IMG/VR virus record: IMGVR_UViG_3300028888_000057 | Reading direction: 5' to 3' (one strand) | Source: a virus | Taxonomy: Duplodnaviria > Caudoviricetes | DNA length: 64,000 nucleotides | Part shown: positions 1-64,000 of the stretch, piece after piece | Layout of the letters: the number at the start of each line of letters is the position of its first letter | How positions within the stretch are numbered: the stretch's first letter is position 1 | Translations under genes and position numbers: made by a program | The notes under the pieces: model-generated | Database searches by the model: none | The model's input: the letters and a program-made list of their open reading frames with translations, nothing else | Told to the model about the DNA's origin: nothing

Positions 1-14
1 CTAATAACACTCCA

Positions 15-932
15 TTGCTTGGTCGTTACATTGTGAACTTTAACAGGATCTACAAATCAAAACAGGAATCGCTAACGAAGGCATCAAGAAAAGGTATCAC
101 AGACAACCACATTATTCCGAAATGGGGTGAAGTACCGCTAGACAAAATCAAGACTTCAGACTTGCAACTTTGGTTCAATGAATTAGAAGACAAAGGATAC
201 TCTCATGAGACTCTGCTTAAAATCAAAAACAACATGTCACCAGTTCTTGATGCGGCCGTAGAAGATGGATACATAACACGAAATCCATTTAAATCATCGC
301 GGCTAAAAATAGGAGGAAAAGAAACTATCCATCATAAAGCCATTCCAAAAGAAAGAATGGAATTCATTAGAAGCAGCATTCCGTTTATTGAAGATGACAG
401 ACAACGAAATATGATTACATTGCTGGTGAATACAGGAATGAGAATGGAAGAAGTTCTCGGAGTGAAATGGGAAGATTTTGACTTAGAAAATGGTTGGATC
501 TACGTTCAGCGAGCAGTAGTTCATCCATCTCGAAATATGCCAGAAGTGAAAATTCCCAAAACTGCTGCCAGCAAGAGGAAGTTACCACTTACAAAAACAA
601 TAAAAGAACAATTGGGAAAAATTGAGAAAACCGGATTCATTCTGCACGGAGAAAAAAATGATCAACCACTAACCTATACGGAGGCAAGATACTGTTTCAA
701 CAAGCTTAGAAAAAATCTTGGGTTTGACGGATACACAGCTCATGACTTTAGAGATACGTGTGCAACAGAATGGAGAGAGGCTGGAATTCCGATGGACATC
801 ATCGCTCGACTGCTTGGACATTCGAAATCTGACACGACTGAGAACAGATATGTGAAGTACAGAGCAGAAGTTTTTGAAGGTGTTCGAGCCGTAATGGAAG
901 ACCTAAACAGAACAGAAAATGGAACAAAATGA
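15..932 (+). CDS. int: Tyrosine recombinase / phage integrase (probably 5'-truncated by window)
   Basis: TGMRxxE, HDFR, LGHS and C-terminal Tyr (RYVKY); SAM-like N-part; frame open back to base 3. Confidence 0.95.
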   Translation: MLGRYIVNFNRIYKSKQESLTKASRKGITDNHIIPKWGEVPLDKIKTSDLQLWFNELEDKGYSHETLLKIKNNMSPVLDAAVEDGYITRNPFKSSRLKIGGKETIHHKAIPKERMEFIRSSIPFIEDDRQRNMITLLVNTGMRMEEVLGVKWEDFDLENGWIYVQRAVVHPSRNMPEVKIPKTAASKRKLPLTKTIKEQLGKIEKTGFILHGEKNDQPLTYTEARYCFNKLRKNLGFDGYTAHDFRDTCATEWREAGIPMDIIARLLGHSKSDTTENRYVKYRAEVFEGVRAVMEDLNRTENGTK

Positions 933-967
933 AAAGTATGAGGTAATCTCAAAACGAGGTTAAGCTC

Positions 968-1019
968 AAAAAAGCAAAAAGAAAAACCCCACGGCCATTG
1001 ATGCAACGTCCACGGGGCT
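968..1019 (-). terminator. Rho-independent terminator downstream of the tRNA 3' half
   Basis: On - strand CCCCGUGG pairs with CCGUGGGG (two G-U pairs, possible only on this strand), followed by UUUUUCUUUUUGCUUUUUU. Confidence 0.75.
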
Positions 1020-1021
1020 TC

Positions 1022-1068
1022 TGGAGCTGATAGCCAGATTCGAACTGGCGACCTCATCCTTACCAAGG
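1022..1068 (-). other. Putative attP core: 3' half of tRNA-Thr(GGT)
   Basis: - strand CCTTGGTAAGGATGAGGTCGCCAGTTCGAATCTGGCTATCAGCTCCA has anticodon loop GGT, T-arm and CCA, but no 5' acceptor strand or D-arm; lies 90 bp from the integrase. Confidence 0.88.
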
Positions 1069-1269
1069 AATAAAACATCAAATTTAGTATGAGATAATCG
1101 AAGAACGTCTATTTGATATCATGGTTTTTAAAATTCAGAAGATGTTGCATTTTTCAAACATCTTTTGAATGTTGAAAATTATCTCATGTCTTTTAGAAAA
1201 GAATATTTTGCAATGGAGAATTAACATGAGCAATAATAGCTTGGAACGATATGATTTGGAGGAGAAATA

Positions 1270-1488
1270 ATGAGAGAAATTATGATTAATTTACTTCCAT
1301 GTCCTTTCTGCGGCGATCCAGCCGCGTTCTACGTAACTGACAATGGCGGAATTTGCGTTAAATGCACATCTTGTAACTGTCAAACTCCATACACCGACGA
1401 TGATACGACTCGACAATGGTCTGGTAGTTCAGCTATCGATGTGGTTACCGAAATATGGAACACAAGAATAGGAAAAGAAGGAATATAA
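1270..1488 (+). CDS. Lar-family (restriction alleviation-like) Zn-finger protein
   Basis: LLPCPFCG...CTSC...WNTR pattern; GGAGG RBS. Confidence 0.75.
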   Translation: MREIMINLLPCPFCGDPAAFYVTDNGGICVKCTSCNCQTPYTDDDTTRQWSGSSAIDVVTEIWNTRIGKEGI

Positions 1489-1489
1489 A

Positions 1490-1837
1490 ATGGTAGATAA
1501 AGATAAAGTTATCAAAGCTCTAACTATCTGTACTCGGCCTGGATCAAGAGGATGCTTCTATGAAACAGGAGAATGTCCTTATGAATCTGGTGGCTGTAGA
1601 ATTCAAATGGAAACTGATGCTCTTCAACTTATTAAAGAAATGGACTCAACACTTGGAATAAAATGTACAGTTGACGGTATAACGTTTACATCAACAGGAG
1701 AAGCCAAACATGGAGAAAAACGCGGCTCCGTGTTAGGCAAAACATATATGAAAGATCAAATCGAGAAAGCTCTGCTCTATAACGGATTACTAACCAAAGA
1801 AATTCGTGAGATTATCAATTCAATCCCAATTAATTGA
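1490..1837 (+). CDS. Cys-rich hypothetical phage protein
   Basis: DKDKVIKAL...C..CPY..C..DALQLIKE N-module shared with neighbours. Confidence 0.75.
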   Translation: MVDKDKVIKALTICTRPGSRGCFYETGECPYESGGCRIQMETDALQLIKEMDSTLGIKCTVDGITFTSTGEAKHGEKRGSVLGKTYMKDQIEKALLYNGLLTKEIREIINSIPIN

Positions 1838-1848
1838 AGGTGATTCAT

Positions 1849-1938
1849 ATGACAAGTATCATTAATTTACTTCTGATTGTCGGCTTGATCTTGTGGATCT
1901 TATTTCAAGCTGCAGACATGAATAATAAATTGAAATAA
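1849..1938 (+). CDS. 29-aa membrane peptide
   Basis: AAGGTGA RBS; single hydrophobic helix; below ORF-track cutoff. Confidence 0.5.
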   Translation: MTSIINLLLIVGLILWILFQAADMNNKLK

Positions 1939-1953
1939 AGGAGTATATATAAT

Positions 1954-2109
1954 ATGAAGGAATATAGCGTGATTATTAAAGGCGACCGGATAAGTTCCGG
2001 CTGCGTTATTGTGAAAGCAATTGATGAACACTCGGCCGCTAATTTCATTAATGATAATTTTCCTGATGATGTTGAAATATTAACTATAACTGAATACAGA
2101 AAGCTATGA
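1954..2109 (+). CDS. 51-aa hypothetical protein
   Basis: AAGGAG RBS; fills gap in operon. Confidence 0.6.
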   Translation: MKEYSVIIKGDRISSGCVIVKAIDEHSAANFINDNFPDDVEILTITEYRKL

Positions 2110-2202
2110 GGAGCTAAGCATGGCCTATGGAATGGTATTGGTGAATATTAATTATTATCGTGTGTATATGGATCTACAAGACGTCTTAACAAGGAGAGTA
2201 AT

Positions 2203-2481
2203 ATGAGATCGTATCCGGTACCGGCAAAGAAAGCAAATCGCATAAATCGTAAATGGCAAAAATTGAAGCCAAAGGCTGAACGTTGTCCCAATTGCGGCTG
2301 CCGCATAGTTGGACTGAACGATTGCTTCATGTATAAATGGAAAAGATTCTTTATTGACTGTGAAGAGTGTCATTGGTGCGGCCGGAGAAAACCCACAATC
2401 AGAATGGCCATTAAAGCATGGAATAAAGATGGAGCAAAGATGTATCTTGATATGCTGCGCAGAGTTTATGGAGGAAAATGA
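2203..2481 (+). CDS. Lar-like Zn-finger protein
   Basis: CPNCG...CEECH...AIKAWN; AAGGAG RBS. Confidence 0.7.
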   Translation: MRSYPVPAKKANRINRKWQKLKPKAERCPNCGCRIVGLNDCFMYKWKRFFIDCEECHWCGRRKPTIRMAIKAWNKDGAKMYLDMLRRVYGGK

Positions 2482-2482
2482 A

Positions 2483-2704
2483 ATGACAGATAAAGAACGT
2501 ATTATTCAGGTAATTACAGATCAGGTTGCTTTGTGCGGTCCAGATCCGGAAAAAGATCGTTGGTGGGTAACATTCACGGCCGATGATGCAAAGATGATTC
2601 GAGACATGCTTGAGAACGAGTATTGGCATGGATACAGAAGAGGAAGATCAGACGAAGCCGGACTGAGAGAGGGAACGATCATGCAAACGTTCAGCCCAGA
2701 CTAA
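2483..2704 (+). CDS. Hypothetical protein
   Basis: Start moved to ATG 2483 behind GGAGG; MTDKERII N-terminus like neighbours. Confidence 0.7.
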   Translation: MTDKERIIQVITDQVALCGPDPEKDRWWVTFTADDAKMIRDMLENEYWHGYRRGRSDEAGLREGTIMQTFSPD

Positions 2705-2775
2705 TTTACAGAAATAAGATAGTCGGCTGGGAACCATATTGTCCAACATAAGTATAACTTAAAGGCAGTGATTAA

Positions 2776-3000
2776 ATGGTTGTAACAGGAAATGGAATAG
2801 AAACAAAAGTATGGATTCTTCCCTATGAAAAATCATCTATTGATAAAAACATGTATGTTCAAAGCATGGAAAAGGCAATCGTTGTGACGTCCGTGCCAAA
2901 CTATGAAGAAAAATTAATTCGGTTAGAATTACCAGATTGTACTACTGTCGTCTTAAAAGCAGATCAATTGATAACGGCAATTAAGAAATGTGTTCTGTAA
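2776..3000 (+). CDS. Hypothetical protein
   Basis: ORF in operon orientation. Confidence 0.65.
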   Translation: MVVTGNGIETKVWILPYEKSSIDKNMYVQSMEKAIVVTSVPNYEEKLIRLELPDCTTVVLKADQLITAIKKCVL

Positions 3001-3045
3001 TTTAAAGGTGATAATGACGCTATAGTGAAGCAAAGGGTGTGTAAA

Positions 3046-3342
3046 ATGGACAGAGAGAAAGTTATCAAAGAATTTGAACATATATTGAATGAAGCAAGAG
3101 GAGATTATCTTGACTTTGCTGATATAACAGTTGATTTCGGGGATGAAATTCTTGCCCTGCTGAAAGAGCAGGAAGAGGTTGTTAAACAATGGAAAATGGA
3201 GATTGCAGGCAATCAACTTGTCCATGCTCCGAACGATTCTCATGAGGCTATGTCATTGGATGAACATCTTGAAAACGAGTATAAGCGTGGTATTTGGGAT
3301 GGATTGCAAATAGCATGGAACATCATTTCGGAAGGTCGGTGA
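3046..3342 (+). CDS. Modular hypothetical protein (DREKVI...LLKEQE family)
   Basis: Shared N-module and KEQE motif. Confidence 0.75.
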   Translation: MDREKVIKEFEHILNEARGDYLDFADITVDFGDEILALLKEQEEVVKQWKMEIAGNQLVHAPNDSHEAMSLDEHLENEYKRGIWDGLQIAWNIISEGR

Positions 3343-3347
3343 GGTGA

Positions 3348-3506
3348 ATGAATGGAAAAGATTTAATAGGCAAAACGATTAAAAAAATAGACATCGACGG
3401 ATACGGCGTTGAGATACGTTTCACTGACGGAACAGAATTTGTGTATAACGCTTCAGATGCAGGATATTCTAGTTGGGATATATCGGAAGGTGGCGAAGCG
3501 GAATGA
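3348..3506 (+). CDS. 52-aa hypothetical protein
   Basis: GAGGTGA RBS; ATGA overlap with next gene. Confidence 0.65.
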   Translation: MNGKDLIGKTIKKIDIDGYGVEIRFTDGTEFVYNASDAGYSSWDISEGGEAE

Positions 3507-3817
3507 TTGATAAAAAGCAAGTCATGTTTGACATTGAACGTTGTATTTGCCATGTGCCGGATGCGTGTAAAGATTGCTCTAAATATAAAGGAATTGACGG
3601 ACTCCGATGCATGGAGGAACTAATGGTTGACGCTCATACTCTGCTGAAAGAGCAAGAAGCAGTTGAGCCAACATTTAAGCAAGATAACGATGGCATTTTT
3701 GTCTGGGCGTGTGGTTCATGCGGTGCGTACATGTATCACATCTACGATGGAATTGACAAGGCAAAGGAATACGCAAAATACTGTCGTCAATGCGGCAGAA
3801 AGGTGAAGTGGGAATGA
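3503..3817 (+). CDS. Modular Zn-ribbon protein
   Basis: CKDC module, [15 protein letters not shown]...[12 protein letters not shown]. Confidence 0.8.
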
Positions 3818-4473
3818 AATACAATGGAAGCAATCTGGAAAAAGTTCTTAACTCGCACAAACGTTGGTTGGATAAATCCGAAGGATGGTCGGAAGAAGAT
3901 AGAGCTGATCTGAGTAGAGCCAATCTGTATGAAGTCTATCTGATTGGAGCCGATCTGAGAGAAGCCGATTTGAGAGAAGCAGATCTAATAAAAGCAAATC
4001 TGAGAGGAGCAGACCTGAGAGGAGCTGACCTGAGAGGAGCAGATCTATCTGGAGCAGATCTTGGAGAAGCAGATCTAACTGGAGCAAATCTGACAGGAGC
4101 TCATCTAAGAAGAGCGAAAAATGTCCCATATATTCCTCTGGCATGTCCGGACACAGGAGCGTTCGTGGCATGGAAAAAATGCGAATCGAAAGACGGAATA
4201 GTAATCGTCAAACTGCTGATACCGGAAGATGCCAGACGGAACAGCGGAACAGGCCGAAAATGTAGAGCAGACAGGGCCGTTGTACTTGAAATCCAGACAG
4301 TTGACGGCGATGTGCTTGAAGGAGAAATTGCATGGTCAATGTATAATAATTATTTTACCTATGAGGTTGGCAAAACGGTGACACCAAGCAAACCATTTTG
4401 CGAGGACAGGTTTGATGAATATTCCAGCGGGATTCATTTTTTCATCAATCGACAGGACGCCGTTGAGTTTTGA
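3814..4473 (+). CDS. Pentapeptide-repeat protein with DUF5758-like C-domain
   Basis: A(D/N)LxG repeats; [24 protein letters not shown]. Confidence 0.9.
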
Positions 4474-4493
4474 GAATAGGTGGTAAAGTGGGA

Positions 4494-4955
4494 ATGAATA
4501 TATTGATGTCAATCAAACCGGAATGGTGCAAGAAGATCATTTACGGAGAAAAAACCATTGAGGTCAGAAAAACGAAACCCGAACAGATTTCAGCACCTTT
4601 TAAAGTTTATGTTTACGCTTCGTTTGGAGGAGAAAACTGGTTTTCCAAAGGAAAACAAAAATCAGGTCATGTGATTGGTGTGTTCACCTGCGATAGAATT
4701 GAACGATATGATATACCCTATCCAGCGTGGCAGAAAGACTTGAACCCAGAGTTGAAAGAAAAATCCTGTCTTTCATACATGCAACTTCACCGTTACGCAG
4801 GAAAGCAAGGATATGTGTATGGATGGGATCTACGAGATTTTGAAAATTGGGATGTTCCGCTGTCCGTGCGTGAGTTTATTGATAGCAAAGGGAATACTTT
4901 TAATGGGCCGCCACAATCATGGGCATATGCAGTTAGGTTGGTGAAACGGGAATGA
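4494..4955 (+). CDS. ASCH/PUA-like domain protein
   Basis: ILMSIKPEW..IxxGEKTIEVRKT...PPQSW.Y. Confidence 0.85.
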   Translation: MNILMSIKPEWCKKIIYGEKTIEVRKTKPEQISAPFKVYVYASFGGENWFSKGKQKSGHVIGVFTCDRIERYDIPYPAWQKDLNPELKEKSCLSYMQLHRYAGKQGYVYGWDLRDFENWDVPLSVREFIDSKGNTFNGPPQSWAYAVRLVKRE

Positions 4956-5188
4956 CAAATCAAGAAGCAATTGAAACGATAGAAGCAAATTATCCACCGC
5001 AAAATTATTCGATGTTGAGAGAAGCGTTGGATATGGCTATTGTCAAGCTGAAAGAACAGGAAGCGGTACCGGTTATACAGCGCGAAATTGCACATATGCT
5101 TTTCTGGTGCTGCGGTTCGTGCGGCGTGGCTATAACAGATGGAGATAAGTTCTGCAGGAATTGTGGAATGGCGGTGAAGTGGAAATGA
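4952..5188 (+). CDS. Modular Zn-ribbon protein
   Basis: LKEQEAV, CGSCG...FCRNCGMAVKWK. Confidence 0.8.
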   Translation: MTNQEAIETIEANYPPQNYSMLREALDMAIVKLKEQEAVPVIQREIAHMLFWCCGSCGVAITDGDKFCRNCGMAVKWK

Positions 5189-5457
5189 CAGGCAAAGACT
5201 TACGGTATTCATTGGTGTTAAAAGGTATAAAACCTTCTGAATTGGCAGAACATATTGATGTTTCGAGAAGTATGGTTTCAAAGTGGCTTTCTGGCACATC
5301 TAAAATTTCAATCAAGCAAGAAAATGCCATCATACAATTCCTTGGGAATGTTACGGACGCTGAAGCAAAAGATAGACGAAGAATTGAAGAAATAGTATTA
5401 ACTATGACAAAAGAAGAAAAAATCAATGTTATTCAATTTATATTAGGAACACTTTAA
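5185..5457 (+). CDS. XRE-family HTH protein
   Basis: ELAEHIDVSRSMVSKWLSG. Confidence 0.8.
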   Translation: MTGKDLRYSLVLKGIKPSELAEHIDVSRSMVSKWLSGTSKISIKQENAIIQFLGNVTDAEAKDRRRIEEIVLTMTKEEKINVIQFILGTL

Positions 5458-5468
5458 GGCGATAAAGT

Positions 5469-5777
5469 GTGGTGAATAATTTAACAATGGAGATTTTAGC
5501 ACTTTGGATTTTAATCGGTGGTTTTATAGGTGGCTTTGTACAAATACTGTTTGCATTTGACGATGATGAACTGTCTTTTAAAACAGCATTTTATTATGCG
5601 ACGGTGTTCTATGAAAACAATGAAGACAAACTTAATTCTGCTGGATTAACTATAGTTATTGTTATAATGTCGTTATTGCTTTTACCTGGTTATGTTTTGA
5701 TATTTTTCATAGCGTGCTTAGATAAAGTGTTTTGCAAATTGTGGGAAGTATATAAATACGTATTTAGAAAAGAATAG
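5469..5777 (+). CDS. Membrane protein (2 TM)
   Basis: Two hydrophobic stretches. Confidence 0.7.
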   Translation: MVNNLTMEILALWILIGGFIGGFVQILFAFDDDELSFKTAFYYATVFYENNEDKLNSAGLTIVIVIMSLLLLPGYVLIFFIACLDKVFCKLWEVYKYVFRKE

Positions 5778-5807
5778 AGGTAGTGTGAAGAATGGTAGTG
5801 AAGTGGG

Positions 5808-6053
5808 ATGACTGACAGGGAGAAGATCATTAAAGAAATGATTGTATTACGCAATTGGCTTTTGCATATGGAAGAGTTCGATGCTCACGGAAACGGTGAT
5901 ATGTATCATGAGTTTGGTTGTACCATTCACAGTGCTTTGGAACTGCTGAAAAAGCAAGAAGCAGAATTGCTCCAACAAGAAGCAGAACTTGATATCCTTC
6001 GGAATATCTACAAGCAAGAAAGCCCAAACAAACAGGTGGTGAAGTGGGAATGA
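5808..6053 (+). CDS. Modular hypothetical protein
   Basis: MTDREKII...LLKKQEA...VVKWE. Confidence 0.75.
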   Translation: MTDREKIIKEMIVLRNWLLHMEEFDAHGNGDMYHEFGCTIHSALELLKKQEAELLQQEAELDILRNIYKQESPNKQVVKWE

Positions 6054-6370
6054 TAATAATAGATATTGATTTGCCAGAAAGGTGCGGCGAGTGCCCGTGC
6101 TTTCATGCGGCGTTTCCGATGCACTGTCAACTGATTAAACCGCCGGACAAAAACAAGCAATTAGCGGCTCCGTATGGTTTACCAAGACCTGACTGGTGTC
6201 CGCTGAAAGAGCAGGAAGCAGTGAAACCGAGAGTTGATGCTGATGGGTCATTTAACTGCGGAAATTGTGGTGAACTAGTTGGATTTGATGAACATCCATT
6301 TACATATAAAGTACCCAAAATAGCTATGAAATTTTGCTGTGAGTGTGGAAAGCCGGTAAAATGGGAATGA
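6050..6370 (+). CDS. Modular double Zn-finger protein
   Basis: CGECPC..RPDWCPLKEQEAV, CGNCG..CCECGKPVKWE. Confidence 0.8.
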   Translation: MIIIDIDLPERCGECPCFHAAFPMHCQLIKPPDKNKQLAAPYGLPRPDWCPLKEQEAVKPRVDADGSFNCGNCGELVGFDEHPFTYKVPKIAMKFCCECGKPVKWE

Positions 6371-6561
6371 CTGACAAAAATACTGCAGGTTTACGAAAAC
6401 ATTGCGGAGTCGATCCGATAATAGTTGAAGAATATTATAACGGTACGTATAAGTTGGTTCGAATCAAATGCAGTAAGTGTTGCGCTCAAACAGGAGCAAA
6501 ACGGTTTTTGAAAGATGCAATACGAGAATGGGAAAATCCATTAACCGTACATCTGAATTAG
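6367..6561 (+). CDS. Degenerate Lar-like protein
   Basis: HCG...CSKC...DAIREWE. Confidence 0.6.
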   Translation: MTDKNTAGLRKHCGVDPIIVEEYYNGTYKLVRIKCSKCCAQTGAKRFLKDAIREWENPLTVHLN

Positions 6562-6625
6562 AAGAGAGTGGTGCAAATCTTCACCTACTCAATAACGAAG
6601 TAAATAATAAGGTGGTAAAGTGGAA

Positions 6626-6832
6626 ATGAAAGAGCGATTCTGGTATATATGTCCATTTTGCGGTTCCAATGTTTCAAACGGATTATGTTATGGATGTGGA
6701 AATAATAATCTTCCGGATATGTCGTTTGAAAACAAATCCGATTTTAAATTTATAGGTTTTTATACATATAAGAATAATGTGCAAAGATACATTTCTATGT
6801 ATTTATGCAGACAGGAGGCAAAGAGGACATGA
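6626..6832 (+). CDS. Zn-ribbon protein
   Basis: CPFCG..CYGCG; starts in junction motif. Confidence 0.6.
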   Translation: MKERFWYICPFCGSNVSNGLCYGCGNNNLPDMSFENKSDFKFIGFYTYKNNVQRYISMYLCRQEAKRT

Positions 6833-7095
6833 ACGACAGAGAGAAAATTATCAGTGCCATTGAAAGAGCAAAAACGCAATCAAAGAAAAATGCACTGGAT
6901 AGCATAATTGTTCCATTCAAGGAAGCGGATATGATCATTGCCCTGCTTAAAGAGCAGGAAACGGTTATTCGGTGCAAGGATTGCATATATTGGCATGAAT
7001 CCGCAACAAATCACGGATACGGAGATTGCGGACAGGCGAACGGAATTGCATTGAAAGATGAGAATTGGTACTGCGCTGATAGGAAAAGACGTTGA
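6829..7095 (+). CDS. Modular Cys-rich protein
   Basis: MNDREKII...LLKEQE, VIRCKDCIYW..WYCAD. Confidence 0.8.
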   Translation: MNDREKIISAIERAKTQSKKNALDSIIVPFKEADMIIALLKEQETVIRCKDCIYWHESATNHGYGDCGQANGIALKDENWYCADRKRR

Positions 7096-7100
7096 ATTGA

Positions 7101-7247
7101 ATGAATGCCACGATTTTTAAATGGATTGTTGTTTATGATGACGGCAGGACAGAAGAAAAATAGGGAGAAAGTCTGTATGATTTTGCAGACAATTTGATAG
7201 AAGTGCCTGTTGCGATTGTTCGCAACGGATGGCAAAGAGGTAATTAA
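7101..7247 (+). pseudogene. Possible small gene interrupted by TAG at 7161
   Basis: Frame fills the intergenic gap exactly apart from one amber codon. Confidence 0.4.
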
Positions 7248-7249
7248 TA

Positions 7250-7540
7250 ATGACGATTGAAGAATGGGCAAAAGACTTCAAATCATATGTAAACGCATTA
7301 AGTATGCCGAGAGATGATTATAAAGGCATCATGGAATACATTGACGATGTACTTGCCATGCCGGAAGCGCAAGAACACTCAGGCGTGTGGGAGTTGATTA
7401 CAGAAGATAAGTACCGTTGTTCAGAGTGTAAGAACGTAACTTATGTCGATGAGTGCATGAACGAACCTCAATATCTGTATTGTCCGTATTGTGGATGTAA
7501 GATGACTTTTGAAGGAATTTGGGTGAAGCGGGATGTATGA
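7250..7540 (+). CDS. Modular Zn-ribbon protein
   Basis: CSEC...YCPYCG; ends in junction motif. Confidence 0.75.
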   Translation: MTIEEWAKDFKSYVNALSMPRDDYKGIMEYIDDVLAMPEAQEHSGVWELITEDKYRCSECKNVTYVDECMNEPQYLYCPYCGCKMTFEGIWVKRDV

Positions 7541-7862
7541 CCCAGAGATGAGAAAAGACTGTCCAATGCGTAGAAACCTTGGAAACTGTTCTCCGGTCGG
7601 CGGTTTCTGCGTGGATGCTGTAAGTGATGAAATCTGTGAGGCTGTACATAACGCTTATGATCATGAGTTTTACAACGCGTTGAAAACACTGAAAGAGCAG
7701 AGTGCGGTTGAACCATATATGGATTATGACGGACATGATGTATGGAGGTGTGGAAAATGCGGATCAACAATATTTCACATTTATCATAATCAATCAGACG
7801 AAGACTGGAAGAGTTATGCAAAGTTTTGCAGACAATGCGGAAGGCGAGTAAAATGGAAATGA
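7533..7862 (+). CDS. Modular Zn-ribbon protein
   Basis: LKEQSAVEP, CGKCG..FCRQCGRRVKWK; C-module paralogous to 3503..3817. Confidence 0.8.
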   Translation: MYDPEMRKDCPMRRNLGNCSPVGGFCVDAVSDEICEAVHNAYDHEFYNALKTLKEQSAVEPYMDYDGHDVWRCGKCGSTIFHIYHNQSDEDWKSYAKFCRQCGRRVKWK

Positions 7863-8047
7863 TGGTATTGATATTGATAGTGATTGCGTTAAACTTGCCA
7901 GCTTATGCTTGGGTGTATTTTGAGTGGCGTAAAGATTGCAAAGAAATCGGAAAAGATGATCTTGCGGTTTCTCTTAAAGAACGCATGAAAGCGCTTTTCT
8001 TATATCTTACTCTGCCGTGTTTATTGGGGCTTGCAACAAGAAAATAA
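7859..8047 (+). CDS. Small membrane protein
   Basis: Two hydrophobic segments; ATGA overlap. Confidence 0.65.
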   Translation: MMVLILIVIALNLPAYAWVYFEWRKDCKEIGKDDLAVSLKERMKALFLYLTLPCLLGLATRK

Positions 8048-8071
8048 ATATTTCATAGGAGTTGAAGTGGA

Positions 8072-8404
8072 TTGACAATTCAGCGAATGCTTGAATTACT
8101 GGAGATTGAACATGAATGCATGCTTCGTGGAGCGCATGATGATTGTGACCGGAATTGTTGTGACTGTGAACTGGTACAGGACGATTACGAACTGCATGAA
8201 ATGTATACTGATGTGATTTCACTGTTAAAAAAACAGGAGCCATTAGAGCCAAAGAAGGTAAAAATTGATCAGGCAGGTCCTTTATATCACCGTTGTTACT
8301 GCTCAAAATGTGGGCATTATGTTGGGAACATGATAAATAACAAGGTTGCAGATGTGTATGAGAATTATTGTAGCAACTGTGGACATGAGGTGAAGTGGAA
8401 ATGA
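8072..8404 (+). CDS. Modular Zn-ribbon protein
   Basis: CDRNCCDC, LLKKQEP, CSKCG..YCSNCGHEVKWK. Confidence 0.8.
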   Translation: MTIQRMLELLEIEHECMLRGAHDDCDRNCCDCELVQDDYELHEMYTDVISLLKKQEPLEPKKVKIDQAGPLYHRCYCSKCGHYVGNMINNKVADVYENYCSNCGHEVKWK

Positions 8405-8511
8405 AATGGGTATTTTGTAAAGAATGTAAACACTGGTTCAAAACATATCCGACAACTGTTATTCGGTGTCCATTTTGCGGTGCTGATGTAACTGAATGGG
8501 ACTGGCGGTGA
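8401..8511 (+). CDS. 36-aa Zn-ribbon peptide
   Basis: CKEC...CPFCG; ATGA overlap. Confidence 0.65.
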   Translation: MKWVFCKECKHWFKTYPTTVIRCPFCGADVTEWDWR

Positions 8512-8517
8512 AATGAA

Positions 8518-8727
8518 ATGGTTAAAACATTTTGTGACAGGTGCGGTAAAGAGATAACAAAAGAATATGGATGGATCACACATAAGACGCTATATGCAAG
8601 TATAAGACTTATTCCCGGAAAGAAGCGTGACGAATGGTCTAAGCAAGCAGATCTATACATATGTCCGGAATGCGAAGATAGTTATATTCACTGGTTTATG
8701 AATCCAGAAACGGAAGACGGGCGGTGA
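8518..8727 (+). CDS. Zn-finger protein
   Basis: FCDRCGKEI...ICPEC. Confidence 0.75.
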   Translation: MVKTFCDRCGKEITKEYGWITHKTLYASIRLIPGKKRDEWSKQADLYICPECEDSYIHWFMNPETEDGR

Positions 8728-8734
8728 AGTTAAA

Positions 8735-8914
8735 TTGATAGTAATAACAACTATGAATTCGTTCCCAGAACATTGTTATGAATATCCATGTCATGACGGT
8801 GAGAGCGGGTACTGTCAAGCCGATAAAGAACAACGATATTCGGATTATTATAGGCCATTTTGGTGCCCATTAATTCAATATAAAGATTGTATTGACTGTG
8901 TCAATATGAACTAG
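8735..8914 (+). CDS. Cys-rich protein related to N-module of 6050..6370
   Basis: TTG start in junction motif; PEHCYEYPC...RPFWCPL. Confidence 0.6.
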   Translation: MIVITTMNSFPEHCYEYPCHDGESGYCQADKEQRYSDYYRPFWCPLIQYKDCIDCVNMN

Positions 8915-8944
8915 TCAACTGGAGAATATGAGGAGGAAAACAAC

Positions 8945-9403
8945 ATGAAGCGGACTAATATTTTTAAAAGATTTTTTGAGTGGATCAAGAAACTTTTCCA
9001 AAGGAAATTGAAATCCACAGAACAGGTTTATTGGGTAAATCATATCTTTGATGAATATGTTAATGCTTCTCAGAAATCCGTTGGTATGTATGCTAACGTT
9101 CATGGATTTGAAGGACTGAACGATGACGGCAGCTGGACTTACTGGGTCGGTATTGATATCCGGTTCATCGGCATTCGCGTTGCTGACATTGTAATCCGGT
9201 GCAAGAACAAGAGTACTTATGATCGTTGGATTTACCAGGCAACACATGATTTGAACTCCATGCCGAGCGCTGTTCGAAACGATCCTAATCTTTACTGCCG
9301 TTTTGGTGACGATGTTGAAATTGATTTCAAGTTCCGCTGGGGTGACGAAGAGAAGCATTTCAACGTAAGGTTCAGTGGTGATAGATATGCCGAAGAAAGG
9401 TAA
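8945..9403 (+). CDS. Hypothetical protein
   Basis: AGGAGG RBS; 152 aa. Confidence 0.8.
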   Translation: MKRTNIFKRFFEWIKKLFQRKLKSTEQVYWVNHIFDEYVNASQKSVGMYANVHGFEGLNDDGSWTYWVGIDIRFIGIRVADIVIRCKNKSTYDRWIYQATHDLNSMPSAVRNDPNLYCRFGDDVEIDFKFRWGDEEKHFNVRFSGDRYAEER

Positions 9404-9415
9404 TTCGAAAACAAA

Positions 9416-9682
9416 ATGAAATTCATGTTAAACGGATGCGATATATCTTTTATAGCGGAAGCTCCAGATGATATTACCTTAAAAGAACTGTTAAAGCAAA
9501 CAGATAGAATTCAGCCACAATGGTGTGCATGCGGAATAAGATCGTTATCGCCAAACGAAGAAAAATTGGACACAGAAATATTCATAGAAAAAGATTCTGT
9601 GAGATTAGCAAATGAAGATGTATCCGCATACATAAGAGATGACGGAAACTGGTTCAAAACTAAAATTGGAGAAAATTCTTAA
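9416..9682 (+). CDS. Hypothetical protein
   Basis: ORF in operon. Confidence 0.65.
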   Translation: MKFMLNGCDISFIAEAPDDITLKELLKQTDRIQPQWCACGIRSLSPNEEKLDTEIFIEKDSVRLANEDVSAYIRDDGNWFKTKIGENS

Positions 9683-9704
9683 GCTGAATGGAAGACAAGA
9701 CAAT

Positions 9705-9887
9705 ATGAAAATTAAAGGAAGTGCTTTTCTTGAACATCCGATAATGGATGAATGTATTGAAGCTGCGTATAAAATCGTAATGGAACTACAAGAAAGAAGA
9801 ATTCTAAAAGTGAAAATCAAGCGCAAAGAAGGCGAGGAGTCGTTTATTCAGTGGGAGATTGATACAGATAGTATTGAGCAAAGTTAA
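9705..9887 (+). CDS. Hypothetical protein
   Basis: Non-overlapping start at ATG 9705. Confidence 0.55.
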   Translation: MKIKGSAFLEHPIMDECIEAAYKIVMELQERRILKVKIKRKEGEESFIQWEIDTDSIEQS

Positions 9888-9906
9888 TGAGGATAAAAAA
9901 GATAAT

Positions 9907-10149
9907 ATGAAGATAATTATCAACGGCAGTCCCTACGATTCTGTAATCGAAGCGATTGTAAAAAAGACGAGATCGTTCACGGATACATACATCGTTCGAA
10001 TCAAAACAACCGTACTTGGCGAAGAAACAGTTCTTATGATTCCGAATGGAATATGGTATGATTTTGATACAGATTGGTATGAAGGCGGAGAAATCGAATT
10101 GCTTGGATTCATTCGTCTTCAGGACGTTGAAATTCCTTTGCTAACATAA
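9907..10149 (+). CDS. Hypothetical protein (DWYEG motif)
   Basis: GAGGA RBS; broken paralog at 12677. Confidence 0.7.
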   Translation: MKIIINGSPYDSVIEAIVKKTRSFTDTYIVRIKTTVLGEETVLMIPNGIWYDFDTDWYEGGEIELLGFIRLQDVEIPLLT

Positions 10150-10172
10150 ATTTAACAAAAGGAAATACGAAA

Positions 10173-10301
10173 ATGGACATCAAATACAAATGGTACATAT
10201 TTAAATGCTGGCTGTTCGGTCATAAACACAGTTGTTGTAATGACGTAAGAAAGAGATGCTCAAAATGCAATGATGCAGCTCAAAAGGAGGTGATGTCATG
10301 A
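10173..10301 (+). CDS. 42-aa Cys/His peptide (DUF1660-like)
   Basis: CWLFGHK...CSKC. Confidence 0.55.
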   Translation: MDIKYKWYIFKCWLFGHKHSCCNDVRKRCSKCNDAAQKEVMS

Positions 10302-10390
10302 AGGACTGTGTAGACGCATACAACCGGATGCTCTCTATTCCTCAGTAGCATCGCCCCTGATGGGGCGTTTAAGAAAAATGAGGTAATACC

Positions 10391-10561
10391 ATGAACCAAA
10401 GAGAAGAAGTGCCACTAGAACCATACGAATTACCTGATTGTTGTGCGGCCTGCATTCATTGTCATGAATTTGGTAGTCCAAAGGATTTAAAATATATTTG
10501 TGATTTGAATTTATTGGACAATAATCGAATCGAGTGTATGTATGCAGAAGATGAATTTTGA
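10391..10561 (+). CDS. 56-aa Cys-rich protein
   Basis: GAGGT RBS; CCAACIHC...C...C. Confidence 0.55.
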   Translation: MNQREEVPLEPYELPDCCAACIHCHEFGSPKDLKYICDLNLLDNNRIECMYAEDEF

Positions 10562-10738
10562 TTTTAAAAAATGGGGTGATGCTATGCATGGAGTAACGTA
10601 CGATAGTACTGGATTAACACAGTAGCGTTGCCCCGGAAACAATGATACATTTGTGCTACCTTTAGAAGGAATAATTACTATTGTTTGTTTTTGAAAGCAG
10701 TTATTCAAATTGCTGCATAGATAATGACGGGAGGAAAA

Positions 10739-10975
10739 ATGACGAAGTTTGAAAAACTTGCAAAAAAGCTACACGACACCTTTGGCTATGATTTGACTGA
10801 TTTCAAACGAACGTATGCCGGAAGCAAGATGAGGAAAGCAGGAGCTTTTGTATGGGAAGCTAAACTTGGTCACTACACGGTTGGAAGCACATGGACTGTA
10901 ACAGAGTTGCTAAAAGCAAAGACAATCTTGCAAGAGTACTGTGGATTTTGCGAAATCGAACTGTTCCCGAACTAA
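10739..10975 (+). CDS. Hypothetical protein
   Basis: GGAGG RBS before ATG 10739. Confidence 0.75.
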   Translation: MTKFEKLAKKLHDTFGYDLTDFKRTYAGSKMRKAGAFVWEAKLGHYTVGSTWTVTELLKAKTILQEYCGFCEIELFPN

Positions 10976-11010
10976 TTAAAACTGCTGTTTAAAGAAGGAT
11001 GGAATAAGTT

Positions 11011-11142
11011 ATGGATGAGTATAGAGAAAAAGTTTTAAAAGCTATACGTGACTATGAAAAACAACTTGATCATGTTGACCAATACGAGATTGTGAATGCA
11101 ATCGGAGAGCTGTATGAAATAATCAGAGCGATACTCACTTAA
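11011..11142 (+). CDS. 43-aa helical peptide
   Basis: AAGGA RBS. Confidence 0.5.
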   Translation: MDEYREKVLKAIRDYEKQLDHVDQYEIVNAIGELYEIIRAILT

Positions 11143-11162
11143 ACAACATGAGGTGAATAGTC

Positions 11163-11384
11163 ATGAAATATATATCTGTAGACGATTTGCAAGCATTCTG
11201 CAGAGATGAAGAAGCAAAAGACTTTGCCAGAATGCTTCAGTATACGGCTGAGTGCATCATGTATTATCAAAGAGTATCATCTTTTCCAGATTGTAACACT
11301 TGCAGTGAAAAGGATTGTAAATACAGACCGGGCTGGGGTGAACAAGTTCGGATTAACTGTCCATTATGGAAGAGTAAGGAATAA
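11163..11384 (+). CDS. Cys-rich hypothetical protein
   Basis: GAGGTGA RBS; DCNTC..C..RINCPLW. Confidence 0.75.
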   Translation: MKYISVDDLQAFCRDEEAKDFARMLQYTAECIMYYQRVSSFPDCNTCSEKDCKYRPGWGEQVRINCPLWKSKE

Positions 11385-11443
11385 ATTGATGTATAAATGA
11401 CGAGAATTAACTTAAATAACTAAAAGTGGACGGAGATTTGTAT

Positions 11444-11596
11444 ATGGAAACGGCGCATCCAAAGGGGTGGAACAGACTCATGGTTGAGTATGACAATGTT
11501 GGATTTTTTCATGGCTACTATGTCAGGAAAGGATACATGACTCTGTTTCGTATCCCGAACTGGCTTGGACGGGTTCTAACTTCAATAAAGCTTTAA
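11444..11596 (+). CDS. 50-aa hypothetical protein
   Basis: GGAG RBS; stop overlaps junction motif. Confidence 0.55.
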   Translation: METAHPKGWNRLMVEYDNVGFFHGYYVRKGYMTLFRIPNWLGRVLTSIKL

Positions 11597-11605
11597 ATTA
11601 CCGTA

Positions 11606-11692
11606 TTGTTGTCGTACAAGTATAGGACTCCGCCGGGGTGTAGGCTTGCCGATAGCCGGGGGCAATGTCAGGGGCAGTGCCTGACCAGCAAA
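11606..11692 (+). ncRNA. tRNA-like structured RNA with atypical anticodon arm
   Basis: UUGUUG/CAGCAA closing stem, D-arm-like UCGUACAAGUAUAGGAC, GUCAGG-GGCAGUG-CCUGAC T-arm-like hairpin; GC-rich island between genes. Confidence 0.5.
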
Positions 11693-11712
11693 TATTATTT
11701 ATGGTGAGGACT

Positions 11713-11871
11713 ATGACAATAAAAGAAGCAAAAACAACTTTGAATAGTTTGCCGCTGAGAATTTACTCGGACGAAGAAATTATAAAAGCATATGAGCGAT
11801 TGAAAAAAGCAAATTTGTTGACAAAGAAAATATTATTGAATTTAGTTGACAGATATCCGCCCAAATGCTAA
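11713..11871 (+). CDS. 52-aa hypothetical protein
   Basis: GGTGAGGA RBS before ATG 11713. Confidence 0.55.
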   Translation: MTIKEAKTTLNSLPLRIYSDEEIIKAYERLKKANLLTKKILLNLVDRYPPKC

Positions 11872-11906
11872 TTTTTCAATTTGCTGTATAACTATGGGTG
11901 AACTGA

Positions 11907-12056
11907 ATGAAACATAGCAAAGTGATAGAAATAACATATGAACAGTTTAAAAGACTTCCAGATCGATTCAAATGGGTTATTTGCTATGAAAAAACAAACA
12001 TCAAAGTTATAAATAGCAAAAGCGACATTCGATACGTTAGTCCAAAAGCATTATAG
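11907..12056 (+). CDS. 49-aa hypothetical protein
   Basis: GGGTGA RBS; bracketed by junction motifs. Confidence 0.5.
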   Translation: MKHSKVIEITYEQFKRLPDRFKWVICYEKTNIKVINSKSDIRYVSPKAL

Positions 12057-12094
12057 CTGCGTCAATTTGCAGTTTTACAAAAAAGGAGAGAATA

Positions 12095-12646
12095 ATGAGC
12101 CAAGTAATAACTGCTCCAAATTCGGAAAAACCAATCTTTATATCACTATTTCTCGCAGGTGGAATTACGAACTGTAAAGATTGGCAAAATGACGTTATTA
12201 AGGAACTCGTTTACGATGATGTTTCGATATTTAATCCAAGACAAGAACATTTTGATATATCAAATAAAAGTGCATCCTATGAACAGATTGCGTGGGAATA
12301 CGAACGTCTAGAACAGATGGACATTTTTTCTATGTACTTTTGCAATAGCGATAGCGATCAGCCAATATGCATGTACGAGCTTGGAAGAAACATTGTTCGC
12401 ATGCAAAACAGATTTCCTGTCGACTGGCAGGAACGAATTATTGTTGGTGTAGAAGATGGGTATCGTCGAAAACATGATGTTATTATTCAAATGAAATTAT
12501 GCGCGCCTTCGATACTCGTAAACGATCGCGCTACTCCTGAAACTCATGCTCAAAGAATTCAAAAAGTAATTAGAAAACTAAATCCTCCTGTTGTTTATAA
12601 TGATTACGAAAGAATGTCTTATTTGAGATCGTGCTCCAGCATATAA
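12095..12646 (+). CDS. Nucleoside 2-deoxyribosyltransferase-like protein
   Basis: FLAGGIT.C.DWQ, FNPR, QIAWE, PICMYELG. Confidence 0.8.
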   Translation: MSQVITAPNSEKPIFISLFLAGGITNCKDWQNDVIKELVYDDVSIFNPRQEHFDISNKSASYEQIAWEYERLEQMDIFSMYFCNSDSDQPICMYELGRNIVRMQNRFPVDWQERIIVGVEDGYRRKHDVIIQMKLCAPSILVNDRATPETHAQRIQKVIRKLNPPVVYNDYERMSYLRSCSSI

Positions 12647-12676
12647 TGGAAGCCAAGCAGAAAAAGGAGATAAAAT

Positions 12677-12971
12677 ATGAAAATATATTGAAATATAGAT
12701 TCTTCGCCTTACAAATCTGTATCAGAAACATTGTTCAAAAAAAAGAGATTACTACGGAGATAGTATTGTTGTTCAACTTCGTCTTAGAAGGAGACCTTCC
12801 AGCCCTATAGAAGAACACACAGTTCTTTATTTAAGAACTGGATACGGTGATGATTACGAATGGGAGTATGACTGGTGGGAAGGTGAACAAGAAGTCGAAC
12901 TTATTGCAGCAGCGCCTATATCCAAAATAAAATTAAGCGAGGAATTTTGTTTTACAAATGAAAAATGCTGA
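12677..12971 (+). pseudogene. Broken paralog of 9907..10149
   Basis: AAGGAG RBS; TGA at codon 5; frameshift near A8 run 12737-12744; SPY.SV and DWWEG..VELI match the paralog. Confidence 0.65.
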
Positions 12972-13239
12972 TTTTAAGTTGTCTCGCTATGATGAGGCAA
13001 CGAAAGATTTCTGGTTCGAAATATCCGGAGAAAGTCAGAAAGAATTAACCAATAAATATTTTGAACAAGGAATGGTAGAGGTATCTCATGTTGTATATTC
13101 TCTTGGTGATAATAGCTGGGCTATCCAACGAGAGTTTATCTTTAATACTAACATGATGACACCAAAAGATAAAGATATTGAAGATTTTCTAAAAAATCTT
13201 GCAGAAGAAGAAAACCTCAAACTGAACAAAGCTTCTTAA
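12958..13239 (+). CDS. Hypothetical protein
   Basis: GAGGA RBS. Confidence 0.7.
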   Translation: MKNADFKLSRYDEATKDFWFEISGESQKELTNKYFEQGMVEVSHVVYSLGDNSWAIQREFIFNTNMMTPKDKDIEDFLKNLAEEENLKLNKAS

Positions 13240-13250
13240 AGGAGTTATAC

Positions 13251-13619
13251 ATGCCGAAAGAATTAGAACTACTTCAAGAATGGAAGCAACGATTAGGACT
13301 TCAGAACTGGCAGATAACGTTAACCGACAATGTTGATCCAGAAGATATGACAGTCAAAGACGCAATGGGCTGCACAAGCTATCAGGAAGTCATGAGGACA
13401 GCTTCTATTCAGATTATTAATCCTGAAAAGATCGAAGAAACACTCAGACCATTTGATTATGAAGAGACGCTTGTGCATGAATTGCTTCATTTAAAACTTG
13501 GCCTGCTTGAACGAGGTACTGACTGGGACAACAAACTTCAATTGAGAGTTCTTCATATGATTATTGACGATCTTGCTCGCGCTTTAGTCGACGCAAAAAG
13601 AAATGGAGGATCCAAATGA
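13251..13619 (+). CDS. Zincin-like (HExxH) metallopeptidase-domain protein
   Basis: ETLVHELLHL. Confidence 0.7.
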   Translation: MPKELELLQEWKQRLGLQNWQITLTDNVDPEDMTVKDAMGCTSYQEVMRTASIQIINPEKIEETLRPFDYEETLVHELLHLKLGLLERGTDWDNKLQLRVLHMIIDDLARALVDAKRNGGSK

Positions 13620-13837
13620 GGAAAAATATAAGTGTTATCAGATGTGACTGCTGTGGAAAAAGAATTGATCAGGGGAAATATCATGTTATTGAAACCAAAT
13701 ATAATCTCAGTAACTGTGTTCATCAGTATGAAATATGCGATGAATGTATGACAACTTTTCTTAAAGGATTGGAATATAAAAATAAAATGGAAAAAATATG
13801 GGACCATATATCGGAAGAAAGATTGATCGAGGAATGA
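13616..13837 (+). CDS. Zn-finger protein
   Basis: CDCCGK...ICDEC; similar to 8518..8727. Confidence 0.7.
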   Translation: MRKNISVIRCDCCGKRIDQGKYHVIETKYNLSNCVHQYEICDECMTTFLKGLEYKNKMEKIWDHISEERLIEE

Positions 13838-13849
13838 AAGGAGAGCAAA

Positions 13850-14431
13850 ATGAAAAATAAATATAAGATAGTTATATTGATAGCAATCTTGGTTTTATGC
13901 ATATTTGTATTCTCCGGCTGCGAAAGCAAAGGAAATTCAATAGCGTATAGAAAGGCATCTGGTACAGTCGAAGACAGCCGCTCGCAGGCTGAGGTGGCAG
14001 GTCGTCTTGCAGATAATCAGCGTACACCAACAGATATTAACTATTCTTTGGAAAGATACAATCTTATCCGCAGAACATATTGGGTAAACGGACAAAGAGA
14101 AAAAGCTAATATGCTTGTATGTCCTGTTGAAAAACCTCTTGGATACATAGTAATCTTTGCTGGAAATACCGTGGCTGGAAAATTCGTTGTAGATGGAAAA
14201 GTCAGTAGCTTAAACAGTTTTCTCACACCTTCGAGTATCGATACATATTATGGACAGGGCGCAGTAATTACAACAGAAATGGCCGATGTAGATGGAAGTT
14301 ACGGAGAAAACGATAACGGTATATTCTTCTTTACTCCAAACGGGAACTATATTGAGTGGACAGGAGAGTATCTGTACTCTGACATTCCATTTGAAATTGA
14401 CAATCCGATCGTGAAGGTGATGTCAGAATGA
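13850..14431 (+). CDS. Lipoprotein
   Basis: Basic N-terminus, hydrophobic core, lipobox FSGC. Confidence 0.8.
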   Translation: MKNKYKIVILIAILVLCIFVFSGCESKGNSIAYRKASGTVEDSRSQAEVAGRLADNQRTPTDINYSLERYNLIRRTYWVNGQREKANMLVCPVEKPLGYIVIFAGNTVAGKFVVDGKVSSLNSFLTPSSIDTYYGQGAVITTEMADVDGSYGENDNGIFFFTPNGNYIEWTGEYLYSDIPFEIDNPIVKVMSE

Positions 14432-14826
14432 CAGACAGCGAAAAGAAAACTACGATAATTATCGTAGGAATAGTATTGATCGTTGTTGCTGTTATACTAT
14501 TCTTCGTATTGACTCCAACCGGCCGCAAAGAATGGAATAACGCAATGTACGAACTGCATAAGGCAGACGACGCAACATTGTACTCGACACGTAAACAAGT
14601 CGAAGATACATGTAGATCTATGATGTCCAGCTATACAAGTGATTCTATGACATACAATCAATATAAAGATAGCGATAACGCAGAGAAACAAGGCTGGGCT
14701 GAACAAGCAAAGATGCGAGCCAATAAGACAGCTGCAAGCTATAACGAGTATGTCCTAAAGAATTCTTTTGTATGGCAAGGAAATATCCCGGTCGACATAA
14801 AGAATAGCTTGGATTACTTGGAATAG
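14428..14826 (+). CDS. Membrane-anchored protein, partner of upstream lipoprotein
   Basis: N-terminal TM; ATGA overlap. Confidence 0.8.
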   Translation: MTDSEKKTTIIIVGIVLIVVAVILFFVLTPTGRKEWNNAMYELHKADDATLYSTRKQVEDTCRSMMSSYTSDSMTYNQYKDSDNAEKQGWAEQAKMRANKTAASYNEYVLKNSFVWQGNIPVDIKNSLDYLE

Positions 14827-14835
14827 AGGACGAAT

Positions 14836-15042
14836 ATGAAAGTATTAACATTTGAGAGTTTAGCGTACTACAATAAACTATTGAATGAGAAATTAAATAA
14901 TCTGTTTACAAAAGGACTTCAAAACTGTACATCGTGTGGAGCTCCTTATAAAAATAAAGCAGTATGTGAATATTGTGGACGCAGTTTCTTTGTCATAGAT
15001 TTACTGACTGATAAACAAAATAATGTCGAGGTGAACGCATGA
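14836..15042 (+). CDS. Zn-ribbon protein
   Basis: NCTSCGAP...CEYCG. Confidence 0.7.
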   Translation: MKVLTFESLAYYNKLLNEKLNNLFTKGLQNCTSCGAPYKNKAVCEYCGRSFFVIDLLTDKQNNVEVNA

Positions 15043-15236
15043 TTGTAATCGAAACTTGTCCTCAATGTGGAGCAGATCTCGAATATCTGACAATTGCCAC
15101 ATATCCGCCTATTCCAGTAAAGAGATGCACGAAATGTTCTTGGCACTGGGAAGGCAAAAGAGAACCTATTGTCAGAATTCCATTTAAAGAAGAAGGAGAT
15201 GTTTATAATGACTCTGAGAGAATTACTTACGGATGA
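15039..15236 (+). CDS. Zn-ribbon protein
   Basis: CPQCG...CTKC. Confidence 0.75.
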   Translation: MIVIETCPQCGADLEYLTIATYPPIPVKRCTKCSWHWEGKREPIVRIPFKEEGDVYNDSERITYG

Positions 15237-15564
15237 ACCAACTACTATTTATTTCAAAGCGCAGACTTCCGAAGAAACACCGCTCGGAACTTACAGTTGG
15301 GACGGGGAGAAGCTTACTCCACATGATGCAGGAGAATATACCTTAGAACAGGAGATTGTCGGCTGGGTTTGGGGAGACGGAGAGGTTGTTGTATATGTCG
15401 AGCCACCTGTTATCCCTGAACCAGAACCTGTTGAACCTGACGTTGAACCGGAAGAGCCAGACGTTGAGCCAGACGAAGAACCAGATACTGATCCTGTAGA
15501 TCCAGAAATTGAGCCAGTAGAACCCGTTGAGTCTGAAACTCCTGAAGAAGGTGGAGAAGAATGA
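15208..15564 (+). CDS. Protein with acidic Pro/Glu/Asp-rich tail
   Basis: AAGGAG RBS; EP/DP low-complexity repeats. Confidence 0.75.
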   Translation: MTLRELLTDEPTTIYFKAQTSEETPLGTYSWDGEKLTPHDAGEYTLEQEIVGWVWGDGEVVVYVEPPVIPEPEPVEPDVEPEEPDVEPDEEPDTDPVDPEIEPVEPVESETPEEGGEE

Positions 15565-15863
15565 TGCAATATCACGTTCAGTATGGTGAGATGCCATCTG
15601 CTATATATGCCGGAGTAAAGAACGATAACGGAGATTGGATCTGGCGCAACGAAGTAACTATGGAAGCTATCGAAGCAGTTAGGGACTACTTTATTGCATG
15701 TGCCAACAATGATAATGTTGGAGTCTATGGCAAACAATGGCACGATACAAAGCGAGATAAAGATATATCCCTTGTTCTTGATTTGAACTATGACGTTATG
15801 GTCGAAGAACACACAGAAGAAACTCCATCCGAAGAAGCTTCTGCCGAAGCTACTATTGAATAA
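15561..15863 (+). CDS. Hypothetical protein
   Basis: AIYAG...EVT.EAIEAVRDY. Confidence 0.75.
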   Translation: MMQYHVQYGEMPSAIYAGVKNDNGDWIWRNEVTMEAIEAVRDYFIACANNDNVGVYGKQWHDTKRDKDISLVLDLNYDVMVEEHTEETPSEEASAEATIE

Positions 15864-15902
15864 GATATCACTACCGACAACGAATAAGAAAGGAAGGTCA
15901 TT

Positions 15903-16184
15903 ATGAATAAACAGGAATTGATTGCAGAGGTACAGAACTCGGTTAGGAATCCTATGACTCACGCAGACGCAGAACGTTGCGTGAATGCATTTATTGACTC
16001 TATTAAGGAAGCTGTCGCTGCCGGTGATAGTGTACAACTGGTTGGCTTTGGAACCTTCGAAGCTCGTGAACGCTCCGCTCGTACTGCGCGGAATCCTCAG
16101 ACTGGCGAAACTCTGACGATCGCAGCTAAGAAAGTTCCGGCGTTTAAGCCCGGTAAAGCTTTTAAAGACGTTGTGAATAAGTAA
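15903..16184 (+). CDS. hup: HU family DNA-binding protein
   Basis: MNKQELI...VQLVGFGTFE.RERSARTARNPQTGE...VPAFKPGKAFKD. Confidence 0.96.
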   Translation: MNKQELIAEVQNSVRNPMTHADAERCVNAFIDSIKEAVAAGDSVQLVGFGTFEARERSARTARNPQTGETLTIAAKKVPAFKPGKAFKDVVNK

Positions 16185-16226
16185 TTAACGCGTAGGTTTA
16201 TTGTAGTTGTCGGTTTATGATATAAA

Positions 16227-16258
16227 GAAGCGTCCCGCCCTAAAAAGCGGGACGCTTC
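16227..16258 (+). terminator. Hairpin/terminator after hup
   Basis: GAAGCGTCCCGC...GCGGGACGCTTC, 12-bp perfect stem. Confidence 0.7.
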
Positions 16259-16324
16259 GTATTTAGAATTCAGAATATTAGAAAATATTTTGAGTTCTGA
16301 ATTACGAAAGAAAGGAAAAATAAC

Positions 16325-16693
16325 ATGAAAAAGAAGATTATCTCTGCTATTAACCGTGCATTGTCTGTGGTTCCCGAAGATCAGTTTATCAATCTAACCA
16401 GAGGCGAGGCTAAAGAAATTCTGCGGCTGTTAACTCCGGCCAGAGTCCTGCCTTGGGAAGAACTCATCAAGTGTACGAAAGAACAGCCTCTTTGGTTTGA
16501 AATTCATAATCAAAGTCTCGAAATAGACTCTGTTGAATACTATAACCCAGACACAGATGTTCTTGAAGCATATAACACAATGAGTTTATATAAGCGTGCT
16601 TCAGTTTCTTATAACGTTTCGTGGAGAGTTTGGGATAAGCTTCCCACTGAACAGCAAATGAAGGAGACTTCTTACAAAAAGATGTCTGCTTAA
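16325..16693 (+). CDS. Hypothetical protein
   Basis: AAGGA RBS; YNVSWRVWDKLPT C-motif. Confidence 0.75.
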   Translation: MKKKIISAINRALSVVPEDQFINLTRGEAKEILRLLTPARVLPWEELIKCTKEQPLWFEIHNQSLEIDSVEYYNPDTDVLEAYNTMSLYKRASVSYNVSWRVWDKLPTEQQMKETSYKKMSA

Positions 16694-16707
16694 TAATTTA
16701 TATTGGA

Positions 16708-16941
16708 GTGATACTTATGCGACCAATTTGTCCTTGCAAAGATTGTCAGAAAAGAACGCTAACCTGTCATCAATTTTGTAAGGAATATCAGGAATGGAAA
16801 GGCATTATCAACCAAATAAATGAATTAAAACATCAGGAATATGATAAGTATTCCAATCGAGATACTATGTCTTTCTGGAAAAAGAACGTAAAACTTGGAC
16901 TGAGAAGTAACAGCAAGAAGATCGGTGGACAAACAGGTTAA
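16708..16941 (+). CDS. Cys-rich protein
   Basis: CPCKDC..R...CH..CKEYQEWK. Confidence 0.7.
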   Translation: MILMRPICPCKDCQKRTLTCHQFCKEYQEWKGIINQINELKHQEYDKYSNRDTMSFWKKNVKLGLRSNSKKIGGQTG

Positions 16942-17161
16942 GGAGAATAATATGAATGACTTACTGAAATGGTTTCATGATGATATAACATGGTGTGGAA
17001 ATGAATGTTCAAATACTGGTTGTGAGCGTAATATCGTCAACAGATTGTCGCATGATGGATTATTTTCGATGGCTTTGTTTAAAGGGACAGAAGTATGTCC
17101 ATTAAAAGAGAGGAATATAAACAATGAGCAATATGCCGATCAAAGTTTATTGCCTGAATAA
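16925..17161 (+). CDS. Cys-rich protein (true start may be ATG 16952)
   Basis: DITWC..C...CER...CPL. Confidence 0.65.
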   Translation: MDKQVKENNMNDLLKWFHDDITWCGNECSNTGCERNIVNRLSHDGLFSMALFKGTEVCPLKERNINNEQYADQSLLPE

Positions 17162-17336
17162 AGGCGATATTTTTGTAATTCCAGCTGACAAGAATTTAAA
17201 TCTTAAAGTAGGAGACAAACATCCTGACTGTAATGCAATTGTGACACAGGTGTTTTATTTGAAAAGAAAATGGTGGCAATTCTGGAAGAAAGATGAGCCA
17301 CTTAGGTACAAACTTAAATATTTAGGAGAAGAGTAA
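17124..17336 (+). CDS. Hypothetical protein
   Basis: GAGG RBS; KKWWQFWK-type motif. Confidence 0.65.
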   Translation: MSNMPIKVYCLNKGDIFVIPADKNLNLKVGDKHPDCNAIVTQVFYLKRKWWQFWKKDEPLRYKLKYLGEE

Positions 17337-17923
17337 TGGGCAACAGAGCATTAATTGAATTTGATAATCTTGATCTGAGTGTATATCTACATTGGAATGG
17401 TGGCAGAGATTCTGTTGAAACATTCTTGGAATAATGCAGGCTCAGAAGATTCCGAGCCGGAAACTATGGCGTGGCGAGATTCTGCCAAGTAGTTGGCAAC
17501 TTCTTTGGAGGCTCGTTGAGTATAGGAATTTATGATCACAAAAGCTTGGATAATGAATTTATAGACAATGGTACATATATTGTTGAGAACTGGCAAATCG
17601 TTAAAAGAATCCCCGAGGATATCGAGGAACAAAATGAATATAATATGATCGAAATGTTGGATGACATTGATAAGGCGCAGCCGTCGAATGACAGACTAGG
17701 AGAGAAGTTCATTCATGCTAAGGTCAAGAAGCTTAATGAGATATCCGTAGGTGATCTGGTATACATCACAGAAGAAGACAGCTCTCCGAGTCTATATCGA
17801 GTAATCGGCAAAGCTGTTAATCCAAATACTGGCAAAAGGTGTCCATACACCAACCAATATGGAGAAAAGATTTATAACGCATCTTTTTTAAAAGAAGAAG
17901 AATATAGAGTAATAGAAGAATAG
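17336..17923 (+). pseudogene. Phage gene with in-frame TAA at 17432-17434
   Basis: MGNRA..YLHWNGGRDSVETFLE*CRLRRFR..YGVARFCQVVGNFFGG is one frame with the annotated 17471..17923 ORF; AGGAG RBS at the upstream start. Confidence 0.75.
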
Positions 17924-17926
17924 AGC

Positions 17927-17975
17927 AAAAAAATAAAGGGGAACCTCGAGCAATAACTCGGGATTCCCCTTTTTT
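17927..17975. terminator. Bidirectional terminator between convergent early and late operons
   Basis: AAAGGGGAA-C-CTCGAG loop CTCGGG-A-TTCCCCTTT, flanked by A and T runs. Confidence 0.85.
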
Positions 17976-17977
17976 GT

Positions 17978-18703
17978 TTATTCTTTGACTTCTGAAAATT
18001 CTCCGCTAACCCAGCCAACTTGCTTAAGAAGCTTGACAGCATTCCAACCGTTTTCGGCCGTTGCAACCCAGTCATAAGTAGCACCTTTATTAGCAAGAAA
18101 GAGTTTAAAACAATCAGTTCCGTTGCCAAGCCGAACATTTACTTTGTCGGCTGTGACAATAACTTGTCTTGTAAGCTTTACTTTGATCGTGTCTCTGGAA
18201 TCAACAGGAGCATCAGCTGGTTCCACGTTAGCATATAACGTATAGAACTTCTGTGCATAGTTGGCTCTACGCTGTTTGGCTTTCTCACTGGTGTTGGCTG
18301 GCTTTTCGTATCTCAGCATAACAGCGTCTGACGCATCGCGAACATTATTGGCCCAGACTACTGCACTCCACGCTGTCTTATATTTGTTACTCATTTCGTC
18401 AACAAGATATTCCAGCTGGATGTTAAGATCTCCAACAGAAGCATTATGACTTTTTGCAAAATTCAGCAATGCTTCTTTTCGCGTGTAAAATGCCCATTGA
18501 ACCAGACCAAATGCATGGCCATCATTCGCAAAGTCAATTAACCCACTGTCTGCCTTGGAGACATAATCTGGATCTTTTGTGCCAGCCACAGCTCGTGGGT
18601 TAAGGGTACTTTCGGCCATCAGGTTTCCCATGATGGCCGCAGTTCCGTAAGCATTGTTTGTTCTCTGTTGCAGAAAGTCCCAGATTTGTTGTTCACTTGC
18701 CAT
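17978..18703 (-). CDS. Phage tail-type lysozyme with C-terminal SH3b (lysin)
   Basis: AAIMGNLMAES, FGLVQW, QLEYL, YEKP; VNVR.G.G...GWVSGEF. Confidence 0.85.
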   Translation of the reverse strand: MASEQQIWDFLQQRTNNAYGTAAIMGNLMAESTLNPRAVAGTKDPDYVSKADSGLIDFANDGHAFGLVQWAFYTRKEALLNFAKSHNASVGDLNIQLEYLVDEMSNKYKTAWSAVVWANNVRDASDAVMLRYEKPANTSEKAKQRRANYAQKFYTLYANVEPADAPVDSRDTIKVKLTRQVIVTADKVNVRLGNGTDCFKLFLANKGATYDWVATAENGWNAVKLLKQVGWVSGEFSEVKE

Positions 18704-18706
18704 TGC

Positions 18707-19078
18707 TTACACCTCAGCTTTATGTTCAACTGTATTAGAAGCAACATAAGACTGAACAGCAGTATTGGTCTTAAACATTTCCTTGAATTTCACAAGCACG
18801 TCATCTACGAGCTTGCTGAAGAACTCAAAGGATACAAACTTTACAAGATATGGAAACTTGGCAACAAACATGTCATATACATAGCGCAGTTTCAACTGAC
18901 CTGTGCCGCTGCCAAATTCCTTTTCGGCCTCAGTAACAGCAAACAGCAACCACTCTTTGATCTTAGCGATCTGTTCAGCTCGAGGGAATTTGAAGAACTT
19001 TACAATCAGGTAAACCAGAACCGCAATGCCTGCGATAGCCGCAAGAATAATGTACCAGTTATCAGTAATGAATTCCAT
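18707..19078 (-). CDS. Holin (LL-H-like)
   Basis: N-terminal TM; AVTEAEKEFGSGTGQLKL..VY. Confidence 0.75.
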   Translation of the reverse strand: MEFITDNWYIILAAIAGIAVLVYLIVKFFKFPRAEQIAKIKEWLLFAVTEAEKEFGSGTGQLKLRYVYDMFVAKFPYLVKFVSFEFFSKLVDDVLVKFKEMFKTNTAVQSYVASNTVEHKAEV

Positions 19079-19101
19079 AACTATTATCCTCCATAAATTA
19101 A

Positions 19102-19449
19102 TTATCCGTTGCTATCTTCTTCTTCGTCTTCAGATTCGTCTTTTTCTTCCTGCTCAGACAGAGAAGAAATAAGATCTTTAAAGCCTTTTTTGTTAAACCA
19201 AGACAACACGAATCTATCTGAATAAATGACTTTTTCCCCAAGCGAATTTACAAGATAACAACCAACATTCACCATCATGATAGTGTCTACGCCAGATGCC
19301 ATTTGAATCACATATTGTGCGATATTAGGAACTAATCCGGCCGCAACTAAAATAGCAAACCGGTATGTGATCCAGAACCAGGTGATCCACTTGCTGAGTC
19401 TTTTGCTGTATTGAAGTGCTGCCTGTGCTACTCGATTCATCTTAGACAT
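19102..19449 (-). CDS. 2-TM membrane protein, holin-like
   Basis: Two TM segments, acidic tail, inside lysis cassette. Confidence 0.6.
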   Translation of the reverse strand: MSKMNRVAQAALQYSKRLSKWITWFWITYRFAILVAAGLVPNIAQYVIQMASGVDTIMMVNVGCYLVNSLGEKVIYSDRFVLSWFNKKGFKDLISSLSEQEEKDESEDEEEDSNG

Positions 19450-19461
19450 AGTACATCACCC

Positions 19462-20577
19462 TTACATTTCAGAAACAGTTGCATCTTTGTACTTGCTTGC
19501 CAGACTCTTAGCATCAGACTCAGAAAGGTTAGAAATAACAACTTTATACTTCTTTTCAGTGATATCTCCGAACTGAAGGAACTCTGTCATCATATAGCCA
19601 CGCTGATCTAAGGCGTAGACATTGCACCAAGTGTCACCTTTTTCATATATGTCTACGATTGTTCCAATTTTTACGTAGCCTAATACATCTGCGCTAGTAG
19701 ACGGGCCTCTTCTTAGGCGAACAGAACTACCAGACTTTGCGATCACTTTTGCTTTTGTGGTAGGTTTAACAGGTGTAGACTTCTTAAGAGCTTCCCAAGT
19801 TGTTTTACCAACAATACCGTCAACAGTCAGACTGTTATCCTTCTGAAACTGTTTAACCGCTTCTTCGGTTGCGGAGCCGAACTTACCATCTGCCCCTTTG
19901 GAGCCTACATTATATCCGAGACGAATCAGTTCATTCTGAAGTTTTTTGACAGCTTCACCACTGTCTCCATTACGAAGTGTTGGTTTCTCAGGCACAGGGA
20001 TTTCACCTCCGACGCAGGCGGGGATTGCCCAATGCGTCCATTTTCGATTGTACTTATCAAAGTGTTGAACGTTCACGCTGGATTCAAGAGTCTGGCCTTT
20101 ATAACCCAGTCCTGTATGCTCCCAAGTCTTTTCTTTGTTGTCTTTAGAATAGAATAGACACACCAGAGTATTAGCAGGAACACCATCTGCAATACGACCT
20201 TTAGCTTTCCAGTTACTTTCTGTATTCCATTGAGATGTAGCTCCTGCTCCCTGAAGAGTCCAGCCATAAACCTGTTTTAATAGCCAATAAGTAAATCCAC
20301 GACAGTCAAAGCATCTGACTCTCACATTACCGGGATACCATTTACAGCCGCTGCAAGTTCCGTTACCATCGAAGTTTTTGCATGAAGTTTTGATCGTTGG
20401 ATGATCTTCACGATATCTGGCTCTTCGATTTGCAGGATCGCAAAAATCACCACGAGCACCGAATACATAGGGCCAGCCTACACAAGCTAACCCAGCATTC
20501 CAAACGATATCCTGAGGATCAATTCCTTGCAGCTTTTGTTCTGCAATTAGGTTATCTATGAACTTATAGTTATTCAT
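19462..20577 (-). CDS. Endolysin: NlpC/P60-like peptidase, PG-binding-1 and SH3b
   Basis: GWPYVFGA, FDCRGF, HTGL; LRNGDSGEAVKKLQ..DGIVGKTTW; VRLRRGPST..GYMMTEFL. Confidence 0.85.
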   Translation of the reverse strand: MNNYKFIDNLIAEQKLQGIDPQDIVWNAGLACVGWPYVFGARGDFCDPANRRARYREDHPTIKTSCKNFDGNGTCSGCKWYPGNVRVRCFDCRGFTYWLLKQVYGWTLQGAGATSQWNTESNWKAKGRIADGVPANTLVCLFYSKDNKEKTWEHTGLGYKGQTLESSVNVQHFDKYNRKWTHWAIPACVGGEIPVPEKPTLRNGDSGEAVKKLQNELIRLGYNVGSKGADGKFGSATEEAVKQFQKDNSLTVDGIVGKTTWEALKKSTPVKPTTKAKVIAKSGSSVRLRRGPSTSADVLGYVKIGTIVDIYEKGDTWCNVYALDQRGYMMTEFLQFGDITEKKYKVVISNLSESDAKSLASKYKDATVSEM

Positions 20578-20616
20578 AGGTGGCTCCTTTCTTTATTAAT
20601 TTATCCATCAGATGGT

Positions 20617-21249
20617 TCAATCTCCCAAGAAAGAGTTGTTTAGATTGCACTCGTCGTACGTATGTTCAATAAAAGCAAAGTCATGTTTAAAAACATTATT
20701 TTCCCATGCCTTGCAATGTTCCTCGTCCATTGACTGATACTTTTCAATTAAAGATTCATAAATTTTACATTCTTCAAATAGATTTTTATAGTCTTCGCGA
20801 CTGTGCGGTTCTCCTTTGCGGCATTGCCGCGCAAAATTAAGAACGTGATTCTTTATCCTGGCGGCCGCAAGTCGGTCCAGCCGTTCATCTGTTTCAACTT
20901 GTTTGGCATCTAAATTATCGAATCTTGTTTCCAAATCAGAAAGCTGTTGACTAAGATCCTTGAAGCAAGCCTTGACTTGATTGCAATTCTCATTCGAACT
21001 GGCAGTCATTTCTTTCAGCTTGGTATCCATATCAGCTTTCATTTCTTCCATAAGACTCTTGAACGACTGAGTTCGCTGTTCATCAATTTTTTTGAACGGC
21101 CAAGAGATGGCTCTCCATAACCATTTCAAAGGATAGATTTTGATTTTAGAAATTTCAAAAAAGATACAAAAGATAAATAAGAGAATGCCAATTGACAATG
21201 GAATGTTATTACTGATCCATTGTGCAACTGGTTTTACAATCTCATTCAT
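20617..21249 (-). CDS. TM plus coiled-coil protein heading the lysis cassette
   Basis: N-terminal TM; heptad region. Confidence 0.7.
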   Translation of the reverse strand: MNEIVKPVAQWISNNIPLSIGILLFIFCIFFEISKIKIYPLKWLWRAISWPFKKIDEQRTQSFKSLMEEMKADMDTKLKEMTASSNENCNQVKACFKDLSQQLSDLETRFDNLDAKQVETDERLDRLAAARIKNHVLNFARQCRKGEPHSREDYKNLFEECKIYESLIEKYQSMDEEHCKAWENNVFKHDFAFIEHTYDECNLNNSFLGD

Positions 21250-21267
21250 AATAAATACACCTCGCTC

Positions 21268-21337
21268 AAAAAAAAATAAAAAGAAAAGAGCGAGACTGTG
21301 TATATCAAAACAATATTAATCAAATAGTTTCGCTCTT
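21268..21337 (-). terminator. Terminator after 1773-aa fibre gene
   Basis: AAGAGCGAGACT...AGTTTCGCTCTT inverted repeat followed by long U tract on - strand. Confidence 0.6.
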
Positions 21338-21344
21338 AATAAAG

Positions 21345-24300
21345 TTAAGCAAACATTGCTTCTATTTCCGCATCACTTATAGCGGAATACGTTGTATTAG
21401 GCGGCGTTGTAAACACATACGATGTTCCACCGGCAGTAATAGCATATTTTGTGCTGGCTGCAAGTGTGATTTGATTTGTTTCCGAGCTTGTTGCGATTGA
21501 AGTCACATGTGTATGATTGCTTGCAGAAGCACCTATGTTCGCAGGAGTGAGATTGACATTTCCAGTACGATAAGATGTTTCGGCATTACCTTTAACGCCT
21601 GTAATTGTTTGAGTGTTCGTATCGACCCAAGGTACGTTTACAGCTAACTTACCGTTCTTATCCAATCTAACAGGGTATACTCGTCCAGCTGTTTCTGTTG
21701 CATCTGTTGCGGCATTGCTTAACATTGTTTCGCTTGTAAGATCAGCCTTTATTGTACCCGTTGCAGTAATTGTTCCGCCTGTTAATCCAGCTCCAGTCGC
21801 AACAGACGTTACTGTACCATTTGTTTTAGTATATCCGGCGTAATAAAGCGTTCTTGCGGTTATCAAATTTGTATCAGACGAAGAAATAGCCGTAGAAGAC
21901 GAATTGTCTGTAACACCTTTCGCAGAAGCAGCAGCCAATTTATATCCATTGACAGTGTCAGCAATAGTAAGCTTTTTAACTTTAACCTCGCCTGTAGAAG
22001 GATTAACAGTTGGATTGTTTGCAGCAGTGTCGTAAACTACACCATATACACCAGTATATGAATTGTCTGACCCTGCCGTCCCGATTGTTTGAGTTCTACT
22101 TACAATTAGCGGATAATCTCCGTTATATCCAGTTGTTTGTCTGTAAATTCGAATCTGTGTATTTGTGTTCGAATCATAATCGGCTCTATGCCATCCGTTG
22201 TCGTGATATGTCAACAAAATAACAGATCCAACTGGATAATGAGTTGTTAGTTTGGATGTGCCATTATAGTAACAAGTTTTAGCTCCCAAACCATTAATAT
22301 TTAAAGTTGTAGTACTGGCACCGGCAACATTTGGACGATAAAGAACCGTTAATCCGTTAGAATAAGCTGTAAATCCCGCACACGAGCCAGTCCATGTTCC
22401 AGCTGTCGTATCCGTCGTCGGGCCTTCAATATAGAAGACATTCGCAATCGTATCTAGTTTCTTTTTATCGGTACTGGACATTAGACCATTTGCGCTTTGC
22501 GTTGCCGCTGAATAAGTTGTATCGCTTGATGGAATGCCTAAAGCAGTAATATCTGCTTTAACCACAGAAGATGCAGCTGTAACATGACCTTGCTCATTAG
22601 TAGTAATCTTATATAACCCTGAAGAAAAGGCACTACCTTTGGCCGTAGCGTGATCATATGCGGCCTTGCCGCGATCGCCTCTGTAAGCTGTAGCGTTGGT
22701 TTCACCAAGCGCAAGAGAAGCAGATATCTCGACATATGCCGTCCCAGACCATCGATATGTTTTGTTCGTGCTTGTAGCAACGTATATCTTTCCTGCTTCA
22801 CCTGACGTTGGAAAATCTCCAGTCGCTTCATATTCAAGAACATCATCAACAAAAGAAGGCAATTGACTTACTGGAACTTTTCCATCAGAACCTAACTCGG
22901 CAACGCCGTTTGCAACACCTTTTAGATTCGCATTCATTTTCCCAGAAATATCTTGGTGACTTGTTAAAACTTTAACCCCTCCGCTGTAAAGACATCCGTC
23001 TGTGCCGATATAGGCTGTATCTTGAGAATATGTTTGAGGGTTTGCGGCTTGTGATTCAGCACCAATAATAAACAGCTTCTTTGAAGAATCCGTTGATCCA
23101 GCAGTGTTTTTCGTATCTGTATTAGGATTTCCAGGTATTTTTCCGGATACGACACTAACACCGGTAACATGTCCTTTCGCGTCTCTGTCAATCGAAATCC
23201 CTTTAACAACATCTATTGACCAAGCAGCTGCCGCTCCAGACGCGTTTGCTGTTAACTTTGAATCGTCATCTGCCGAAGGCGTATAATGGTTTCCAACGGA
23301 CGTTACCTTAGTGTCAGTATTGTTATCCGGCGGGGTTGTAAATACATAAGATTGCCCACCTGCCGTTAATGAATACTTTGTATTCGCAGCTAATGTAACT
23401 TGATTAGTACCTGTGCTTGTAGCAATGCTAATACCATGGGTGTGGTTACCAGCAGCCGCTGTTGTAGCGGTTGTGCCAATTGCAAGATTTGATTTGTTGT
23501 TCCATGTATACTTCTCCCCGGTCGTAACAAGAGAAACGTCCGTTCCACCACTCGCAGCCGTTTTGCTGGAGTATGTGGTATTGTTATCCGGAACTGTAAT
23601 TGTCATAGCCGTTCCGCTTGACGGTGTAAGAGTGATCTTATGACCATCTGTAGCATCTTGAGATAAAGTATATGTTGTATTCGTGTCACTTCCAGGGATC
23701 CCGAGAGCAGTAATATCGGACTTTGCAACAGCCGTAGCCTCAGTAACGTGTCCTTGTGCATTGGTTGTAATCTTATATAATCCAGACGCAAAAGCACTTC
23801 CTTTAGCAGCGGCATGATCATAGGCTGTCTTACCTCGATCTCCGCGGTAAGCTGTTGAAGAAGTTTCTCCAAGAGCCAGAGACGCTGAAATCTCAACATA
23901 TGCAGATCCGGACCAACGGTAAGTCTTATTTGTTCCAGTTGCAACATAGATTTTCCCCGCCTCCCCTGTTGCTGGGAAGTCATCGGTTGTTTCATATTCA
24001 ACAACATCATCAACATAAGATGGAAGTTGTGAAGAAGGAACTTTGCCGCTGGCATCAAGCTCAGCTACACCACTGTTCGCTCCTTTCAATGCAGCATTCA
24101 ATGGAGTATAACCAAGAGCAGTGGTAACATTGCTGCTTGTAATCTCGCTTCTAATCGTAGCAGATGACTTATTGTCAACGTTGCCAAGTCCAACATCACC
24201 TTTTGCAAGAGTAACAGCTCCGGTTTTCCCAGCGACGCTTGTAACAGGCTTGGAATCTGTCCACGGAACATTAACCGAAAGATAACCAGACTTATCCTGA

Positions 24301-26666
24301 ACAACAGGATATTGACGGCCGGAAGTGTTAGAAGCGTCAGCTGAATCGTTGGTTGCAGCTGTTTCAGTTTTCAACTTGGCTTTAATTGTGCCGCTATTGG
24401 TAATTGTGCCGCCAGTAAGTCCAACACCTGTTGCAACAGATGTGACTGTGCCTGTATTGGTTGTCTTGGCATTCCAGATAGCTTTTTCGCCTGTGGTAAC
24501 AAGAGATACTTCTGTCCCTCCGCTGGCGGCAGCCTTACTGGAATATGTTGTGTTATTGTCAGGAATTGTTATTGTAGTTTCTGAGCCGTCGGAACCAGAC
24601 AATGTAAACTTATGACCATCTGTACTATCTTGCGTAATTGAATAAGTTGTATTTGTATTGGTGGGTACAGCCCACGTACCGTCTCCACGGAAGAACTTTC
24701 CTTGGTTTCCTTTGCCCGGTGCTGGAACATATCCCGCTGTACCATCAGTCGACGCAGAAGCACCAACAAATGCTACCCATGTGTCATGATCTCTTTGTGT
24801 AAACGTTCCAGTAGTATCATCTAGGCAAGTATACGTAAAAGTTTGACCTGATCTTGTAATACTCTTAATCGCTTTGGATTGATCATAGTTTTTAACATTT
24901 CCAATGCCAAGAGAACTTAATGTGTAAGTATGATCATTGTCAGGAATTATAATAGTTGTAGTTGAACCATCTGATCCGGATAAAGTAAACTTATGCCCAT
25001 CAGTTTCATCTTGAGAAATAGTGTAGGTTGTGTTATTGTCGGTTGTTTTATAGCCTTTTCCTTCAACAAAGCTTGCAACAGCTTGAGACGTAGGAAGATT
25101 TGCACTGGTCGAAGCAGCCGCAATAGAAGTATCCACACCTTTTGCAGCAGCCGCACCAATCGTACCAAGATCACTTACTTGAGACTTCGTGATTGAAATA
25201 TCTCCGAATGTAGCAGAAACGTTACCGTTTTCCTGAGAGAGAGAGGTGATTGTTTTACCAACTCCACCCATTCCGATCTCACCGCCGTCTAATGCATTGA
25301 TGGCATTTTTAACAGTGGCAACAGTAGCCGCCTTATTTGTTGAAGCATTATACGTTCCATCAAAAGTATATGTTGTATCTTGAGCTGGAATACCAAGAGC
25401 TGTAATATCTCCTTTCGTTACTGCAGTTGCGTTAGTAACGTGACCTTCGCTATTGGTTGTAATCTTGTAAAGACCAGCGGTGTAAGCAGACCCTTTAGCT
25501 GTAGCATGACTATATGCGGAGTCCCCATAGTCACCACGGAATGCGGTACTGGACGTTGTTCCTAATGCAAGAGATGCACTGATCTCAACATACGTACTTC
25601 CACTCCAACGATATGTTTTATTGTCTGCAAGATTAACGTAGATCTTTCCGGCTTCTCCTGTAAGGGGAAAATTGTCTCTAGAAGAGAATTCTAAAACATC
25701 ATCTACGTAAGAAGGTAATTGAGAAGATGGAACTTTACCGTTTTCGTCCAATTCAGCTAAACCGCTGGCCGCGCCTTTTAAAGATACGTTCAATTTACCA
25801 CTAATATCCTGATGCTCAGTAATAACATTTCCCAGATTTACAACACCAGCAGTGCCTTTTGAAACACCGTTCATAGTGATTCCTGTGATCGTACCTTTAT
25901 TCGCCGTTGCGTTCTCTGCAATTCCGTCAAGTTTCGACTTGTCTTCTGCAGACATTAATCCATGGGTTGATTGAGTAGCGTCAGAATAAGTCGTATTATT
26001 ATCTGGAATAGTAATAGTCGTTGGAGTACCAACTGACGGAGTTAAGGTAATAACGTGTCCGTCTGTCTGGTTTTGCGTTAATGTGTACGTAGTATCATTG
26101 TCTGTTGTTCGGTATCCTTTTCCTTCAACAAATGCAGCAACTGCTTCTGAAGTTGGAATGTTGCTACTGGTAGAAGCAGCATTGATAGACGTGTCAACAT
26201 TTTTTGCAGCAGCCTGTCCTAAAACTGGAAAATCTCTTATTTGAGATCGGACAATACTGATATCGTCAAACTCTGCCGAGACATTTCCGTTTGACTGTGT
26301 GAGAGAGGTGATGGTCTTTCCTAATCCCGGTTCTCCAATTACTCCGCCATCGAGAGAGTTGATTGCATTAGTCACCGTATTAACTGTAGCTATTTTATTA
26401 GTCGAAGGATTATACGTTCCATCAAATTCATAGGTTGTTTCTGGAGGAAGTTGACTTGCGGGTACTTTTCCCTCTGCGTTTAAGGAAGCTACACCATTTG
26501 CTGTGCCAACCTTGCTGTTGTCAACTTTTTCATCTAACGCATCTTGAACACCTTCTACTACCGCTTCGATGACAGTATTGTCAGGGTAATTGTTAAGCTG
26601 TTGGGAGAAATAAGTCAGCCCGCGAGAATCCAGAAATTTTTTTGTGTTTGTCGCCTTGTAAGGCAT
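21345..26666 (-). CDS. Long repeat-rich tail fibre-like protein (1773 aa)
   Basis: Thr/Ser/Gly/Ala-rich; several families of internal repeats; located between tail and lysis genes. Confidence 0.85.
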   Translation of the reverse strand: MPYKATNTKKFLDSRGLTYFSQQLNNYPDNTVIEAVVEGVQDALDEKVDNSKVGTANGVASLNAEGKVPASQLPPETTYEFDGTYNPSTNKIATVNTVTNAINSLDGGVIGEPGLGKTITSLTQSNGNVSAEFDDISIVRSQIRDFPVLGQAAAKNVDTSINAASTSSNIPTSEAVAAFVEGKGYRTTDNDTTYTLTQNQTDGHVITLTPSVGTPTTITIPDNNTTYSDATQSTHGLMSAEDKSKLDGIAENATANKGTITGITMNGVSKGTAGVVNLGNVITEHQDISGKLNVSLKGAASGLAELDENGKVPSSQLPSYVDDVLEFSSRDNFPLTGEAGKIYVNLADNKTYRWSGSTYVEISASLALGTTSSTAFRGDYGDSAYSHATAKGSAYTAGLYKITTNSEGHVTNATAVTKGDITALGIPAQDTTYTFDGTYNASTNKAATVATVKNAINALDGGEIGMGGVGKTITSLSQENGNVSATFGDISITKSQVSDLGTIGAAAAKGVDTSIAAASTSANLPTSQAVASFVEGKGYKTTDNNTTYTISQDETDGHKFTLSGSDGSTTTIIIPDNDHTYTLSSLGIGNVKNYDQSKAIKSITRSGQTFTYTCLDDTTGTFTQRDHDTWVAFVGASASTDGTAGYVPAPGKGNQGKFFRGDGTWAVPTNTNTTYSITQDSTDGHKFTLSGSDGSETTITIPDNNTTYSSKAAASGGTEVSLVTTGEKAIWNAKTTNTGTVTSVATGVGLTGGTITNSGTIKAKLKTETAATNDSADASNTSGRQYPVVQDKSGYLSVNVPWTDSKPVTSVAGKTGAVTLAKGDVGLGNVDNKSSATIRSEITSSNVTTALGYTPLNAALKGANSGVAELDASGKVPSSQLPSYVDDVVEYETTDDFPATGEAGKIYVATGTNKTYRWSGSAYVEISASLALGETSSTAYRGDRGKTAYDHAAAKGSAFASGLYKITTNAQGHVTEATAVAKSDITALGIPGSDTNTTYTLSQDATDGHKITLTPSSGTAMTITVPDNNTTYSSKTAASGGTDVSLVTTGEKYTWNNKSNLAIGTTATTAAAGNHTHGISIATSTGTNQVTLAANTKYSLTAGGQSYVFTTPPDNNTDTKVTSVGNHYTPSADDDSKLTANASGAAAAWSIDVVKGISIDRDAKGHVTGVSVVSGKIPGNPNTDTKNTAGSTDSSKKLFIIGAESQAANPQTYSQDTAYIGTDGCLYSGGVKVLTSHQDISGKMNANLKGVANGVAELGSDGKVPVSQLPSFVDDVLEYEATGDFPTSGEAGKIYVATSTNKTYRWSGTAYVEISASLALGETNATAYRGDRGKAAYDHATAKGSAFSSGLYKITTNEQGHVTAASSVVKADITALGIPSSDTTYSAATQSANGLMSSTDKKKLDTIANVFYIEGPTTDTTAGTWTGSCAGFTAYSNGLTVLYRPNVAGASTTTLNINGLGAKTCYYNGTSKLTTHYPVGSVILLTYHDNGWHRADYDSNTNTQIRIYRQTTGYNGDYPLIVSRTQTIGTAGSDNSYTGVYGVVYDTAANNPTVNPSTGEVKVKKLTIADTVNGYKLAAASAKGVTDNSSSTAISSSDTNLITARTLYYAGYTKTNGTVTSVATGAGLTGGTITATGTIKADLTSETMLSNAATDATETAGRVYPVRLDKNGKLAVNVPWVDTNTQTITGVKGNAETSYRTGNVNLTPANIGASASNHTHVTSIATSSETNQITLAASTKYAITAGGTSYVFTTPPNTTYSAISDAEIEAMFA

Positions 26667-26686
26667 CTTTATTCACTCCTTAGAAA

Positions 26687-26716
26687 GGAGGAGCGAGTTT
26701 CAATTCTCGCTCCTCC
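26687..26716. other. Intergenic hairpin
   Basis: GGAGGAGCGAG...CTCGCTCCTCC, 11-bp perfect stem. Confidence 0.6.
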
Positions 26717-26725
26717 GCAGTAAAA

Positions 26726-27667
26726 TTAAGGCGTAACAGCATCAGCAATAGCTGCATCAATTTCAGCGTTAGTGAGAGCTTGAATTGCTTCATACGCATC
26801 AGAAGCATACTGCTTTACTCCGAAGACAGTTGCAGTAGAAGCAGTATCCGCGTTCGTGCCAAGCACAGCTGCAGCAGAACCAGCCGCATCAAAGTCGGAG
26901 GCAGCAGCGTAAGCCGCAGTGCCAAGACCATGTACGGCCACTTCAGTGCCGTCTACGTCAATCGTGCCGTTAGTTGCACCTTCTGTAATAGCTTGTACCG
27001 CTGTGCTCGCTTTGTTTAAAGCAGTTCTGATTGCAGGAACAAGCTTCTGCGCGGTAATACTATCGTCCGTAACGCTGGCAGTGACTACATGAGTAGACGG
27101 ATCGATATGAATAAAGACCATGTCTCCTGTCTGAGAGCCAGAGGTGACATACTCGATCAGCGTGCTGACATTGATATACAGATCGCTGCTATCAGCATTG
27201 GCTAACACCAGATGGATATAAGTTCCGGCAGGACCCCAGGCACCAGCAGTGCTCTTGGTTTCTACCGTACCACTCTGTACGACCATGTCCTTCGGAATAT
27301 TAATGGCCGCACCGACGCTTTCGGGAGTTCCACTTCCAACAGGTGTTTTGGTTAAATGATACACGGCTGCGTAATCGGAAGACGTAGTGTCTTTCACGAC
27401 GTTATAAGTATAAGCTTCACCAGGGGCCTGCTGAGCAACGTATAGACCTTTGTTGCCCGTAGTCTTGAGTTGCAGTGCGTTATCAGGCTCAGCTGAGATA
27501 ACAATAGAGATTTCGTTGTTGTTGGATACGCTCACCGCATCGTTACCAGCAACAACGTTATCAAGTTTACTATCATAACGTTGCTTGATTCTATCCCAAA
27601 GATGGCCTGTGCCTACAGCGTCAAGAAACTTTTTGCCTGAAATAGTCACATAAGGCATATAGTTCAC
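26726..27667 (-). CDS. Tail fibre-associated structural protein (313 aa)
   Basis: INIPKDMVVQSG..YIHLVLAN; shares terminal motifs with the fibres. Confidence 0.75.
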   Translation of the reverse strand: MNYMPYVTISGKKFLDAVGTGHLWDRIKQRYDSKLDNVVAGNDAVSVSNNNEISIVISAEPDNALQLKTTGNKGLYVAQQAPGEAYTYNVVKDTTSSDYAAVYHLTKTPVGSGTPESVGAAINIPKDMVVQSGTVETKSTAGAWGPAGTYIHLVLANADSSDLYINVSTLIEYVTSGSQTGDMVFIHIDPSTHVVTASVTDDSITAQKLVPAIRTALNKASTAVQAITEGATNGTIDVDGTEVAVHGLGTAAYAAASDFDAAGSAAAVLGTNADTASTATVFGVKQYASDAYEAIQALTNAEIDAAIADAVTP

Positions 27668-27718
27668 TCCTTTACATAGTTTGAGGAGGGTTGCCAGCTA
27701 AGACAGCCCTCCATTGAG

Positions 27719-28132
27719 TTACTGAAACTTCTTCAATAGAAGTTCAATTTGTTTCTGTTGTTCTGCGATGATTTCACGCATCTGTGCAATCGTTAAAGGC
27801 TTTTCTTCTTCCTCTGGTTCATGACGTTCTTGTACAACAATAGGCTCATGAACAGGTTCTTCCACAATCGGTTCACCTTCGATTAGCATTTCTTTCAGAT
27901 CTTCATATTCAGTTTCGTCAATAATCACAATTGAAGCATTTTCATATTGAATATCACCGTCAGAAGTCTTCAGCCAGTTATCTTTGTAGATATTTTTTTC
28001 GTCGAACGATTGCACAAACTGACCGTTGTCTACATCGCAGATGAATAATCTATGTTTCTTCGTGTTCCACTTAAGGAACACTGAACCAACACTGACTACA
28101 GTGTTATCTTGGATTACTTTAAAATAAGCCAT
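27719..28132 (-). CDS. Hypothetical tail-associated protein
   Basis: In operon; C-terminal coiled coil. Confidence 0.7.
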   Translation of the reverse strand: MAYFKVIQDNTVVSVGSVFLKWNTKKHRLFICDVDNGQFVQSFDEKNIYKDNWLKTSDGDIQYENASIVIIDETEYEDLKEMLIEGEPIVEEPVHEPIVVQERHEPEEEEKPLTIAQMREIIAEQQKQIELLLKKFQ

Positions 28133-28147
28133 TTTAGCTCACGCTCC

Positions 28148-31100
28148 TTACAGTGAGAACATTAAGACAATGCCTTGCATTTGATATGCACCGTTTGTGT
28201 CCCATTGCATAGTAAGATAAGACACGCTACCTTGAGGTTGCACGTAATATTGAGCATACATATTATTATTGTTAGTATAGCTTGTTCTTGTCCAATACTT
28301 TACAGAACGGATCCATAAGCCGCCTTGAGTACCTTGTGCGACGATGTTATTATATGAATCATCTGTATATCGACCACCATAATACCCATGCTTTGCAGCC
28401 GTTTCTTCGGAAACATAAACATACTTTCTATCAGGATGGTTAGACGGAGCCCATACATCACCCTCACGAACTGTACGAGTATCTGTATAAAGCGTAGGAT
28501 CGCTTGTGTCTGTAAAGATCTGAGAACCTTCAGAATTAATTATTCCCATAAACTTAGCACGAGAATTGTTGTCAGTAAACCAACTAACTTGTCTACTTTC
28601 CGAACTGATTAATCCAGACGGAACATTCATCATATCCGCATAAGAAGGAATATATAGCTTATCAGTCGTGTACTCAAGATTATTAGGATTGTCTGAACCG
28701 CCTTTTGTTACGACGCTAACTGGTTTAATAACAGATTGCCAAGTATACGGAAGCGCATTAAAACATCTCGTATTAATAAAATTACGAGCAAGAGAATTCT
28801 TCCAACCGCCTTCTGTTGAGGCACCACTTCCAGAATATTGGTACATCTCATAGAACAGCGACAGAGGGGCGTTGGCAATAAACGAAGCACCATCCATAAG
28901 GCCTGTACTATCATCTTTGTTATATAAATCGTGTCCACGATAATGCATTCTCCATGTTTCATGAGGCCACTCGGCGAGTTCTCTTACAGTTTTACTTCCA
29001 AGATCGTCGTACCAAATCTTACACCAGTGAATCCAACCTTTAGCAGGGAATCTTTGACCTTGTTCTCTATAAGCCATCGCTCCAAATGACAACACTGAAT
29101 CTGTAGTTGTTTCTGCAGCTCTTGGAATTTCTGCAAAATATATTGAAGCATTATATCCGTCGTATCTTGGAACCTGATACGTATCTGGTGGCATGTCGTC
29201 TCCACCATATTCATCCGAATGTGTTACATACCGGCCGGGATTGCTCGATGCAACAAGAAGGTTCTTAGATCCCTTTCTGTGCCTTAAAACAAGCATGCTA
29301 CGATTCAAACCGTGAGACACAGTAGCAGTTTGATCACCCCACAAAACTTGTACACTTTCATTTTCCTCGGTGTTATTAGAAAGATAATAGTGAACTCTAA
29401 AACCTTCTTGTGTTCCGCTAGAGTCACAGCAGCTAATCAGCGTAGCGTTTGTTGTGTTGTCACAAAACTCATAGTCAATAGCCAACGTAAACGTAGGAGC
29501 ATCTTCATCGAACAATTTGATATCATTGAACTTAAGAATCTCATTGCCGTTGAAATATCTTTCTTGAAGCAGAACTTGAGATTCCACATTGGAGAATTCA
29601 AAATCCTTACCAACCTGAATATCCACATAATCTTCTTCTTCAAAAAATTCATCGGCACGATAATTCTTTGTAATACCATAGATCTGAGCAACATTCATAT
29701 CTTTCAGATTAGCTGTCAAATTGCTGATCGAGCCTTGCTCCCACAGAGCATATACATCAATATCGCCTTTAACAAATCCTGTAGACTTATCCCAGCCTTT
29801 GAATACCTTAAATACACCTGCAACTTCTTCGTCTGTCAGAGTCGGAAGTCCAATCGTTCCTTCGGGATCGTAAATGGCTTCTTCGCCATATTTAACTCCG
29901 GTACGTTCATCATACATCGTACCACCGACTTTATCGTACCATCTAACCGTGTACGTAAGATCTTCTGTTGAATATGTAGCTGTTACAGTCTTGTTGGCTG
30001 TAACATTACCGCCAAGGTTAGACCAGCCTGTGAATGTATATCTATACTGTCCAACAGGATCGATATAAGTAGGTGTATCGATATCAGAAGGAATAGGATT
30101 ATAAGCCTGACTATTCAAGTCGACATACTGAATATAATCATTTCCGCTTCTGTCTTTAATTGCAGAACCGTCTACGTTCAGGAAAGTGACTTCGAAGTAT
30201 GGAATAAGAGAATTGTAATTAATCGTCAGGTCACCATAGTGCCAACGTTTGTTGTTTTCGTCGAGGTTATCCTCAACAGGACCAACACCCCATACAGCAT
30301 TAACCTGTTCAAGTTTCTTCTTGGACAGAGTCGTAACATTGATCACACCCGTAATAACAGGAGCGTTCTGCTCTTCCCAAAGGTTATTATAGCCGCGCCA
30401 GGTAGTGGCAATCTTGGAGATAACATCCAGATTATCGAACGTCCAGTTTACATTGATCGCACGAATGCGTCTGGTTGCAACCTGATCGGAATTAACAGCC
30501 TGAATCAGATATCCACGAATCGCTTCAGATACAATATTGTTGCAATTCTCAAGCTGAATAGACACCAGATTGTTACCGCTCTCCATTGTAAATTGTTCAA
30601 CATTCAACAAGTTGTGAGCAAACAATCCGGTGCATGCATTCAGTTGCACACTTCTCAACGGAGAGAAAGACGGAAGTGTAATCAGACCTGTGTTAGTATT
30701 CCGTGTATCCAATGTTTCAAGCTCTACGTTTGGAGAAAGATCAAGAGCATCTGTGAAGTTCTGAATATTTCTGATCGAGAAATCCTTCAGAAGCGTAGAA
30801 GGAATGGTAACGCCTGTGCCAGAAGGCCAAGCCGTGTTCACTTCTTCGCCGCCGAGGATTGCCTCCATCAGTTTAGCTGCACCGGATGCGGAGAACGTAC
30901 TGTTCTGTGTATTGTTCAACGGACGGATATACTGAATCAGACGGTCAGGAGTTATATACATTGTGGTGTTATTACCAACGGAAACGTTATCAAAGATAAC
31001 TTCCTGTCCAGCGTTAATCTTCTTCGTACCGACTCTGTTATCGTCCGCAACAATCGTAATATACGTCTTTGCGTATACTTTGATCGCGTAATTACGTTTA

Positions 31101-34100
31101 CTGGCTTCACCGTTCGTTCTGAACTGCGTAGAGTTAGATTTAGAATAATAGCCGTATTTACCATCCATATAAGCCGTTTGATAAGTAAGGAATTGTTTTC
31201 TCCAATAAATCTTGGACCCCTGAAGACGAGGAAGATAAGAGTCGTCATAACTCAACGTGTCTTCTCCGAGGATAACGCCAGTCGTCTTATAAGGAGCGAT
31301 ATATTTGTTGTAGGCGTCAATGATCATAGCCGCATGAGGACGAAGATCTTGATAAGTATTCCATTTATCGGCAATGTTCTGAGAAGCCCAAGCGCCTGCA
31401 CTCCTCAATGAGACATACAGATTAGACAATTCAGTTTGGAATTCTTTCTGAATGTTCACCCAGATCGGGTTGGTTGCAGCGTTAAAGTACTGTCTGCCGG
31501 TAGGCGTACCATCTACAGTATCGCCGAAGTCAAGGCCATAATCGCCCAACGGTTTACCGTCGTTATCGGCAGCCAGAATGGTATCCATATCGTAGGCACA
31601 TTTAATGTTCCAAAGATACTTCTGTTCACCTTCATCCCAGTCGTAAGAATAGAAAGTGTTTTTGCTGACATTATCGTAACAAGCAAAATATTCAATGAAC
31701 AGGAAGTGATAGAGCATGGAATTAACAGCAAAATAGTTGTGCATTTCACGCTTAAACTTGGCACTGTCGTTAATTGTGGAAACTACCCATGCTACAAGAG
31801 CATCCCATGCCGCAACGACTTCGTCTTTGTCTTCAGAGGCCGGAACCATTCTCCATTCAAAATGCTTCGTAGTTACCGTTTTACCGTCCACAACAGCCGA
31901 GGTTTCCCAGCGTCCGTCTCCGTCATCCGCATCGGGGTTGAATACTGCTTCCTTGCTTCTAAACCGCTGAGGTTCAGTGTCGTTACCGGAGACTTCGATA
32001 CAAGCCTTAGTGGGATGATCACCAGATCCATCTTGACCAAACACTGCTTTGTTCTTCTTACTGTTGCAAAGATCGCCCATCGCATAAAGAACAGTCTCTT
32101 CAGGCTTGATCTCGAGCGAGCTGAACCATTTCGTTTCATTGCTGTTATTTGTAATAAACACAGCACAAGGCTTACCTTCAACAGAGTCACGTACACCCGG
32201 CCTTGTTCTGGGTTCGGTAATGTACGGCTGATAAGTATTGTACCAGTCGACTGCGTTAATATTGTTAGCATTCTCAGAAGAAGCAACATTAACCTTGATA
32301 TTCAGATAGTTAACGGGAATTGCGTTCTCAGAAATCTTATACTTCTTGCCAGTCTTCTTGAAGTCAATATCCATATTTAGAGAAGATCGACCATAAGCAG
32401 CAGAAGACGTACCCTGCACTTTAAATACAGTCCCGTCGTTACCGGACAATTCGAGTACGTTAGAGCCGTCAGTGATCCTGACATCGGCAGTAACCGGGTC
32501 GGACTTGTTCAGCGTCATTCTGGGCGCAGAAATCTCGATGATTGTGAGATCCGGAGAAGCAGTATGAAGTACAGCAGGAGTGATCCTTTCATTTTGATCC
32601 AAGATTGTATTCTTGGTGTAACGATCTACCTTTTCTAAAGTGGTATTGCCACATGATACATAGTTCTGAATCATGTTTGCCTTAGATAAAGCAGAAGCAT
32701 AAATTCTGATTCCGTATACCCATACGTCACAATGTTCAGAACCAATAACCAGCTGTCCTTCATCCTGAACAAGCATGTTGTTGGAATACTTGATCGCTCC
32801 GGAAGGAATACCATCCAACCACACGGTAGCAAGCCGCTGAGTTCCTTCACTTGCAACTTCAACGAGAATAGACATGTCAATACGGGTATCTTCACTGTAT
32901 CTGAACTCGTTGCCAACGACATTGTTCAGTCTTAATTCACCGTTATTGGATTTCAGAATAATGCCTTTGGATTGCTGGTCGTTCAGTTCGTACATAGCAA
33001 CAGCATCGTACTGATCGCTATTTGTAACACGGAAAGAAATATCGATTGTCTTTCCGTTCGTGTCTCTGTCTTCAAACAATCCACGAGGAAGTCTAGCCGT
33101 ATTGCCTTTCTTAACAACAAAAGCAATTGCTCCATTTTCGTCTGTCTTGAATCCACCATTGACCCAGTCAAAAGGAATCTTATCAGACTCCTGAATAGCC
33201 GTGTCATAGTTATTAAAGATGAGACCTCCAAACTCTTCTCTGTCTGCGTCGGAATTATCGTGTCCAAGAGGATCTAAGACATAGAGCAAACTGTCATCAG
33301 AATAGTAGCTCAGGTTATAACTCACAGCCGCAACATTCAACACTGTCGTTGTGGAAGCCGTGCCGCATCGTAAGACCACGTTGATCGTTCCATATTCAGA
33401 GGGAGAGTATTGATATTTTCTGAGTTCTCGTCTTGCAGAAATAGAAACAGGATTGCCAGATCCAACCTGAATCGTACAATTGGCTGTTTCGTTATTTGGA
33501 TCGAATACAAAGTAATAGATATCCACAAGGTCGTACTGATTGCAATTAATTGAAGATGATTCAAATGCGACAACAGGAGAGGTCACACCTGTACCCCAGA
33601 TAAGAGTATAGTGAATATCATCGGCTTTGTCGTCAGGATCTTCAGTAGAAGCCATGCTCGCTGTAATAACGTTTACGCCGGGGACGAACACCTCTTTGTT
33701 CAACAATACAGTAAGAGTCATACTGCCGTTGACCTGACGTGTAATCGTAGTTTCATTTACGGTAATTGTCACGTTATTTGTTGAGTTTCCTTCAGCCGAT
33801 ACGTTAATCGGAACATAAATGTTGGTATTGGAATTATTCAGCATGATTGCGTCAATTGAACTACCCCATTCAATGCTGAAAGCAACACACTCAATATTCC
33901 ACTTTCTGGTTAACGACGCTCCGCCGACGCTTGTAATTCTGGCTTCAACAGTATTTCTGACAGAAGGCGTAAGATCGTTCTGAACATTTCTGGAGAAAGA
34001 CGAGCCGCTGATATCGCTGCTTGTTCCAACCACTTTGTTGTTAACAAGCCATGTTACAGAGATATCCGTATCGTCAGAAGCCGTGGCTGTGAAGCTGAAT

Positions 34101-34903
34101 GTAGCAGGCTTTCCGTTTCGAACAGTACTCGGTCTTACAACATTAGACAAAGCGATAGTCGCAACAGCACCGCCGCCGCCTCCACCAGCTGGAAGCTGAA
34201 TAGGAGTATAAATATCGTTCGACAGCGGTGTTCCATTCTTGGAAAGAATTAGATAGTTGTTTTCATCTACGGTACCGCCATTGAAATCCAATCCAGTGCC
34301 AATTGTAGTTGTTGAGTTATTGTCGTAACGTACGTTGATTCCACCCTCAGATGGCGTGACTTCACGTACAAAGTTACCAAAGTTATTCAGACGATCATTA
34401 AGCGTCGAAACGGTCTCAGAAAGTCCGCTCACATCGGAAGAAGAAGCAGCACCAATGTTGGCTCTTGCCTGTACCTTTTCCGTTCCTTCGAGTTCCTGAG
34501 ATTCATCGTAACGAACATAACCATCCAGCGAAGGAATTTCACTCGCAGAAATCGCTCCGATATTCTGTCTGGCCTGAAGCTTCTGTGCTTCGCTTAATGT
34601 CTGTTGGATATACTTAATACTCTCAGGAGACGAAATGCTGACATATTCATCTTCTTCCCAACGGAACATGTTATTTGTAGACTTATCGATATAAATCTTA
34701 TTAGACTCACCCGTTTCAGGAAATGCTTCCTGATTAGCATATTCGTGTACTTCATACACATCAGAAGGAACTTGAGTGCTTACGAGTTTGCCTGTAGCGT
34801 CAAGCTGAGCCACGCCTTCATTTGCACCGTACTTTGATTCAATATCGGTTTTAAGTTTTCCTTTGAATCGTTCCAGATTTTCCAAAGTAATAAGTATTGG
34901 CAT
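28148..34903 (-). CDS. Giant multidomain tail protein (LamG-like, CotH kinase-like, LRR-like, InlB-B-like, DUF6273-like)
   Basis: IGSEHCDVWVYGIRIY; KVQGTSS, DNVSKN, YDMDT; LETLD-type repeats; VTFLN.DG..YTFTGW; GGWKNS..R and YWTRT..GIVLMFSL. Confidence 0.75.
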   Translation of the reverse strand: MPILITLENLERFKGKLKTDIESKYGANEGVAQLDATGKLVSTQVPSDVYEVHEYANQEAFPETGESNKIYIDKSTNNMFRWEEDEYVSISSPESIKYIQQTLSEAQKLQARQNIGAISASEIPSLDGYVRYDESQELEGTEKVQARANIGAASSSDVSGLSETVSTLNDRLNNFGNFVREVTPSEGGINVRYDNNSTTTIGTGLDFNGGTVDENNYLILSKNGTPLSNDIYTPIQLPAGGGGGGAVATIALSNVVRPSTVRNGKPATFSFTATASDDTDISVTWLVNNKVVGTSSDISGSSFSRNVQNDLTPSVRNTVEARITSVGGASLTRKWNIECVAFSIEWGSSIDAIMLNNSNTNIYVPINVSAEGNSTNNVTITVNETTITRQVNGSMTLTVLLNKEVFVPGVNVITASMASTEDPDDKADDIHYTLIWGTGVTSPVVAFESSSINCNQYDLVDIYYFVFDPNNETANCTIQVGSGNPVSISARRELRKYQYSPSEYGTINVVLRCGTASTTTVLNVAAVSYNLSYYSDDSLLYVLDPLGHDNSDADREEFGGLIFNNYDTAIQESDKIPFDWVNGGFKTDENGAIAFVVKKGNTARLPRGLFEDRDTNGKTIDISFRVTNSDQYDAVAMYELNDQQSKGIILKSNNGELRLNNVVGNEFRYSEDTRIDMSILVEVASEGTQRLATVWLDGIPSGAIKYSNNMLVQDEGQLVIGSEHCDVWVYGIRIYASALSKANMIQNYVSCGNTTLEKVDRYTKNTILDQNERITPAVLHTASPDLTIIEISAPRMTLNKSDPVTADVRITDGSNVLELSGNDGTVFKVQGTSSAAYGRSSLNMDIDFKKTGKKYKISENAIPVNYLNIKVNVASSENANNINAVDWYNTYQPYITEPRTRPGVRDSVEGKPCAVFITNNSNETKWFSSLEIKPEETVLYAMGDLCNSKKNKAVFGQDGSGDHPTKACIEVSGNDTEPQRFRSKEAVFNPDADDGDGRWETSAVVDGKTVTTKHFEWRMVPASEDKDEVVAAWDALVAWVVSTINDSAKFKREMHNYFAVNSMLYHFLFIEYFACYDNVSKNTFYSYDWDEGEQKYLWNIKCAYDMDTILAADNDGKPLGDYGLDFGDTVDGTPTGRQYFNAATNPIWVNIQKEFQTELSNLYVSLRSAGAWASQNIADKWNTYQDLRPHAAMIIDAYNKYIAPYKTTGVILGEDTLSYDDSYLPRLQGSKIYWRKQFLTYQTAYMDGKYGYYSKSNSTQFRTNGEASKRNYAIKVYAKTYITIVADDNRVGTKKINAGQEVIFDNVSVGNNTTMYITPDRLIQYIRPLNNTQNSTFSASGAAKLMEAILGGEEVNTAWPSGTGVTIPSTLLKDFSIRNIQNFTDALDLSPNVELETLDTRNTNTGLITLPSFSPLRSVQLNACTGLFAHNLLNVEQFTMESGNNLVSIQLENCNNIVSEAIRGYLIQAVNSDQVATRRIRAINVNWTFDNLDVISKIATTWRGYNNLWEEQNAPVITGVINVTTLSKKKLEQVNAVWGVGPVEDNLDENNKRWHYGDLTINYNSLIPYFEVTFLNVDGSAIKDRSGNDYIQYVDLNSQAYNPIPSDIDTPTYIDPVGQYRYTFTGWSNLGGNVTANKTVTATYSTEDLTYTVRWYDKVGGTMYDERTGVKYGEEAIYDPEGTIGLPTLTDEEVAGVFKVFKGWDKSTGFVKGDIDVYALWEQGSISNLTANLKDMNVAQIYGITKNYRADEFFEEEDYVDIQVGKDFEFSNVESQVLLQERYFNGNEILKFNDIKLFDEDAPTFTLAIDYEFCDNTTNATLISCCDSSGTQEGFRVHYYLSNNTEENESVQVLWGDQTATVSHGLNRSMLVLRHRKGSKNLLVASSNPGRYVTHSDEYGGDDMPPDTYQVPRYDGYNASIYFAEIPRAAETTTDSVLSFGAMAYREQGQRFPAKGWIHWCKIWYDDLGSKTVRELAEWPHETWRMHYRGHDLYNKDDSTGLMDGASFIANAPLSLFYEMYQYSGSGASTEGGWKNSLARNFINTRCFNALPYTWQSVIKPVSVVTKGGSDNPNNLEYTTDKLYIPSYADMMNVPSGLISSESRQVSWFTDNNSRAKFMGIINSEGSQIFTDTSDPTLYTDTRTVREGDVWAPSNHPDRKYVYVSEETAAKHGYYGGRYTDDSYNNIVAQGTQGGLWIRSVKYWTRTSYTNNNNMYAQYYVQPQGSVSYLTMQWDTNGAYQMQGIVLMFSL

Positions 34904-34922
34904 GAATCTTCATCTCCTTTCA

Positions 34923-35540
34923 TTAAGTATTTTCAAACATCGCATCGATTTGAGCGTCGGTTGCAACAACAGGCTCAAACGTAAGTTCGTCAATGTATTG
35001 TTTGATAGTCTTACTGTTGTTGACAGCAATTTCAATATCGTCGCCGCGAACAACAACCACGCCTGTTTTACCGTTGACAGAGCTGATTTCAACAGAGCTG
35101 TCTATTCCAACATATGAAACACTATACAAAGTACTTGTGGTTCCATCTACCCATCGAAGAACAACTCTCGTCCATACGTATTGCCCTTGTTGCGGGTTTG
35201 GAAGATTGCTCCATGTTCCGCCGCTTGGTGGATTGGTTCCACTCGTAGAATTCTGATAAGAAACGCTTGCAGTTGCGCCCTTATCGGTTGCTGCCATGTT
35301 TACAATAGCCCGAATCCATTCGGATTCAGTCCCTTCATAGCCGTTCTCAACGGCAATTGGATATAAAGTAACATATCCCAGTTCAACAATTCTGCTGTTG
35401 GCATATTCGGCATAAAGCATACCGCTTTCGTTATTATCGCCTCCGCTTCCGTCACCGATCCACACACGTTTCACGTCACGGTATACAGACAAGAATTCTT
35501 TGAATGTGGGATAGAATTCATAAACTCCATTTCCGTTCAT
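34923..35540 (-). CDS. Tail fibre-associated protein (205 aa)
   Basis: YPIAVENGYEGTESEWI, GQYVWTR, SVNGKTG motifs typical of tail proteins. Confidence 0.75.
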   Translation of the reverse strand: MNGNGVYEFYPTFKEFLSVYRDVKRVWIGDGSGGDNNESGMLYAEYANSRIVELGYVTLYPIAVENGYEGTESEWIRAIVNMAATDKGATASVSYQNSTSGTNPPSGGTWSNLPNPQQGQYVWTRVVLRWVDGTTSTLYSVSYVGIDSSVEISSVNGKTGVVVVRGDDIEIAVNNSKTIKQYIDELTFEPVVATDAQIDAMFENT

Positions 35541-35542
35541 TG

Positions 35543-35866
35543 TTAACGCACAACCTCTCTATAATGTTGTATACCGTTTTCACCTTTGATCTCCACACTG
35601 GAGCAGCGTGAACCGGATGTAAACAGTACATTGAGTTGTACTGTATAACTGTAACCATCATCAAACAACAGGGATTCTTCCTGAGAAAGTTCTACAGAAA
35701 ACTGACTGTTTGTTCCTGTTGCATCTTGAGTTATGTCGATAGGGTAAGCTGTTTTATTCAGAATAATTCGGTCATTCTGATAATAGGTAACAATAATTTT
35801 ATCGACCTCTTCACCGGTAAACGGAATATGAAATTGATGAACGATAGTTTCGCCAGGAATAAACAT
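35543..35866 (-). CDS. Small tail protein (Ig-like)
   Basis: VELSQEESLLF..VQLNV. Confidence 0.7.
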   Translation of the reverse strand: MFIPGETIVHQFHIPFTGEEVDKIIVTYYQNDRIILNKTAYPIDITQDATGTNSQFSVELSQEESLLFDDGYSYTVQLNVLFTSGSRCSSVEIKGENGIQHYREVVR

Positions 35867-35917
35867 CTTTTCCGCTTCCTTTCTTTGAAAGATAATATTG
35901 ATTCTATATAACAGGTA

Positions 35918-36154
35918 TTACTGCAATATTTCATCCAGCTCTTCTATTGTGATAGGCTGAAGTGAAGCATCGCCTTCAATACCTAAATCTTCAAGAGTTA
36001 GATTTCCGACAACTTCGACACCGTTAATCACCGGCTTGTTAGTTAGTTTTTCGTAGTCTGAAGTGCCGGTGCCACCACCCGTCGCTACAGGAGTAGCGAG
36101 GGTGAGCGTATGATAATTTCCCTTGCGAATAGATTGAGTGTCAGGCTTATACAT
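35918..36154 (-). CDS. Small tail-associated protein
   Basis: TSDYEKLTNKPVINGVEVVGNLTLEDLGI. Confidence 0.7.
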   Translation of the reverse strand: MYKPDTQSIRKGNYHTLTLATPVATGGGTGTSDYEKLTNKPVINGVEVVGNLTLEDLGIEGDASLQPITIEELDEILQ

Positions 36155-36172
36155 CCACTCACCCCCTTTTAT

Positions 36173-36514
36173 TTATTCATTTTCGTTAAAGGTAATTTCT
36201 TCAGTTAGAATAAAATCACCAACAAAAGTTTCTTTAAGCTGATCTTCATAAACAAATTGGATGTCAAACTTGTAATTTCCATAGGTCATATTCGCAGTGT
36301 CTTCTGGTTCGATTTTTACTTGATATTCACCAAGATTCACTTTCGTAATGCCGCCGGTACTCAGACGTTCCTGAAATTGGAAAGGACGTTCTTTGGAAGT
36401 CTTCTTGACAGTAAAATACACTTCCGTAAAATCAATATCAGTCTGAGTGCCATCAGGATTATTCACAATAAATCGAACCAGTCTAATATCGCCTCGCGGC
36501 ATTCTAATCATCAT
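36173..36514 (-). CDS. BppU-N-like baseplate/adaptor protein
   Basis: RGD...FTVKK...IEPEDTA...GNYKFDIQ. Confidence 0.65.
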   Translation of the reverse strand: MMIRMPRGDIRLVRFIVNNPDGTQTDIDFTEVYFTVKKTSKERPFQFQERLSTGGITKVNLGEYQVKIEPEDTANMTYGNYKFDIQFVYEDQLKETFVGDFILTEEITFNENE

Positions 36515-36529
36515 CTTGGTTCATCTCCT

Positions 36530-36898
36530 TTACCAGCGGCGCTCTTCTGGATACATCGGATAGTTCATAGGATAGTGTCCAGACATATCCGGCCCATTCT
36601 CTCTGCTTCGACGCATCGCATAAGAGTTATCCATATAAGAGTTATTTCCATAGGAATTGTTTCCATAGGAACCATTCATATAAGAGCCGCTGTTCATAGC
36701 ATAAGAATTATTGTTATATTGGCCCATTTCACTTTGTTTCATAGCCATATAAGTCGCAAGGCTTTTCATTGCGTGAGCAAGCAGATCAATCTTGCGAAGA
36801 TCTCCTTCACTCATTTCAGCCCCGGTGCGATACTTTTCTTCAAGGAGTTCCAGTTCTTTGCAGAGCTTGTTTTCAAGAATCATATATCTCTTATCCAT
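36530..36898 (-). CDS. Unknown-module protein (helical hairpin plus SY/N-rich tail)
   Basis: LCKELE..IDLLAHAMKSL; NNSYG repeats. Confidence 0.75.
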   Translation of the reverse strand: MDKRYMILENKLCKELELLEEKYRTGAEMSEGDLRKIDLLAHAMKSLATYMAMKQSEMGQYNNNSYAMNSGSYMNGSYGNNSYGNNSYMDNSYAMRRSRENGPDMSGHYPMNYPMYPEERRW

Positions 36899-36912
36899 AG
36901 TTCAACACTCCT

Positions 36913-37368
36913 TTACGCCAGACGAGTTACTTCAACATTAAGATTGCGGAGATTTAACGCTGGAGCAACAGCCGCAGGAGTTGCACCTACAGATGCGTTC
37001 TCGACAGCCACCGTATAGCAGCATCCAACAGGAACATCTACAATAGCGAAATTGGAAACACTCCAGTAAGCATCAGCAACCGTAGGAGTCGCAGCCGCAA
37101 TGCTTGCCTGATCAATTTCACCGCCAATGGCAACAGCAAGCTGAATCTCACCAACGGTGCCATCGGTCGGAACAGCAATATTCCCAGCATAAGCGACACG
37201 ATACCGTGCAAAGCGTCCGCATGGATTGTTAACAATGCCGCGAAGAGTTAAGATGCCAGAGCCGGGACGATGGATAACATTTCCACGGTTACAACCAATG
37301 TTGTCGTCTAAAAGAGCAGAAGCACCCGGTTGTACAAGTTGTACAGGAATATAATTGTATTGAGCCAT
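36913..37368 (-). CDS. Unknown-module protein, predicted all-beta (BclA-C/C1q-like, tentative)
   Basis: HRPGSGILTLRG..YRVAYAGNIA..VAVEN..NLNVEVTR. Confidence 0.7.
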   Translation of the reverse strand: MAQYNYIPVQLVQPGASALLDDNIGCNRGNVIHRPGSGILTLRGIVNNPCGRFARYRVAYAGNIAVPTDGTVGEIQLAVAIGGEIDQASIAAATPTVADAYWSVSNFAIVDVPVGCCYTVAVENASVGATPAAVAPALNLRNLNVEVTRLA

Positions 37369-37425
37369 AATATTTCATCCTTTCAAAATGTTAAAAGATA
37401 AGACAACGTCTTAAAATGAAAGAGA

Positions 37426-37459
37426 TGAAGGGAGACCTATTATGTTAGGCCTCCCTTCA
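37426..37459 (-). terminator. Hairpin/terminator after 236-aa gene
   Basis: TGAAGGGAG...CTCCCTTCA. Confidence 0.55.
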
Positions 37460-37465
37460 ACGAAA

Positions 37466-38176
37466 TCACATATTGCCACAACCGCAGCCAAAGTTCTGAT
37501 TGCAGCAAGCAGGATTCTGAACTACGTAAGCAGGACGCGGAGTCGGAGCGAGATACTGCTCAAGCGCCGTCGTCTGAGCTTCGTTATTAGCCAGAATCGC
37601 AGCGGTCTGAGCACCCTGAGAAGCCGCAAACCGAAGAGCCTGATTGGCATTCTGCTCAGCCGTGAGCTGACTCTGCAGGGCACGAAGCTGGCCTTCATAA
37701 TTCTGCTTAACGCCATCCAGTTCAAGCTGGCAAAGCTTGTCAAGGATCTTCTGATTATTATCATCACAATTGGCGCGAGTGTTGGCGGACTCAGTTGCGA
37801 TGGTATACTTAACGTCAGCAGTTGCTGCACGATTCTCGCAGAAACCATTCTGCAGAGCAAGCTGAGTAGCAAAATTCTGGTTCATGTCCGCCATCTGACG
37901 GCTATTAGCAGAAATTTCGGCCTGAGCAAAACCATTGGTTAAGGAATTCTGAATGCCAGTGATCCCGTTCATAACTGCATTCTGGTCGAATCCACGCTGC
38001 ACTTCGGAATACGCACCGTTGTTGCCGAAACCACCGAATCCATTGCCGCCCCATCCGAACATTGCCATCCAGATGAGGAGGAACCAGAGACCGTTTCCGC
38101 CAAACATATCATTGCCATATCCACCATAAGCGGGAGCCACGGGCATATACATTCCATTGCCATTTTCAGTCATCAT
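37466..38176 (-). CDS. Gly-rich TM plus coiled-coil protein with Cys-rich tail
   Basis: WFLLIWMAMFGWGGNGFGG, VQRGFDQ, ILDKLCQ, PRPAYVVQNP, CC..GCGC. Confidence 0.85.
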   Translation of the reverse strand: MMTENGNGMYMPVAPAYGGYGNDMFGGNGLWFLLIWMAMFGWGGNGFGGFGNNGAYSEVQRGFDQNAVMNGITGIQNSLTNGFAQAEISANSRQMADMNQNFATQLALQNGFCENRAATADVKYTIATESANTRANCDDNNQKILDKLCQLELDGVKQNYEGQLRALQSQLTAEQNANQALRFAASQGAQTAAILANNEAQTTALEQYLAPTPRPAYVVQNPACCNQNFGCGCGNM

Positions 38177-38202
38177 AATAAATCGCTCCTATTCTAGATA
38201 TT

Positions 38203-38220
38203 TACTTTGTAAACAAAGTA
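38203..38220. promoter_or_regulatory. Palindrome upstream of 236-aa gene (operator candidate)
   Basis: TACTTTGT-AA-ACAAAGTA. Confidence 0.35.
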
Positions 38221-38322
38221 GGGATTTAGCATTTGCTTACTTAACACGGCAAATACCGAAAGCGTGCCGAATTCTATTGCTTAATAACAACCTGTTAATT
38301 AAGATAAAATTCGTATGAAATT

Positions 38323-38356
38323 AAAAAGAACGCTACGAGCACAAGTCTCGTAGCGT
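38323..38356 (-). terminator. Terminator downstream of 719-aa fibre gene
   Basis: ACGCTACGAG...CTCGTAGCGT followed by UCUUUUU on - strand. Confidence 0.7.
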
Positions 38357-38589
38357 AGTAATATTTCCAATCTCTCCTTAGATTTAATTACGTGTAGCGC
38401 TATACGTAATTTCATTATTCGTTTCTGAACGAGATGAGGGATGGAAATAGAACTCAATTTTACCCACATCTTACGAGTTCTGCTTTTATTGCAGCGGAGA
38501 TTAGACGTGTTCAACTCCCAAAAAATAATTTTACAATCGTCTGATGCTGTATTCTTGTAATATAACAAGTATTAAAAAGTACAACTTTA

Positions 38590-38955
38590 TACTTCGTTAT
38601 ATAGCAATTAAACATGTTTTATTCTTTTACGATATAAGTCCCTCCAAAGTAGAGCCTTTTTGATGTGGTAGCACCATTTAGAGTATAAATTGATACTTGC
38701 CCGTCATTATTAATACTAATAGTAACGCAGGTTCCTCCAATATTTCCGGTTACAAATGTTCTATCTTTCGGACGATCTCCTTCTGGCAACGTTGCGATCG
38801 TTTCGTCCTCGGCGTGTACCCTGCTCACGCCTTGAAAGGATACGGAACGGATTCTTCCTGATCGCATTATAATTCCATTCGCTCCGCTTTCATCTGTTGA
38901 GACATAGTTTGTAAAGCTATTCCAGTCATAGGCCAAATTGCTATTTAACGCAGTA
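38590..38955. repeat. Inverted repeat pair flanking the fibre tip segment
   Basis: +38590-38610 TACTTCGTTATATAGCAATTA vs -38955-38935 TACTGCGTTAAATAGCAATTT (18/21). Confidence 0.7.
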
Positions 38956-40778
38956 ACGGCCGCACCTAAAGCAGTTCCGCCAGATGAATCAGCATTACAG
39001 TTAACATATATATCTCCTTTTAATCTCTCGTTACCATACCAATCTAACGTTCGTGCATTGGAACGATTAGAATCGTTTGATCCATTTCCAACCATTTCAA
39101 TATATGTGCCAGTTGAATTCGTGTTATTCGGATTTGGATCTGGAACGTTTAATTTTCCAAATACATGTTGATAACGATGAGAACTGATTGTGGAATAACC
39201 CTCTACGTGAGAATAATTGCCGTTTGCCTCAGAAGAGTTTCCTTCTGCGTGAGAACATGTACCTACAGCTTTTGTTTGATATCCTTCTGCGTGAGCTGTG
39301 TCGCCGGATGCAGTACTTTCATGGCCTTCTGCATGCGAATAATTTCCAGATGCGGTTGTTGTATATCCTTCGGCGTGCGCTGCATTACCAGAGGCAACGC
39401 TTTGCATTCCTTCTGCGTGACTAGCAATTTCGGATGCTGTTGATGACGATCCTTCTGCATGAGAACCGCCCGCTGTTGCCTTCGCACCATTCCCTATAGA
39501 AAACGAATACATACCTGACGCTTCTACATTAGTTCCTATTGCGACACTATTCGTCCCGACCGTTGTCGAAGCTGCTCTTCCCATGCTGATGCTTCCTGTA
39601 AATACAGGACTTGCCGTAGGAGCTTTGTTGTCGTTAAGAATTTTACCTTGCTTAGCAGTTAAGGCTTCCAAAGTAGAGCTGCTTGTAAGTGTATCGTTTA
39701 GTGGAATGCTCGCTTTCGTTGCGGTAATTACACCTTGTGCATTTTGGCTTATTGTCTTAATAAATGTGGTAGACGTTCCACTAGCCGATGGATCAGACAC
39801 GGCACTTTGTGTATTCTTCTTTCCGGAAATATCTTGATGAGCAGTTAAAACTTTTACTCCTCCGCTATACAAACATCCGTCCGTGCCAACATAAGCCGTA
39901 TTATGAGAGTAAGTTTGAGGATTTGCTGCTTGAGAAGTTGCACCAACTATGTATATTTTCGAAGAAGTATCTGTTGAACCGGCAGTGTTTTTAGTATCAG
40001 TTGTCTTATATCCTTTTCCTTCTACAAAAGACGCTACAGCCGCTGAAGTTGGAAGGTTAACACTTGTCGACGATGCGCTAATCGAGGAATCGACTGCTTT
40101 TGCAGATGCAGCGTTTAGTGTAAAACCGTCAACAGATCCTCCTGTGAGTAATTCTTTTGTATTTGGATTATAGGTCAATGTGCTTGTCTTTCTAGCGCCT
40201 TCTGTTCGGGTCGTATTGTCAGCTGTTCCAGAAAATAAAACTTCATAATCTGCGTCTGTCGCAGTTGCAGTTTGCGTAACGCTGTTATTCGTATCGCTTC
40301 CAGGAATCCCCAGCGCAGTAATATCAGCCTTGGCTACTGCTGTTGCCGCTGTCACATGGCCTTGCGCATTCGTTGTGATTTTATATAATCCAGAAGTGAA
40401 AGCACTACCTGAAGCCGCAGCATGATCATATGCCGTTTTGCCACGGTCGCCACGGTATGCTGTCGAGCTTGTTTCGCCTAAAGCTAATGAAGCAGATATC
40501 TCAACGTATGCAGAACCAGACCATCGATAAGTTTTATTGGTATCTTTAGCTACATATATTTTTCCTGTTTCGCCTGTAGCTGGGAAATCGCTTTGTTTTG
40601 CATACTCAAGCACGTCATCAACATAGCTTGGCAATTGGCTGGATGGAACCTTTCCTGAAGAATCGAGTTCCGCTAATCCATTTGCAGCGCCCTTTAATGT
40701 TGTGTTTAATTTCTTGGAAAATAAATTATCTAATAGTCCTTTAAACGTTTGTAGTCCATGTGTATCAAGGAAAGCCAT
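38619..40778 (-). CDS. Tail fibre / receptor-binding protein with YadA-like SHAEG repeats
   Basis: Shared fibre modules; 14-aa ASGxxSHAEG repeats; about 105-aa tip domain (IATLPEGDRP). Confidence 0.85.
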   Translation of the reverse strand: MAFLDTHGLQTFKGLLDNLFSKKLNTTLKGAANGLAELDSSGKVPSSQLPSYVDDVLEYAKQSDFPATGETGKIYVAKDTNKTYRWSGSAYVEISASLALGETSSTAYRGDRGKTAYDHAAASGSAFTSGLYKITTNAQGHVTAATAVAKADITALGIPGSDTNNSVTQTATATDADYEVLFSGTADNTTRTEGARKTSTLTYNPNTKELLTGGSVDGFTLNAASAKAVDSSISASSTSVNLPTSAAVASFVEGKGYKTTDTKNTAGSTDTSSKIYIVGATSQAANPQTYSHNTAYVGTDGCLYSGGVKVLTAHQDISGKKNTQSAVSDPSASGTSTTFIKTISQNAQGVITATKASIPLNDTLTSSSTLEALTAKQGKILNDNKAPTASPVFTGSISMGRAASTTVGTNSVAIGTNVEASGMYSFSIGNGAKATAGGSHAEGSSSTASEIASHAEGMQSVASGNAAHAEGYTTTASGNYSHAEGHESTASGDTAHAEGYQTKAVGTCSHAEGNSSEANGNYSHVEGYSTISSHRYQHVFGKLNVPDPNPNNTNSTGTYIEMVGNGSNDSNRSNARTLDWYGNERLKGDIYVNCNADSSGGTALGAAVTALNSNLAYDWNSFTNYVSTDESGANGIIMRSGRIRSVSFQGVSRVHAEDETIATLPEGDRPKDRTFVTGNIGGTCVTISINNDGQVSIYTLNGATTSKRLYFGGTYIVKE

Positions 40779-40793
40779 ATTTACCCTCCTTTC

Positions 40794-41051
40794 TCAGTAA
40801 TGTGGTATTTGATGCATGATGTTTTGAATCTGCTCGTTTGATATATGTCTTGTTTGTTGTAAATATTGAAGTATTTGATTTGGATTGTTTTGAGCATACG
40901 CGGGAATATCCGGAAACGCCTGCATAATAACTTGCATAGGATAATGCATAGCCTGCATAACCTGATTTACTCTTTGCATAGGATTCATAGGATAAAATGC
41001 GGCAGGACGATTATTCGGATACTGCATTTGTGCATTATATAGAGGATTCAT
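40794..41051 (-). CDS. Unknown-module Q/N/M-rich protein
   Basis: MNPLY...NPNQILQYLQQT..ISNEQ. Confidence 0.75.
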   Translation of the reverse strand: MNPLYNAQMQYPNNRPAAFYPMNPMQRVNQVMQAMHYPMQVIMQAFPDIPAYAQNNPNQILQYLQQTRHISNEQIQNIMHQIPHY

Positions 41052-41467
41052 TAGTTTCCACCCCGAGTTCTGGAAGAAGTTCCAATGTTCTGAATTGTCT
41101 GGGAAAGATTATGAATTTCTTCTTTCAACATGTCAAAGTCTTGGCGGGTAACAAACTGGTTGTTGTCTCCGGAGATATTGCCCGGAAGCAAAGCAGGATT
41201 AGTTCTTTCTTTGATTTCATAATCCAATTCCTGCATTTGATTAGGCATGCCCATATTATTCCAGCTTTTCAGCCAGATCTTCTTTTCGCTATTGTCCCAA
41301 AGAGCAATAGGAGTTTCAGGCGGCCAGCCTTGCGGCATCTGAAAAGCCTTGGCTCCAACTTCACCATCTACCCATTCCATAGATTTGATGTTGCTCGTAT
41401 AAGACTGAGCCTGAGGATAAGCATAAGGATATTGAGAGTAGTAAGGATTGTAATTATTGTACGCCAT
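41051..41467 (-). CDS. Unknown-module protein
   Basis: Y/P/Q-rich N-terminus; WVDGEVGAKAF..LWD..LKS..GMP; FVTRQDF. Confidence 0.8.
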   Translation of the reverse strand: MAYNNYNPYYSQYPYAYPQAQSYTSNIKSMEWVDGEVGAKAFQMPQGWPPETPIALWDNSEKKIWLKSWNNMGMPNQMQELDYEIKERTNPALLPGNISGDNNQFVTRQDFDMLKEEIHNLSQTIQNIGTSSRTRGGN

Positions 41468-41481
41468 TGTAAATCACCTCA

Positions 41482-41856
41482 TTATTTTATTCTCCAGAAA
41501 AATGATGCTAATTCCTGACCAGAATCCCAGCTGTCCCAATAGTTTCCATTAATAATAGCGACCGCATGAGATCCCGTTCCAATGATGTAAGTACCGTTCG
41601 GAAATTCCCGCGTAAAACCTTCAATCGTTATGCAAGAAGGACAGGACGCAGGAAGCAAAAAAGGCTCGAAACCTTTGAGATATAAGTAGTGCCCCCAGAC
41701 CGTATCAGCTGAGGGCATGTTAAAATCATTTCTTGCAACCGTATACAATTCATCAAATGTTTGAATCCAAGGTTGATTCAAAGCGATTGATATTGCACGG
41801 ACTACACAATCCGGTACTTCTTTTTTAGCCGGATTAGGATTAGCTTTAATCCACAT
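41482..41856 (-). CDS. Papain-like (C39-type) cysteine peptidase-like protein
   Basis: NPNP..DCVVRAI (Cys), HAVAI (His), DSWDSG (Asp). Confidence 0.65.
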   Translation of the reverse strand: MWIKANPNPAKKEVPDCVVRAISIALNQPWIQTFDELYTVARNDFNMPSADTVWGHYLYLKGFEPFLLPASCPSCITIEGFTREFPNGTYIIGTGSHAVAIINGNYWDSWDSGQELASFFWRIK

Positions 41857-41884
41857 ATTCCACTTCCTTCCTGCGTCTTGTGAT

Positions 41885-42244
41885 TCATTCTGCTGGAGGT
41901 AAAAACTCTAAGAAATCTTCTAACGGTTCTGTAATTTTGTAGGTAATACCGTCTGCAAATGCAATCTGAAGTTTCTTCCATTCGCCGAGTTCAATCTCTA
42001 AATTGCCTATCTCGTTTATATCGGCAATATACTCAGGAATCTTTTCTTGCTTAAGCTTTCCGTTTTCATCGGCAAATTCAGAATACTTTTTACGAATTGT
42101 TTCCTCTTGTTCCATTTGAAATTCGATATGTGGACGCAAGAAATGACGTAATTGATAAACCGCCCACTGTTCTTTCTTTGTAATCGCGCAATTGGATAAT
42201 TCTTCTGTTGCTTTATAAGCTTGAATAATCTTAAACTGTTTCAT
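41885..42244 (-). CDS. Small protein following Tal (DUF1617-like, tentative)
   Basis: IRKKYSEFADENG..EIEL pattern; position. Confidence 0.55.
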   Translation of the reverse strand: MKQFKIIQAYKATEELSNCAITKKEQWAVYQLRHFLRPHIEFQMEQEETIRKKYSEFADENGKLKQEKIPEYIADINEIGNLEIELGEWKKLQIAFADGITYKITEPLEDFLEFLPPAE

Positions 42245-42271
42245 GATTATGTCCTTTCTACCTTCAATAAT

Positions 42272-45200
42272 TTAACTAACTACTTTCCATAATTCCATAG
42301 CATTACTACCATAAGAATGCCATTCTCCATTTACTTGGAATCCCCAATACCGAAGTCCAGCAGACTCATACTCACTGCTGGAACCGCCTCCGCCTGCATA
42401 ATAACCTTCTAAATATGAATTTGCACATGCGTCAGATGCATCAGCAAGAATGTATATTAACGTTCCGCCATCACTGTCTAGTATGCTAATATAAGATTTA
42501 TGAGATGATGCTTCAAGGTCGCTTTTGATATCTGCGTCAGTTTTATCTCTTGTCATTTTACCTGATCTATTTGATTTCACAGTTGTAGATGTTGCCCTAT
42601 CAATCATGTCGACTATATATTCGCCGTTGCTCCATTGACCACTTAAATCAAAGGAGGCGGCAGTCTTAAAATTTATAGTTGTACCATTTGACAACGTAAT
42701 TACGTTACCATTAACTTTCTTTATCGTGTGATAGTAAAGTTTCCATAACGGATATTGCGTTGTTGAACTTGAAAGATCAATTGTTGATTCAGTTCCGTTT
42801 TCATTGAAAACTTTCAAGCTCTTGCACCAAAGGTTGCCGGCTTCATCTACCTTAAAATTTCCGCTGCTAATATTAATCGTACCGCCAGATTCAAGCGTTA
42901 ATGTCTTGCCACCTGATATTTTAATGCCAGTTGGAGTAAGATAAACACCGCTTGTATCCTGCAAATCAGTAACATAAGCAGATATAGCAGCATCTCTTTG
43001 TTCGATAGTACTGTATCCTTTCAGCGTATCGCCTACTGTTTTTATTGATTCTTCTACAGCTTTATCTTTTGCTTCAACTAGTTGCCCATATAAGTTTGCG
43101 GTACCGCCACTAAATGGAACACCATTCAATGTCATATTCTCGCAATTTATCTCCAGCGTACCAGAGCTAACGGTAATCTTGTTAGGAGTGAGCGTAATAC
43201 CAGAATTCGATCCACCTAATGAATCAAAATCAGTCGAACTCAAAATAACTTGCCCTGCAGTATTAACATCAATTCCGGCTACAGTTTTCTTTCCGCCGCT
43301 TTTTTCTTCAGTTATTGCTTCCAATGACAAATGGCCATTATCCTGAAGAAGCTGAGTTTTACTTCTCATTTCTGAAGTGTAAGTAGTATATTCTAATTTA
43401 AACTGGTTAAAATCAGCATGGAAATAAAAAAGCTGAGAAGTTCCATTTACATCAACAGCATTGTTTTGTAAAGTTAAAGACTTTGCAACTAAGTCTCCCG
43501 CAACCTTACAGTTTGAAGCAATCATTGCGCCACCGCTTGTAACTTGGAAAGGATATTCACCACTAAAAGGATTATATTTTCCACCTTGAACGACAATCGT
43601 ATTATCGACAACAACATTGTTAGCAATCCGATTCAGCCAGAAATCTCCCTTGTGGATACCAGCAGGCTCGATTTCCCAGCCGCCAATTGTTCCTGATTGC
43701 GCGGTTAAGACCCCGCCATTTGTCACTATAAAGTTTCCACCACCCAAACTGATACCATCTGTGCCCAGATAAATACCGTTTAGATTCGTGGAATCCAGCG
43801 TTGGCATATTATTGTAAATGAAAGATTTTCTACCCGAAGAACCAATTGTGAAAGGAGACGCCAGGCTACCTATGGAAACCGTGCCATTGGTCAAAACGGA
43901 CACCGAAGAACCAGAATTAATCGTTATGTTGTTTGCAGCGAGAACTCCTATAGTACCTGTTATAGCGTCAATGGTTAATGCTGCGCCAGATATAGTAGAT
44001 TTCGCTGTTGTTAATTCACTCCCGAGCGTTATACCTTGCCCTAAAACAATATCGCTTGCCGCAATCGTCAAGTGAGACTTTGTACCATCAGCTGAGAATT
44101 TAAATGCACCGCCGCCGATATTAATTCCGTCTGTTCCGATATACACGCCATTGGACGTGCTATCTAAACTATTATCTTCACCGGCATGCATATAATGTCT
44201 TGTAACACCTTCGGATGTGGCTTTGCCAAGAGTAAACCCAGCGATGTTTCCAGCATCAGCGTTTACCGTTCCTGTAATAGATACAGCATAATTACCTTGC
44301 TGATCTTTAGTAATACTGAAATTAGGTGAATCTACAAGAAACTCACTGTTTGCTTGGATACTTAATGTAGAACCAGATTTGATTGCCATGCTCCCGCCAG
44401 ACTCAAGATTGACAGTGCCGCCTTTAACATTCAGTTCCCCGTTGGATTCGATGTTCATTTTGCCGCCGGGATTGTCGTTGCTTCCAGCTTTAAGATTAAT
44501 TTCACCGCCAGACAAAACAGATATCGATGCAGGAATCGTTTGCCCTTGTTTATTCATATATCCTGCACGGATATCAATTAAAGCATCTGTAGTGTGAAGC
44601 GAACCAGAAGGTCTAAAGCCATCTATCGTAGCGTACAATTCAAGGGCTTTGTTGCTGCCAATTTCCAGCTCCTGACCTACGCTCGCATTAATCTTATCCG
44701 TCGTAATAGAACCAGCTTCGATTAATACACCAGACAATAATCCAGTATAAATGGCATCAGCCGTCATCCCGTCACCAGTCATTGTAGAGCGCCATTCCCA
44801 TTCGCCCCATTTGTCTTTGGTGTTTGATATCATATACCCAGCGCCAGTTAACATCATTGCAGAATTACCATCGGCAGATTCCATAACAATATTGCCTTTG
44901 GGATCTGTGTACCAGTTAGATGCACCGCCTTGAAGCAACGTAACATTTGCTTTGATGGCTCCTTCTAGCTTATCGGTTGCCATCTTACCTGAGCCAGATA
45001 TATTACAAGCTCGTTTATAGACAGACTGATTTGCTTTTGTTTGCTGCGCGACATCCGCGATATGCGAAATAACATCGGTAAAAGAATGCTGATTTAAGAG
45101 AGAGAGATTTGTATCAATACTAACTTTAGTTTCCCAAGGCTTATCATAACATTTTTCAATCTTATCGATAAAAGCCCATTCGTCTACGTTAATATCCGGA

Positions 45201-48200
45201 TCAATCAAATGAGCGGCATAAGACATGTTAATATCAGGCCAGTCTGCAATCGATCTGTCATCAGCTGTTAAACCTTGTTCTGAGCCATACAGATCTAAGA
45301 ATGTAAATGTGTAGTTAGGTTCTGGTCGTGATATTATATCAAGATTTTCTTTTGCGTCAGCATAAAGCTTATCTTCATCGCCTTCAACATAGCTGTCTTT
45401 CTGCCACCAGCCTTCTCGATACAGATCACCAAGATCGGTTGCTAGTTGATTGTTTTGGTCTGTTATTTGCTGGGTGACCACATTATACGCAGGTAATCTT
45501 TCCAGATATAACTGATCGCTTAACGTCACAAGATTTGGAATTAATTCGTTAATGCCAATTCTGTTTCCTTTTAGAGACAATGTTTCTTCTTTAACTTTTC
45601 CGAGAATCTGATACTGTTTTCTTGAAATAAATAGTCTGTTTAAATAATCATGTACTCGCACGTAATGGTCTGACATCGGAATACTGGGACAAACAAATCT
45701 TACGTAACGTACTCTTTCCGAAGTTGTAAAATAGCCTGTGTTTTCAAGACCGAAAGAATCCAGATATCTTCTATTGGAGTCATAGAATATAATATAGCTT
45801 CCGGACGGAAGATGATAATCGTAGCGCGTACTGTAGTTTAACGTAATATTGTTAGAGCGGACATAGTCTTCAGTATTATATTCGACGTGCGTCGTTCTAT
45901 CGATCGCACCTTGATTAAATGTGACATTCGAAAGTTCATTAACTAAAGGATAATCAATCGTATCAAACGTTTTAATTTCTGCTTTTACAATATTATCGTT
46001 TATTTCGCCTTGAAAAACATTGTTTGATGCAGTATCTAGAATGATTTTCTTTCCAGTTGTTACTACTTGATCTGTTGTAAACGTCCAAATGAAACCATAT
46101 TCATCCTCAAATGCATAGTTCCCGGGAATCAGATCACCGTACGTAGTATATTCATATCTATCGTATAATCCCTTATATAACATATCGCGTTTTAAACAAT
46201 AAAACACAACCTTGCTGAAATTATTTGTTAATCTTTGAGCTTCAGCATCTGGAGCATAGTATTTATTGTGACTTGGAATCTGGATTCCACTATCTCCAAT
46301 TTCAACCCACTGTAAGATCCCGTTTTGTGTCTCTCCGTGATAAAGAAGTTTGGTTCTTGGATTGAAATAATATTCACCAGCCACAACAGTAGGCGGAGTT
46401 TCAGACACGTATACTCTTCTCCAAATCGTATCTCCTGCCAAACCGTAGCAGAAGTATAGATTACCAAGAGTTGTTTCGTCCCTGAAAGATCTATAGAACC
46501 AGCCGTAACTGTTCTGCACAAGACGATAATCAGGTAACGGATCACTATCCCAGCCAAAATATGTTGGATGGATCTCAGTGACCTGTTTCGTGGTCTGTTG
46601 TAGAGTTCGAGTCAAAGCTTCAGCTTCGCTTTCCTTGACGCCGAGTTTGCCACTAATAGAATTTGTACAGTATAAATAGAAATGAGTTCTGTCGATAGGA
46701 AAGTTCGAAACATTAACTTCGTTTGTGTTCAACCACACAACCAAAGAATTAGGATCGTCGTTTTCTTTGGCCGAATAAATATAATCTTCTGTGTTGTCAT
46801 TAACCTTTTTAACATATCCTTTTCTCCACCTAGCGGGGGTCACAGAAGGATTGATTGCATATACAACACTACCAACTCCAGAAACAGGATCGCCATTTTC
46901 TTTCAGTTCTTCTGCAACATACCAAGTAAACAGCCGCCTTCTTGGCTCGTCATAATCAGACCTGTACAATACGGGTTGAGAACTATCGAGTATCAGCTTA
47001 AGATAATTGCCATCTTCTTCATACCGAATCACGTTAAGTTTTAGAAATCCAGTATTATGTTCCGCAATAACGCTTAATTCGTTCTGTGTTTCAATAACTT
47101 GTTCATATATTTCTTCAGCCGATGCTAATAAAGCAGGAGCTGTTCTCTGATATATTGCTATTTTTTGAAGTAAATCATCTGATAACAATCCAACCGAATT
47201 ATAATATCCAAAATCAGTAATGAACGAGAAGTAGTTTCTAATGTTAGACACAGAAGGAGTCAAGGATGTTCTATTCTCATACTTTGGTTTTTTATATACA
47301 TGATATGCTTTTTCTTCACGATTATTCCAAACATAAGACATAGACGTAGCATCCAACATAGACCATACAACAGTATCGCCGCCTCGTGCATTTGTGGCAT
47401 AGAAGTAATACGTTGCTGTTCCATCAGAGAAATAATACTCTCCGTTTCCAGAGATTATCATTGTGTATTCTTTATGCTCGCATCTCTGTAAAGAACAGAG
47501 ACCTTCCCGATCTCCGTAAGAACCATACGCATAAAGTTTCGTACAGATGTTTTCTGTGTTTAAGGTTCTCTGTATGTTGTGAGCGTTGCGGTCATAATGC
47601 AGCTCAAGCACGGGAATATTGTTGTTGACCACTTCTGTCGGAGTTCCGTCATCGTTCAACTCTTCAGAGAACGGGTTCATAGGTAGAACATCCACAGTCA
47701 TTTCATTCCCATGATAGATCGGCTTTGCATCGAACAGTTCGCACATCGAAGCAATCATCTTGAATGCACCGGTCTTAGCTGATGCAACTAACGATCTGAC
47801 TTTCTCAACGTTCGGCTGATCTCTTTCCATGAACTGAGCCACGTTACCGCATGTCCAGCCGGTACCTTCAAGGATTGTTTCAAGAAGCTGTCTGGCTGTG
47901 CCAACATTGTTTCCTTCTTCGTCTGAGAACTCAAGATCCATCTTCTTCTGTTTGAGCAGCATTGAGATATGGTTTGCTACAACAGATACGTTCTTTGATT
48001 TTTTATTGTGTGTAATCTTTGGTTCAGAAATCAAATACCAGTCTGTTTCATAATCATCCATTAGCCGAATTCTGTAATCTGCAATCAGGTATTTGATTCT
48101 ATAATTATCTTCCATTCTTTCGTCTGTATAAACTTTAGAAGGAATCGTAAATGACAGTTCTTTCCAACCATTACGTTCGGATGTTACAAATACGTCTGTA

Positions 48201-48301
48201 GCCCGTCCGCTTGTATCGGAAAGATTATCGTATAAATTACAAACAATATTACCGCTGTAATCGCAGACATCCAGCCGTAGATTCCGTATGTTGGCGTTCA
48301 A
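42272..48301 (-). CDS. Tail-associated protein (Tal / tail spike, 2009 aa)
   Basis: N-terminal prophage-tail-type fold (ELSFTIP, ILEGTGW, TKLYAYG); beta-rich C-half; follows Dit. Confidence 0.85.
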   Translation of the reverse strand: MNANIRNLRLDVCDYSGNIVCNLYDNLSDTSGRATDVFVTSERNGWKELSFTIPSKVYTDERMEDNYRIKYLIADYRIRLMDDYETDWYLISEPKITHNKKSKNVSVVANHISMLLKQKKMDLEFSDEEGNNVGTARQLLETILEGTGWTCGNVAQFMERDQPNVEKVRSLVASAKTGAFKMIASMCELFDAKPIYHGNEMTVDVLPMNPFSEELNDDGTPTEVVNNNIPVLELHYDRNAHNIQRTLNTENICTKLYAYGSYGDREGLCSLQRCEHKEYTMIISGNGEYYFSDGTATYYFYATNARGGDTVVWSMLDATSMSYVWNNREEKAYHVYKKPKYENRTSLTPSVSNIRNYFSFITDFGYYNSVGLLSDDLLQKIAIYQRTAPALLASAEEIYEQVIETQNELSVIAEHNTGFLKLNVIRYEEDGNYLKLILDSSQPVLYRSDYDEPRRRLFTWYVAEELKENGDPVSGVGSVVYAINPSVTPARWRKGYVKKVNDNTEDYIYSAKENDDPNSLVVWLNTNEVNVSNFPIDRTHFYLYCTNSISGKLGVKESEAEALTRTLQQTTKQVTEIHPTYFGWDSDPLPDYRLVQNSYGWFYRSFRDETTLGNLYFCYGLAGDTIWRRVYVSETPPTVVAGEYYFNPRTKLLYHGETQNGILQWVEIGDSGIQIPSHNKYYAPDAEAQRLTNNFSKVVFYCLKRDMLYKGLYDRYEYTTYGDLIPGNYAFEDEYGFIWTFTTDQVVTTGKKIILDTASNNVFQGEINDNIVKAEIKTFDTIDYPLVNELSNVTFNQGAIDRTTHVEYNTEDYVRSNNITLNYSTRYDYHLPSGSYIIFYDSNRRYLDSFGLENTGYFTTSERVRYVRFVCPSIPMSDHYVRVHDYLNRLFISRKQYQILGKVKEETLSLKGNRIGINELIPNLVTLSDQLYLERLPAYNVVTQQITDQNNQLATDLGDLYREGWWQKDSYVEGDEDKLYADAKENLDIISRPEPNYTFTFLDLYGSEQGLTADDRSIADWPDINMSYAAHLIDPDINVDEWAFIDKIEKCYDKPWETKVSIDTNLSLLNQHSFTDVISHIADVAQQTKANQSVYKRACNISGSGKMATDKLEGAIKANVTLLQGGASNWYTDPKGNIVMESADGNSAMMLTGAGYMISNTKDKWGEWEWRSTMTGDGMTADAIYTGLLSGVLIEAGSITTDKINASVGQELEIGSNKALELYATIDGFRPSGSLHTTDALIDIRAGYMNKQGQTIPASISVLSGGEINLKAGSNDNPGGKMNIESNGELNVKGGTVNLESGGSMAIKSGSTLSIQANSEFLVDSPNFSITKDQQGNYAVSITGTVNADAGNIAGFTLGKATSEGVTRHYMHAGEDNSLDSTSNGVYIGTDGINIGGGAFKFSADGTKSHLTIAASDIVLGQGITLGSELTTAKSTISGAALTIDAITGTIGVLAANNITINSGSSVSVLTNGTVSIGSLASPFTIGSSGRKSFIYNNMPTLDSTNLNGIYLGTDGISLGGGNFIVTNGGVLTAQSGTIGGWEIEPAGIHKGDFWLNRIANNVVVDNTIVVQGGKYNPFSGEYPFQVTSGGAMIASNCKVAGDLVAKSLTLQNNAVDVNGTSQLFYFHADFNQFKLEYTTYTSEMRSKTQLLQDNGHLSLEAITEEKSGGKKTVAGIDVNTAGQVILSSTDFDSLGGSNSGITLTPNKITVSSGTLEINCENMTLNGVPFSGGTANLYGQLVEAKDKAVEESIKTVGDTLKGYSTIEQRDAAISAYVTDLQDTSGVYLTPTGIKISGGKTLTLESGGTINISSGNFKVDEAGNLWCKSLKVFNENGTESTIDLSSSTTQYPLWKLYYHTIKKVNGNVITLSNGTTINFKTAASFDLSGQWSNGEYIVDMIDRATSTTVKSNRSGKMTRDKTDADIKSDLEASSHKSYISILDSDGGTLIYILADASDACANSYLEGYYAGGGGSSSEYESAGLRYWGFQVNGEWHSYGSNAMELWKVVS

Positions 48302-48316
48302 TTTTCATCACATCCT

Positions 48317-49441
48317 TTACGCATATGTTGGTTTATAATTGAATGAAAGTGTATCTAAATATAATTCTGTAACAGGAGATATCGTAATCTCGTTCAAGTC
48401 ACAGATCATAGTGGATTCGTTTTGATCTCCGAGCGGTTCTTCTTCGCTGACGCGAAGTGTTAATATATTATCCTCAGTTTGATTCAATATTTTGTGCCAA
48501 TGAGAATTAATGAAAATATATCTGCCTACAACATCTTGTTCAAGATTGTTGAAAAGCGTTACTGTGTTGGTTCCTGAAACAGACACAAAAAGCCCTCTGA
48601 TTACGGGATTTGTCGGCTCAATTTCGATGAAACCTCCCGAATGATATAAAAAGCTTATCTCTGAACTGACGTTATTTCTGAGGACAGTTTTGCCGCTGAT
48701 TCCGTCGATATACAGTTCTTTGCTTCTGTCTGTCGTTGCTGATCTTGTCATACCAACAATACGGCATTCCTGTTTGGTTGTGTTGTTGGTGATGATAATT
48801 CCATCGCCAGCATTGCCAGCCAAAGTTAATCCAACAGCCGCACGTTCAGTTCCTGGATTAGCAAGATAGATTGTTTTTGTGTTCGGGGCTGTTAATTGAA
48901 TGTCACCGAAAGTCATCTGAGGAACCATTTCGCTTCGGATGAATAAACCTGTGTTTTGAATAACTTTGTCATGATATTTGTCGATTGGTAATGAGTAGAA
49001 TAAATGTTCGTTAGTAAAAGGTGCATTGACATTAATACCTCTCGCAAATGGATAGCCTGCCTTCATAGTGATTGTGATGAGCCCATTGCGATAATTCGTC
49101 ATGTCGCGATCATTCACTTCGGTAACTGTTACATAGTACGCATACCAAGGCATTCTTTTAAACACTAACTGACCTGACTTTCCAACCCTGAAAAGCTGAA
49201 ACACTTTACTCATCAATCCACGATCAATATCTTTTTCTTCGTAGAAGCATCTGAGTACAAATTCTTTGGGTTGTTTATAAGCGCCATAGTAATAACCACC
49301 ATTATGGCCATCCATTGTTTCTTCGTGAACAATTGTCTTAGCAGGACGATATACGTATGTGTTCTCTTTGTCTGGTGCGTATTCCAGATTGAAGTCCGCA
49401 ATATCGTATCCGCAAAAAGTAAAACCACCTCTCATGCACAT
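48317..49441 (-). CDS. Distal tail protein (Dit)
   Basis: GFTFCG..., GQLVF..PWYAY, YPFA; lies between tape measure and Tal. Confidence 0.8.
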   Translation of the reverse strand: MCMRGGFTFCGYDIADFNLEYAPDKENTYVYRPAKTIVHEETMDGHNGGYYYGAYKQPKEFVLRCFYEEKDIDRGLMSKVFQLFRVGKSGQLVFKRMPWYAYYVTVTEVNDRDMTNYRNGLITITMKAGYPFARGINVNAPFTNEHLFYSLPIDKYHDKVIQNTGLFIRSEMVPQMTFGDIQLTAPNTKTIYLANPGTERAAVGLTLAGNAGDGIIITNNTTKQECRIVGMTRSATTDRSKELYIDGISGKTVLRNNVSSEISFLYHSGGFIEIEPTNPVIRGLFVSVSGTNTVTLFNNLEQDVVGRYIFINSHWHKILNQTEDNILTLRVSEEEPLGDQNESTMICDLNEITISPVTELYLDTLSFNYKPTYA

Positions 49442-49558
49442 TCACCACCTTTCTATGTTGTCGTCTCTCCCCTTTACGTGCATTTTCGAAAGGTTCGATT
49501 TTGAACGTTTTTAAACGAAATGATAGTATTTTGAAAGTCTCAGATTAAATAGGGTAGG

Positions 49559-49584
49559 GGAGCGGGACGGTAAAGTCCCGCTCC
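49559..49584 (-). terminator. Hairpin after tape-measure gene
   Basis: GGAGCGGGAC...GTCCCGCTCC; weak U tract. Confidence 0.5.
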
Positions 49585-49587
49585 GCC

Positions 49588-52500
49588 TTAAAATGTATAA
49601 CTCGCAAGATTTAATCCTTCTTTACGAAGCTGTTTCGTAAACTCTTGACCAACTCTTCTTGCGACATCTTCGAAATCAGCATCATCCTTCATCTCTGCTC
49701 CGTTAATCGTAATGTTGATATCTCCGATGGTTTGATTGCTTGTGTTTATCTTATCAAGATTTGGAACTCTAAACGGTTCGATATTGACGTAGTTTAAAGC
49801 ATCAGTAAGAGCTTTAATGTTGGCGGTGTCATAAGCACTAAGGAATGCTTCGGGTTTGGACATGGATCCATCAACCCATGCAAGTCCTGTATAATCAACT
49901 AAGCCACCTTCTGCATTTGGGCCTGTAATATGTTTATTTGTTAGAAGCTTTTCTTGATTTTGTTTATTGGCTTCAGCTGCTTTTGCGCCGAGATCTGATA
50001 TGCCCTCAAAGAAGCTACCTAAAACATTTCCAACAGCATTGCTTAAATCATTAAAAGGTTTAGAAATATCGATATTTAAAGGCGGTACTCCAGTTGCAAC
50101 ATTTGATCCACCGACACCCGCAGATGTAGAAGTATGAGTTGTTGCGCTATATGATGATCCATACTCTTTTTCAACAATCTTTTGTGCTTCCGTTTTTGAC
50201 GACGCTTGAACGGAATAACTTGTCTTAAACCCGTTTTTATCATAAACATCATATGTAGATTTGCTAGCTTGTTGTTTCTGTTGCGTTCCCGTATTGGCAG
50301 ATGGAGCAGGTTGTTCAGGCGCTACTGGTCCTTCGCTCTTCGGAACAACGTCTCCGGTTCCGGCGTAATCGCTTGGATTTGTAGGAGCAGGAGTTGGTTC
50401 AGTTGTAGGTTGATCAGGCTGAGTATCGTCAGGTTTGGTATCCTCTTCTTCACCTTTTTCTTTGCCATCGTTTTTATGATCATCGAATGAAGTGAAGCTT
50501 GGATTGTAGCCGCTGCCGTTGTTGTACCAAGAAAAATCAGGATCCCAACCTAAAGCTTCAAGAATTGCTTCTTCTGAATTTTGAGGAGTAAAGTCTTCGT
50601 GAATATCTGGTGTATAATTAATTGCCTGAAGCGCAACACTAACAGCGCTGGCAGCATTAGTCCAGCCATCTTGCCATTGACTTGCCAGCTGAAGTTGTCC
50701 AGTAACACTGGCATTCGCATAATCCAAACTATTCTCATACATGAATTTCATAAAGCTGTCTTGACTTGAAAGTATCTCATTAATCTCATCCCAATAAGTC
50801 TCGACAATACCCTTCATTGCCATCCATGTTTCTTTCCAGCCTTCTTCAAGCTGTTTCTTTCTTTCATCAAGGCTGTTCTGATAATCAATATCATTCTGCT
50901 GCAACCATAAAACGATATCGGAATAACTTCTGCTTAATACTTCTTTGACTTCGGCTGCAAAATTGTTAGCATCAAGAAGCATTTCCTGCAGATTCTCTCC
51001 GTGAATCTGGACGTATTCGTTGATGGCATTAATTTCATCTTCGATACGTTCAGTTGCAGCTTCTGCTTGCTGGCTTGCTTCGTCCCATCTGATATCCTGC
51101 CTCAGTTCATCGATCTTACGGGTAAGCTCTTTAGATTCCTTGCTTCTTGTTGGATCAGCAGAAATAAGAGCTAATTGCCGCTGATAATCATTAAGCTCGC
51201 TGTATTTATTTTCCGCATTCATCATCTGCCTGCGGTAATTCAGCCGCTCATTAATCAGTTGCTTTTCTTTTTCAAGAGCGTCTTTCTTTCGATCAAGCGT
51301 TTCTTTTTCCAGATCCCATTCGTCTTGATATCTGCGTTTGATAACATTGAGGATAATATTCTGCATTTCGACTGTGTTATTTAACATGTCTCTTTGCTTT
51401 TTCTTATTATCTTCAATGACCTTTAAAACCATCTGTTCAAGTTCAAGACGAGTTTTACGAATTGCTTGCTCGTTCTGTCGCAGAAGCTTGTTATTCTTTT
51501 CAATCGCATTATTGTTCTGTAAAAGAGCTTCTTCCTTCTTCTTGATTGCATCTGATAATCTATAGTAATCTTTTTCACTCAGGTTGATGTTTTCAAGCTC
51601 TTCTCTCAAGAGAGTAAGCTCTTCTTCCATAGCTGTAGTATTCTCTTTGCGATAATCAATCTCTTTCTGCAGCATGATGCCATAGTTGGTAAGCTCGCCG
51701 TTAGTTTGATACCTAGTCTGCTCATACTGCATAAGCGTAATGTTATGAGTACGATTACCTTCGTGACGATTAATTTCGTCAAGCAATCTGTCAACTTTAA
51801 TTCCTTCGAGTTCTCTGTCGAAGTTTTCAAGCTCGACTCTCGCAGAAGAAATAGACTCTTCAAGAGACAATACTTTCTGACGCAGATTATCCCATGCGCC
51901 AGAGCCATAAGGCACTGATCCCATTTCAGCTTTCAGTTGTGCTGCTTGTGCCGTCATATCTGCAACAGAAGAAGTTAACTCTTCACGACGCTTTTCGGCC
52001 ATGACAAAGTATGCATCCCAGTTGCCTTGATTCTGATAAATCTGTCCTTGATCTTTAATCAGCTTTTGAATATGACTGCTTAAATCGTTAATTCTATCAA
52101 TGCCTTCAAGGATTTCATCAACGCGATCTTCCATGATATCCATTTCAGCATTGGCGATATTAGCTTCAAGCTCAGTAATCTTGCCTTCAATTTCTTGAAC
52201 CAACTGAAGTTGTTTATAATACTCTTCAGTTTCTTTTACCATAGCTTTAAGCTTTTGAACTTCGATCGCTAACAGGCTTTTCTGAACGGTAATCATTTTA
52301 CGCCAATTTGCGATCTGTCTTTGCATCATATCCCGATACGCACCGTGATTACCAGCCCGCTTATACGCGTTGGCCATAAGCGCGTAACCGTTGTTCTGAT
52401 GCTCCTCGGTCATCGTCTGACGCTGTAAGCTCTCTCTTGTATCATTCTGTTCTTTCTCAAGCTTATCTTTTCTGGCCTTATCTCTTTGAGTGAGCATGTT

Positions 52501-55500
52501 ATCGTTCTGTTCAAGAAGTGAGTTAATCTCTTGAGTAGTATTTAAAGCATTCTGAGTTTGACCTTTGGAATTATAATAATCTCTCAAAGACTCCAACTGA
52601 GTAACATGTTTATTGTTACGTTCTTCAATCTCTTTATAAATATTTTCCTGTTCTTCGAAGAGCTTATTATACGATTCGGTATCTTCATTAAGATCGGCTC
52701 TCTCCATTTGAGAACTGATCATGTTTAATCTGTGAGTATACGGAATCGCTTCATTCTGCTGATACTGTCTTTGAACGTCTAATCTTGTAGCATCTAGCGT
52801 TATTCTATCGTTGACACTCTTGGCAATCTTTTCTGTTAAACTATCTCTTTCTCCAACAAGATCTCTATATCTGTCCGATTCTCCGTTACGCAGATATTCA
52901 TCTTCCATAGCAGAGACGATTTCAGCCCTCCGTCTCCTGTCTTCGGATTCAATATCGTTTATGCCAGTAAGCTGCTTATCAATCTCACCCAGCGCAGCTT
53001 CTGGATCGTTCACATTCATATAGAACGTATAATCGATCTCAGACATAGTTTGCTTATGTTGCAACAGCGTAGAGTTGTACTCATACAGTTGTTTCTGTTG
53101 AGCATCCATCTTGGCATAGAGAGCATCTACGGCTTCAGCTACTCCAGCAAAAGCTTCCTGCGCAGCCCAAAGTGATTCTGTCAATTTGTTCCAGTCATCA
53201 GATCCTTCTTTGGTACTTCTGCGCATGTTCTCAATCTCTTGGATATTCTTTTGATACTGATCTGCTAATCTTTGTTGGACTTGAATTTGCTGATTGACAT
53301 TATCACGATACGCCGCATCATCATTATAACGATCATAATTCTTTTCTTGAATCTCAAGCATCTTTTGATCGTGTTGGATAGCAGATACATCGAACTTTTG
53401 TTTTTCAAGGAGTTTGTCAGCTGCGGACTTGCCGCCGCCGCCTCCACCACCGCCACGACCATGATACTTTCCGTTTGCATTTTTAGAGATTAATGCCTTT
53501 AAGTTGATCTTTTCTTTTCCTTCTTCTTGTACGAAAGTTAAAGAAGCAAGATCTCCAGCATATGCTTCCAGGCGTGCAATTGCTTCTTCAACAGCTGCAC
53601 GAGCAGTATCATCAAGCGCATCTAGATTCAACGTTCCGTCTGGATTAACAGTGATGTTGCTTAAGTCATAATTTAAAGATAAGTCGTCGACCATGCTGTC
53701 CCAGATTGCTTGGAAGTCATCTGTAGCAGCTTCGTTAACAGCGTCTTCAGCGCCATCTAACAACTCAGCCAGTCGATCCTTAGAAAGCTGTTTAATCTCA
53801 TCGGAACTTATTTCCGGGAACAGGCTATCGATAAACCCAAGTGTTTTAGTATCTAATTGTTTACCTGATTTGCCTTGAGCTTTGGATATTGCAGTCATTT
53901 GATCTTGGAAACCTTCAATGTTCTTACGAATCATTTCGGTTCCTTCAGATGCATCTTTGCCGCCCTTCTTTATTTTAGAAAGAGCCGACGCAAGATTTGC
54001 AGAACCTTTACTGAACTGCGTAACATCTTTCAGTTTATCTTCGTTGACCTGCTCGTTGTATTTTCTTAAAGCTTTCTCAGCTGTATTGGCAGAAACACCC
54101 TCAGATTTAAGAATGTTTGCGAGCTCATCAGAATGATCAAGTGAATTAAAAGCATTTATTTCAGCCGCGTACTGCTCTTGATTCTGCATCCAGTCACGAT
54201 AAGTATCAATCATATTCTGACCGGACATGTTACCGCCGAACAGACTGTTCATCGTGGCCCGTTGAGTTTCAGGTGATGCTTTTCTTCCATACAGAGCGTT
54301 ATAATATGCATCATTAATCATATCTTCTGTAATGGCAGAACCTTCTTGTCCGAAGGAGTTTACCATATACAGAAGACCGTTATCTATCGAACCCCAGTCG
54401 ACATTCTTGTTTTGCTGAAGCGCAGAAACACGTTCACTAAAGGACGCTTCTCCACCTTCACCCCACAGCGTATTGTAAACTTCTGACATTGCAGCGCCGC
54501 GTTTACGTGTAGACTCAAGCGAAGAACTCGCAATATCCGATAATGATTTATACGTATTGTCGCTATGAACACCATTTTTTGCTTCGTTGATCGCATTAAG
54601 GAACGGTTCAATAAGCTCACGTAAATCTTCAGGCACTTGATCTAAAGACGAAATGATATCGTCTAAAGACATAGTATCAAAATCAAGAGAAGTTAATAAC
54701 TCTTCAGGAAGAAGTTCGGTTGCAAGTTTCTGATAGAACTCTTTGACTTTATCGTTAATGGCAGTTTGCAGTTCGCCTTCCTGACCGTTCTGAAGCATTT
54801 CATCTACTTGTTCATCAGACAGTCCGAGAAGAGAAGAGATGTATCCACGGTTCTCAGCCGTGTTTCCTCCTTCTAATCCGTATTGTGCTTGTTGCAAAGC
54901 ACGCATCGTATCACTATAACCGCTAATTAAACCTAACTGTTCCGCAAAGGAACCGTTAGTGAAGATATCCCGAGCCGAGACAATCTGCTGGGCGTTTTCG
55001 CGAACATAACGAGATGCGCTCATGTTGAGCTGTTCGGTTAACTGTTGACGGTCAGCTTCACGTTCATTTTGTGAAGCTTCGAGATCGGCAAGTTCTTTCG
55101 CTCTTCGCATTTCAGCAGAACCGTATACGGCAGTTCCACCAGCAGATACAGCTTCTCTGTTTCGTTCAACCATCCGTCTGAATTCAGTACCGTAAGTACT
55201 CATTGACTGAGCGGCCGTATCATACAGGTTCTTATCTTCAAACTGATCTCTGCTAAAACCATTCAAGATTCTGCGTTGAGCTTGTGCTATATCAGTCTGT
55301 GAATAATGCTGTTGAGCATTTAAGAACGGATTTACCTGATCGATATTTGCACCTTTTCCGGTATACGTATATTTTCCTTGCGTCATATCCCAGAAAAGCT
55401 GCGTCATCTTATCGTTAATCTTTCCGCTGCTTTGACCGACAACATCACCGTTTGAGAGAACATTGAATCCATATCGATCCATGAACTTAACGGCGTCTTC

Positions 55501-58500
55501 GTAAGAATAAAGCGCATCGGTTATTTCGTATCCATTTTGCTTAGCCCAATCAGCAGCCAGTTCAACTTGTCCTAATCTTGCAAGTTCGTTTAACGTCCCA
55601 GCAAAAGCTTCTCTATCATTCTCAGCCATTAATTCCGCACGTCGTAATGATCCAGCTCTATCTTTTTGAATTTCGATATCGCTAATACCATATGCACGCA
55701 TAGCAGCATTTTGCTCTTCGTACGTTCCGTTTTCAAGCATGAGAGCCCGTTGCTGATTTTCGTGCATCTCAGATCCGAACTGTAGCTGAGTCTTGATACT
55801 TACATTTCCGTTTTTCTGTAAATCTTCAAGAAGTTGAGTAGTGCCTTGAACAACTTTTCCGGCTTCTTCAAGCTCTGAAATACCAGAAATATTAAGCTTA
55901 ATCTGAATATTGCGATCAAGATTTATACCTTCTTGTTCTTCGGCCCGTTGTTCAGGTTTCATTTGCAGAAGACTAATAATTTCTGGATATTTACTTTGAA
56001 TAGCTGACCATTCGTCAGTAGTCCAGCCTTCTTCGGTCATTACTGTTTGTGCTTCGGCCAAAGATTGGAAGTTTCTACCATAAAGATTACGAGCTAGATC
56101 GGTAGCTTCTTTATTTGTTATTGTACGGCCAGTGCCGACTTTAATTCCTTTTTCGGCTAATGTTCGTGCAACATAATCTTGCAAATCGGCATCTGTTGAA
56201 AGCGTTCTATTTCGTGCAGCTTCAACAATTCTTTGTGTTTCCTGTTCTCCGAAGAAATTTTGAAACACTTTAAAAAGCTCGGAATAGTTGCCGTTTTCTT
56301 TAGTAAAATCTTCAACAAAATTTGGATTGCCTTGAAGAGCATTAAACATCAACGAAGAGATTGCCTTAGAAGTGTCTTCTCCGTTTAACATTGCAGCTGC
56401 AATACTTTGATAATCGCTCCACCTCACACCACTACGAATCTGACGATGCGAAGCTTGCTCCAACTCGTACAATAAAGGATTGTCTCTCTGAACGTTGCTT
56501 AGTTCCGCGCCTTCAGCAAGAAGATCGTAAATATCGAATAAAGATTGCTCGGTATTTGCTTCTAATACTCTATTTAAATATCTGTTTCTAGCTTCTGTTT
56601 TGGCTAATGCTGGCTGCCGTTCTTGTGTTACAGTTTGAGTTGATTTCTGTGCTGTTGAAGGATAAACAGGAGTTCCATTATTTTTTATTTTCGTTAATGC
56701 AATATTATTATCTCTCGCATATTTTTCTGCGTCTTCTTGATTCCAGAATGTTTGATTGACTCCTTGTATTGTATAAGGAGCATCTGTCTCAGAATAAGAT
56801 TTAATTTCATTTGCTGCATTAGATAAATTATCGTAATCGAATGTTTGAGCAAACCAATTTGAAAGAGCGTATTCGTTAAATTCTCCTTCGTCATTAAGCC
56901 AACTGTAACTTTGACCATTTCTTGTGTATTCGCGTTTAAAGTTTCCATTTTCATCATAAAGTTGACTCGTCAGCAAGGTTCGAAGACCAGACTCAATAAC
57001 TTCAACGGAAGTGTTACCTAAAGAAGCAACCTGTTCTAATGTGCCACTTGTTTTATAACTGTTAATCGCATCATCAATAACTTGTTGGATATTCTGCTTC
57101 CTTTGCTCTTGATTTCTTGCTTCCGTAAAATTACCAGAGAAAAATTGATCCAGAACGTATTCATAAGCGTTCGATATTCTATCAAGTACACCTTCGTTTT
57201 CTAAATCCAACGACTGCGTTCCGTCGAGCCACTGCAATATATCTTCATATCTAGAATCGCTTAAGAATGTTTTTAAACTGTTGCGATATTTTCCTTGGTC
57301 ACTTGACCACAATCGTTTGAAAACATTGGCGCGTCTTTTTCGAGCAAGATTTTCATCCTCACCCTCTACTAATCCTAACCAGCCACCATCTCTAAAGTTT
57401 ATAGACATGGCCTGTTCTTTTGTCAGGTCATCACTAAAATTAACACCTTGCCCACGAATAAATTGTTCATTACTTAACGCGCGCTTAAGGCCGATTTCAA
57501 ATTCACTTGCTCGGCTTTCTGTAATATTTTCACCTTCGAGAGTTCTGTAATTCTCAGGAAGATAATCTCTTACATATTGATTTGCATTATCAACATTTTC
57601 TTTATCTGCATCTTTTTTAAACTTTTGAGCAGTATCTTCTGCTGATTTAACGGCTTCTTCCCAACCAGAAAGTTTTTCAATAGCACTCTGCACTGAATCA
57701 GAAACATTAGGAAATACTTTTGCCAAATCTAATAAAGCAGCCCGGAGATTATTTCCCGCCGTAGCTTTCGCAGCTGCATCAGTTTTTTCATTAAGCGAAT
57801 CGTATACTTTTCCTAATTTCTTAACTTCATCAATTGCATCCTGCTGGGTTTTTACATCGTTATCATTATAAGACTTTGTTGTCCCTAATGTTTCAAGAGC
57901 TTTCGCGTTCTTCTTTTCAAATTTTTCGCGTTCTGTTTCTGTTGATCCGAGTCCGGCAAGTAAATTTGTTCCGTATGAAGCAACCGCAAATCCACCAAGT
58001 GCGGCTAATATCGTAGCTATTCCAGCCAATGGTCCAAGTTTAACAGAGTTCAACGCAACTGCAATCGCTGCAATACCAGCTGCAATACCACCTAAGATAG
58101 GAGCAGCATTTGATCCATTTGCTATATTTTGCAAGAACCCTGACAACAAATCGAGAACATTTGTAATGTCTCCTCCGTTAACAAAGCTCTCTACGACAGC
58201 GTCCCAAGAACTTCTAACGGTATCCATCGATGCCGCAAGGCTCTGCATGGCAATCTCATACTTACTTTGAGTTACGCCTTCAGATCCTTCTGCCAGCCCC
58301 AAGTACTTCTCCAATGTAGCACCGTTATCTTCAGACATACCTTCCATCAATGTAGAGAAGATGTTTGTCTGACGAGTACCAGCCATTGCGTTGGTAACAA
58401 TGGACTTCTGAGCGTCGCTTAAGTTCTTCCAGACTTTGGACAAGTCTAACATTACATCGTAAGCAGATCTCATCTGTCCGACTGTTTTGTTATCCCAGAG

Positions 58501-61500
58501 ATCAACACCTACAGCAGCAAGTGCAGCTTCAGCGTCGGAAGCAGTCGTCTTCTCACCGTTTTGATCGGCTGTGTAGCCTGTAAGGCTCAGCCTTCTCATG
58601 CGGGAGAACACTGTCTGTAAGGCTGTACCGACCTGGGTACCGCTTAACTGTGTATCGGAAGTACCGATAGTAAGTAAGGCTGTTAACTCTTCGTAGGATA
58701 CGCCTGCAACTTTGGCAGAAGCAGCAGCTTTCTGCATACCTTTACCAATCTCAGCCGCAGTTGTAGCAGCAGAGTCACCTAACGCTACCAGCGCGTCCAT
58801 CGCTGCTTCGGCAGAAGGAACTAAGTCATTCTGTAATGCAGTAGTGATAATCTTGGTAGCTTCAGCAACATTAAGCTTAGTGACGGTAGCAAACTTGATA
58901 ATAGATTCTGTACGGTCAGCTACTTCTGTGTCGGATAAGCCTTGACGATAAAGTGCAGCTTCGGTAGTAGCTACGTTAGAAACAGAGGTTCTGAGACCAA
59001 TAGCACGATTAATCGTTCCGGTACGCACGTCACGCATTTCGCCGTTGGACTTCATGGTGATGGCTTGGATCTCGTTCATGGAAGCGTCAAATTCTTTTAC
59101 AAAGCGCTTTGTTTCTTGAAGAGCTTTTTGGAAGAGTTGACGACCAAGACGTTGGGCAACCATACCGATTGCTTGACCTAATTCTCCGAACACAGCCTGA
59201 GCTGTTTGTCCGCCGCTGGTCAGTTGATCAAGTTGACTCTTTGCTTCTTGAGAAGCTTTATCTAAGTTCTTTAGCTGTTGAGTGGCTTGATCATATCCAA
59301 ACTGCGCAGCATTAATCTTTTCCTGATCTCCAGATTTTTTTGCAATCTCCAGTTGTTTAGTGTAGTAATCCTGATTACGCTGAGCATCTTCTTTTTGACG
59401 ATCGATAGAGTAGACTTGCTCTCTTGCATTCTCTCTGCGTTGTTCAACTCCGTAAAGAGCTTGAGCAATACGGGAGCGGCTGTAACGCATTTGTTGTTGC
59501 CGATTCGCTTGACTGAAAGCACGTTGCATATTATGAACGCGAATATCGCCTTGCATTGCAGAAGACGTCAAAGCATTATCTCTTTGTAGTTGACGTAAAA
59601 TTTGATTATTATCATATTGCTCTGTAATGCGCTGCTCTAAGATTGGATCAGTATTAGCAAGTAATAATGCTTCTTGTTCAGAATACCGTTTCGCTCTACG
59701 AAGCTTTTCTGCTCTAGCGTTTCTTGAAGCTTTAGCTTGAGCCAAACGATATTGTATTTCTTCGTCTCTCGTCATCGAGCGACCTTGCAATTGAGCATCA
59801 AGCTGATATCCTTCTGCGTCAAGTTGAAGATTCCGTTGCTCTCTATTAAAACTTACTTGTTCTCTTGCTCGAGCTTTTATTCGTCTATTGGAATATTCTT
59901 GTTCGAAAGCATTTCGATCAAAATCAGGGTCATTTATGTGTTCTGCTTTATAACGATCTCTCTGTAATTTCATTTGATCATACATTTGATCAAATTCTTC
60001 TTTTGCCGAAAAATCCTCACCACTAAATAATGTATCTAGATTGCGCTTAGAAACACGTGTTTGAGCATTTTTCATCACTTCTCTGAAATATTCATCTTCT
60101 CTATTTCGCTTTGAATATTGATCCCATAAATCCTTATTATCAAGTATTTTATCATATTCGTTCCGAAGAGGATCGTCCAGTCCCAAAACGTCTCTTTGAG
60201 CAGTAATCTGATCTTTTAATTGTTGGACTTTTATATCAGCTCTATCAGTCGAAGATAAGTTGCCGTTTGTTAGTTCCCGTTGATATTTGGCTAACTGATC
60301 AAAACGTTGACGGTTCAATCTTGCTAGCATATCATCAGCTTGAGAATTAATTTTATCAACTTTAGTTTCTTCTTCTTTTGACATAATCGAAGAAGCGTCT
60401 CTTGTATAATCAGGCATTAATCCAGTACGCTGAAATTCTTCATATAAAATCGCGTCTGATTCTTCTTGTGTTAACTTATTTCCAGCTACAGCAACTCTTC
60501 TTTGTTTTCTCCAATTTTCTACAATCTCTTCTGGCGTTTGAGTTATTAATCCTAAGCGTTGTTGAAGATCGCGCTGAACAATTGCTTCTGGCTTATCACT
60601 TTCGAGGAATGAATCAGCTTGCTGTATTCTGTCTTGTCTATCTTTGATTATTTTTGCATAAGCTTCAGCTTCATCTTCTGTAATGTCCGGATTTACTATT
60701 TTTTCACTTGCTTCCTTAATTTCATTTGACCAGTTATCTATCTTTTGCTGAATTTGCTTTCTTTTATCGGCAAATGCCGCTTCAATCATTTCCGCCGGAT
60801 CTTGTATTTCACCGATGAGACTTGACCAGTCTGCATCTTGAGCTTCTTTGTCAGATTTTAAATAACGGTCAAGTGCCGGTTTTATCTCTTCCATTGCCAC
60901 TTCTTCAGCGTCAATCGAATCTAAAAATCTCTTTTTTTGTTCTCTTGCGACTTCAGCAAGTTTAGTATTATCTGAATCAACATTGAATAACTCAGCTTGT
61001 TCTTCAGGCGATAAATATGCATCTGCAAGTTCTTTGTATTCACCAGTTGGACCCATTTTTGTAATATAGCCACGGTAAATACTTTCTCCGCCAACTTCCA
61101 TCTTTTTAATGAAGTCTCGACTGCTTTTAGCAGCCAACAATCTACTAGTAACACCAGACAGTGTTTTCATAGTGTTCGATCTTTGGACTCCATTTAGACT
61201 ATTTGTGATATCTTCTCCCGCTTTATCCCAGTCTGTCACAGCGGCTTCAGAACCCAATTTATCAATTTGAGAAAGCAATCTTAACTTTTGTCTTATATCG
61301 TCTGTTAATTTTTCTCTTACTGGAGAATCAGAATCGTATCCATAAGCAACAGCATTGACTACTTCTTCTGGAAGAACTTCCATAAGTTTATTTCGGTAAT
61401 TTTCGAATCGATTAAACTTTCTTTCCGGTAGATCCATTTCACGGAAAATGCTGCTTCGAATCTGATTCATAGTTTCAAGATCGCTTGGATATCTAGACAA

Positions 61501-63999
61501 GAAAAACTCTCTGTCTTTTTGAGACATATCTCTATGATTTTCCTGAGCTCTAGACGTATATTCTTCGGCTTGACGCTTTTCTCTAGACTCTCTAGCTATC
61601 GCAGCTGCATAAGCGCGGCCTTCGTCATCTAATGTTTTTGCGTCAATCATTTTATGCTCCATTGCATATTGAACATCTTTTTCGACTTCTGCAAAAACGG
61701 ACTCATTATCCGCTCTTCTAGCTAAGATATGCGCGTCTTCTCGAGGATTATATCCAATTACACCACCAAGATCAGATACATATTTTTTAGCTACATCGTC
61801 CCAGTGCCCAACTCCAGCAAATGCCTTATATGAAGTTGCATTTGTTTCAGGATTCGGAGAATGCAAATTTTCATAATATTCCTGAGCATATTTGTCCATG
61901 ATGGAATTGTAGAAAATAGACTGAATAAGAGATTCAGCTGCTCCTTCTGCGCTAGACTTATAGTCTATTGTATATAGCAATCCATCATTTTTATTTCGAA
62001 GCATTAAGTCCGGTTTCGCGTGTGTCCGTTTTGAAGTGTCATATCCGACAATCTGGCCGTCTTTATCTCTTATTGGTATTTGAATGTTGAAATCTTTTTG
62101 CATCGGGATTGCGCCGAGGCTTTCTCCGTTTGGTCCATAACTATAAAAATCTCCTTCAACATTCACAGGACGTTCAGTGTCGAAGCCAAGATTATTTAAA
62201 GACTTAATAAACTTAGCTGATGATGAAACTGGATTATTTTTAGTCGGAAGTATTTTATTTAATTTTTGAACAGCTGTGTTACTTCTATCGCCTTTTACTT
62301 CAAATAAAGGCTTTTCACCGTCTTTGCTGATTCTCGATATGTTTATCCCGTATTGGTTTAATTTATCATTATATCCGCCAATATAAGCATCAGTATAAAA
62401 ATCATCTATAGATCTTCCATTTAAAGTTCCATCGGCCGCTGCTTTAAAATATTGCTCGAACGCCCCATGCATCAATAAACCTTGAAGGGTATGCTCGTTT
62501 TCAAACGGTTGATTTCGTAGTTCTGCTTGAGCCTGTAAGATTTGATCAGCAAGATTATTAAAGCTTTTTATTGTCGTTTCGGTGTTTCTTGCACCAGATG
62601 GAGTAAACTCAGTTGTATTTAGTCTATATTCTTTATCTGGCATCCAGTGCTTAAATGATGTCCAATTCATTTGAATATGATCATCATCCCAAACGCCGTT
62701 TTTTAATCTCTCTTCCTCTGCTGCTTTCTGAGCTTCTTCTTCTGCTTTCGCGTCATATGAAGTAATCTTCGCTTGTTCTTTTATTGCATCTCGGACCGCT
62801 GAATCAACAGCTTTGTCACTCTGCCTTTTGCTTTGATGCTTCACAAGACGATCAATTAAACCAAACCTGTCTCTATTTTCTTCAACGTTGTTTCCATTCG
62901 CTATTTCTGTTAAAATACGATCTCTTTCAGTTTGAAGGTTTTTAACAGTAAATCCTTCTCCGCTTTCAAGTTCGTGAATGCGACGAACAAATCTATTGTA
63001 TTTTTTATACTCTTCTTCGTCTGTTGAAACATTTCGACCGCTTAAACTGGCCTCCCAACGTTGTGCAATATCGTAACCATTTACGATATCTTCATCTGTC
63101 ATAGCTCGACCAGTCATCATTTCAGAGAACTTTTTAGCGTACCATCTTGTGGCTTGAGCTTCAGATGACGCGGATTTTCCGTATTTGCGTTCAATTAAAC
63201 GGTTTACATTATTGTTAAAATCGGAGAAATCTGTTGAACCGTTTTCATAATCTATTGCTCGCAAAGCAACAGCAAGTGCTCCTTGAGGGCCTGAAATAGT
63301 CGCGAACTTAACTTTAAAAAGTTGATCAAGAGCTTCTTCTTCTTTTTCGAGATATGGATCTCGACCATCTTCTTCTGCTAACTCATTAAGTTTTGTCACA
63401 AAACGAAGATAGCTTCCGCCATTACTAAGAAAAGATTCAGTATCTTTATCGAGTTTGAGTTCTTGACCTTTCGTTCTCATATCGGAAGAAGCAAAATCAT
63501 AAGCTTTCATTCCTTTATAAGCAAGCTTCCACTTTTGAGGATCTGAGTCGGGAAGATCCATGGCGTCTCGAATTATTTTCGAAGCAGCGCCCATTGCTCT
63601 CGTTGATTTCTGATAATTCTCAAGAGCTTTAATCCTACTTTCAAGCACATCTCCAGTTTTTGCTTTTGGTTCTTCTATATTACCTTTATAGCTTTCTTCT
63701 TTTTCTATTTCTGCTTGAGCTTCTTGTATTTTTTTGCTTATATAATCCATATGTGCATACGAGGCATCTTCAAGTCCGGCATACATACGGATTGTATCTC
63801 CATCGAAGTCTCCAGTGTTCATTTGATATGCTTGTTGAGTAGTTAAATATATTGCATTATCAAGCTGCTCTTGTGTAATCCCGAATTTTCCTAAAGCTTT
63901 AGAAGCCATGTTGTAAGCAACAATGCGCTGATCTGGCGCATCCGGATTTCTATTAAAAGCAGCACGTTTATTAAATGAAAGATTTTTGCCGCCTGTAGC
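49588..63999 (-). CDS. Giant tape-measure protein with N-terminal RNA polymerase-like and PD-(D/E)XK nuclease-like domains (5'-partial, at least 4803 aa)
   Basis: Frame open past ATG 63909 to the window edge; TP901-type domain about 59100-58200; TM region about 58100-57950; long coiled coils; GGLVDYTGLAWVDG..PEAFL C-domain; NRNP and GDFDGD motifs; upstream of Dit and Tal. Confidence 0.9.
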   Translation of the reverse strand, partial: ATGGKNLSFNKRAAFNRNPDAPDQRIVAYNMASKALGKFGITQEQLDNAIYLTTQQAYQMNTGDFDGDTIRMYAGLEDASYAHMDYISKKIQEAQAEIEKEESYKGNIEEPKAKTGDVLESRIKALENYQKSTRAMGAASKIIRDAMDLPDSDPQKWKLAYKGMKAYDFASSDMRTKGQELKLDKDTESFLSNGGSYLRFVTKLNELAEEDGRDPYLEKEEEALDQLFKVKFATISGPQGALAVALRAIDYENGSTDFSDFNNNVNRLIERKYGKSASSEAQATRWYAKKFSEMMTGRAMTDEDIVNGYDIAQRWEASLSGRNVSTDEEEYKKYNRFVRRIHELESGEGFTVKNLQTERDRILTEIANGNNVEENRDRFGLIDRLVKHQSKRQSDKAVDSAVRDAIKEQAKITSYDAKAEEEAQKAAEEERLKNGVWDDDHIQMNWTSFKHWMPDKEYRLNTTEFTPSGARNTETTIKSFNNLADQILQAQAELRNQPFENEHTLQGLLMHGAFEQYFKAAADGTLNGRSIDDFYTDAYIGGYNDKLNQYGINISRISKDGEKPLFEVKGDRSNTAVQKLNKILPTKNNPVSSSAKFIKSLNNLGFDTERPVNVEGDFYSYGPNGESLGAIPMQKDFNIQIPIRDKDGQIVGYDTSKRTHAKPDLMLRNKNDGLLYTIDYKSSAEGAAESLIQSIFYNSIMDKYAQEYYENLHSPNPETNATSYKAFAGVGHWDDVAKKYVSDLGGVIGYNPREDAHILARRADNESVFAEVEKDVQYAMEHKMIDAKTLDDEGRAYAAAIARESREKRQAEEYTSRAQENHRDMSQKDREFFLSRYPSDLETMNQIRSSIFREMDLPERKFNRFENYRNKLMEVLPEEVVNAVAYGYDSDSPVREKLTDDIRQKLRLLSQIDKLGSEAAVTDWDKAGEDITNSLNGVQRSNTMKTLSGVTSRLLAAKSSRDFIKKMEVGGESIYRGYITKMGPTGEYKELADAYLSPEEQAELFNVDSDNTKLAEVAREQKKRFLDSIDAEEVAMEEIKPALDRYLKSDKEAQDADWSSLIGEIQDPAEMIEAAFADKRKQIQQKIDNWSNEIKEASEKIVNPDITEDEAEAYAKIIKDRQDRIQQADSFLESDKPEAIVQRDLQQRLGLITQTPEEIVENWRKQRRVAVAGNKLTQEESDAILYEEFQRTGLMPDYTRDASSIMSKEEETKVDKINSQADDMLARLNRQRFDQLAKYQRELTNGNLSSTDRADIKVQQLKDQITAQRDVLGLDDPLRNEYDKILDNKDLWDQYSKRNREDEYFREVMKNAQTRVSKRNLDTLFSGEDFSAKEEFDQMYDQMKLQRDRYKAEHINDPDFDRNAFEQEYSNRRIKARAREQVSFNREQRNLQLDAEGYQLDAQLQGRSMTRDEEIQYRLAQAKASRNARAEKLRRAKRYSEQEALLLANTDPILEQRITEQYDNNQILRQLQRDNALTSSAMQGDIRVHNMQRAFSQANRQQQMRYSRSRIAQALYGVEQRRENAREQVYSIDRQKEDAQRNQDYYTKQLEIAKKSGDQEKINAAQFGYDQATQQLKNLDKASQEAKSQLDQLTSGGQTAQAVFGELGQAIGMVAQRLGRQLFQKALQETKRFVKEFDASMNEIQAITMKSNGEMRDVRTGTINRAIGLRTSVSNVATTEAALYRQGLSDTEVADRTESIIKFATVTKLNVAEATKIITTALQNDLVPSAEAAMDALVALGDSAATTAAEIGKGMQKAAASAKVAGVSYEELTALLTIGTSDTQLSGTQVGTALQTVFSRMRRLSLTGYTADQNGEKTTASDAEAALAAVGVDLWDNKTVGQMRSAYDVMLDLSKVWKNLSDAQKSIVTNAMAGTRQTNIFSTLMEGMSEDNGATLEKYLGLAEGSEGVTQSKYEIAMQSLAASMDTVRSSWDAVVESFVNGGDITNVLDLLSGFLQNIANGSNAAPILGGIAAGIAAIAVALNSVKLGPLAGIATILAALGGFAVASYGTNLLAGLGSTETEREKFEKKNAKALETLGTTKSYNDNDVKTQQDAIDEVKKLGKVYDSLNEKTDAAAKATAGNNLRAALLDLAKVFPNVSDSVQSAIEKLSGWEEAVKSAEDTAQKFKKDADKENVDNANQYVRDYLPENYRTLEGENITESRASEFEIGLKRALSNEQFIRGQGVNFSDDLTKEQAMSINFRDGGWLGLVEGEDENLARKRRANVFKRLWSSDQGKYRNSLKTFLSDSRYEDILQWLDGTQSLDLENEGVLDRISNAYEYVLDQFFSGNFTEARNQEQRKQNIQQVIDDAINSYKTSGTLEQVASLGNTSVEVIESGLRTLLTSQLYDENGNFKREYTRNGQSYSWLNDEGEFNEYALSNWFAQTFDYDNLSNAANEIKSYSETDAPYTIQGVNQTFWNQEDAEKYARDNNIALTKIKNNGTPVYPSTAQKSTQTVTQERQPALAKTEARNRYLNRVLEANTEQSLFDIYDLLAEGAELSNVQRDNPLLYELEQASHRQIRSGVRWSDYQSIAAAMLNGEDTSKAISSLMFNALQGNPNFVEDFTKENGNYSELFKVFQNFFGEQETQRIVEAARNRTLSTDADLQDYVARTLAEKGIKVGTGRTITNKEATDLARNLYGRNFQSLAEAQTVMTEEGWTTDEWSAIQSKYPEIISLLQMKPEQRAEEQEGINLDRNIQIKLNISGISELEEAGKVVQGTTQLLEDLQKNGNVSIKTQLQFGSEMHENQQRALMLENGTYEEQNAAMRAYGISDIEIQKDRAGSLRRAELMAENDREAFAGTLNELARLGQVELAADWAKQNGYEITDALYSYEDAVKFMDRYGFNVLSNGDVVGQSSGKINDKMTQLFWDMTQGKYTYTGKGANIDQVNPFLNAQQHYSQTDIAQAQRRILNGFSRDQFEDKNLYDTAAQSMSTYGTEFRRMVERNREAVSAGGTAVYGSAEMRRAKELADLEASQNEREADRQQLTEQLNMSASRYVRENAQQIVSARDIFTNGSFAEQLGLISGYSDTMRALQQAQYGLEGGNTAENRGYISSLLGLSDEQVDEMLQNGQEGELQTAINDKVKEFYQKLATELLPEELLTSLDFDTMSLDDIISSLDQVPEDLRELIEPFLNAINEAKNGVHSDNTYKSLSDIASSSLESTRKRGAAMSEVYNTLWGEGGEASFSERVSALQQNKNVDWGSIDNGLLYMVNSFGQEGSAITEDMINDAYYNALYGRKASPETQRATMNSLFGGNMSGQNMIDTYRDWMQNQEQYAAEINAFNSLDHSDELANILKSEGVSANTAEKALRKYNEQVNEDKLKDVTQFSKGSANLASALSKIKKGGKDASEGTEMIRKNIEGFQDQMTAISKAQGKSGKQLDTKTLGFIDSLFPEISSDEIKQLSKDRLAELLDGAEDAVNEAATDDFQAIWDSMVDDLSLNYDLSNITVNPDGTLNLDALDDTARAAVEEAIARLEAYAGDLASLTFVQEEGKEKINLKALISKNANGKYHGRGGGGGGGGKSAADKLLEKQKFDVSAIQHDQKMLEIQEKNYDRYNDDAAYRDNVNQQIQVQQRLADQYQKNIQEIENMRRSTKEGSDDWNKLTESLWAAQEAFAGVAEAVDALYAKMDAQQKQLYEYNSTLLQHKQTMSEIDYTFYMNVNDPEAALGEIDKQLTGINDIESEDRRRRAEIVSAMEDEYLRNGESDRYRDLVGERDSLTEKIAKSVNDRITLDATRLDVQRQYQQNEAIPYTHRLNMISSQMERADLNEDTESYNKLFEEQENIYKEIEERNNKHVTQLESLRDYYNSKGQTQNALNTTQEINSLLEQNDNMLTQRDKARKDKLEKEQNDTRESLQRQTMTEEHQNNGYALMANAYKRAGNHGAYRDMMQRQIANWRKMITVQKSLLAIEVQKLKAMVKETEEYYKQLQLVQEIEGKITELEANIANAEMDIMEDRVDEILEGIDRINDLSSHIQKLIKDQGQIYQNQGNWDAYFVMAEKRREELTSSVADMTAQAAQLKAEMGSVPYGSGAWDNLRQKVLSLEESISSARVELENFDRELEGIKVDRLLDEINRHEGNRTHNITLMQYEQTRYQTNGELTNYGIMLQKEIDYRKENTTAMEEELTLLREELENINLSEKDYYRLSDAIKKKEEALLQNNNAIEKNNKLLRQNEQAIRKTRLELEQMVLKVIEDNKKKQRDMLNNTVEMQNIILNVIKRRYQDEWDLEKETLDRKKDALEKEKQLINERLNYRRQMMNAENKYSELNDYQRQLALISADPTRSKESKELTRKIDELRQDIRWDEASQQAEAATERIEDEINAINEYVQIHGENLQEMLLDANNFAAEVKEVLSRSYSDIVLWLQQNDIDYQNSLDERKKQLEEGWKETWMAMKGIVETYWDEINEILSSQDSFMKFMYENSLDYANASVTGQLQLASQWQDGWTNAASAVSVALQAINYTPDIHEDFTPQNSEEAILEALGWDPDFSWYNNGSGYNPSFTSFDDHKNDGKEKGEEEDTKPDDTQPDQPTTEPTPAPTNPSDYAGTGDVVPKSEGPVAPEQPAPSANTGTQQKQQASKSTYDVYDKNGFKTSYSVQASSKTEAQKIVEKEYGSSYSATTHTSTSAGVGGSNVATGVPPLNIDISKPFNDLSNAVGNVLGSFFEGISDLGAKAAEANKQNQEKLLTNKHITGPNAEGGLVDYTGLAWVDGSMSKPEAFLSAYDTANIKALTDALNYVNIEPFRVPNLDKINTSNQTIGDINITINGAEMKDDADFEDVARRVGQEFTKQLRKEGLNLASYTF

Positions 64000-64000
64000 A

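Follow-up and report, generated by a model that had tools for sequence, protein, structure and literature searches.

In the modular theory of Susskind and Botstein, short conserved 'linker' sequences at module borders have been postulated to be where homologous exchange between unrelated modules takes place, and conserved boundary sequences have been reported in lambdoid phages. In integrons, the integrase is IntI and the attC site is a folded imperfect palindrome with imperfect inverted repeats. Ordinary ATGA-coupled gene junctions do not, to our knowledge, share a spacer. In T4-type phages, PeSLs combine a sigma-70 promoter with a terminator stem-loop, each gene forming its own transcription unit, and PeSL mini-circles have been demonstrated experimentally (Arbiol et al. 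2010, PMC2839356; Comeau et al. 2014, PMC4122927). Phage Rad52-like recombinases are reported to carry out relaxed (homeologous) recombination (Martinsohn et al. 2008, PMC2327257; De Paepe et al. 2014, PMC3945230), and homology-driven exchange of this kind yields mosaics, tolerates short or diverged homology and leaves homology traces at fragment borders (PMC3945230).

Here, we analyzed a window of 64,000 nucleotides (the whole stretch of DNA under study) from a large, uncultured sheep-gut phage, the genome of which is siphophage-like and carries an integrase. The following features frame the locus:

2776..8914, plus strand: array of 21 small genes on one strand, apparently one operon
15-932: tyrosine recombinase gene; the array units lie 1.8 kb downstream

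About 17 of these small accessory genes are chained by a near-identical 19-base ribosome-site/stop/start sequence, termed J (consensus GGnGGTRAARTGGRAATGA, also written GGnGGTGAAGTGGGAATGA), with ~19–26 nt kept nearly identical. A second element, termed K (CTGAAAGAGCAGGAAGC, ~17–25 nt), is a conserved in-frame hinge inside genes that encodes LLKEQEA.

J resembles a PeSL in that it is a short repeated motif preceding small non-essential genes or ORFans in a hyperplastic region, ends in a Shine–Dalgarno (SD) sequence plus start codon, and coincides with the ends of the indels and replacements that distinguish close relatives. Unlike a PeSL, it carries neither promoter nor stem-loop: it links genes through translation signals only (SD, spacer and stop/start), frequently lies in coding sequence, and has a counterpart within genes, the in-frame hinge K, that shuffles protein domains. 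As in the modular-theory linker, unrelated modules are bordered by one short sequence, mosaic joints lie within it, and its nucleotides are conserved beyond coding or SD need. The locus goes beyond that theory in that J is one explicit sequence, found ~17 times in one genome with statistical breakpoint enrichment, and in that the principle extends to in-frame linkers within genes (K). The array is integron-like in its unrelated, promoterless single genes of the same orientation, its recurring site and its proximity to a tyrosine recombinase gene; unlike in integrons, the recombinase is not IntI, J is not a folded palindrome, and exchange also takes place inside genes. As in ordinary translational coupling, the SD lies at a functional distance and stop and start overlap or adjoin, but the 8-base spacer at J junctions is fixed (7.4 bits, versus 1.2 bits at other starts), even when untranslated. 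Compared with relaxed recombination, the J/K homology patches span only ~17–26 nt, and Pfam models for RecT, ERF, AAA_24/Sak4, YqaJ, Rad52 and RecA gave no match in either of two complete relatives or in a third that is 74% complete.

The junction motif J

A search of both strands with the 19-mer GGNGGTRAARTGGRAATGA, allowing up to three mismatches, revealed 11 matches on the plus strand (3799-8738; 0.24 expected) and a single unrelated match on the minus strand, while 0 of 100 shuffles reached 12. A strict, gap-tolerant pattern gave 10 plus-strand matches, all in 3803-8390 (0.25 expected), and none on the minus strand, and a repeat search without a prior motif recovered the same families (D1, D6, D7). 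Together with weaker copies at 3332, 3488, 5794, 7518, 8058 and 8503, J occupies 16-17 of the 21 junctions from the start at 3046 to the start at 8945; the initial annotation had counted about 18, a near figure that was slightly generous but fair. Every copy runs up to the next start codon:

3332..3351, plus strand: weak copy GGTCGGTGAGGTGAATGAATG; the upstream gene ends at an internal TGA (EGR-stop)
3488..3506, plus strand: weak copy, one base shorter; reads EGGEAE-stop, with an ATGA overlap
3799..3817, plus strand: copy encoding RKVKWE-stop of zinc-ribbon gene 3503-3817; start region of the pentapeptide gene
4479..4497, plus strand: untranslated copy, 20 nt past the stop of the pentapeptide gene; start region of the ASCH gene
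4937..4955, plus strand: copy encoding the C-terminus LVKRE-stop of the unrelated ASCH protein
5170..5188, plus strand: copy encoding AVKWK-stop; start region of the HTH gene
5778..5811, plus strand: untranslated tandem pair of J-like copies, GGTAGTGTGAAGAATG followed by GGTAGTGAAGTGGGATGA; perhaps a remnant left by a lost cassette
6035..6053, plus strand: exact-match copy encoding VVKWE-stop
6352..6370, plus strand: copy encoding PVKWE-stop
6611..6629, plus strand: exact-match, untranslated copy, 64 nt past the upstream stop
7518..7536, plus strand: weak copy TGGGTGAAGCGGGATG, encoding WVKRDV-stop of gene 7250-7540
7844..7862, plus strand: copy encoding RVKWK-stop
8058..8075, plus strand: weak, untranslated copy with a TTG start
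8386..8404, plus strand: copy encoding EVKWK-stop
8503..8521, plus strand: weak copy; the upstream gene ends at an internal TGA (WR-stop)
8720..8738, plus strand: copy with a TTG start; the upstream gene ends at an internal TGA (GR-stop)

The reading frames described in the initial annotation were thus recovered: copies encoding VKWE or VKWK end at 3817, 5188, 6053, 6370, 7862 and 8404, those at 4479, 5794, 6611 and 8058 are untranslated, and the copies at 3332 (holding the upstream stop) and 3488 are off-frame. Its view that unrelated genes lie between the copies also held. Eight of the 21 array genes belong to the LLKEQE-hinge family, and the remainder encode a pentapeptide+DUF5758 protein, ASCH and HTH proteins, two membrane proteins and small zinc-ribbon proteins.

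The SD of J (GGTGA) lies 7 nt 5' of the ATG. An ATGA stop/start overlap is present at 9 of the 21 array junctions, with the SD inside the upstream gene, and three upstream genes stop at a TGA within the SD of J itself. J differs from the ordinary ribosome site of the phage: window genes outside the array use AAAGGAG-N7-9-ATG. It is also more conserved than an ordinary RBS-spacer-ATG, with 12.7 bits over positions -20..-1 versus 4.8 bits for 35 other gene starts in the window (maximum of 7.3 bits in 200 subsamples of 16 other starts). In two complete 150-kb relatives J is confined to a single array, where 6 of 9 (G001) and 10 of 11 (G002) strict matches fall inside one stretch of 5-8 kb, and among 80 IMG/VR loci carrying the hinge 17-mer, strict J occurs 90 times on the gene strand versus 3 times on the opposite one.

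The conservation of J past the SD operates at the nucleotide level, as had been proposed, since untranslated copies in ~45 related contigs retain the 7-base spacer. In the 27 untranslated copies with a 7-nt spacer (non-redundant contexts), the spacer counts were A25 G24 T24 G23 G21 G19 A26, followed by ATG-A in 26 of 27. Synonymous sites are likewise fixed: the Val codon of VKW (n=24) is GTG in 20 and GTA in 4 cases and never GTT or GTC (background 0.59), and the hinge codons are CTG in 29/36 (background 0.31) and GAG in 27/31 (background 0.29). The six VKWE/VKWK-coding copies also form the C-terminal end of a zinc-ribbon paralog family, in which the V and W are invariant even where the protein continues beyond VKW. 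Protein-level constraint also accounts for these six window copies, which is a point against the linker reading preferred here.

J and K might instead be conserved for expression or descent alone, with illegitimate random recombination leaving breakpoints that were sorted by selection for working genes, an explanation that we consider rather unlikely. J would then be an optimized coupling site or a shared translational-regulator site in the manner of T4 RegA (the latter being the alternative of the initial annotation, which J may represent), and K an mRNA or protein feature. J holds SD, start and stop, and four folded copies (0 to -0.2 kcal/mol) were unstructured as single-stranded DNA, like good initiation regions; furthermore, it is common to all array genes and found in no gene outside, which suits class-specific regulation. 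J lacks dyad symmetry, and its 19–26 purine-rich nucleotides contain no -35/-10 hexamer pair and have no promoter-like site associated with them. Promoter-like and terminator-like sites are not in excess in the array (41 promoter-like sites observed in 900-12500 versus 37.7 expected; 6 terminator-like sites versus 6.5).

The in-gene hinge K and exchange between relatives

K hinges were located in the array as follows:

3160..3181, plus strand: CTGAAAGAGCAGGAAGAGGTT (LLKEQEEV), gene 3046-3342
3644..3665, plus strand: hinge of gene 3503-3817
5048..5069, plus strand: hinge of gene 4952-5188
5946..5967, plus strand: LLKKQEAE, gene 5808-6053
6203..6224, plus strand: hinge of gene 6050-6370
6946..6967, plus strand: LLKEQETV, gene 6829-7095; C-domain of the RCKDC...WYCAD type
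7689..7710, plus strand: LKEQSAV, gene 7533-7862

J chains such arrays of small accessory genes in a clade of ~100-150 kb uncultured ruminant-gut phages, the hosts of which are probably Clostridia. Comparison of the window with relatives G2 and L024 revealed a shuffled array gene order between flanking genes that are collinear at 87%. At the J copies, the homology block shared with L024/G2 stops at 3817, those shared with L019 and L017 begin at 7522/7524, those with L018 and L021 end at 7862/7863, and those with G1/G2/L024 begin at 8063-8073; near the copy at 5170..5188, the blocks with L024 and G2 begin at 5162 and 5184, respectively. A G1 block (8506-8730, 90% identity) begins at the copy 8503..8521, and at 8720..8738 one G1 block ends (8730) and the next begins (8736). 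Loose contig ends were found at 4949 (run X1), within the copy 4937..4955, and at 5798 (four contigs in run X4 and four in run X5).

Comparable edges were observed at K. The L024/G2 blocks begin at 3634, near the hinge 3644..3665, and at 5949, within the hinge 5946..5967. Many loose ends lie at 3173-3181, within the hinge 3160..3181, and an X5 contig fuses 7250-7349 to 3158-3459 at K (7349 joined to 3158). Gene 7533-7862 has its N-half (7522-7699) in common with L019/L017 and its C-half (7689-7863) with L018/L021. Similarly, the protein of gene 3503-3817 has 23 database homologs that are 85-97% identical from residues 41-48 on, with unrelated N-domains, and its best full-length homolog is 68% identical. 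A structure model places the hinge of this gene at the end of helix 3, ahead of the zinc-ribbon domain; such a position at a helix end and domain boundary would also suit conservation of K for expression or descent.

Quantitatively, 11 of 26 unique HSP ends between the window and its relatives fell inside J/K intervals, which make up 10.3% of the region (P = 2.4e-5), and of the 40 independent block ends in an all-against-all comparison of ~49 loci, 22 coincided with J or K versus a 4% background; breakpoints are thus related to the motif. Block edges coincided with 21/79 J starts, 13/165 other starts and 17/45 K hinges. Within arrays only, they were found at 16/50 J-bearing starts versus 3/36 motif-less starts (P = 0.009), the latter being few and mostly from one pair of close relatives. 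Relatives L024 and L025 (95-98% identical) differ by a replacement, its left end inside J and its right end exactly at K, and an X5 contig from another study is collinear to 6053, carries 110 other letters and resumes at 6203, replacing 6054-6202 (J to K). Motif conservation and breakpoints support the portable linker and gene-exchange point envisaged in the initial annotation. To that picture we add that six copies double as zinc-ribbon coding 3' ends, that J has an in-gene hinge partner and that half-genes are exchanged; because J works together with K, half-genes move as well as genes. As judged from the aligned sequences, related phages have swapped whole genes and half-genes at J and K.

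All of these data are metagenomic assemblies, and the mosaic pattern might therefore consist of chimeric contigs joined at short repeats; indeed, the L019/L020 contig carries a 2.4-kb 100% duplicate that reaches the contig end and stops just past a K hinge. We regard such an artefact as extremely improbable: the 31-mers of the Logan contigs exceed J and K (17-29 nt) in length, independent samples, studies and assemblers yield the same types of junction, two complete genomes with terminal repeats among them, and dozens of distinct hinge chimeras are present in protein databases.

The mode of exchange

Do these breakpoints reflect selection, a dedicated enzyme or shared homology? Since J marks gene borders and K domain borders, breakpoints would also accumulate there if selection kept the recombinants whose products are intact, and the failure of Pfam models to find a phage recombinase in the three relatives likewise fits random joining followed by selection. 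Against this stand the scarcity of block edges at motif-less starts within arrays relative to J starts, the frequency of edges at K hinges although these lie inside genes, and the conservation of K synonymous sites with no start codon nearby. In addition, joints are precise, in register and within the shared 17-26 nt, pair after pair, as homology-guided exchange would produce and as random joining plus selection need not.

A site-specific, integron- or shufflon-like system, in which the tyrosine recombinase 15-932 or another enzyme moves cassettes at J, would account for single-gene units of the same orientation, bounded by a single oriented motif and lying 1.8 kb downstream of a recombinase gene, and for the possible emptied junction at 5778-5811. 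This is highly improbable. The recombinase scores 25.3 bits on the integron-integrase model TIGR02249 (cut-off 265) and 19 bits on NF011946 (cut-off 435), and resembles an ordinary phage integrase, with a generic phage integrase as its best PHROG. J, unlike attC, lacks dyad symmetry and has a folding energy of 0 kcal/mol. Exchange also occurs at K inside genes and at the conserved protein-coding patches RCKDCKH and WYCADGE, which fits general homology-dependent exchange. Finally, neither circles nor within-population motif-to-motif deletions were seen among the assembled contigs, in which short-sided joints (20-29 nt) are uninformative.

Taken together, we consider it probable that J is a translational-coupling linker and that it also offers, along with K, a short stretch of homology through which modules are exchanged. 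J comprises an extended Shine–Dalgarno sequence, GGnGGTGA (7/8 match to GGAGGTGA), a 7-base spacer that is fixed, rich in purines and unstructured, and an ATGA overlap, and it provides TGA stops in two reading frames; translation is presumably coupled through it. Being nearly identical at every junction and across many related phages, J would act as a short homology patch, and the J and K patches would serve as exchange sites between co-infecting or resident relatives. J-J exchanges would transfer whole genes, J-K exchanges N-terminal domains, K-J exchanges C-terminal zinc-ribbon domains and K-K exchanges units. The joints suggest homology-dependent crossovers within J and K, such that J would be a mechanistic crossover substrate and not merely the end point of viable recombinants.

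In a more speculative reading, which we deem unlikely, J and K act as the two 'grammar' sites of a combinatorial system that has evolved, with N-domains, zinc-ribbon C-domains and whole accessory genes being constantly reassorted by an active process. J and K would then be held letter-perfect by active reassortment within phage populations, driven by a candidate unrecognised phage nuclease or annealase, or by template switching via a small K hairpin. If true, this would amount to the diversification of a small effector protein family, possibly for counter-defence, with a purpose comparable to that of shufflons or diversity-generating retroelements. As a homology-guided linker, the preferred reading, the J/K array would be a naturally occurring example of the 'linker' route by which, as was proposed long ago, phage mosaics arise.

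Linker sequence at the gene junctions

The window has a GC content of 40% and begins with an integrase gene, which is followed by ~19 kb of small plus-strand genes and then, on the minus strand, by lysis genes, Dit and giant tail genes, including an ORF of 4773 amino acids.

15–932, plus strand: tyrosine integrase

Among the small genes, the junction sequence J (a ~19-base ribosome-binding, stop and start sequence, GGnGGTRAARTGGRAATGA) has 11 plus-strand matches within 3799–8738, where 0.24 are expected. A gap-tolerant pattern gave 10 matches, all on the plus strand and within 3803–8390 (expected 0.25), and an independent repeat search of the window recovered the same J families. With weak copies included, J is found at 16–17 of the 21 junctions from the start of gene 3046 to that of gene 8945 (genes are named by start coordinate), the next start always ending the copy, which confirms the initial annotation's description of a near-identical sequence at nearly every junction of the array. 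ATGA overlaps occur at nine junctions; the TGA inside GGTGA is the upstream gene's stop at three (after tails EGR, WR and GR), and J is untranslated at four.

That this conservation lies at the nucleotide level and extends beyond the Shine-Dalgarno (SD) sequence, as also proposed initially, was upheld. The start regions of the window's other genes have the form AAAGGAG-N7-9-ATG, and over positions −20 to −1 J proved more conserved than such ordinary starts, with 12.7 bits of information versus 4.8 bits at 35 other starts; for the 8-base spacer the values were 7.4 and 1.2 bits. The SD of J matches GGAGGTGA at seven of eight positions, and its spacer is unstructured upon folding. Among 27 untranslated spacers from non-redundant junctions on ~45 contigs, the seven bases are retained as A25 G24 T24 G23 G21 G19 A26.

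Strict J matches concentrate in part of each of two complete relatives with direct terminal repeats, namely G001 (150,578 bp; six of nine matches within 16074–20623) and G002 (148,117 bp; 10 of 11 within 6921–14376). Across 80 IMG/VR loci holding the exact 17-mer core of the hinge described below, 90 J matches lie on the gene strand versus 3 on the opposite strand. In the related loci L023, L024 and L025, J also precedes dozens of genes without a homolog in the window. The exact 19-mer was found at 16 IMG/VR loci with one copy each, approximately the chance level; this fixed pattern does not capture the spacing variants present in relatives.

Several further features were observed around the junctions. 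Two tandem J-like copies at 5778–5811 have ATG alone between them (GGTAGTGTGAAGAATG, then GGTAGTGAAGTGGGATGA) and may be what a cassette deletion left behind, and some junctions of relatives contain 33-aa mini-ORFs and a doubled ATGAATGA (L024 8398–8499, L025 12296–12314). J may also resemble Chi (GGTGGTG). A second repeat, TCAAWTTGCTGTWTA, is present in four copies (≤2 mismatches) between small genes at 10705–12076 and in six copies in the whole window, versus 1.4 expected; it may be another junction element. Directly after J, many array genes share the words ATGAC(T/N)GACAGRGAGAAR (M-T/N-D-R-E-K-I/V-I), and array genes of relatives likewise open with common words (GGGATGACTGACAG). Because these words are also shared, the patch of homology at J reaches ~32 nt in genes with a common opening.

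Shared words after J in the window
3049–3078
5811–5830
6835–6864

The runs holding the window stretch are sheep-gut metagenomes, and a contig of 149,320 bp records a protein identical to that of gene 3503. Searching MAG contigs with the J 19-mer yielded mostly chance matches in high-GC MAGs; the only two relevant contigs belong to ruminant Clostridia, a weak hint that these may be the host. Among cultured phages, neither a near-DNA match to the array nor a protein match for 3503 or 6829 was found, and a metagenome search with the 8945 protein returned only three loci, one of them G001. A pentapeptide-repeat protein fused to DUF5758 (3814–4473) matches MfpA/Qnr-type DNA-mimic models weakly, far under their cut-offs, and could act as a DNA mimic; 1270–1488 encodes a Lar-like restriction-alleviation protein. 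Taken together, these two proteins point to counter-defence genes in the region.

Protein-level and nucleotide-level constraint

Five genes (3503, 4952, 6050, 7533 and 8072) are paralogs whose N-domain varies and which each carry the hinge LLKEQEAV.P, two CxxC pairs and a terminal VKW[EK], while genes 5808, 3046 and 6829 have only the hinge in common with them. Family-wide, the V and W of VKW never vary, and they are kept even in relatives whose protein continues beyond VKW, where the ATG of the motif is still the start of the next gene. Six J copies of the window therefore also have a protein-level reason for conservation. Paralogy is not the whole explanation, since motif-coded tails are found on unrelated proteins (LVKRE in the ASCH protein, WVKRDV in gene 7250 and EGR in many proteins of relatives), the spacer is kept when untranslated, and the codons of VKW are biased, with GTT or GTC used for Val in 0 of 24 cases (background 0.59) and AAG for Lys in 19 of 24. 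For annotation, the C-terminal VKWE, EGR or LVKRE tails of unrelated array proteins are by-products of the linker.

A second conserved element, K, is the hinge stretch within the genes of this hinge family.

Copies of K (CTGAAAGAGCAGGAAGC, encoding LLKEQEA) in the window
3160–3181
3644–3665
5048–5069
5946–5967
6203–6224
6946–6967
7689–7710

K is conserved at synonymous sites, i.e. as DNA: over 36 copies, the hinge codons are CTG in 29/36 (background 0.31), AAA in 32/35, GAG in 27/31 (background 0.29) and CAG in 28/32. J and K alike are elements of the nucleotide level. The exact 17-mer was located in at least 117 IMG/VR stretches, a raw count inflated by two unrelated conserved proteins outside the hinge family; among 80 stretches examined, ~45 hold genes of the hinge family, whose C-domains are of several kinds, and the remainder hold these two proteins (L051, L054, L063 and ~30 other loci). 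One is a ~1080-aa tape-measure-like protein from isolate-derived viral contigs (...YLSERLKEQEAF...), and the other is small and ends ...EEWLKEQEALQALPVAA.

The 3503 protein was modelled with AlphaFold (pLDDT 83.7); helix 33–50 of the model ends in the hinge, after which comes a beta zinc-ribbon at 57–104. A Foldseek search of the PDB with this model gave no match, searches of Pfam and PHROGs gave no function for the hinge family, and an Rfam search of 1–20000 found nothing. Together with the preceding codon, K could form a small 6-bp hairpin (CCTGCT/AGCAGG), for which folding of the copy at 3150–3190 gave −7.5 kcal/mol (z −3.1). K also contains GAAGCGG. In some relatives, one protein has two LLKEQE hinges with an extra module between them (P0010; L095 321–414), an arrangement that resembles the insertion of a K-K unit.

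Borders of exchanged modules

The genes flanking the array are collinear with those of relatives (87% over 1.7 kb). Homology between the window and its relatives is short and shuffled in order, starting or stopping at J or K.

Homology blocks in the window
8506–8730: J to J
5162–5458
3634–3817: K to J
7522–7699: J to K
7689–7863: K to J

In this comparison, the J or K intervals, which make up 10.3% of the region, contain 11 of 26 unique ends (P = 2.4e-5). An all-against-all comparison of ~49 independent loci (HSPs of ≥90% identity and ≥150 nt) found J or K at 22 of the 40 unique internal ends (background 4%) and revealed exchanged modules of all four types (J-J, J-K, K-J and K-K). J and K are the preferred borders of exchanged modules. 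Breakpoints between related phages are tied to the motif, and this clustering in the alignments supports the earlier suggestion that the linker may act as a crossover point for gene exchange.

Per site, block edges were found at 21 of 79 J starts and 17 of 45 K hinges, versus 13 of 165 other starts. Within arrays and after removal of near-duplicates, edges occur at 16/50 J starts versus 3/36 motif-less starts (P = 0.009), the latter being few and largely from one pair of relatives. This within-array comparison speaks against the main rival account, rather improbable in our view, in which J and K owe their conservation to expression or regulation and joints made at random are sorted by selection.

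Joints of this kind are also present between close relatives. L024 and L025 (95–98% identical) differ by one replacement that runs from within J precisely to K, and by a second that sits between the conserved coding patches RCKDCKH and WYCADGE. In contigs of run X5, from another study, 6054–6202 is replaced between J and K, and 7250–7349 is fused to 3158–3459 at K, with a J before 7250 that is missing in the window. Loose ends at 5798, 6053, 6202, 8518 and 8731 recurred in several runs. Joints with sides of 20–29 nt (e.g. 3181>3798 and 3818>5791) are motif repeats only and were excluded from the counts, and the missing contig cover over 5776–8583 in run X1 was not taken as evidence. At the protein level, 23 homologs of 3503 are 85–97% identical from residues 41–48 to the end with unrelated N-domains; the highest identity of a full-length homolog is 68%. 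An assembly artefact is an unlikely source of the mosaic, since neither motif is as long as the words used by the assemblers, and the joints were seen again in different studies.

One 107,602-bp IMG/VR contig contains a 2.4-kb array stretch twice at 100% identity (L019 1–2435, L020 7290–9724). One copy reaches the end of the contig, and the stretch in common stops ~10 nt past a K hinge. The repeat is a genuine duplication at K or else an artefact of assembly.

A proposed translational linker in phage mosaicism

J would primarily be a coupling linker composed of an SD, an unstructured spacer and an ATGA overlap. It would supply stops in two frames, so that an incoming gene would terminate beside the following start, and its uniformity would create a homology patch for exchange, as would that of K. 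We consider this dual role of J probable. Six recombinase families (RecT, ERF, AAA_24, YqaJ, Rad52 and RecA) were not found in the relatives searched; exchange could be due to host RecA, to template switching or to a phage protein not recognised as a recombinase. An integron-like system is disfavoured, as the comparison of the recombinase with integron-integrase profiles and the folding of J both spoke against it.

The nearest described system is the promoter-early stem-loop (PeSL) of T4-type phages (PMC2839356, PMC4122927). J has in common with it the location, the 3′ SD/start and the breakpoint behaviour, but is not a PeSL because it is without the defining promoter and stem-loop. J agrees with the modular theory in its linker version and with the homology-driven mosaicism of PMC3945230. 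Neither the LKEQE hinge nor the use of SD/stop-start linkers as exchange points was the subject of any paper found in a literature search. The array widens the PeSL idea in two respects: its junction is purely translational, where PeSLs delimit transcriptional cassettes, and protein domains are involved in addition to genes. A simple design rule by which the genes and domains of operons could be shuffled is also suggested, namely a fixed SD/spacer/stop-start adaptor combined with an in-frame hinge.

Whether phage mosaics originate by homologous exchange at conserved linkers or by random illegitimate joining followed by selection is an old question. The array provides an unusually clean natural test bed for it, with an explicit 19-base linker present ~17 times, a second linker within genes, dozens of related phages carrying the same modules in different combinations, and joints that lie in the linkers even between nearly identical genomes.

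Follow-up and report, generated by a model that had tools for sequence, protein, structure and literature searches.

A predicted two-barrel RNA polymerase domain fused to the tail tape measure protein of an uncultured siphophage

In the window analysed here (the whole 64,000-nucleotide stretch of IMG/VR record IMGVR_UViG_3300028888_000057), a motif reminiscent of the catalytic loop in RNA polymerases (RNAPs) lies in one frame with the tape measure protein (TMP) of a tail, which raises the question of whether this phage builds a polymerase into its tail ruler and ejects it at infection. The frame runs on the minus strand (49588-63999), codes for 4803 residues, and is stop-free up to the window edge, with the ATG at 63909 being internal to it; as an earlier note on this DNA had read it, the frame is thus open upstream of the annotated start. 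The sequence beyond position 64000 that the note had sought was retrieved as the full-length TMP of 5782 residues (P0002), of which the window translation is the exact C-terminal suffix, the first 979 residues lying beyond the window end. From the N-terminus, the domain order is a two-barrel RNAP (~400-1400; predicted), a nuclease (1424-1708), the tape-measure core, hydrophobic segments, and ruler. The core (PhageMin_Tail, PF10145; 58378-58992, minus strand) scores 100.6 bits, well above its cut-off (33.2), and PHROG tape-measure profiles match the last few hundred of the ~800 residues between it and the nuclease. Gly/Ala-rich hydrophobic segments (residues 2942-2989; 57970-58113, minus strand) were picked out by a Kyte-Doolittle scan and may span a membrane, being of a kind typical for TMPs, and after these come ~2800 further residues of ruler. 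Directly downstream on the same strand are the genes for the distal tail protein (Dit; 48317-49441; phrog_33 E 1e-16, Sipho_tail) and a 2009-residue tail-associated lysin or Tal-like protein (42272-48301; YOMG_N and Prophage_tail domains). On sequence grounds, PF10145 together with the adjoining Dit and Tal genes identifies the 5782-residue product as the TMP, and the uncultured phage is a siphophage of Gram-positive type of roughly 149 kb.

The two hallmark motifs of the putative polymerase are found on the minus strand exactly where the earlier note had placed them, NRNP at 63954-63943 and DFDGD (D1043-D1047) at 63810-63796, the latter being the only D[FYWLIVM]DxD match across the window ORFs of at least 150 residues. 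Here, R996-N-P998 (63943-63951) corresponds to the R-x-P motif of a β′-type barrel, 47 residues before the first catalytic Asp, and N1040-T-G-D-F-D-G-D1047 (63796-63819) is the presumed Mg-binding catalytic loop. This arrangement passes the [RK]xPx{20,100}DxDxD filter taken from PMC10770324, and in most relatives the R-x-P motif is 47-67 residues upstream of DxDGD. In an AlphaFold model of residues 400-1400 (1001 residues; one prediction built from 29 sequences; pLDDT 82, pTM 0.77), a β-like barrel (D652-G, Q668-x-R670, and K677) comes first and a β′-like barrel (R996-x-P998 and D1043-F-D-G-D1047) next. The latter, a predicted catalytic double-psi β-barrel (DPBB-A; residues 932-1057), has its C-terminal two thirds in the window (63766-63999, minus strand; AFNR, RIVAYN, AIYL, and TIRMYA strands) and, as model residues 533-658, resembles the N-domain barrels of p97/NSF (Z ~7) and the β′ catalytic barrel (Z 6.5). 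The four blocks proposed from the letters (NRxP, IxAF/Y, AIxL, and DFDGD) occur in order on this barrel, in that AFNR, RIVAY, AIYL, and TIRMY form four successive predicted β-strands and DFDGD the loop before the last of them (model strand 649-654), while the R-to-D spacing is 47 rather than 35 residues because two short helices are inserted between strands 2 and 3. Moreover, the MGAAS and AYDF..TKG segments, suspected of being post-motif helices, are conserved, and the model puts them on long helices that follow the catalytic barrel, in the position taken by the bridge helix and trigger loop. The first helix (residues 1097-1126; 63559-63648, minus strand; model helix 698-727) contains M1115-G-A-A-S, of which M, G, A, and A do not vary among the five closest homologues, with the Met nearly invariant in all 29 sequences, and is by its position a bridge-helix candidate. 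The second (residues 1135-1156; 63469-63534, minus strand; model helix 736-757) contains K-W..Y..K.Y-D, with Y1146 invariant and D1147 nearly so in the 29-sequence alignment, and may belong to the trigger-loop region.

A Foldseek search of the PDB with this model gave QDE-1 or RDR2 at ranks 1-20, all of them significant (E 2e-7 to 2e-4), followed by P74-26 gp62, P23-45 gp64, crAss phi14:2 gp66, gp96, and β′, with global TM-scores to solved structures of only ~0.33. VIA-align likewise put RDR2 (Z 16.8; 507 residues, 4.5 Å) and QDE-1 (Z 15.3), matched over ~510 residues, ahead of gp62/gp64 of the P23-45 gp64 family (Z 10.9), then gp96 (Z 8.6), and then bacterial β′ (Z 6.5), with 15-18% identity. 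In the alignments with RDR2 and QDE-1, the RNAP core covers ~residues 419-1239 (model range 20-840), and its in-window part is residues 980-1239 (63220-63999, minus strand). The best BFVD matches were phage proteins annotated as RNA-dependent RNA polymerase, and ESM Atlas gave TM 0.53-0.54 over 615-648 residues against RdRP-type clusters, in agreement with the RdRP-type lead from a language-model feature search. These comparisons support residues ~400-1400 as a predicted single-chain two-barrel RNAP of the QDE-1/RDR/YonO kind, and the order of the matches bears out the earlier suggestion of a YonO/RNAi-RdRP rather than a cellular type. By sequence, a Pfam search of the polymerase domain yielded nothing at E ≤ 1, PDB sequence and profile searches were likewise empty, and no sequence method linked it to any polymerase family, those of QDE-1, RDR2, gp64, gp96, and β′ included; hhalign probabilities for the TMP family were 16% with gp96 and 3.6% with the YonO-like family, both alignments being confined to the motifs. 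A Pfam-RdRP-positive phage polymerase family has DG..G, R291, K296, R517-S-P519, and D560-V-D-G-D in the same order and at similar spacing, and hhalign pairs exactly the motif columns of the two families, though below significance.

Profile searching across 1.84 billion representatives turned up 44 relatives, including 24 full-length proteins (4352-6710 residues), many only ~20% identical and all with the tape-measure core. NTGD[FY]DGD is kept in every one of the 24. In all 24 relatives of at least 4000 residues, D[FY]DGD falls within residues 1043-1293, with the core at 2293-3962, and it occurs additionally in seven shorter fragments or truncated forms. With the motif invariant among homologous tape measures and the fusion recurring within single ORFs of other phages, the proposal of a two-barrel RNAP built into the tail ruler is supported, jointly with the predicted fold. 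Such a fusion is not new in kind, and the earlier claim that virion RNAPs are not tape-measure fusions is contradicted by gp96 of Thermus phage P23-45, a TMP-fused virion RNAP published in 2024 with biochemistry and crystal structures, which is active in vitro, present in virions, and responsible for pre-early gene transcription (PMC10770324). However, sequence similarity between gp96 and the present family is absent, and the latter differs in its polymerase (QDE-1/YonO type, as modelled), its PF10145-type tape core without an M23 peptidase, and its RecB-like PD-(D/E)XK nuclease. A predicted TMP-fused RNAP is now found in a lineage unrelated to P23-45.

By analogy with gp96, the TMP would be assembled into the tail tube and driven out into the cell envelope at infection, and the N-terminal polymerase, beside the leading DNA end, would transcribe the first phage genes, with host polymerase not being required. 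A stand-alone YonO-like polymerase would take over afterwards; a complete relative (G001, 107.9 kb) encodes both a homologous TMP fusion and a 931-residue stand-alone enzyme of this kind (PF05183, 39.2 bits; DVDGD present). On this analogy the fused polymerase is probably injected and starts the phage's own transcription, and we put the probability that a two-barrel RNAP in the TMP is expelled and transcribes the first genes without host polymerase at about three in four. The integrase encoded by the phage counts against this reading.

The RecB/Cas4-like PD-(D/E)XK nuclease domain (residues 1424-1708; 61813-62667, minus strand) was recognised from its motifs, G..MH...E (62446-62481), PD (61999-62019), D-Y-K-S (61951-61971), and Q...Y (61909-61929), whose residues are invariant or nearly so in 11 relatives, and from sub-threshold Pfam PDDEXK_1 matches at this position in five of five homologues (best E 6e-4). 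It directly follows the polymerase in about half of the family, and a plain transcriptase needs none; RNA-dependent enzymes, moreover, are the closest solved structures. Both points would suit an active two-barrel domain that is not a DNA-dependent early transcriptase, and instead makes replication primers, copies RNA like QDE-1 or the plant RDRs, or acts with the nuclease on the incoming DNA end, but we regard this as unlikely. YonO is a DNA-dependent transcriptase, as are all characterised phage members of the clade. Among these are crAss gp66, gp64, and gp96 (PMC10770324), and QDE-1 accepts DNA templates too (PMC9508822). Furthermore, the DYDGD subclade lacks the nuclease and retains the polymerase.

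The ~110 kDa polymerase (1001 modelled residues) cannot be accommodated in the lumen of a tail tube when folded, and would have to be unfolded or located at the head-proximal end; TMPs of several phages are processed by proteolysis. The polymerase could be cleaved from a TMP polyprotein before or during tail assembly and serve as a late non-virion enzyme that is not injected, which we consider quite improbable. The fusion is N-terminal every time in 24 divergent proteins, which is hard to explain without a required physical linkage, and the complete relative already has a stand-alone polymerase, which would make another free one superfluous. Moreover, gp96 was detected in virions by antibodies against its polymerase part (PMC10770324).

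In the conservation alignment (29 sequences, 23% mean column identity), D652, Q668, R670, K677, K773, R996, P998, T1041, D1043, D1045, G1046, and D1047 are invariant. Dead domains normally lose catalytic residues, and here the three Asp, the intervening Gly, R-x-P, and the first-barrel basic residues persist at ~20% overall identity, which makes it very improbable that a catalytically dead domain plugs the head-proximal TMP end in a structural or DNA-binding role, even if similarity to active enzymes is undetectable by sequence outside the motifs and polymerase activity is what we infer. Finally, a chance motif match, a DxDxDG-type loop that binds calcium, and an artefact of assembly or gene calling are all refuted, short as the pentapeptide is and with only 64 residues upstream of it inside the window, since Pfam searches of the TMP matched no FG-GAP/VCBS or other calcium-repeat families, the fold matches exclusively two-barrel polymerases (Foldseek, VIA-align, BFVD, and ESM Atlas), and the same architecture is repeated in the 24 proteins from separate assemblies, one of them an IMG/VR genome with terminal repeats.

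On the minus strand, a frame without a stop codon spans 49588-63999, reaching the window edge, and encodes 4803 residues. A word-indexed search found a 5782-residue protein encoded on a 149,320-base contig (P0002, whose residue numbers are used here), and the translation is identical to its C-terminal end, lacking only the first 979 residues. The in-frame motif that the earlier note had seen in the tape measure ORF is confirmed, with NRNP at 63954-63943 and DFDGD at 63810-63796, and these correspond to R996-N-P998 and D1043-D1047 in P0002. The ATG at 63909, taken there as the annotated start, proved to be internal and was rejected as the start codon, all homologues being conserved upstream of it. 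No second match to D[FYWLIVM]DxD was found in any other window ORF of at least 150 aa. Pfam PhageMin_Tail (PF10145) matches P0002 at residues 2649-2853 with 100.6 bits, PHROG tape-measure families have their matches there too, and Gly/Ala-rich hydrophobic segments lie C-terminal to this tape core. Moreover, the gene is immediately followed by those for Dit and then a YomG/Tal-like protein, so that the profile match, the slot between the tail genes and Dit/Tal, and the hydrophobic segments all identify a tape measure. Polymerase and tape measure share the one 5782-aa ORF occupying this slot; fold, motifs, and architecture all support the polymerase-fusion reading, and a polymerase function of the fusion is what we infer.

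Sequence searches of the N-terminal region were silent. Here, nothing was found in Pfam (tested to E ≤ 1) or PHROGs, nor was there a match in the PDB with a single sequence or a profile, or among 50,697 phage records with tblastn and megablast. Likewise, PF05183 (gathering score of 23.8 bits) was absent at E ≤ 1 for residues 1-1400 and for four homologues. This agrees with the statement that many polymerase families are without significant similarity outside the DxDxD region (PMC10770324). A first AlphaFold model from 5 sequences (pLDDT 47.9) was set aside as unusable, and the model used was that from 29 sequences, which covers residues 400-1400 (its own numbering starting there) with a pLDDT of 82 and a pTM of 0.77. 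When this model was compared with the PDB using Foldseek, ranks 1-20 were QDE-1 or RDR2 throughout (E 2e-7 to 2e-4), followed by P74-26 gp62, P23-45 gp64, crAss phi14:2 gp66, P23-45 gp96, and bacterial beta' chains. With VIA-align, the QDE-1/RDR2 matches gave Z-scores of 14-17 over about 500-520 residues, among them RDR2 at 16.8 (507 residues, 4.5 Å) and QDE-1 at 15.3. Lower values were obtained for gp62/gp64 (10.9), gp96 (8.1-8.6 for 316-370 residues), the double-psi barrels of p97/NSF N-domains (about 7, aligned to model residues 533-658), and the catalytic barrel of beta' (6.5, with 15-18% identity). The top two BFVD matches were phage proteins named RNA-dependent RNA polymerase, and in the ESM Atlas RdRP-type clusters from phages and Bacillota came out by fold (TM 0.53-0.54 for 615-648 residues) and led again by features, where recognition was low. 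Global TM-scores against solved structures are low, at about 0.33. For the predicted model, the ranking of fold matches by family is unambiguous, with the QDE-1/RDR2 rows far above the unrelated ones, and by Foldseek, VIA-align, and the ESM Atlas the predicted catalytic core matches PF05183-type (QDE-1/RDR/YonO-like) polymerases.

A tape-measure-fused virion RNA polymerase has been described by Chaban et al. (bioRxiv 2022; Nat Commun 2024) as gp96 of Thermus phage P23-45 (PMC10770324; PDB 8H2M, 8H2N), with counterparts in phages P74-26, G20c, and TSP4 (PMC10770324). The remark in the earlier note that known virion RNAPs are not fused to tape measures is thus outdated (PMC10770324). In gp96, the two-barrel polymerase makes up the first ~1100 of 5002 residues, with DFDGD at 779-783; the protein is found in virions, is active in vitro, and transcribes pre-early genes, including that of gp64, the non-virion polymerase of the same phage (PMC10770324). 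Both gp96 and P0002 are single giant ORFs in the tape-measure slot (5002 vs 5782 aa) with an N-terminal single-chain two-barrel polymerase. In both, R-N-P is followed by DFDGD-T (R741-N-P743 and D779 in gp96, R996-N-P998 and D1043 in P0002), and the local likeness extends to Y..STGVDFDGDT in gp96 and Y..NTG-DFDGDT in P0002. Moreover, as in P23-45, a stand-alone second polymerase is present in the genome of a relative (G001, the complete 107.9-kb IMG/VR UViG 3300031867_000020), which itself encodes a homologue of the tape-measure fusion, 34% identical. This YonO-like protein of 931 aa is encoded at the very left genome end (L010:79-2874, minus strand), scores 39.2 bits against PF05183 (above the 23.8-bit gathering score), and contains DVDGD. 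Its Cys-rich C-terminus has an invariant, zinc-ribbon-like Cys cluster, and more than 500 homologues were found, many of them on contigs of 100-180 kb.

Whole-protein BLASTP found no similarity between gp96 and P0002 (best E 0.68), and the hhalign probability of 12-16% is confined to Y..[NS]TG.DFDGDT. QDE-1/RDR2 (Z 15-17) and gp62/gp64 (Z 10.9) are much closer in structure to the modelled P0002 polymerase than gp96 is. While gp96 has an M23 peptidase and lacks PF10145, P0002 has PF10145 and lacks M23, and a PD-(D/E)XK nuclease follows its polymerase, unlike in gp96. Unlike P23-45 too, the P0002 phage is of Gram-positive type and about 149 kb, has a G+C content of 40% in the window, and carries an integrase. 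In the cultured-phage collection, a tblastn search with gp96 residues 1-1200 found relatives in Thermus phages only. Because sequence, fold ranking, and tape core differ from those of gp96, the data fit an independent fusion, though the two may go back to a very old common origin. At a little under even odds (roughly 0.45), our reading is that P0002 represents a second, independently evolved virion RNAP-tape measure fusion, in which a polymerase of the QDE-1/YonO type has been combined with a PF10145 ruler and a RecB-like nuclease in mesophilic phages of Gram-positive type. Two-polymerase genomes of gut 'Siphoviridae sp.' are listed in Supplementary Data 4 of PMC10770324, and in the entries covered here the polymerases are not tape-measure fusions.

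The likeness to QDE-1, RDR2, and YonO comprises the same barrel order (beta-like, then beta'-like) and the motif series DG..., x-R, K, R-x-P, DxDGD at similar spacing. In the PF05183-positive phage polymerase family, D274-G..G277, R291, K296, R517-S-P519, and D560-V-D-G are invariant and in this order, and D564 is conserved in 90% or more of the members. Compared with the P0002 family, the spacing there is 17 vs 18 for DG to R, 5 vs 7 for R to K, and 43 vs 47 for R-x-P to D. In hhalign, DG...QMR...K was paired with DG...FMVR...K from the PF05183-positive phage family at probabilities of only 1-4%; against both the gp96 and YonO-like families only the catalytic motifs were aligned, with non-significant probability, and these alignments serve for column pairing and not homology. 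As for differences, the inter-barrel connector is about 100 residues longer in P0002 (K677-R996 vs K296-R517 in the YonO-like family), and the P0002 polymerase is fused to a tape measure, whereas the QDE-1/RDR2/YonO-like ones are free-standing. As is proposed for P0002, crAss phi14:2 gp66 (PDB 6VR4) is a very large virion protein with a two-barrel polymerase inside, which is delivered at infection. Yet its structural match to the model is weak (Foldseek E 0.07; VIA-align Z 6.4 for 526 residues with a rmsd of 6.0) and much weaker than that of QDE-1 or RDR2, and gp66 is a podovirus cargo protein rather than a tape measure. Its motif is DFDID.

A close search for relatives returned four more giants of 5130-6308 aa at 96-24% identity, each of them carrying PF10145. 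When 1.84 billion cluster representatives were searched with a profile of residues 230-1330, 44 proteins were recovered, and nothing besides. We defined the full-length set as the 24 proteins of at least 4000 aa, including P0003, P0005, and P0006 from the close search, and in every one of them D[FY]DGD falls within residues 1043-1293 and the tape-measure core within residues 2293-3962. Among the remaining relatives are short fragments, the others being 1.6-1.9 kb proteins without the tape core. In two relatives (L001 and L002), virion structural genes lie upstream of the fusion gene. The relatives in IMG/VR are only 23-34% identical, and the genome of one has direct terminal repeats and is rated complete. 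An assembly chimera, raised as a possible source of the fusion in the earlier note, or a gene-calling artefact is excluded because the same architecture recurs in 24 divergent giants, one of them on that terminally repeated, complete IMG/VR genome. What is conserved is a single polypeptide made up of the polymerase, a nuclease (in about half of the family), the tape core, hydrophobic segments, and the ruler. The current labels of these proteins are just minor tail or tape measure protein, and no published description of the family was found in the literature searched. In a subclade of seven (P0009, P0011, P0013, P0014, and P0016-P0018), MTGDYDGDTAW replaces NTGDFDGDT; these proteins are without the nuclease domain and include the longest members, of up to 6710 aa.

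In the alignment of residues 400-1400 (29 sequences, mean column identity of 23%), just 16 columns are invariant. These are D652, Q668, R670, K677, P723, K773, and S863, then R996, P998, T1041, D1043, D1045, G1046, and D1047, and lastly Y1146 and F1207. Conservation thus centres on the motifs that a two-barrel polymerase would be expected to have, and the catalytic motif set is intact. R-x-P, with both R and P invariant, lies 47-67 residues upstream of DxDGD in most members (47 in P0002), and the presumed metal-binding D1043-F-D-G-D1047 is kept in all full-length relatives. The family thus passes [RK]xPx{20,100}DxDxD, the polymerase filter of Chaban et al. (Supplementary Data 4, PMC10770324). 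In the model, DFDGD is predicted to sit in a loop preceding a strand of the barrel at 533-658. Here, the four blocks that the earlier note had aligned with beta'-type RNAPs coincide with model strands 592-597, 605-610, 629-632, and 649-654, DFDGD occupying the loop that leads into the fourth, and two short helices predicted between strands 2 and 3 would account for the 47-residue spacing of R to D. For the first barrel, the candidate is the strand-rich region at model 213-325, with invariant D652, Q668, R670, and K677, and K773 further on; its barrel topology is putative, and the region is covered by the whole-core alignment of the model to QDE-1 and RDR2. The long helices predicted at 1097-1126 (containing MGAAS) and 1135-1156 have conserved residues and, by position, are candidates for the bridge helix and trigger loop. 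A reading of DFDGD as a calcium-binding or FG-GAP/VCBS repeat, a match to which the earlier note named as a refuting outcome, is ruled out, as no such family was matched.

Directly after the polymerase, at residues 1424-1708 (window 61813-62667, minus strand), is a RecB/Cas4-like PD-(D/E)XK nuclease domain. Among 11 relatives, the motifs G..M-H...E and P-D are invariant, while D-[YW]-K-S and Q-x3-Y occur in 90% or more, which gives the ordered RecB/Cas4-type series of H/E, D, (D/E)-x-K, and Q-x3-Y. Pfam PDDEXK_1 scores at best 20.2 bits (E 6e-4), below its gathering score of 22 bits, and falls at the same place in five of five homologues; a PDB profile search with the nuclease domain gave chance-level matches only. 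About half of the full-length family carries the domain, and our guess is that it processes or holds the leading DNA end, or attacks host DNA.

A mechanism can be proposed by analogy with gp96 and from what is generally known of tape measures. In this model, the tape measure would fill the tail tube, its C-terminus lying at the tip, and on infection it would be expelled and form or line a DNA conduit. The N-terminal polymerase, adjoining the DNA, would then start transcribing the first genes to enter, and a stand-alone polymerase, as a product of these first transcripts, would continue transcription. We know of no link between tail ruler and transcription before 2024, and the sole studied case is a thermophile phage; the principle of a tape-measure-fused polymerase is already published. 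In the present family, at least 24 giant proteins of uncultured phages follow a gp96-like logic with another polymerase subtype, another tape-measure family, and often a nuclease. This suggests that phages have repeatedly resorted to injecting a polymerase with the tape measure, which would start transcription independently of the host. If the fusion did arise independently, the tape measure would be a general vehicle for a host-takeover module of polymerase and nuclease, gp96 would no longer be an oddity of a single Thermus phage lineage, and the nuclease would gain a new role at DNA entry, for example by trimming the leading end, by holding it, or by attacking host DNA. Moreover, the family offers a mesophilic, Gram-positive-type system for studying the passage of a ~110 kDa polymerase through the tail tube, as well as a nuclease at the point of DNA entry.

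Beyond the Dit and Tal genes lie giant fibre-like proteins and two lysins, a gene order typical of siphophages infecting Gram-positive bacteria. The giant tail proteins are one of 1773 aa (window 21345-26666, minus strand), with phrog_38707 and phrog_15439 'peptidase' modules each present three times, and another of 2251 aa (28148-34903, minus strand) with DUF6273, and both are probably receptor-binding or fibre proteins. The two lysis-type enzymes (17978-18703 and 19462-20577, both minus strand) include one with Phage_lysozyme2 and one with PG_binding_1 and SH3 domains, the latter fitting a Gram-positive host. ARAGORN found no tRNA genes in the 64-kb window of this ~149-kb phage. An integrase (phrog_1, E 8e-57) is encoded at window 3-932 on the plus strand, open at its 5' end; given this gene, the phage may be temperate, and an integrase is unexpected in a phage that seems to carry its own polymerase. 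Separately, the second BFVD match to the model is an 'RNA-dependent RNA polymerase' from the gut metagenome phage Siphoviridae sp. ctnpt50, and the opening segment of a 'Minor tail protein' from the same phage (A0A8S5SD80_1) matched weakly (E 0.02); the latter may be another tail-fused polymerase, public but unannotated.

Follow-up and report, generated by a model that had tools for sequence, protein, structure and literature searches.

A giant tape-measure protein with an RNA polymerase at its N-terminus has been described for Thermus phage P23-45, in which gp96 is a tape-measure-fused virion RNA polymerase (DFDGD at residues 779-783) and provides evidence both for the delivery of such a module and for its transcription of pre-early genes (PMC10770324). 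The protein described here is similarly large, at 5782 aa to the 5002 aa of gp96, and a DFDGD polymerase at the N-terminus, membrane segments and a tape-measure core are found in both. They differ in that gp96 carries a metallopeptidase domain in place of the nuclease domain reported below. A nuclease is nowhere mentioned in the account of gp96 (PMC10770324); a counterpart of the domain sought in gp96 gave no HMM match at E <= 100 and an hhalign P of 0.47, and the pattern D...DxK...QxxxY was not found in it.

Nucleases in tape-measure-like proteins are known from a contractile injection system of Streptomyces davawensis, whose Tme protein has a nuclease domain with experimental DNase activity (PMC11126660). 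That domain is C-terminal and EndA-like (DRGH/H-N-N motifs), its fold is unrelated to that of the domain examined here, and Tme belongs to an injection system rather than a phage and has no polymerase. The polyvalent proteins of phages and conjugative elements (PMC5512222) also resemble the present protein, in that a single huge polypeptide, believed to accompany the DNA into the cell, combines several enzymatic domains; tape measures are nowhere mentioned in that work. In contrast to those proteins, the same set of domains recurs in the relatives here instead of being shuffled, and no processing peptidase was identified.

The nucleases closest to the domain itself are the C-terminal domains of RecB, AddA and AdnA, together with Dna2 and MGME1 (PDDEXK_1, PF12705), with which it has in common the predicted core fold and the motif order GxxxH...E / E / D / DYK / QxxxY. 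The combination of DYK and QxxxY is a signature typical of RecB/AddA-type DNA nucleases. As in RecB and AddA, where the nuclease comes after a DNA-translocating motor within one polypeptide, the domain follows a motor, but here this is an RNA polymerase and not a helicase, and the domain resides in a virion tail protein and falls below the Pfam threshold. Cas4 and the Cas4-like nucleases associated with phages or Argonaute (ACE1, DUF2800) likewise have the fold and the DxK/QxxxY motifs, whereas the present family lacks the defining four-Cys Fe-S cluster and any CRISPR or Argonaute context.

The tape-measure protein and its surroundings

The window is the whole 64,000-nucleotide stretch of viral DNA that was analysed. 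Its minus-strand ORF at 49588..63909 encodes 4773 aa without a stop and is open up to the window edge; residue 1 of this ORF is residue 1010 of the complete, 5782 aa tape-measure protein. The identity of the protein as a tape measure is given by a PF10145 match (E 1.4e-28) and by matches to PHROG tape-measure families. The features outside the nuclease region are as follows.

49588..63999, minus strand: tape-measure protein, window part; the ORF continues past the window, which lacks full-length residues 1-979
63796..63810, minus strand: metal-binding motif DFDGD in the RNA-polymerase module at the N-terminus, located 615 residues before DYK
58378..58992, minus strand: PhageMin_Tail (tape-measure core) domain
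57970..58110, minus strand: putative membrane hairpin, two neighbouring hydrophobic Gly/Ala-rich segments (Kyte-Doolittle scan)
42272..49441, minus strand: tail-tip genes downstream of the tape measure
48317-49441, minus strand: distal tail protein (Sipho_tail, sub-threshold, 22.4 of 24.2 bits)
42272-48301, minus strand: tail-associated protein of 2009 aa (YOMG_N, Prophage_tail)

One nucleoside 2-deoxyribosyltransferase-like gene, the single candidate for self-protection that was considered, is also present in the window.

Fold and active site of the nuclease domain

A sequence-only reading of this DNA had proposed a RecB/Cas4-like PD-(D/E)XK nuclease within the giant protein on the basis of six short motif strings, all of which were located, in the order given, in the minus-strand ORF. 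Their positions, and those of the domain, are listed below.

62503..62667, minus strand: N-terminal extension bearing the Trp motif (model pLDDT < 50)
62644-62667, minus strand: NWTSFKHW, ORF aa 415-422, in the N-terminal extension
61720..62502, minus strand: predicted PD-(D/E)XK (RecB-family) nuclease domain, ORF aa 470-730, full-length aa 1479-1739 (AF2 model)
62449..62481, minus strand: motif I helix GLLMHGAFEQY, ORF aa 477-487 (full-length G1486, H1490, E1494)
62149..62166, minus strand: VNVEGD, ORF aa 582-587, E-G (E1594) opening the first core strand
61999..62019, minus strand: AKPDLML, ORF aa 631-637, catalytic Asp D1643 opening strand 236-240 of the model
61951..61968, minus strand: IDYKSS, ORF aa 648-653, the (D/E)xK motif (D1658, K1660)
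61909..61929, minus strand: LIQSIFY, ORF aa 661-667, the QxxxY motif (Q1672, Y1676), on the helix that follows the DYK strand

The metal-binding and catalytic set is thus complete, with H1490/E1494, E1594, D1643, D1658-x-K1660 and Q1672...Y1676. An alignment of 11 homologous sequences, comprising eight polymerase-tape-measure giants and three fragments (23-93% identity), was used to examine conservation. Its only columns without variation are those of the motifs, namely G..MH...E, EG, D, D[Y/W]KS and Q...Y; this includes the G, M, H and E of motif I. The domain is present in all eight giants, 615-672 residues past DxDGD, and the two giants outside the set from which the family HMM was built still match it (E 5e-58 and 7e-20). 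None of the 11 family members has a cysteine in the domain, and so there can be no Fe-S cluster; this makes the domain RecB/AddA-like and not Cas4 proper. The tryptophan-containing string that had been taken as the start of the series (its 'S...' motif) is present, but is kept across relatives only as W..[FLV][KQE][HNP]W, with the last W invariant in the eight giants, and its place in the nuclease fold is putative since the model has pLDDT < 50 there.

The AlphaFold2 model of the domain region, made from an input alignment of only 9 sequences, has a pTM of 0.72 and pLDDT mostly of 70-91 over residues 71-331. It places the motif I histidine in helix 73-93, the Asp in strand 236-240, DYK in strand 246-250 and QxxxY in helix 257-283, which is the order expected for an alpha-beta-beta-beta-alpha-beta core. 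About 90 residues are inserted in the domain after motif I and ahead of the first core strand, and it has an additional beta-hairpin region. In a search of 48,161 PDB representatives that was independent of Foldseek, the best 8 were all RecB/Cas4-class nucleases: Dna2 at the top (Z 8.4, 160 aligned, rmsd 3.8), followed by AddA (Z 7.1), AdnA (6.9), ACE1 (6.6), MGME1 (6.4 and 6.2), a second AdnA entry (5.9) and RecB (5.8). When the 1000 best Foldseek chains were rescored, all 19 with Z >= 5.2 were nuclease domains of Dna2, AdnA, AddA, AddB, MGME1 or RecB (Z 5.2-8.5), after which values fell to 4.8 and 3.8. According to the search tool, values as high as the best Z of 8.5 are often reached by models that have no true match; what carries the structural argument is therefore that the top matches are all of one kind, and not the score. 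Foldseek itself gave no match to the PDB at E <= 0.001 with the model, and in BFVD most of the named top matches were phage PD-(D/E)XK or RecB-like exonucleases (E 2e-3 to 1e-1).

The domain sequence from the window was unmatched at threshold in Pfam, PHROGs, NCBIfam, PADLOC and in phmmer and hmmsearch comparisons with the PDB, and the HMMER comparison with PDDEXK_1/Cas4 that had been suggested as a check failed for this sequence. Sub-threshold matches came solely from the fragment homologue P0012, to PF12705 (E 0.003, 17.9 bits) and, weakly, to models of Argonaute-associated Cas4-like nucleases (Aga_Cas4-like_Nuc, E 0.004). The family is too divergent for Pfam detection. Profile-profile comparison with hhalign gave a score of 35.9 (P 3.4e-4) against seven RecB nuclease domains and 29.1 (P 3.8e-3) against 30 PF12705 domains, with low hhalign probabilities (9-38%) and a short confidently aligned stretch of 25-45 columns. 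The D and DYK of the domain are paired with RecB D1067 and D1080-Y-K1082, the AKPDLML Asp with that of PDDEXK_1 'RIDRVD', and the Q and Y of LIQSIFY with the Q...Y of PDDEXK_1 members. Motif I is paired with RecB GTFLHSLFE (H956) in a low-confidence extended alignment, and E1594, assigned without an alignment, may be the counterpart of RecB E1020. In the ESM Atlas the closest clusters were PF12705 and DUF2800 (scores 0.88-0.91).

That the motifs are a chance resemblance, with no restriction-endonuclease-like fold beneath them, would fit the curated HMMs remaining below threshold, the non-significant Foldseek result and the middling Z values. This is nevertheless highly improbable, as none of 150 column shuffles reached the real hhalign scores (highest 27.0 for the RecB set and 17.0 for PF12705), the 19 top structures belong to one nuclease family, the motifs are invariant and the language-model neighbours are independent evidence. 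Judged from the invariant columns and from profile scores above every shuffled control, the motif series exceeds chance. Conservation, predicted structure, profiles and language-model neighbours agree with the original proposal of a RecB-type nuclease with D, D and K intact, and residues ~1479-1739 very probably adopt this fold with an intact site. The domain could in principle serve in vivo as a DNA-end-binding or structural module, such as a genome-end holder or polymerase anchor, and RecC does carry an inactive PD-(D/E)XK domain. This is very unlikely given that all catalytic and metal-binding residues are invariant while identity otherwise falls to 23-30%, the pattern expected for an active site under selection, and on this invariance the domain is probably an active enzyme.

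Possible targets and role at DNA entry

A two-barrel RNA polymerase directly precedes the nuclease, and the two form a fixed module at the end of the tape measure nearest the head. Our overall best explanation, to which a probability of roughly 0.75 is given, is that a RecB-family nuclease in this polymerase-tape-measure module acts at DNA entry. During infection the tape measure would exit the tail before the DNA, as suggested by siphophage tape measures and P23-45 gp96, and the N-terminal module would come to lie where the entry pore opens into the cytoplasm, beside the leading end of the genome. By analogy, delivery of the nuclease into the cytoplasm along with the polymerase and phage DNA is somewhat favoured; a point against it is that the two hydrophobic segments would place both flanks on one side of the membrane, so that more than one topology may apply. 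Once there, the domain would cut single-stranded DNA, or DNA at its ends, in a Mg2+-dependent manner, like RecB, AddA, AdnA, Dna2 and MGME1.

The earlier proposal, in which the nuclease is cargo delivered with the genome and serves end processing, an attack on host DNA or anti-defence, is plausible, and the targets within it can be weighed separately. The preferred target would be the end of the phage genome that enters first, with ends of single-stranded DNA at the pore favoured, where resection or trimming would aid loading of the sigma-less polymerase or the joining of ends; as an assignment, phage-end processing is tentative. Host or competitor DNA would be the second choice, with an active DNase delivered as an injected effector or polyvalent cargo against the host chromosome (shut-off), resident plasmids or prophages, or DNA intermediates related to defence, and leaving the phage's own genome unprocessed. 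This is fitted equally well by the fold and intact site, injected polyvalent proteins with effector enzymes have been described (PMC5512222), and the nuclease of the Streptomyces tape-measure-like effector is proven (PMC11126660). It is nonetheless doubtful: arms-race cargo usually varies, whereas here the position is fixed in 8/8 giants down to 23% identity, and the tape-measure tether would restrict the reach of the enzyme unless it were cleaved off. A non-specific DNase is also less likely because a nuclease held next to the genome as it enters endangers the phage. The coupling to the polymerase in all eight relatives argues for a core role in entry or early transcription, and a swappable anti-defence cargo, being expected to vary more, is less favoured.

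An RNA endonuclease partnering the adjacent polymerase, which might free nascent transcripts or cut host RNA, would have its analogy in the cap-snatching endonucleases of PD-(D/E)XK type that are joined to the polymerases of influenza virus and bunyaviruses. Its position at a fixed distance immediately behind the polymerase module is consistent with this, as are weak matches in structure to the L-protein endonucleases of hantaviruses and phenuiviruses (Z 2.6-3.7). Every strong structural or profile match is, however, to a RecB-family ssDNA nuclease, and the DYK and QxxxY motifs point to DNA as the substrate, so that an RNA target appears improbable. If the preferred reading of a RecB-family nuclease acting at DNA entry is true, this phage tail protein would bring both a DNA-cutting enzyme and a polymerase into the cell.

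The tape-measure protein carrying the domain

The domain under study lies in a very long minus-strand ORF, and a database look-up showed that the complete protein has 5782 residues and is encoded on a 149,320-bp contig, with ORF residue 1 corresponding to full-length residue 1010. This protein is the tape measure of the tail, with a core that matches PF10145 at ORF aa 1640-1844 (E 1.4e-28); several tape-measure families of PHROG match the ORF, and immediately downstream are genes for a distal tail protein (Sipho_tail, sub-threshold) and for a 2009-aa tail-associated protein (YOMG_N, Prophage_tail). As judged from its sequence, this one ORF appears to combine the features of a gp96-type protein (gp96 being the tape-measure-fused virion RNA polymerase of Thermus phage P23-45), which are an N-terminal DxDGD polymerase, a tape-measure core and membrane segments. 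The features of the ORF are as follows.

49588..63909, minus strand: very long ORF, reading frame still open at the window edge
ORF aa 34-38 (full-length aa 1043), minus strand: DFDGD motif of the N-terminal RNA-polymerase module
57970-58110 (ORF aa 1933-1980), minus strand: two adjoining Gly/Ala-rich hydrophobic segments, 3' of the tape-measure core
53431-53454 (ORF aa 3486-3493), minus strand: eight-glycine run (…HGRGGGGGGGGKSA…), C-terminal third of the protein

If the hydrophobic segments form a two-helix hairpin, both halves of the giant protein would lie on one side of the membrane, which complicates simple delivery models. A glycine run of 6-11 residues is present at a comparable position in every related giant, and might serve as a hinge or as the site of processing.

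The tail region of the window includes three other very large ORFs on the minus strand, at 21345-26666 (1773 aa, no Pfam match), 28148-34903 (2251 aa, the only Pfam match being DUF6273 near the C-terminus) and 42272-48301 (2009 aa). On the plus strand, the ORF at 3-932, which runs off the start of the window, encodes a tyrosine recombinase (Phage_integrase, E 3e-23); this may point to a temperate phage, or the enzyme may be used for inversion or resolution. The protein encoded at 3790-4473 (plus strand) combines pentapeptide repeats with DUF5758 (E 4e-27 and 1e-31), and DNA mimicry is known for some pentapeptide-repeat proteins. The nucleoside 2-deoxyribosyltransferase-like protein at 12095-12646 (plus strand; PF15891, E 1.3e-16) could act in nucleotide or DNA-base metabolism, and hence in self-protection from a delivered nuclease.

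Motifs and conservation in the family

The sequence-only reading had placed a RecB/Cas4-like PD-(D/E)XK nuclease at 61740-62670 on the basis of six motif strings. These coordinates were correct, and all six strings were found in the order described, at ORF aa 415-667. The query used in the searches, P0002, is a piece of 331 residues (window 61720-62712, minus strand). Only eight homologues were recovered when 1.84 billion representative proteins were searched exhaustively with phmmer; five are giants of 4352-6256 aa, in which the match lies at about residue 1440-1850, and three are short pieces. Searching separately with the polymerase region as the query added two further giants, and a local HMM in which neither was included recovers the domain from each of them (E 5e-58 and 7e-20). 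The distance from DxDGD to the D[Y/W]K motif downstream of it is 615-672 residues in all eight giants.

Alignment of the 11 family sequences showed that the motif residues stay invariant at identities down to 23%, and that the catalytic D, D and K, which had been read as intact, are so in every member (D235 and D250-Y-K252 in P0002 numbering). The invariant columns are one Trp of the N-terminal motif, G..MH...E, E-G, the Asp of (P/F)D, D-[Y/W]-K-S and Q...Y; in this alignment they are exactly the residues that are predicted to be essential under the RecB-family reading.

A stand-alone form of the domain was considered for the three short hits and rejected, as they are probably fragments of giants. 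P0008, one of the three, is probably a fragment because its sequence runs on past the domain in the same way as that of the giants, and the other two are partial. A search at intermediate length (705-2010 aa) returned no protein that has the domain; this counts as weak evidence.

Predicted fold and classification

The AlphaFold2 model was built on a 9-sequence alignment and had a pTM of 0.72, with residues 71-331 mostly at pLDDT 70-91, whereas prediction from the single sequence was poor (pLDDT 42.7). Together with the top structural matches, the model supports a PD-(D/E)XK core fold (alpha-beta-beta-beta-alpha-beta), in which the motifs are placed as follows (P0002 numbering).

GxxMH...E: model helix 73-93
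E186: just before model strand 188-192
D235, catalytic Asp: start of model strand 236-240 (core strand 2)
D250 and K252, (D/E)xK: end of model strand 246-250 (core strand 3)
Q264...Y268: model helix 257-283

A Foldseek search against the PDB was not significant (best E 0.15), and PD-(D/E)XK chains were enriched among its weak rows. In a Foldseek-independent search of 48,161 PDB representatives, the first eight matches were Dna2, AddA, AdnA, ACE1 (Cas4-family), MGME1 and RecB (Z 8.4 to 5.8, 140-185 residues aligned), and re-examination of the best 1000 Foldseek chains gave 19 chains at Z 5.2-8.5, all of them nuclease domains of Dna2, AdnA, AddA, AddB, MGME1 or RecB, followed by Z 4.8 and 3.8; these Z values by themselves are in the range that the tool calls common. 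The weight therefore rests on the uniform identity of the top hits, which are all PD-(D/E)XK nucleases with 127-197 residues covered, because domains of this kind make up a very small part of the library. In a comparison with predicted structures of viral proteins, phage exonucleases of PD-(D/E)XK or RecB-like type made up most of the top matches that have a name (E 2e-3 to 0.1). The YqaJ-type toroidal exonucleases (Lambda Exo/YqaJ/RecE) were weak matches (RecE Z 4.4, LHK-Exo Z 3.7).

A helical insert is found between motif I and the core sheet (P0002 model residues 70-161, window about 62230-62505). It weakly matches (Z 3.0-3.8) a helical region in the largest subunit of RNA polymerases (E. 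coli beta', Pol II Rpb1), a likeness that probably reflects a generic helical arrangement.

Profile-profile comparison with hhalign gave a score of 29.1 (P 3.8e-3) for the family against 30 PF12705 domains from proteobacterial genomes, and 35.9 (P 3.4e-4) against seven RecB nuclease domains. None of 150 column shuffles reached these scores (maxima 17.0 for PF12705 and 27.0 for RecB), and reversed alignments scored 13.7 and 18.0, respectively. GxxxH (in a helix), D, DYK and QxxxY are aligned in order to the RecB/PF12705 members; D235 is paired with RecB D1067, D250-Y-K252 with RecB D1080-Y-K1082, and Q...Y with the Q...Y of that family, while H82 is paired with RecB H956 in an extended, low-confidence part of the alignment.

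Searching with HMMER against PDDEXK_1 did not alone confirm the assignment, as P0002 had no PF12705 match at E <= 10. The gathering threshold of that model (22 bits) was not reached by the domain of the window, and the short homologue P0012 was sub-threshold at 17.9 bits (E 0.003), so the relation to PDDEXK_1 is one of superfamily or clan level and the domain is not a Pfam-defined member. P0012 was also sub-threshold against Argonaute-associated Cas4-like nuclease models, and the ESM Atlas neighbours belong to PF12705 and DUF2800 clusters (0.88-0.91). The P0012 hits and these neighbours are two weaker, independent hints which appear to agree with the RecB-type reading.

For the domain of the window, the sole Pfam match was AbiJ_NTD3 (E 0.13), NCBIfam gave noise only, and PADLOC and PHROGs gave no match; a larger 1030-aa piece matched phrog_14539 (unknown function) at E 0.002. 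PDB sequences yielded no phmmer match with the domain, and either none or noise at E >= 0.29 with profiles of 4 and 6 sequences. GenBank phages gave no blastn or tblastn match to the domain. Searches for related DNA in IMG/VR viral, JGI metagenome and GTDB genome contigs returned only pattern hits, none of which was confirmed, so that no DNA loci of relatives were recovered. On these sequence searches, the PD-(D/E)XK family defined here would be detected by no current family library.

A classification as Cas4 proper was rejected, as the four conserved Fe-S cysteines of Cas4 are absent and the domain has no cysteine in any of the 11 family members. There is also no CRISPR-cas or Argonaute neighbourhood; the domain is encoded within the gene of the tail tape measure, which has tail genes on its flanks. 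As supported by the model, the domain can be placed in the RecB-type branch of the PD-(D/E)XK superfamily, as a divergent member that lacks an Fe-S cluster and has a complete predicted catalytic set.

A putative role at genome entry

Tape measures have long been viewed as rulers, some of them with cell-wall enzymes. The 2024 study of P23-45 showed that a tape measure can carry the first RNA polymerase of a phage, which transcribes the pre-early genes, and its authors propose that the polymerase is located at the pore which the tape measure forms (PMC10770324). Unlike the protein described here, P23-45 gp96 has no nuclease domain of this kind (no HMM match at E <= 100, hhalign P 0.47, no motif pattern), and the gp96 paper makes no mention of a nuclease (PMC10770324). 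The Streptomyces contractile injection system has a tape-measure-like effector with a proven nuclease, but this nuclease is C-terminal and EndA-like, with a different fold from the domain here (PMC11126660). A survey of polyvalent proteins does not mention tape measures (PMC5512222), and full-text literature searches for tape measure and PDDEXK returned only unrelated co-mentions, as judged by title and abstract. The nuclease superfamily itself and the idea of enzyme-bearing tape measures are already known; it is their combination that is new, as is the sequence family.

Beyond what is established (a predicted fold, a site that is intact and invariant, a constant location behind the polymerase and a setting within a tape measure), we infer a role in genome entry. 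The tape measure would exit the tail before the DNA and, by analogy with P23-45, the polymerase-nuclease module would be positioned where the entry channel opens into the cytoplasm, beside the leading genome end. The favoured reading is that the domain would act at the entry site as a Mg2+-dependent nuclease on single-stranded DNA or DNA ends, an activity predicted because the close structural relatives all cut such substrates, often motor-fed in the same protein. RNA as the target is very unlikely.

The DNA to be cut could be the leading end of the phage's own genome, for polymerase loading or end joining, which is offered tentatively, and host or competitor DNA is a target about which we are equally doubtful. 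The constant presence and position of the domain across deeply diverged relatives, as seen in the sequences, would fit better with a core entry function than with a swappable anti-defence cargo. A further proposal, which we consider unlikely, is that polymerase and nuclease are a single coupled machine at the DNA entry pore, built by analogy with RecB/AddA, in which a helicase is joined to a nuclease, but with the RNA polymerase as the motor. Its nuclease would act on the injected genome, either by resection or nicking at the leading end or by cleavage of the displaced strand, and so provide a single-stranded template for the sigma-less virion polymerase; pre-early transcription would be dependent on ends and not on promoter melting, and would also pull the genome in.

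In this lineage the polymerase is followed, at a fixed position in all the relatives recovered, by a predicted second nucleic-acid enzyme. Should this enzyme be active, the protein that the incoming DNA meets first would be a combined polymerase-nuclease, and the question for a long-tailed phage would be whether this serves the start of transcription, the protection or processing of the genome ends, or attack on host DNA before phage genes are expressed.
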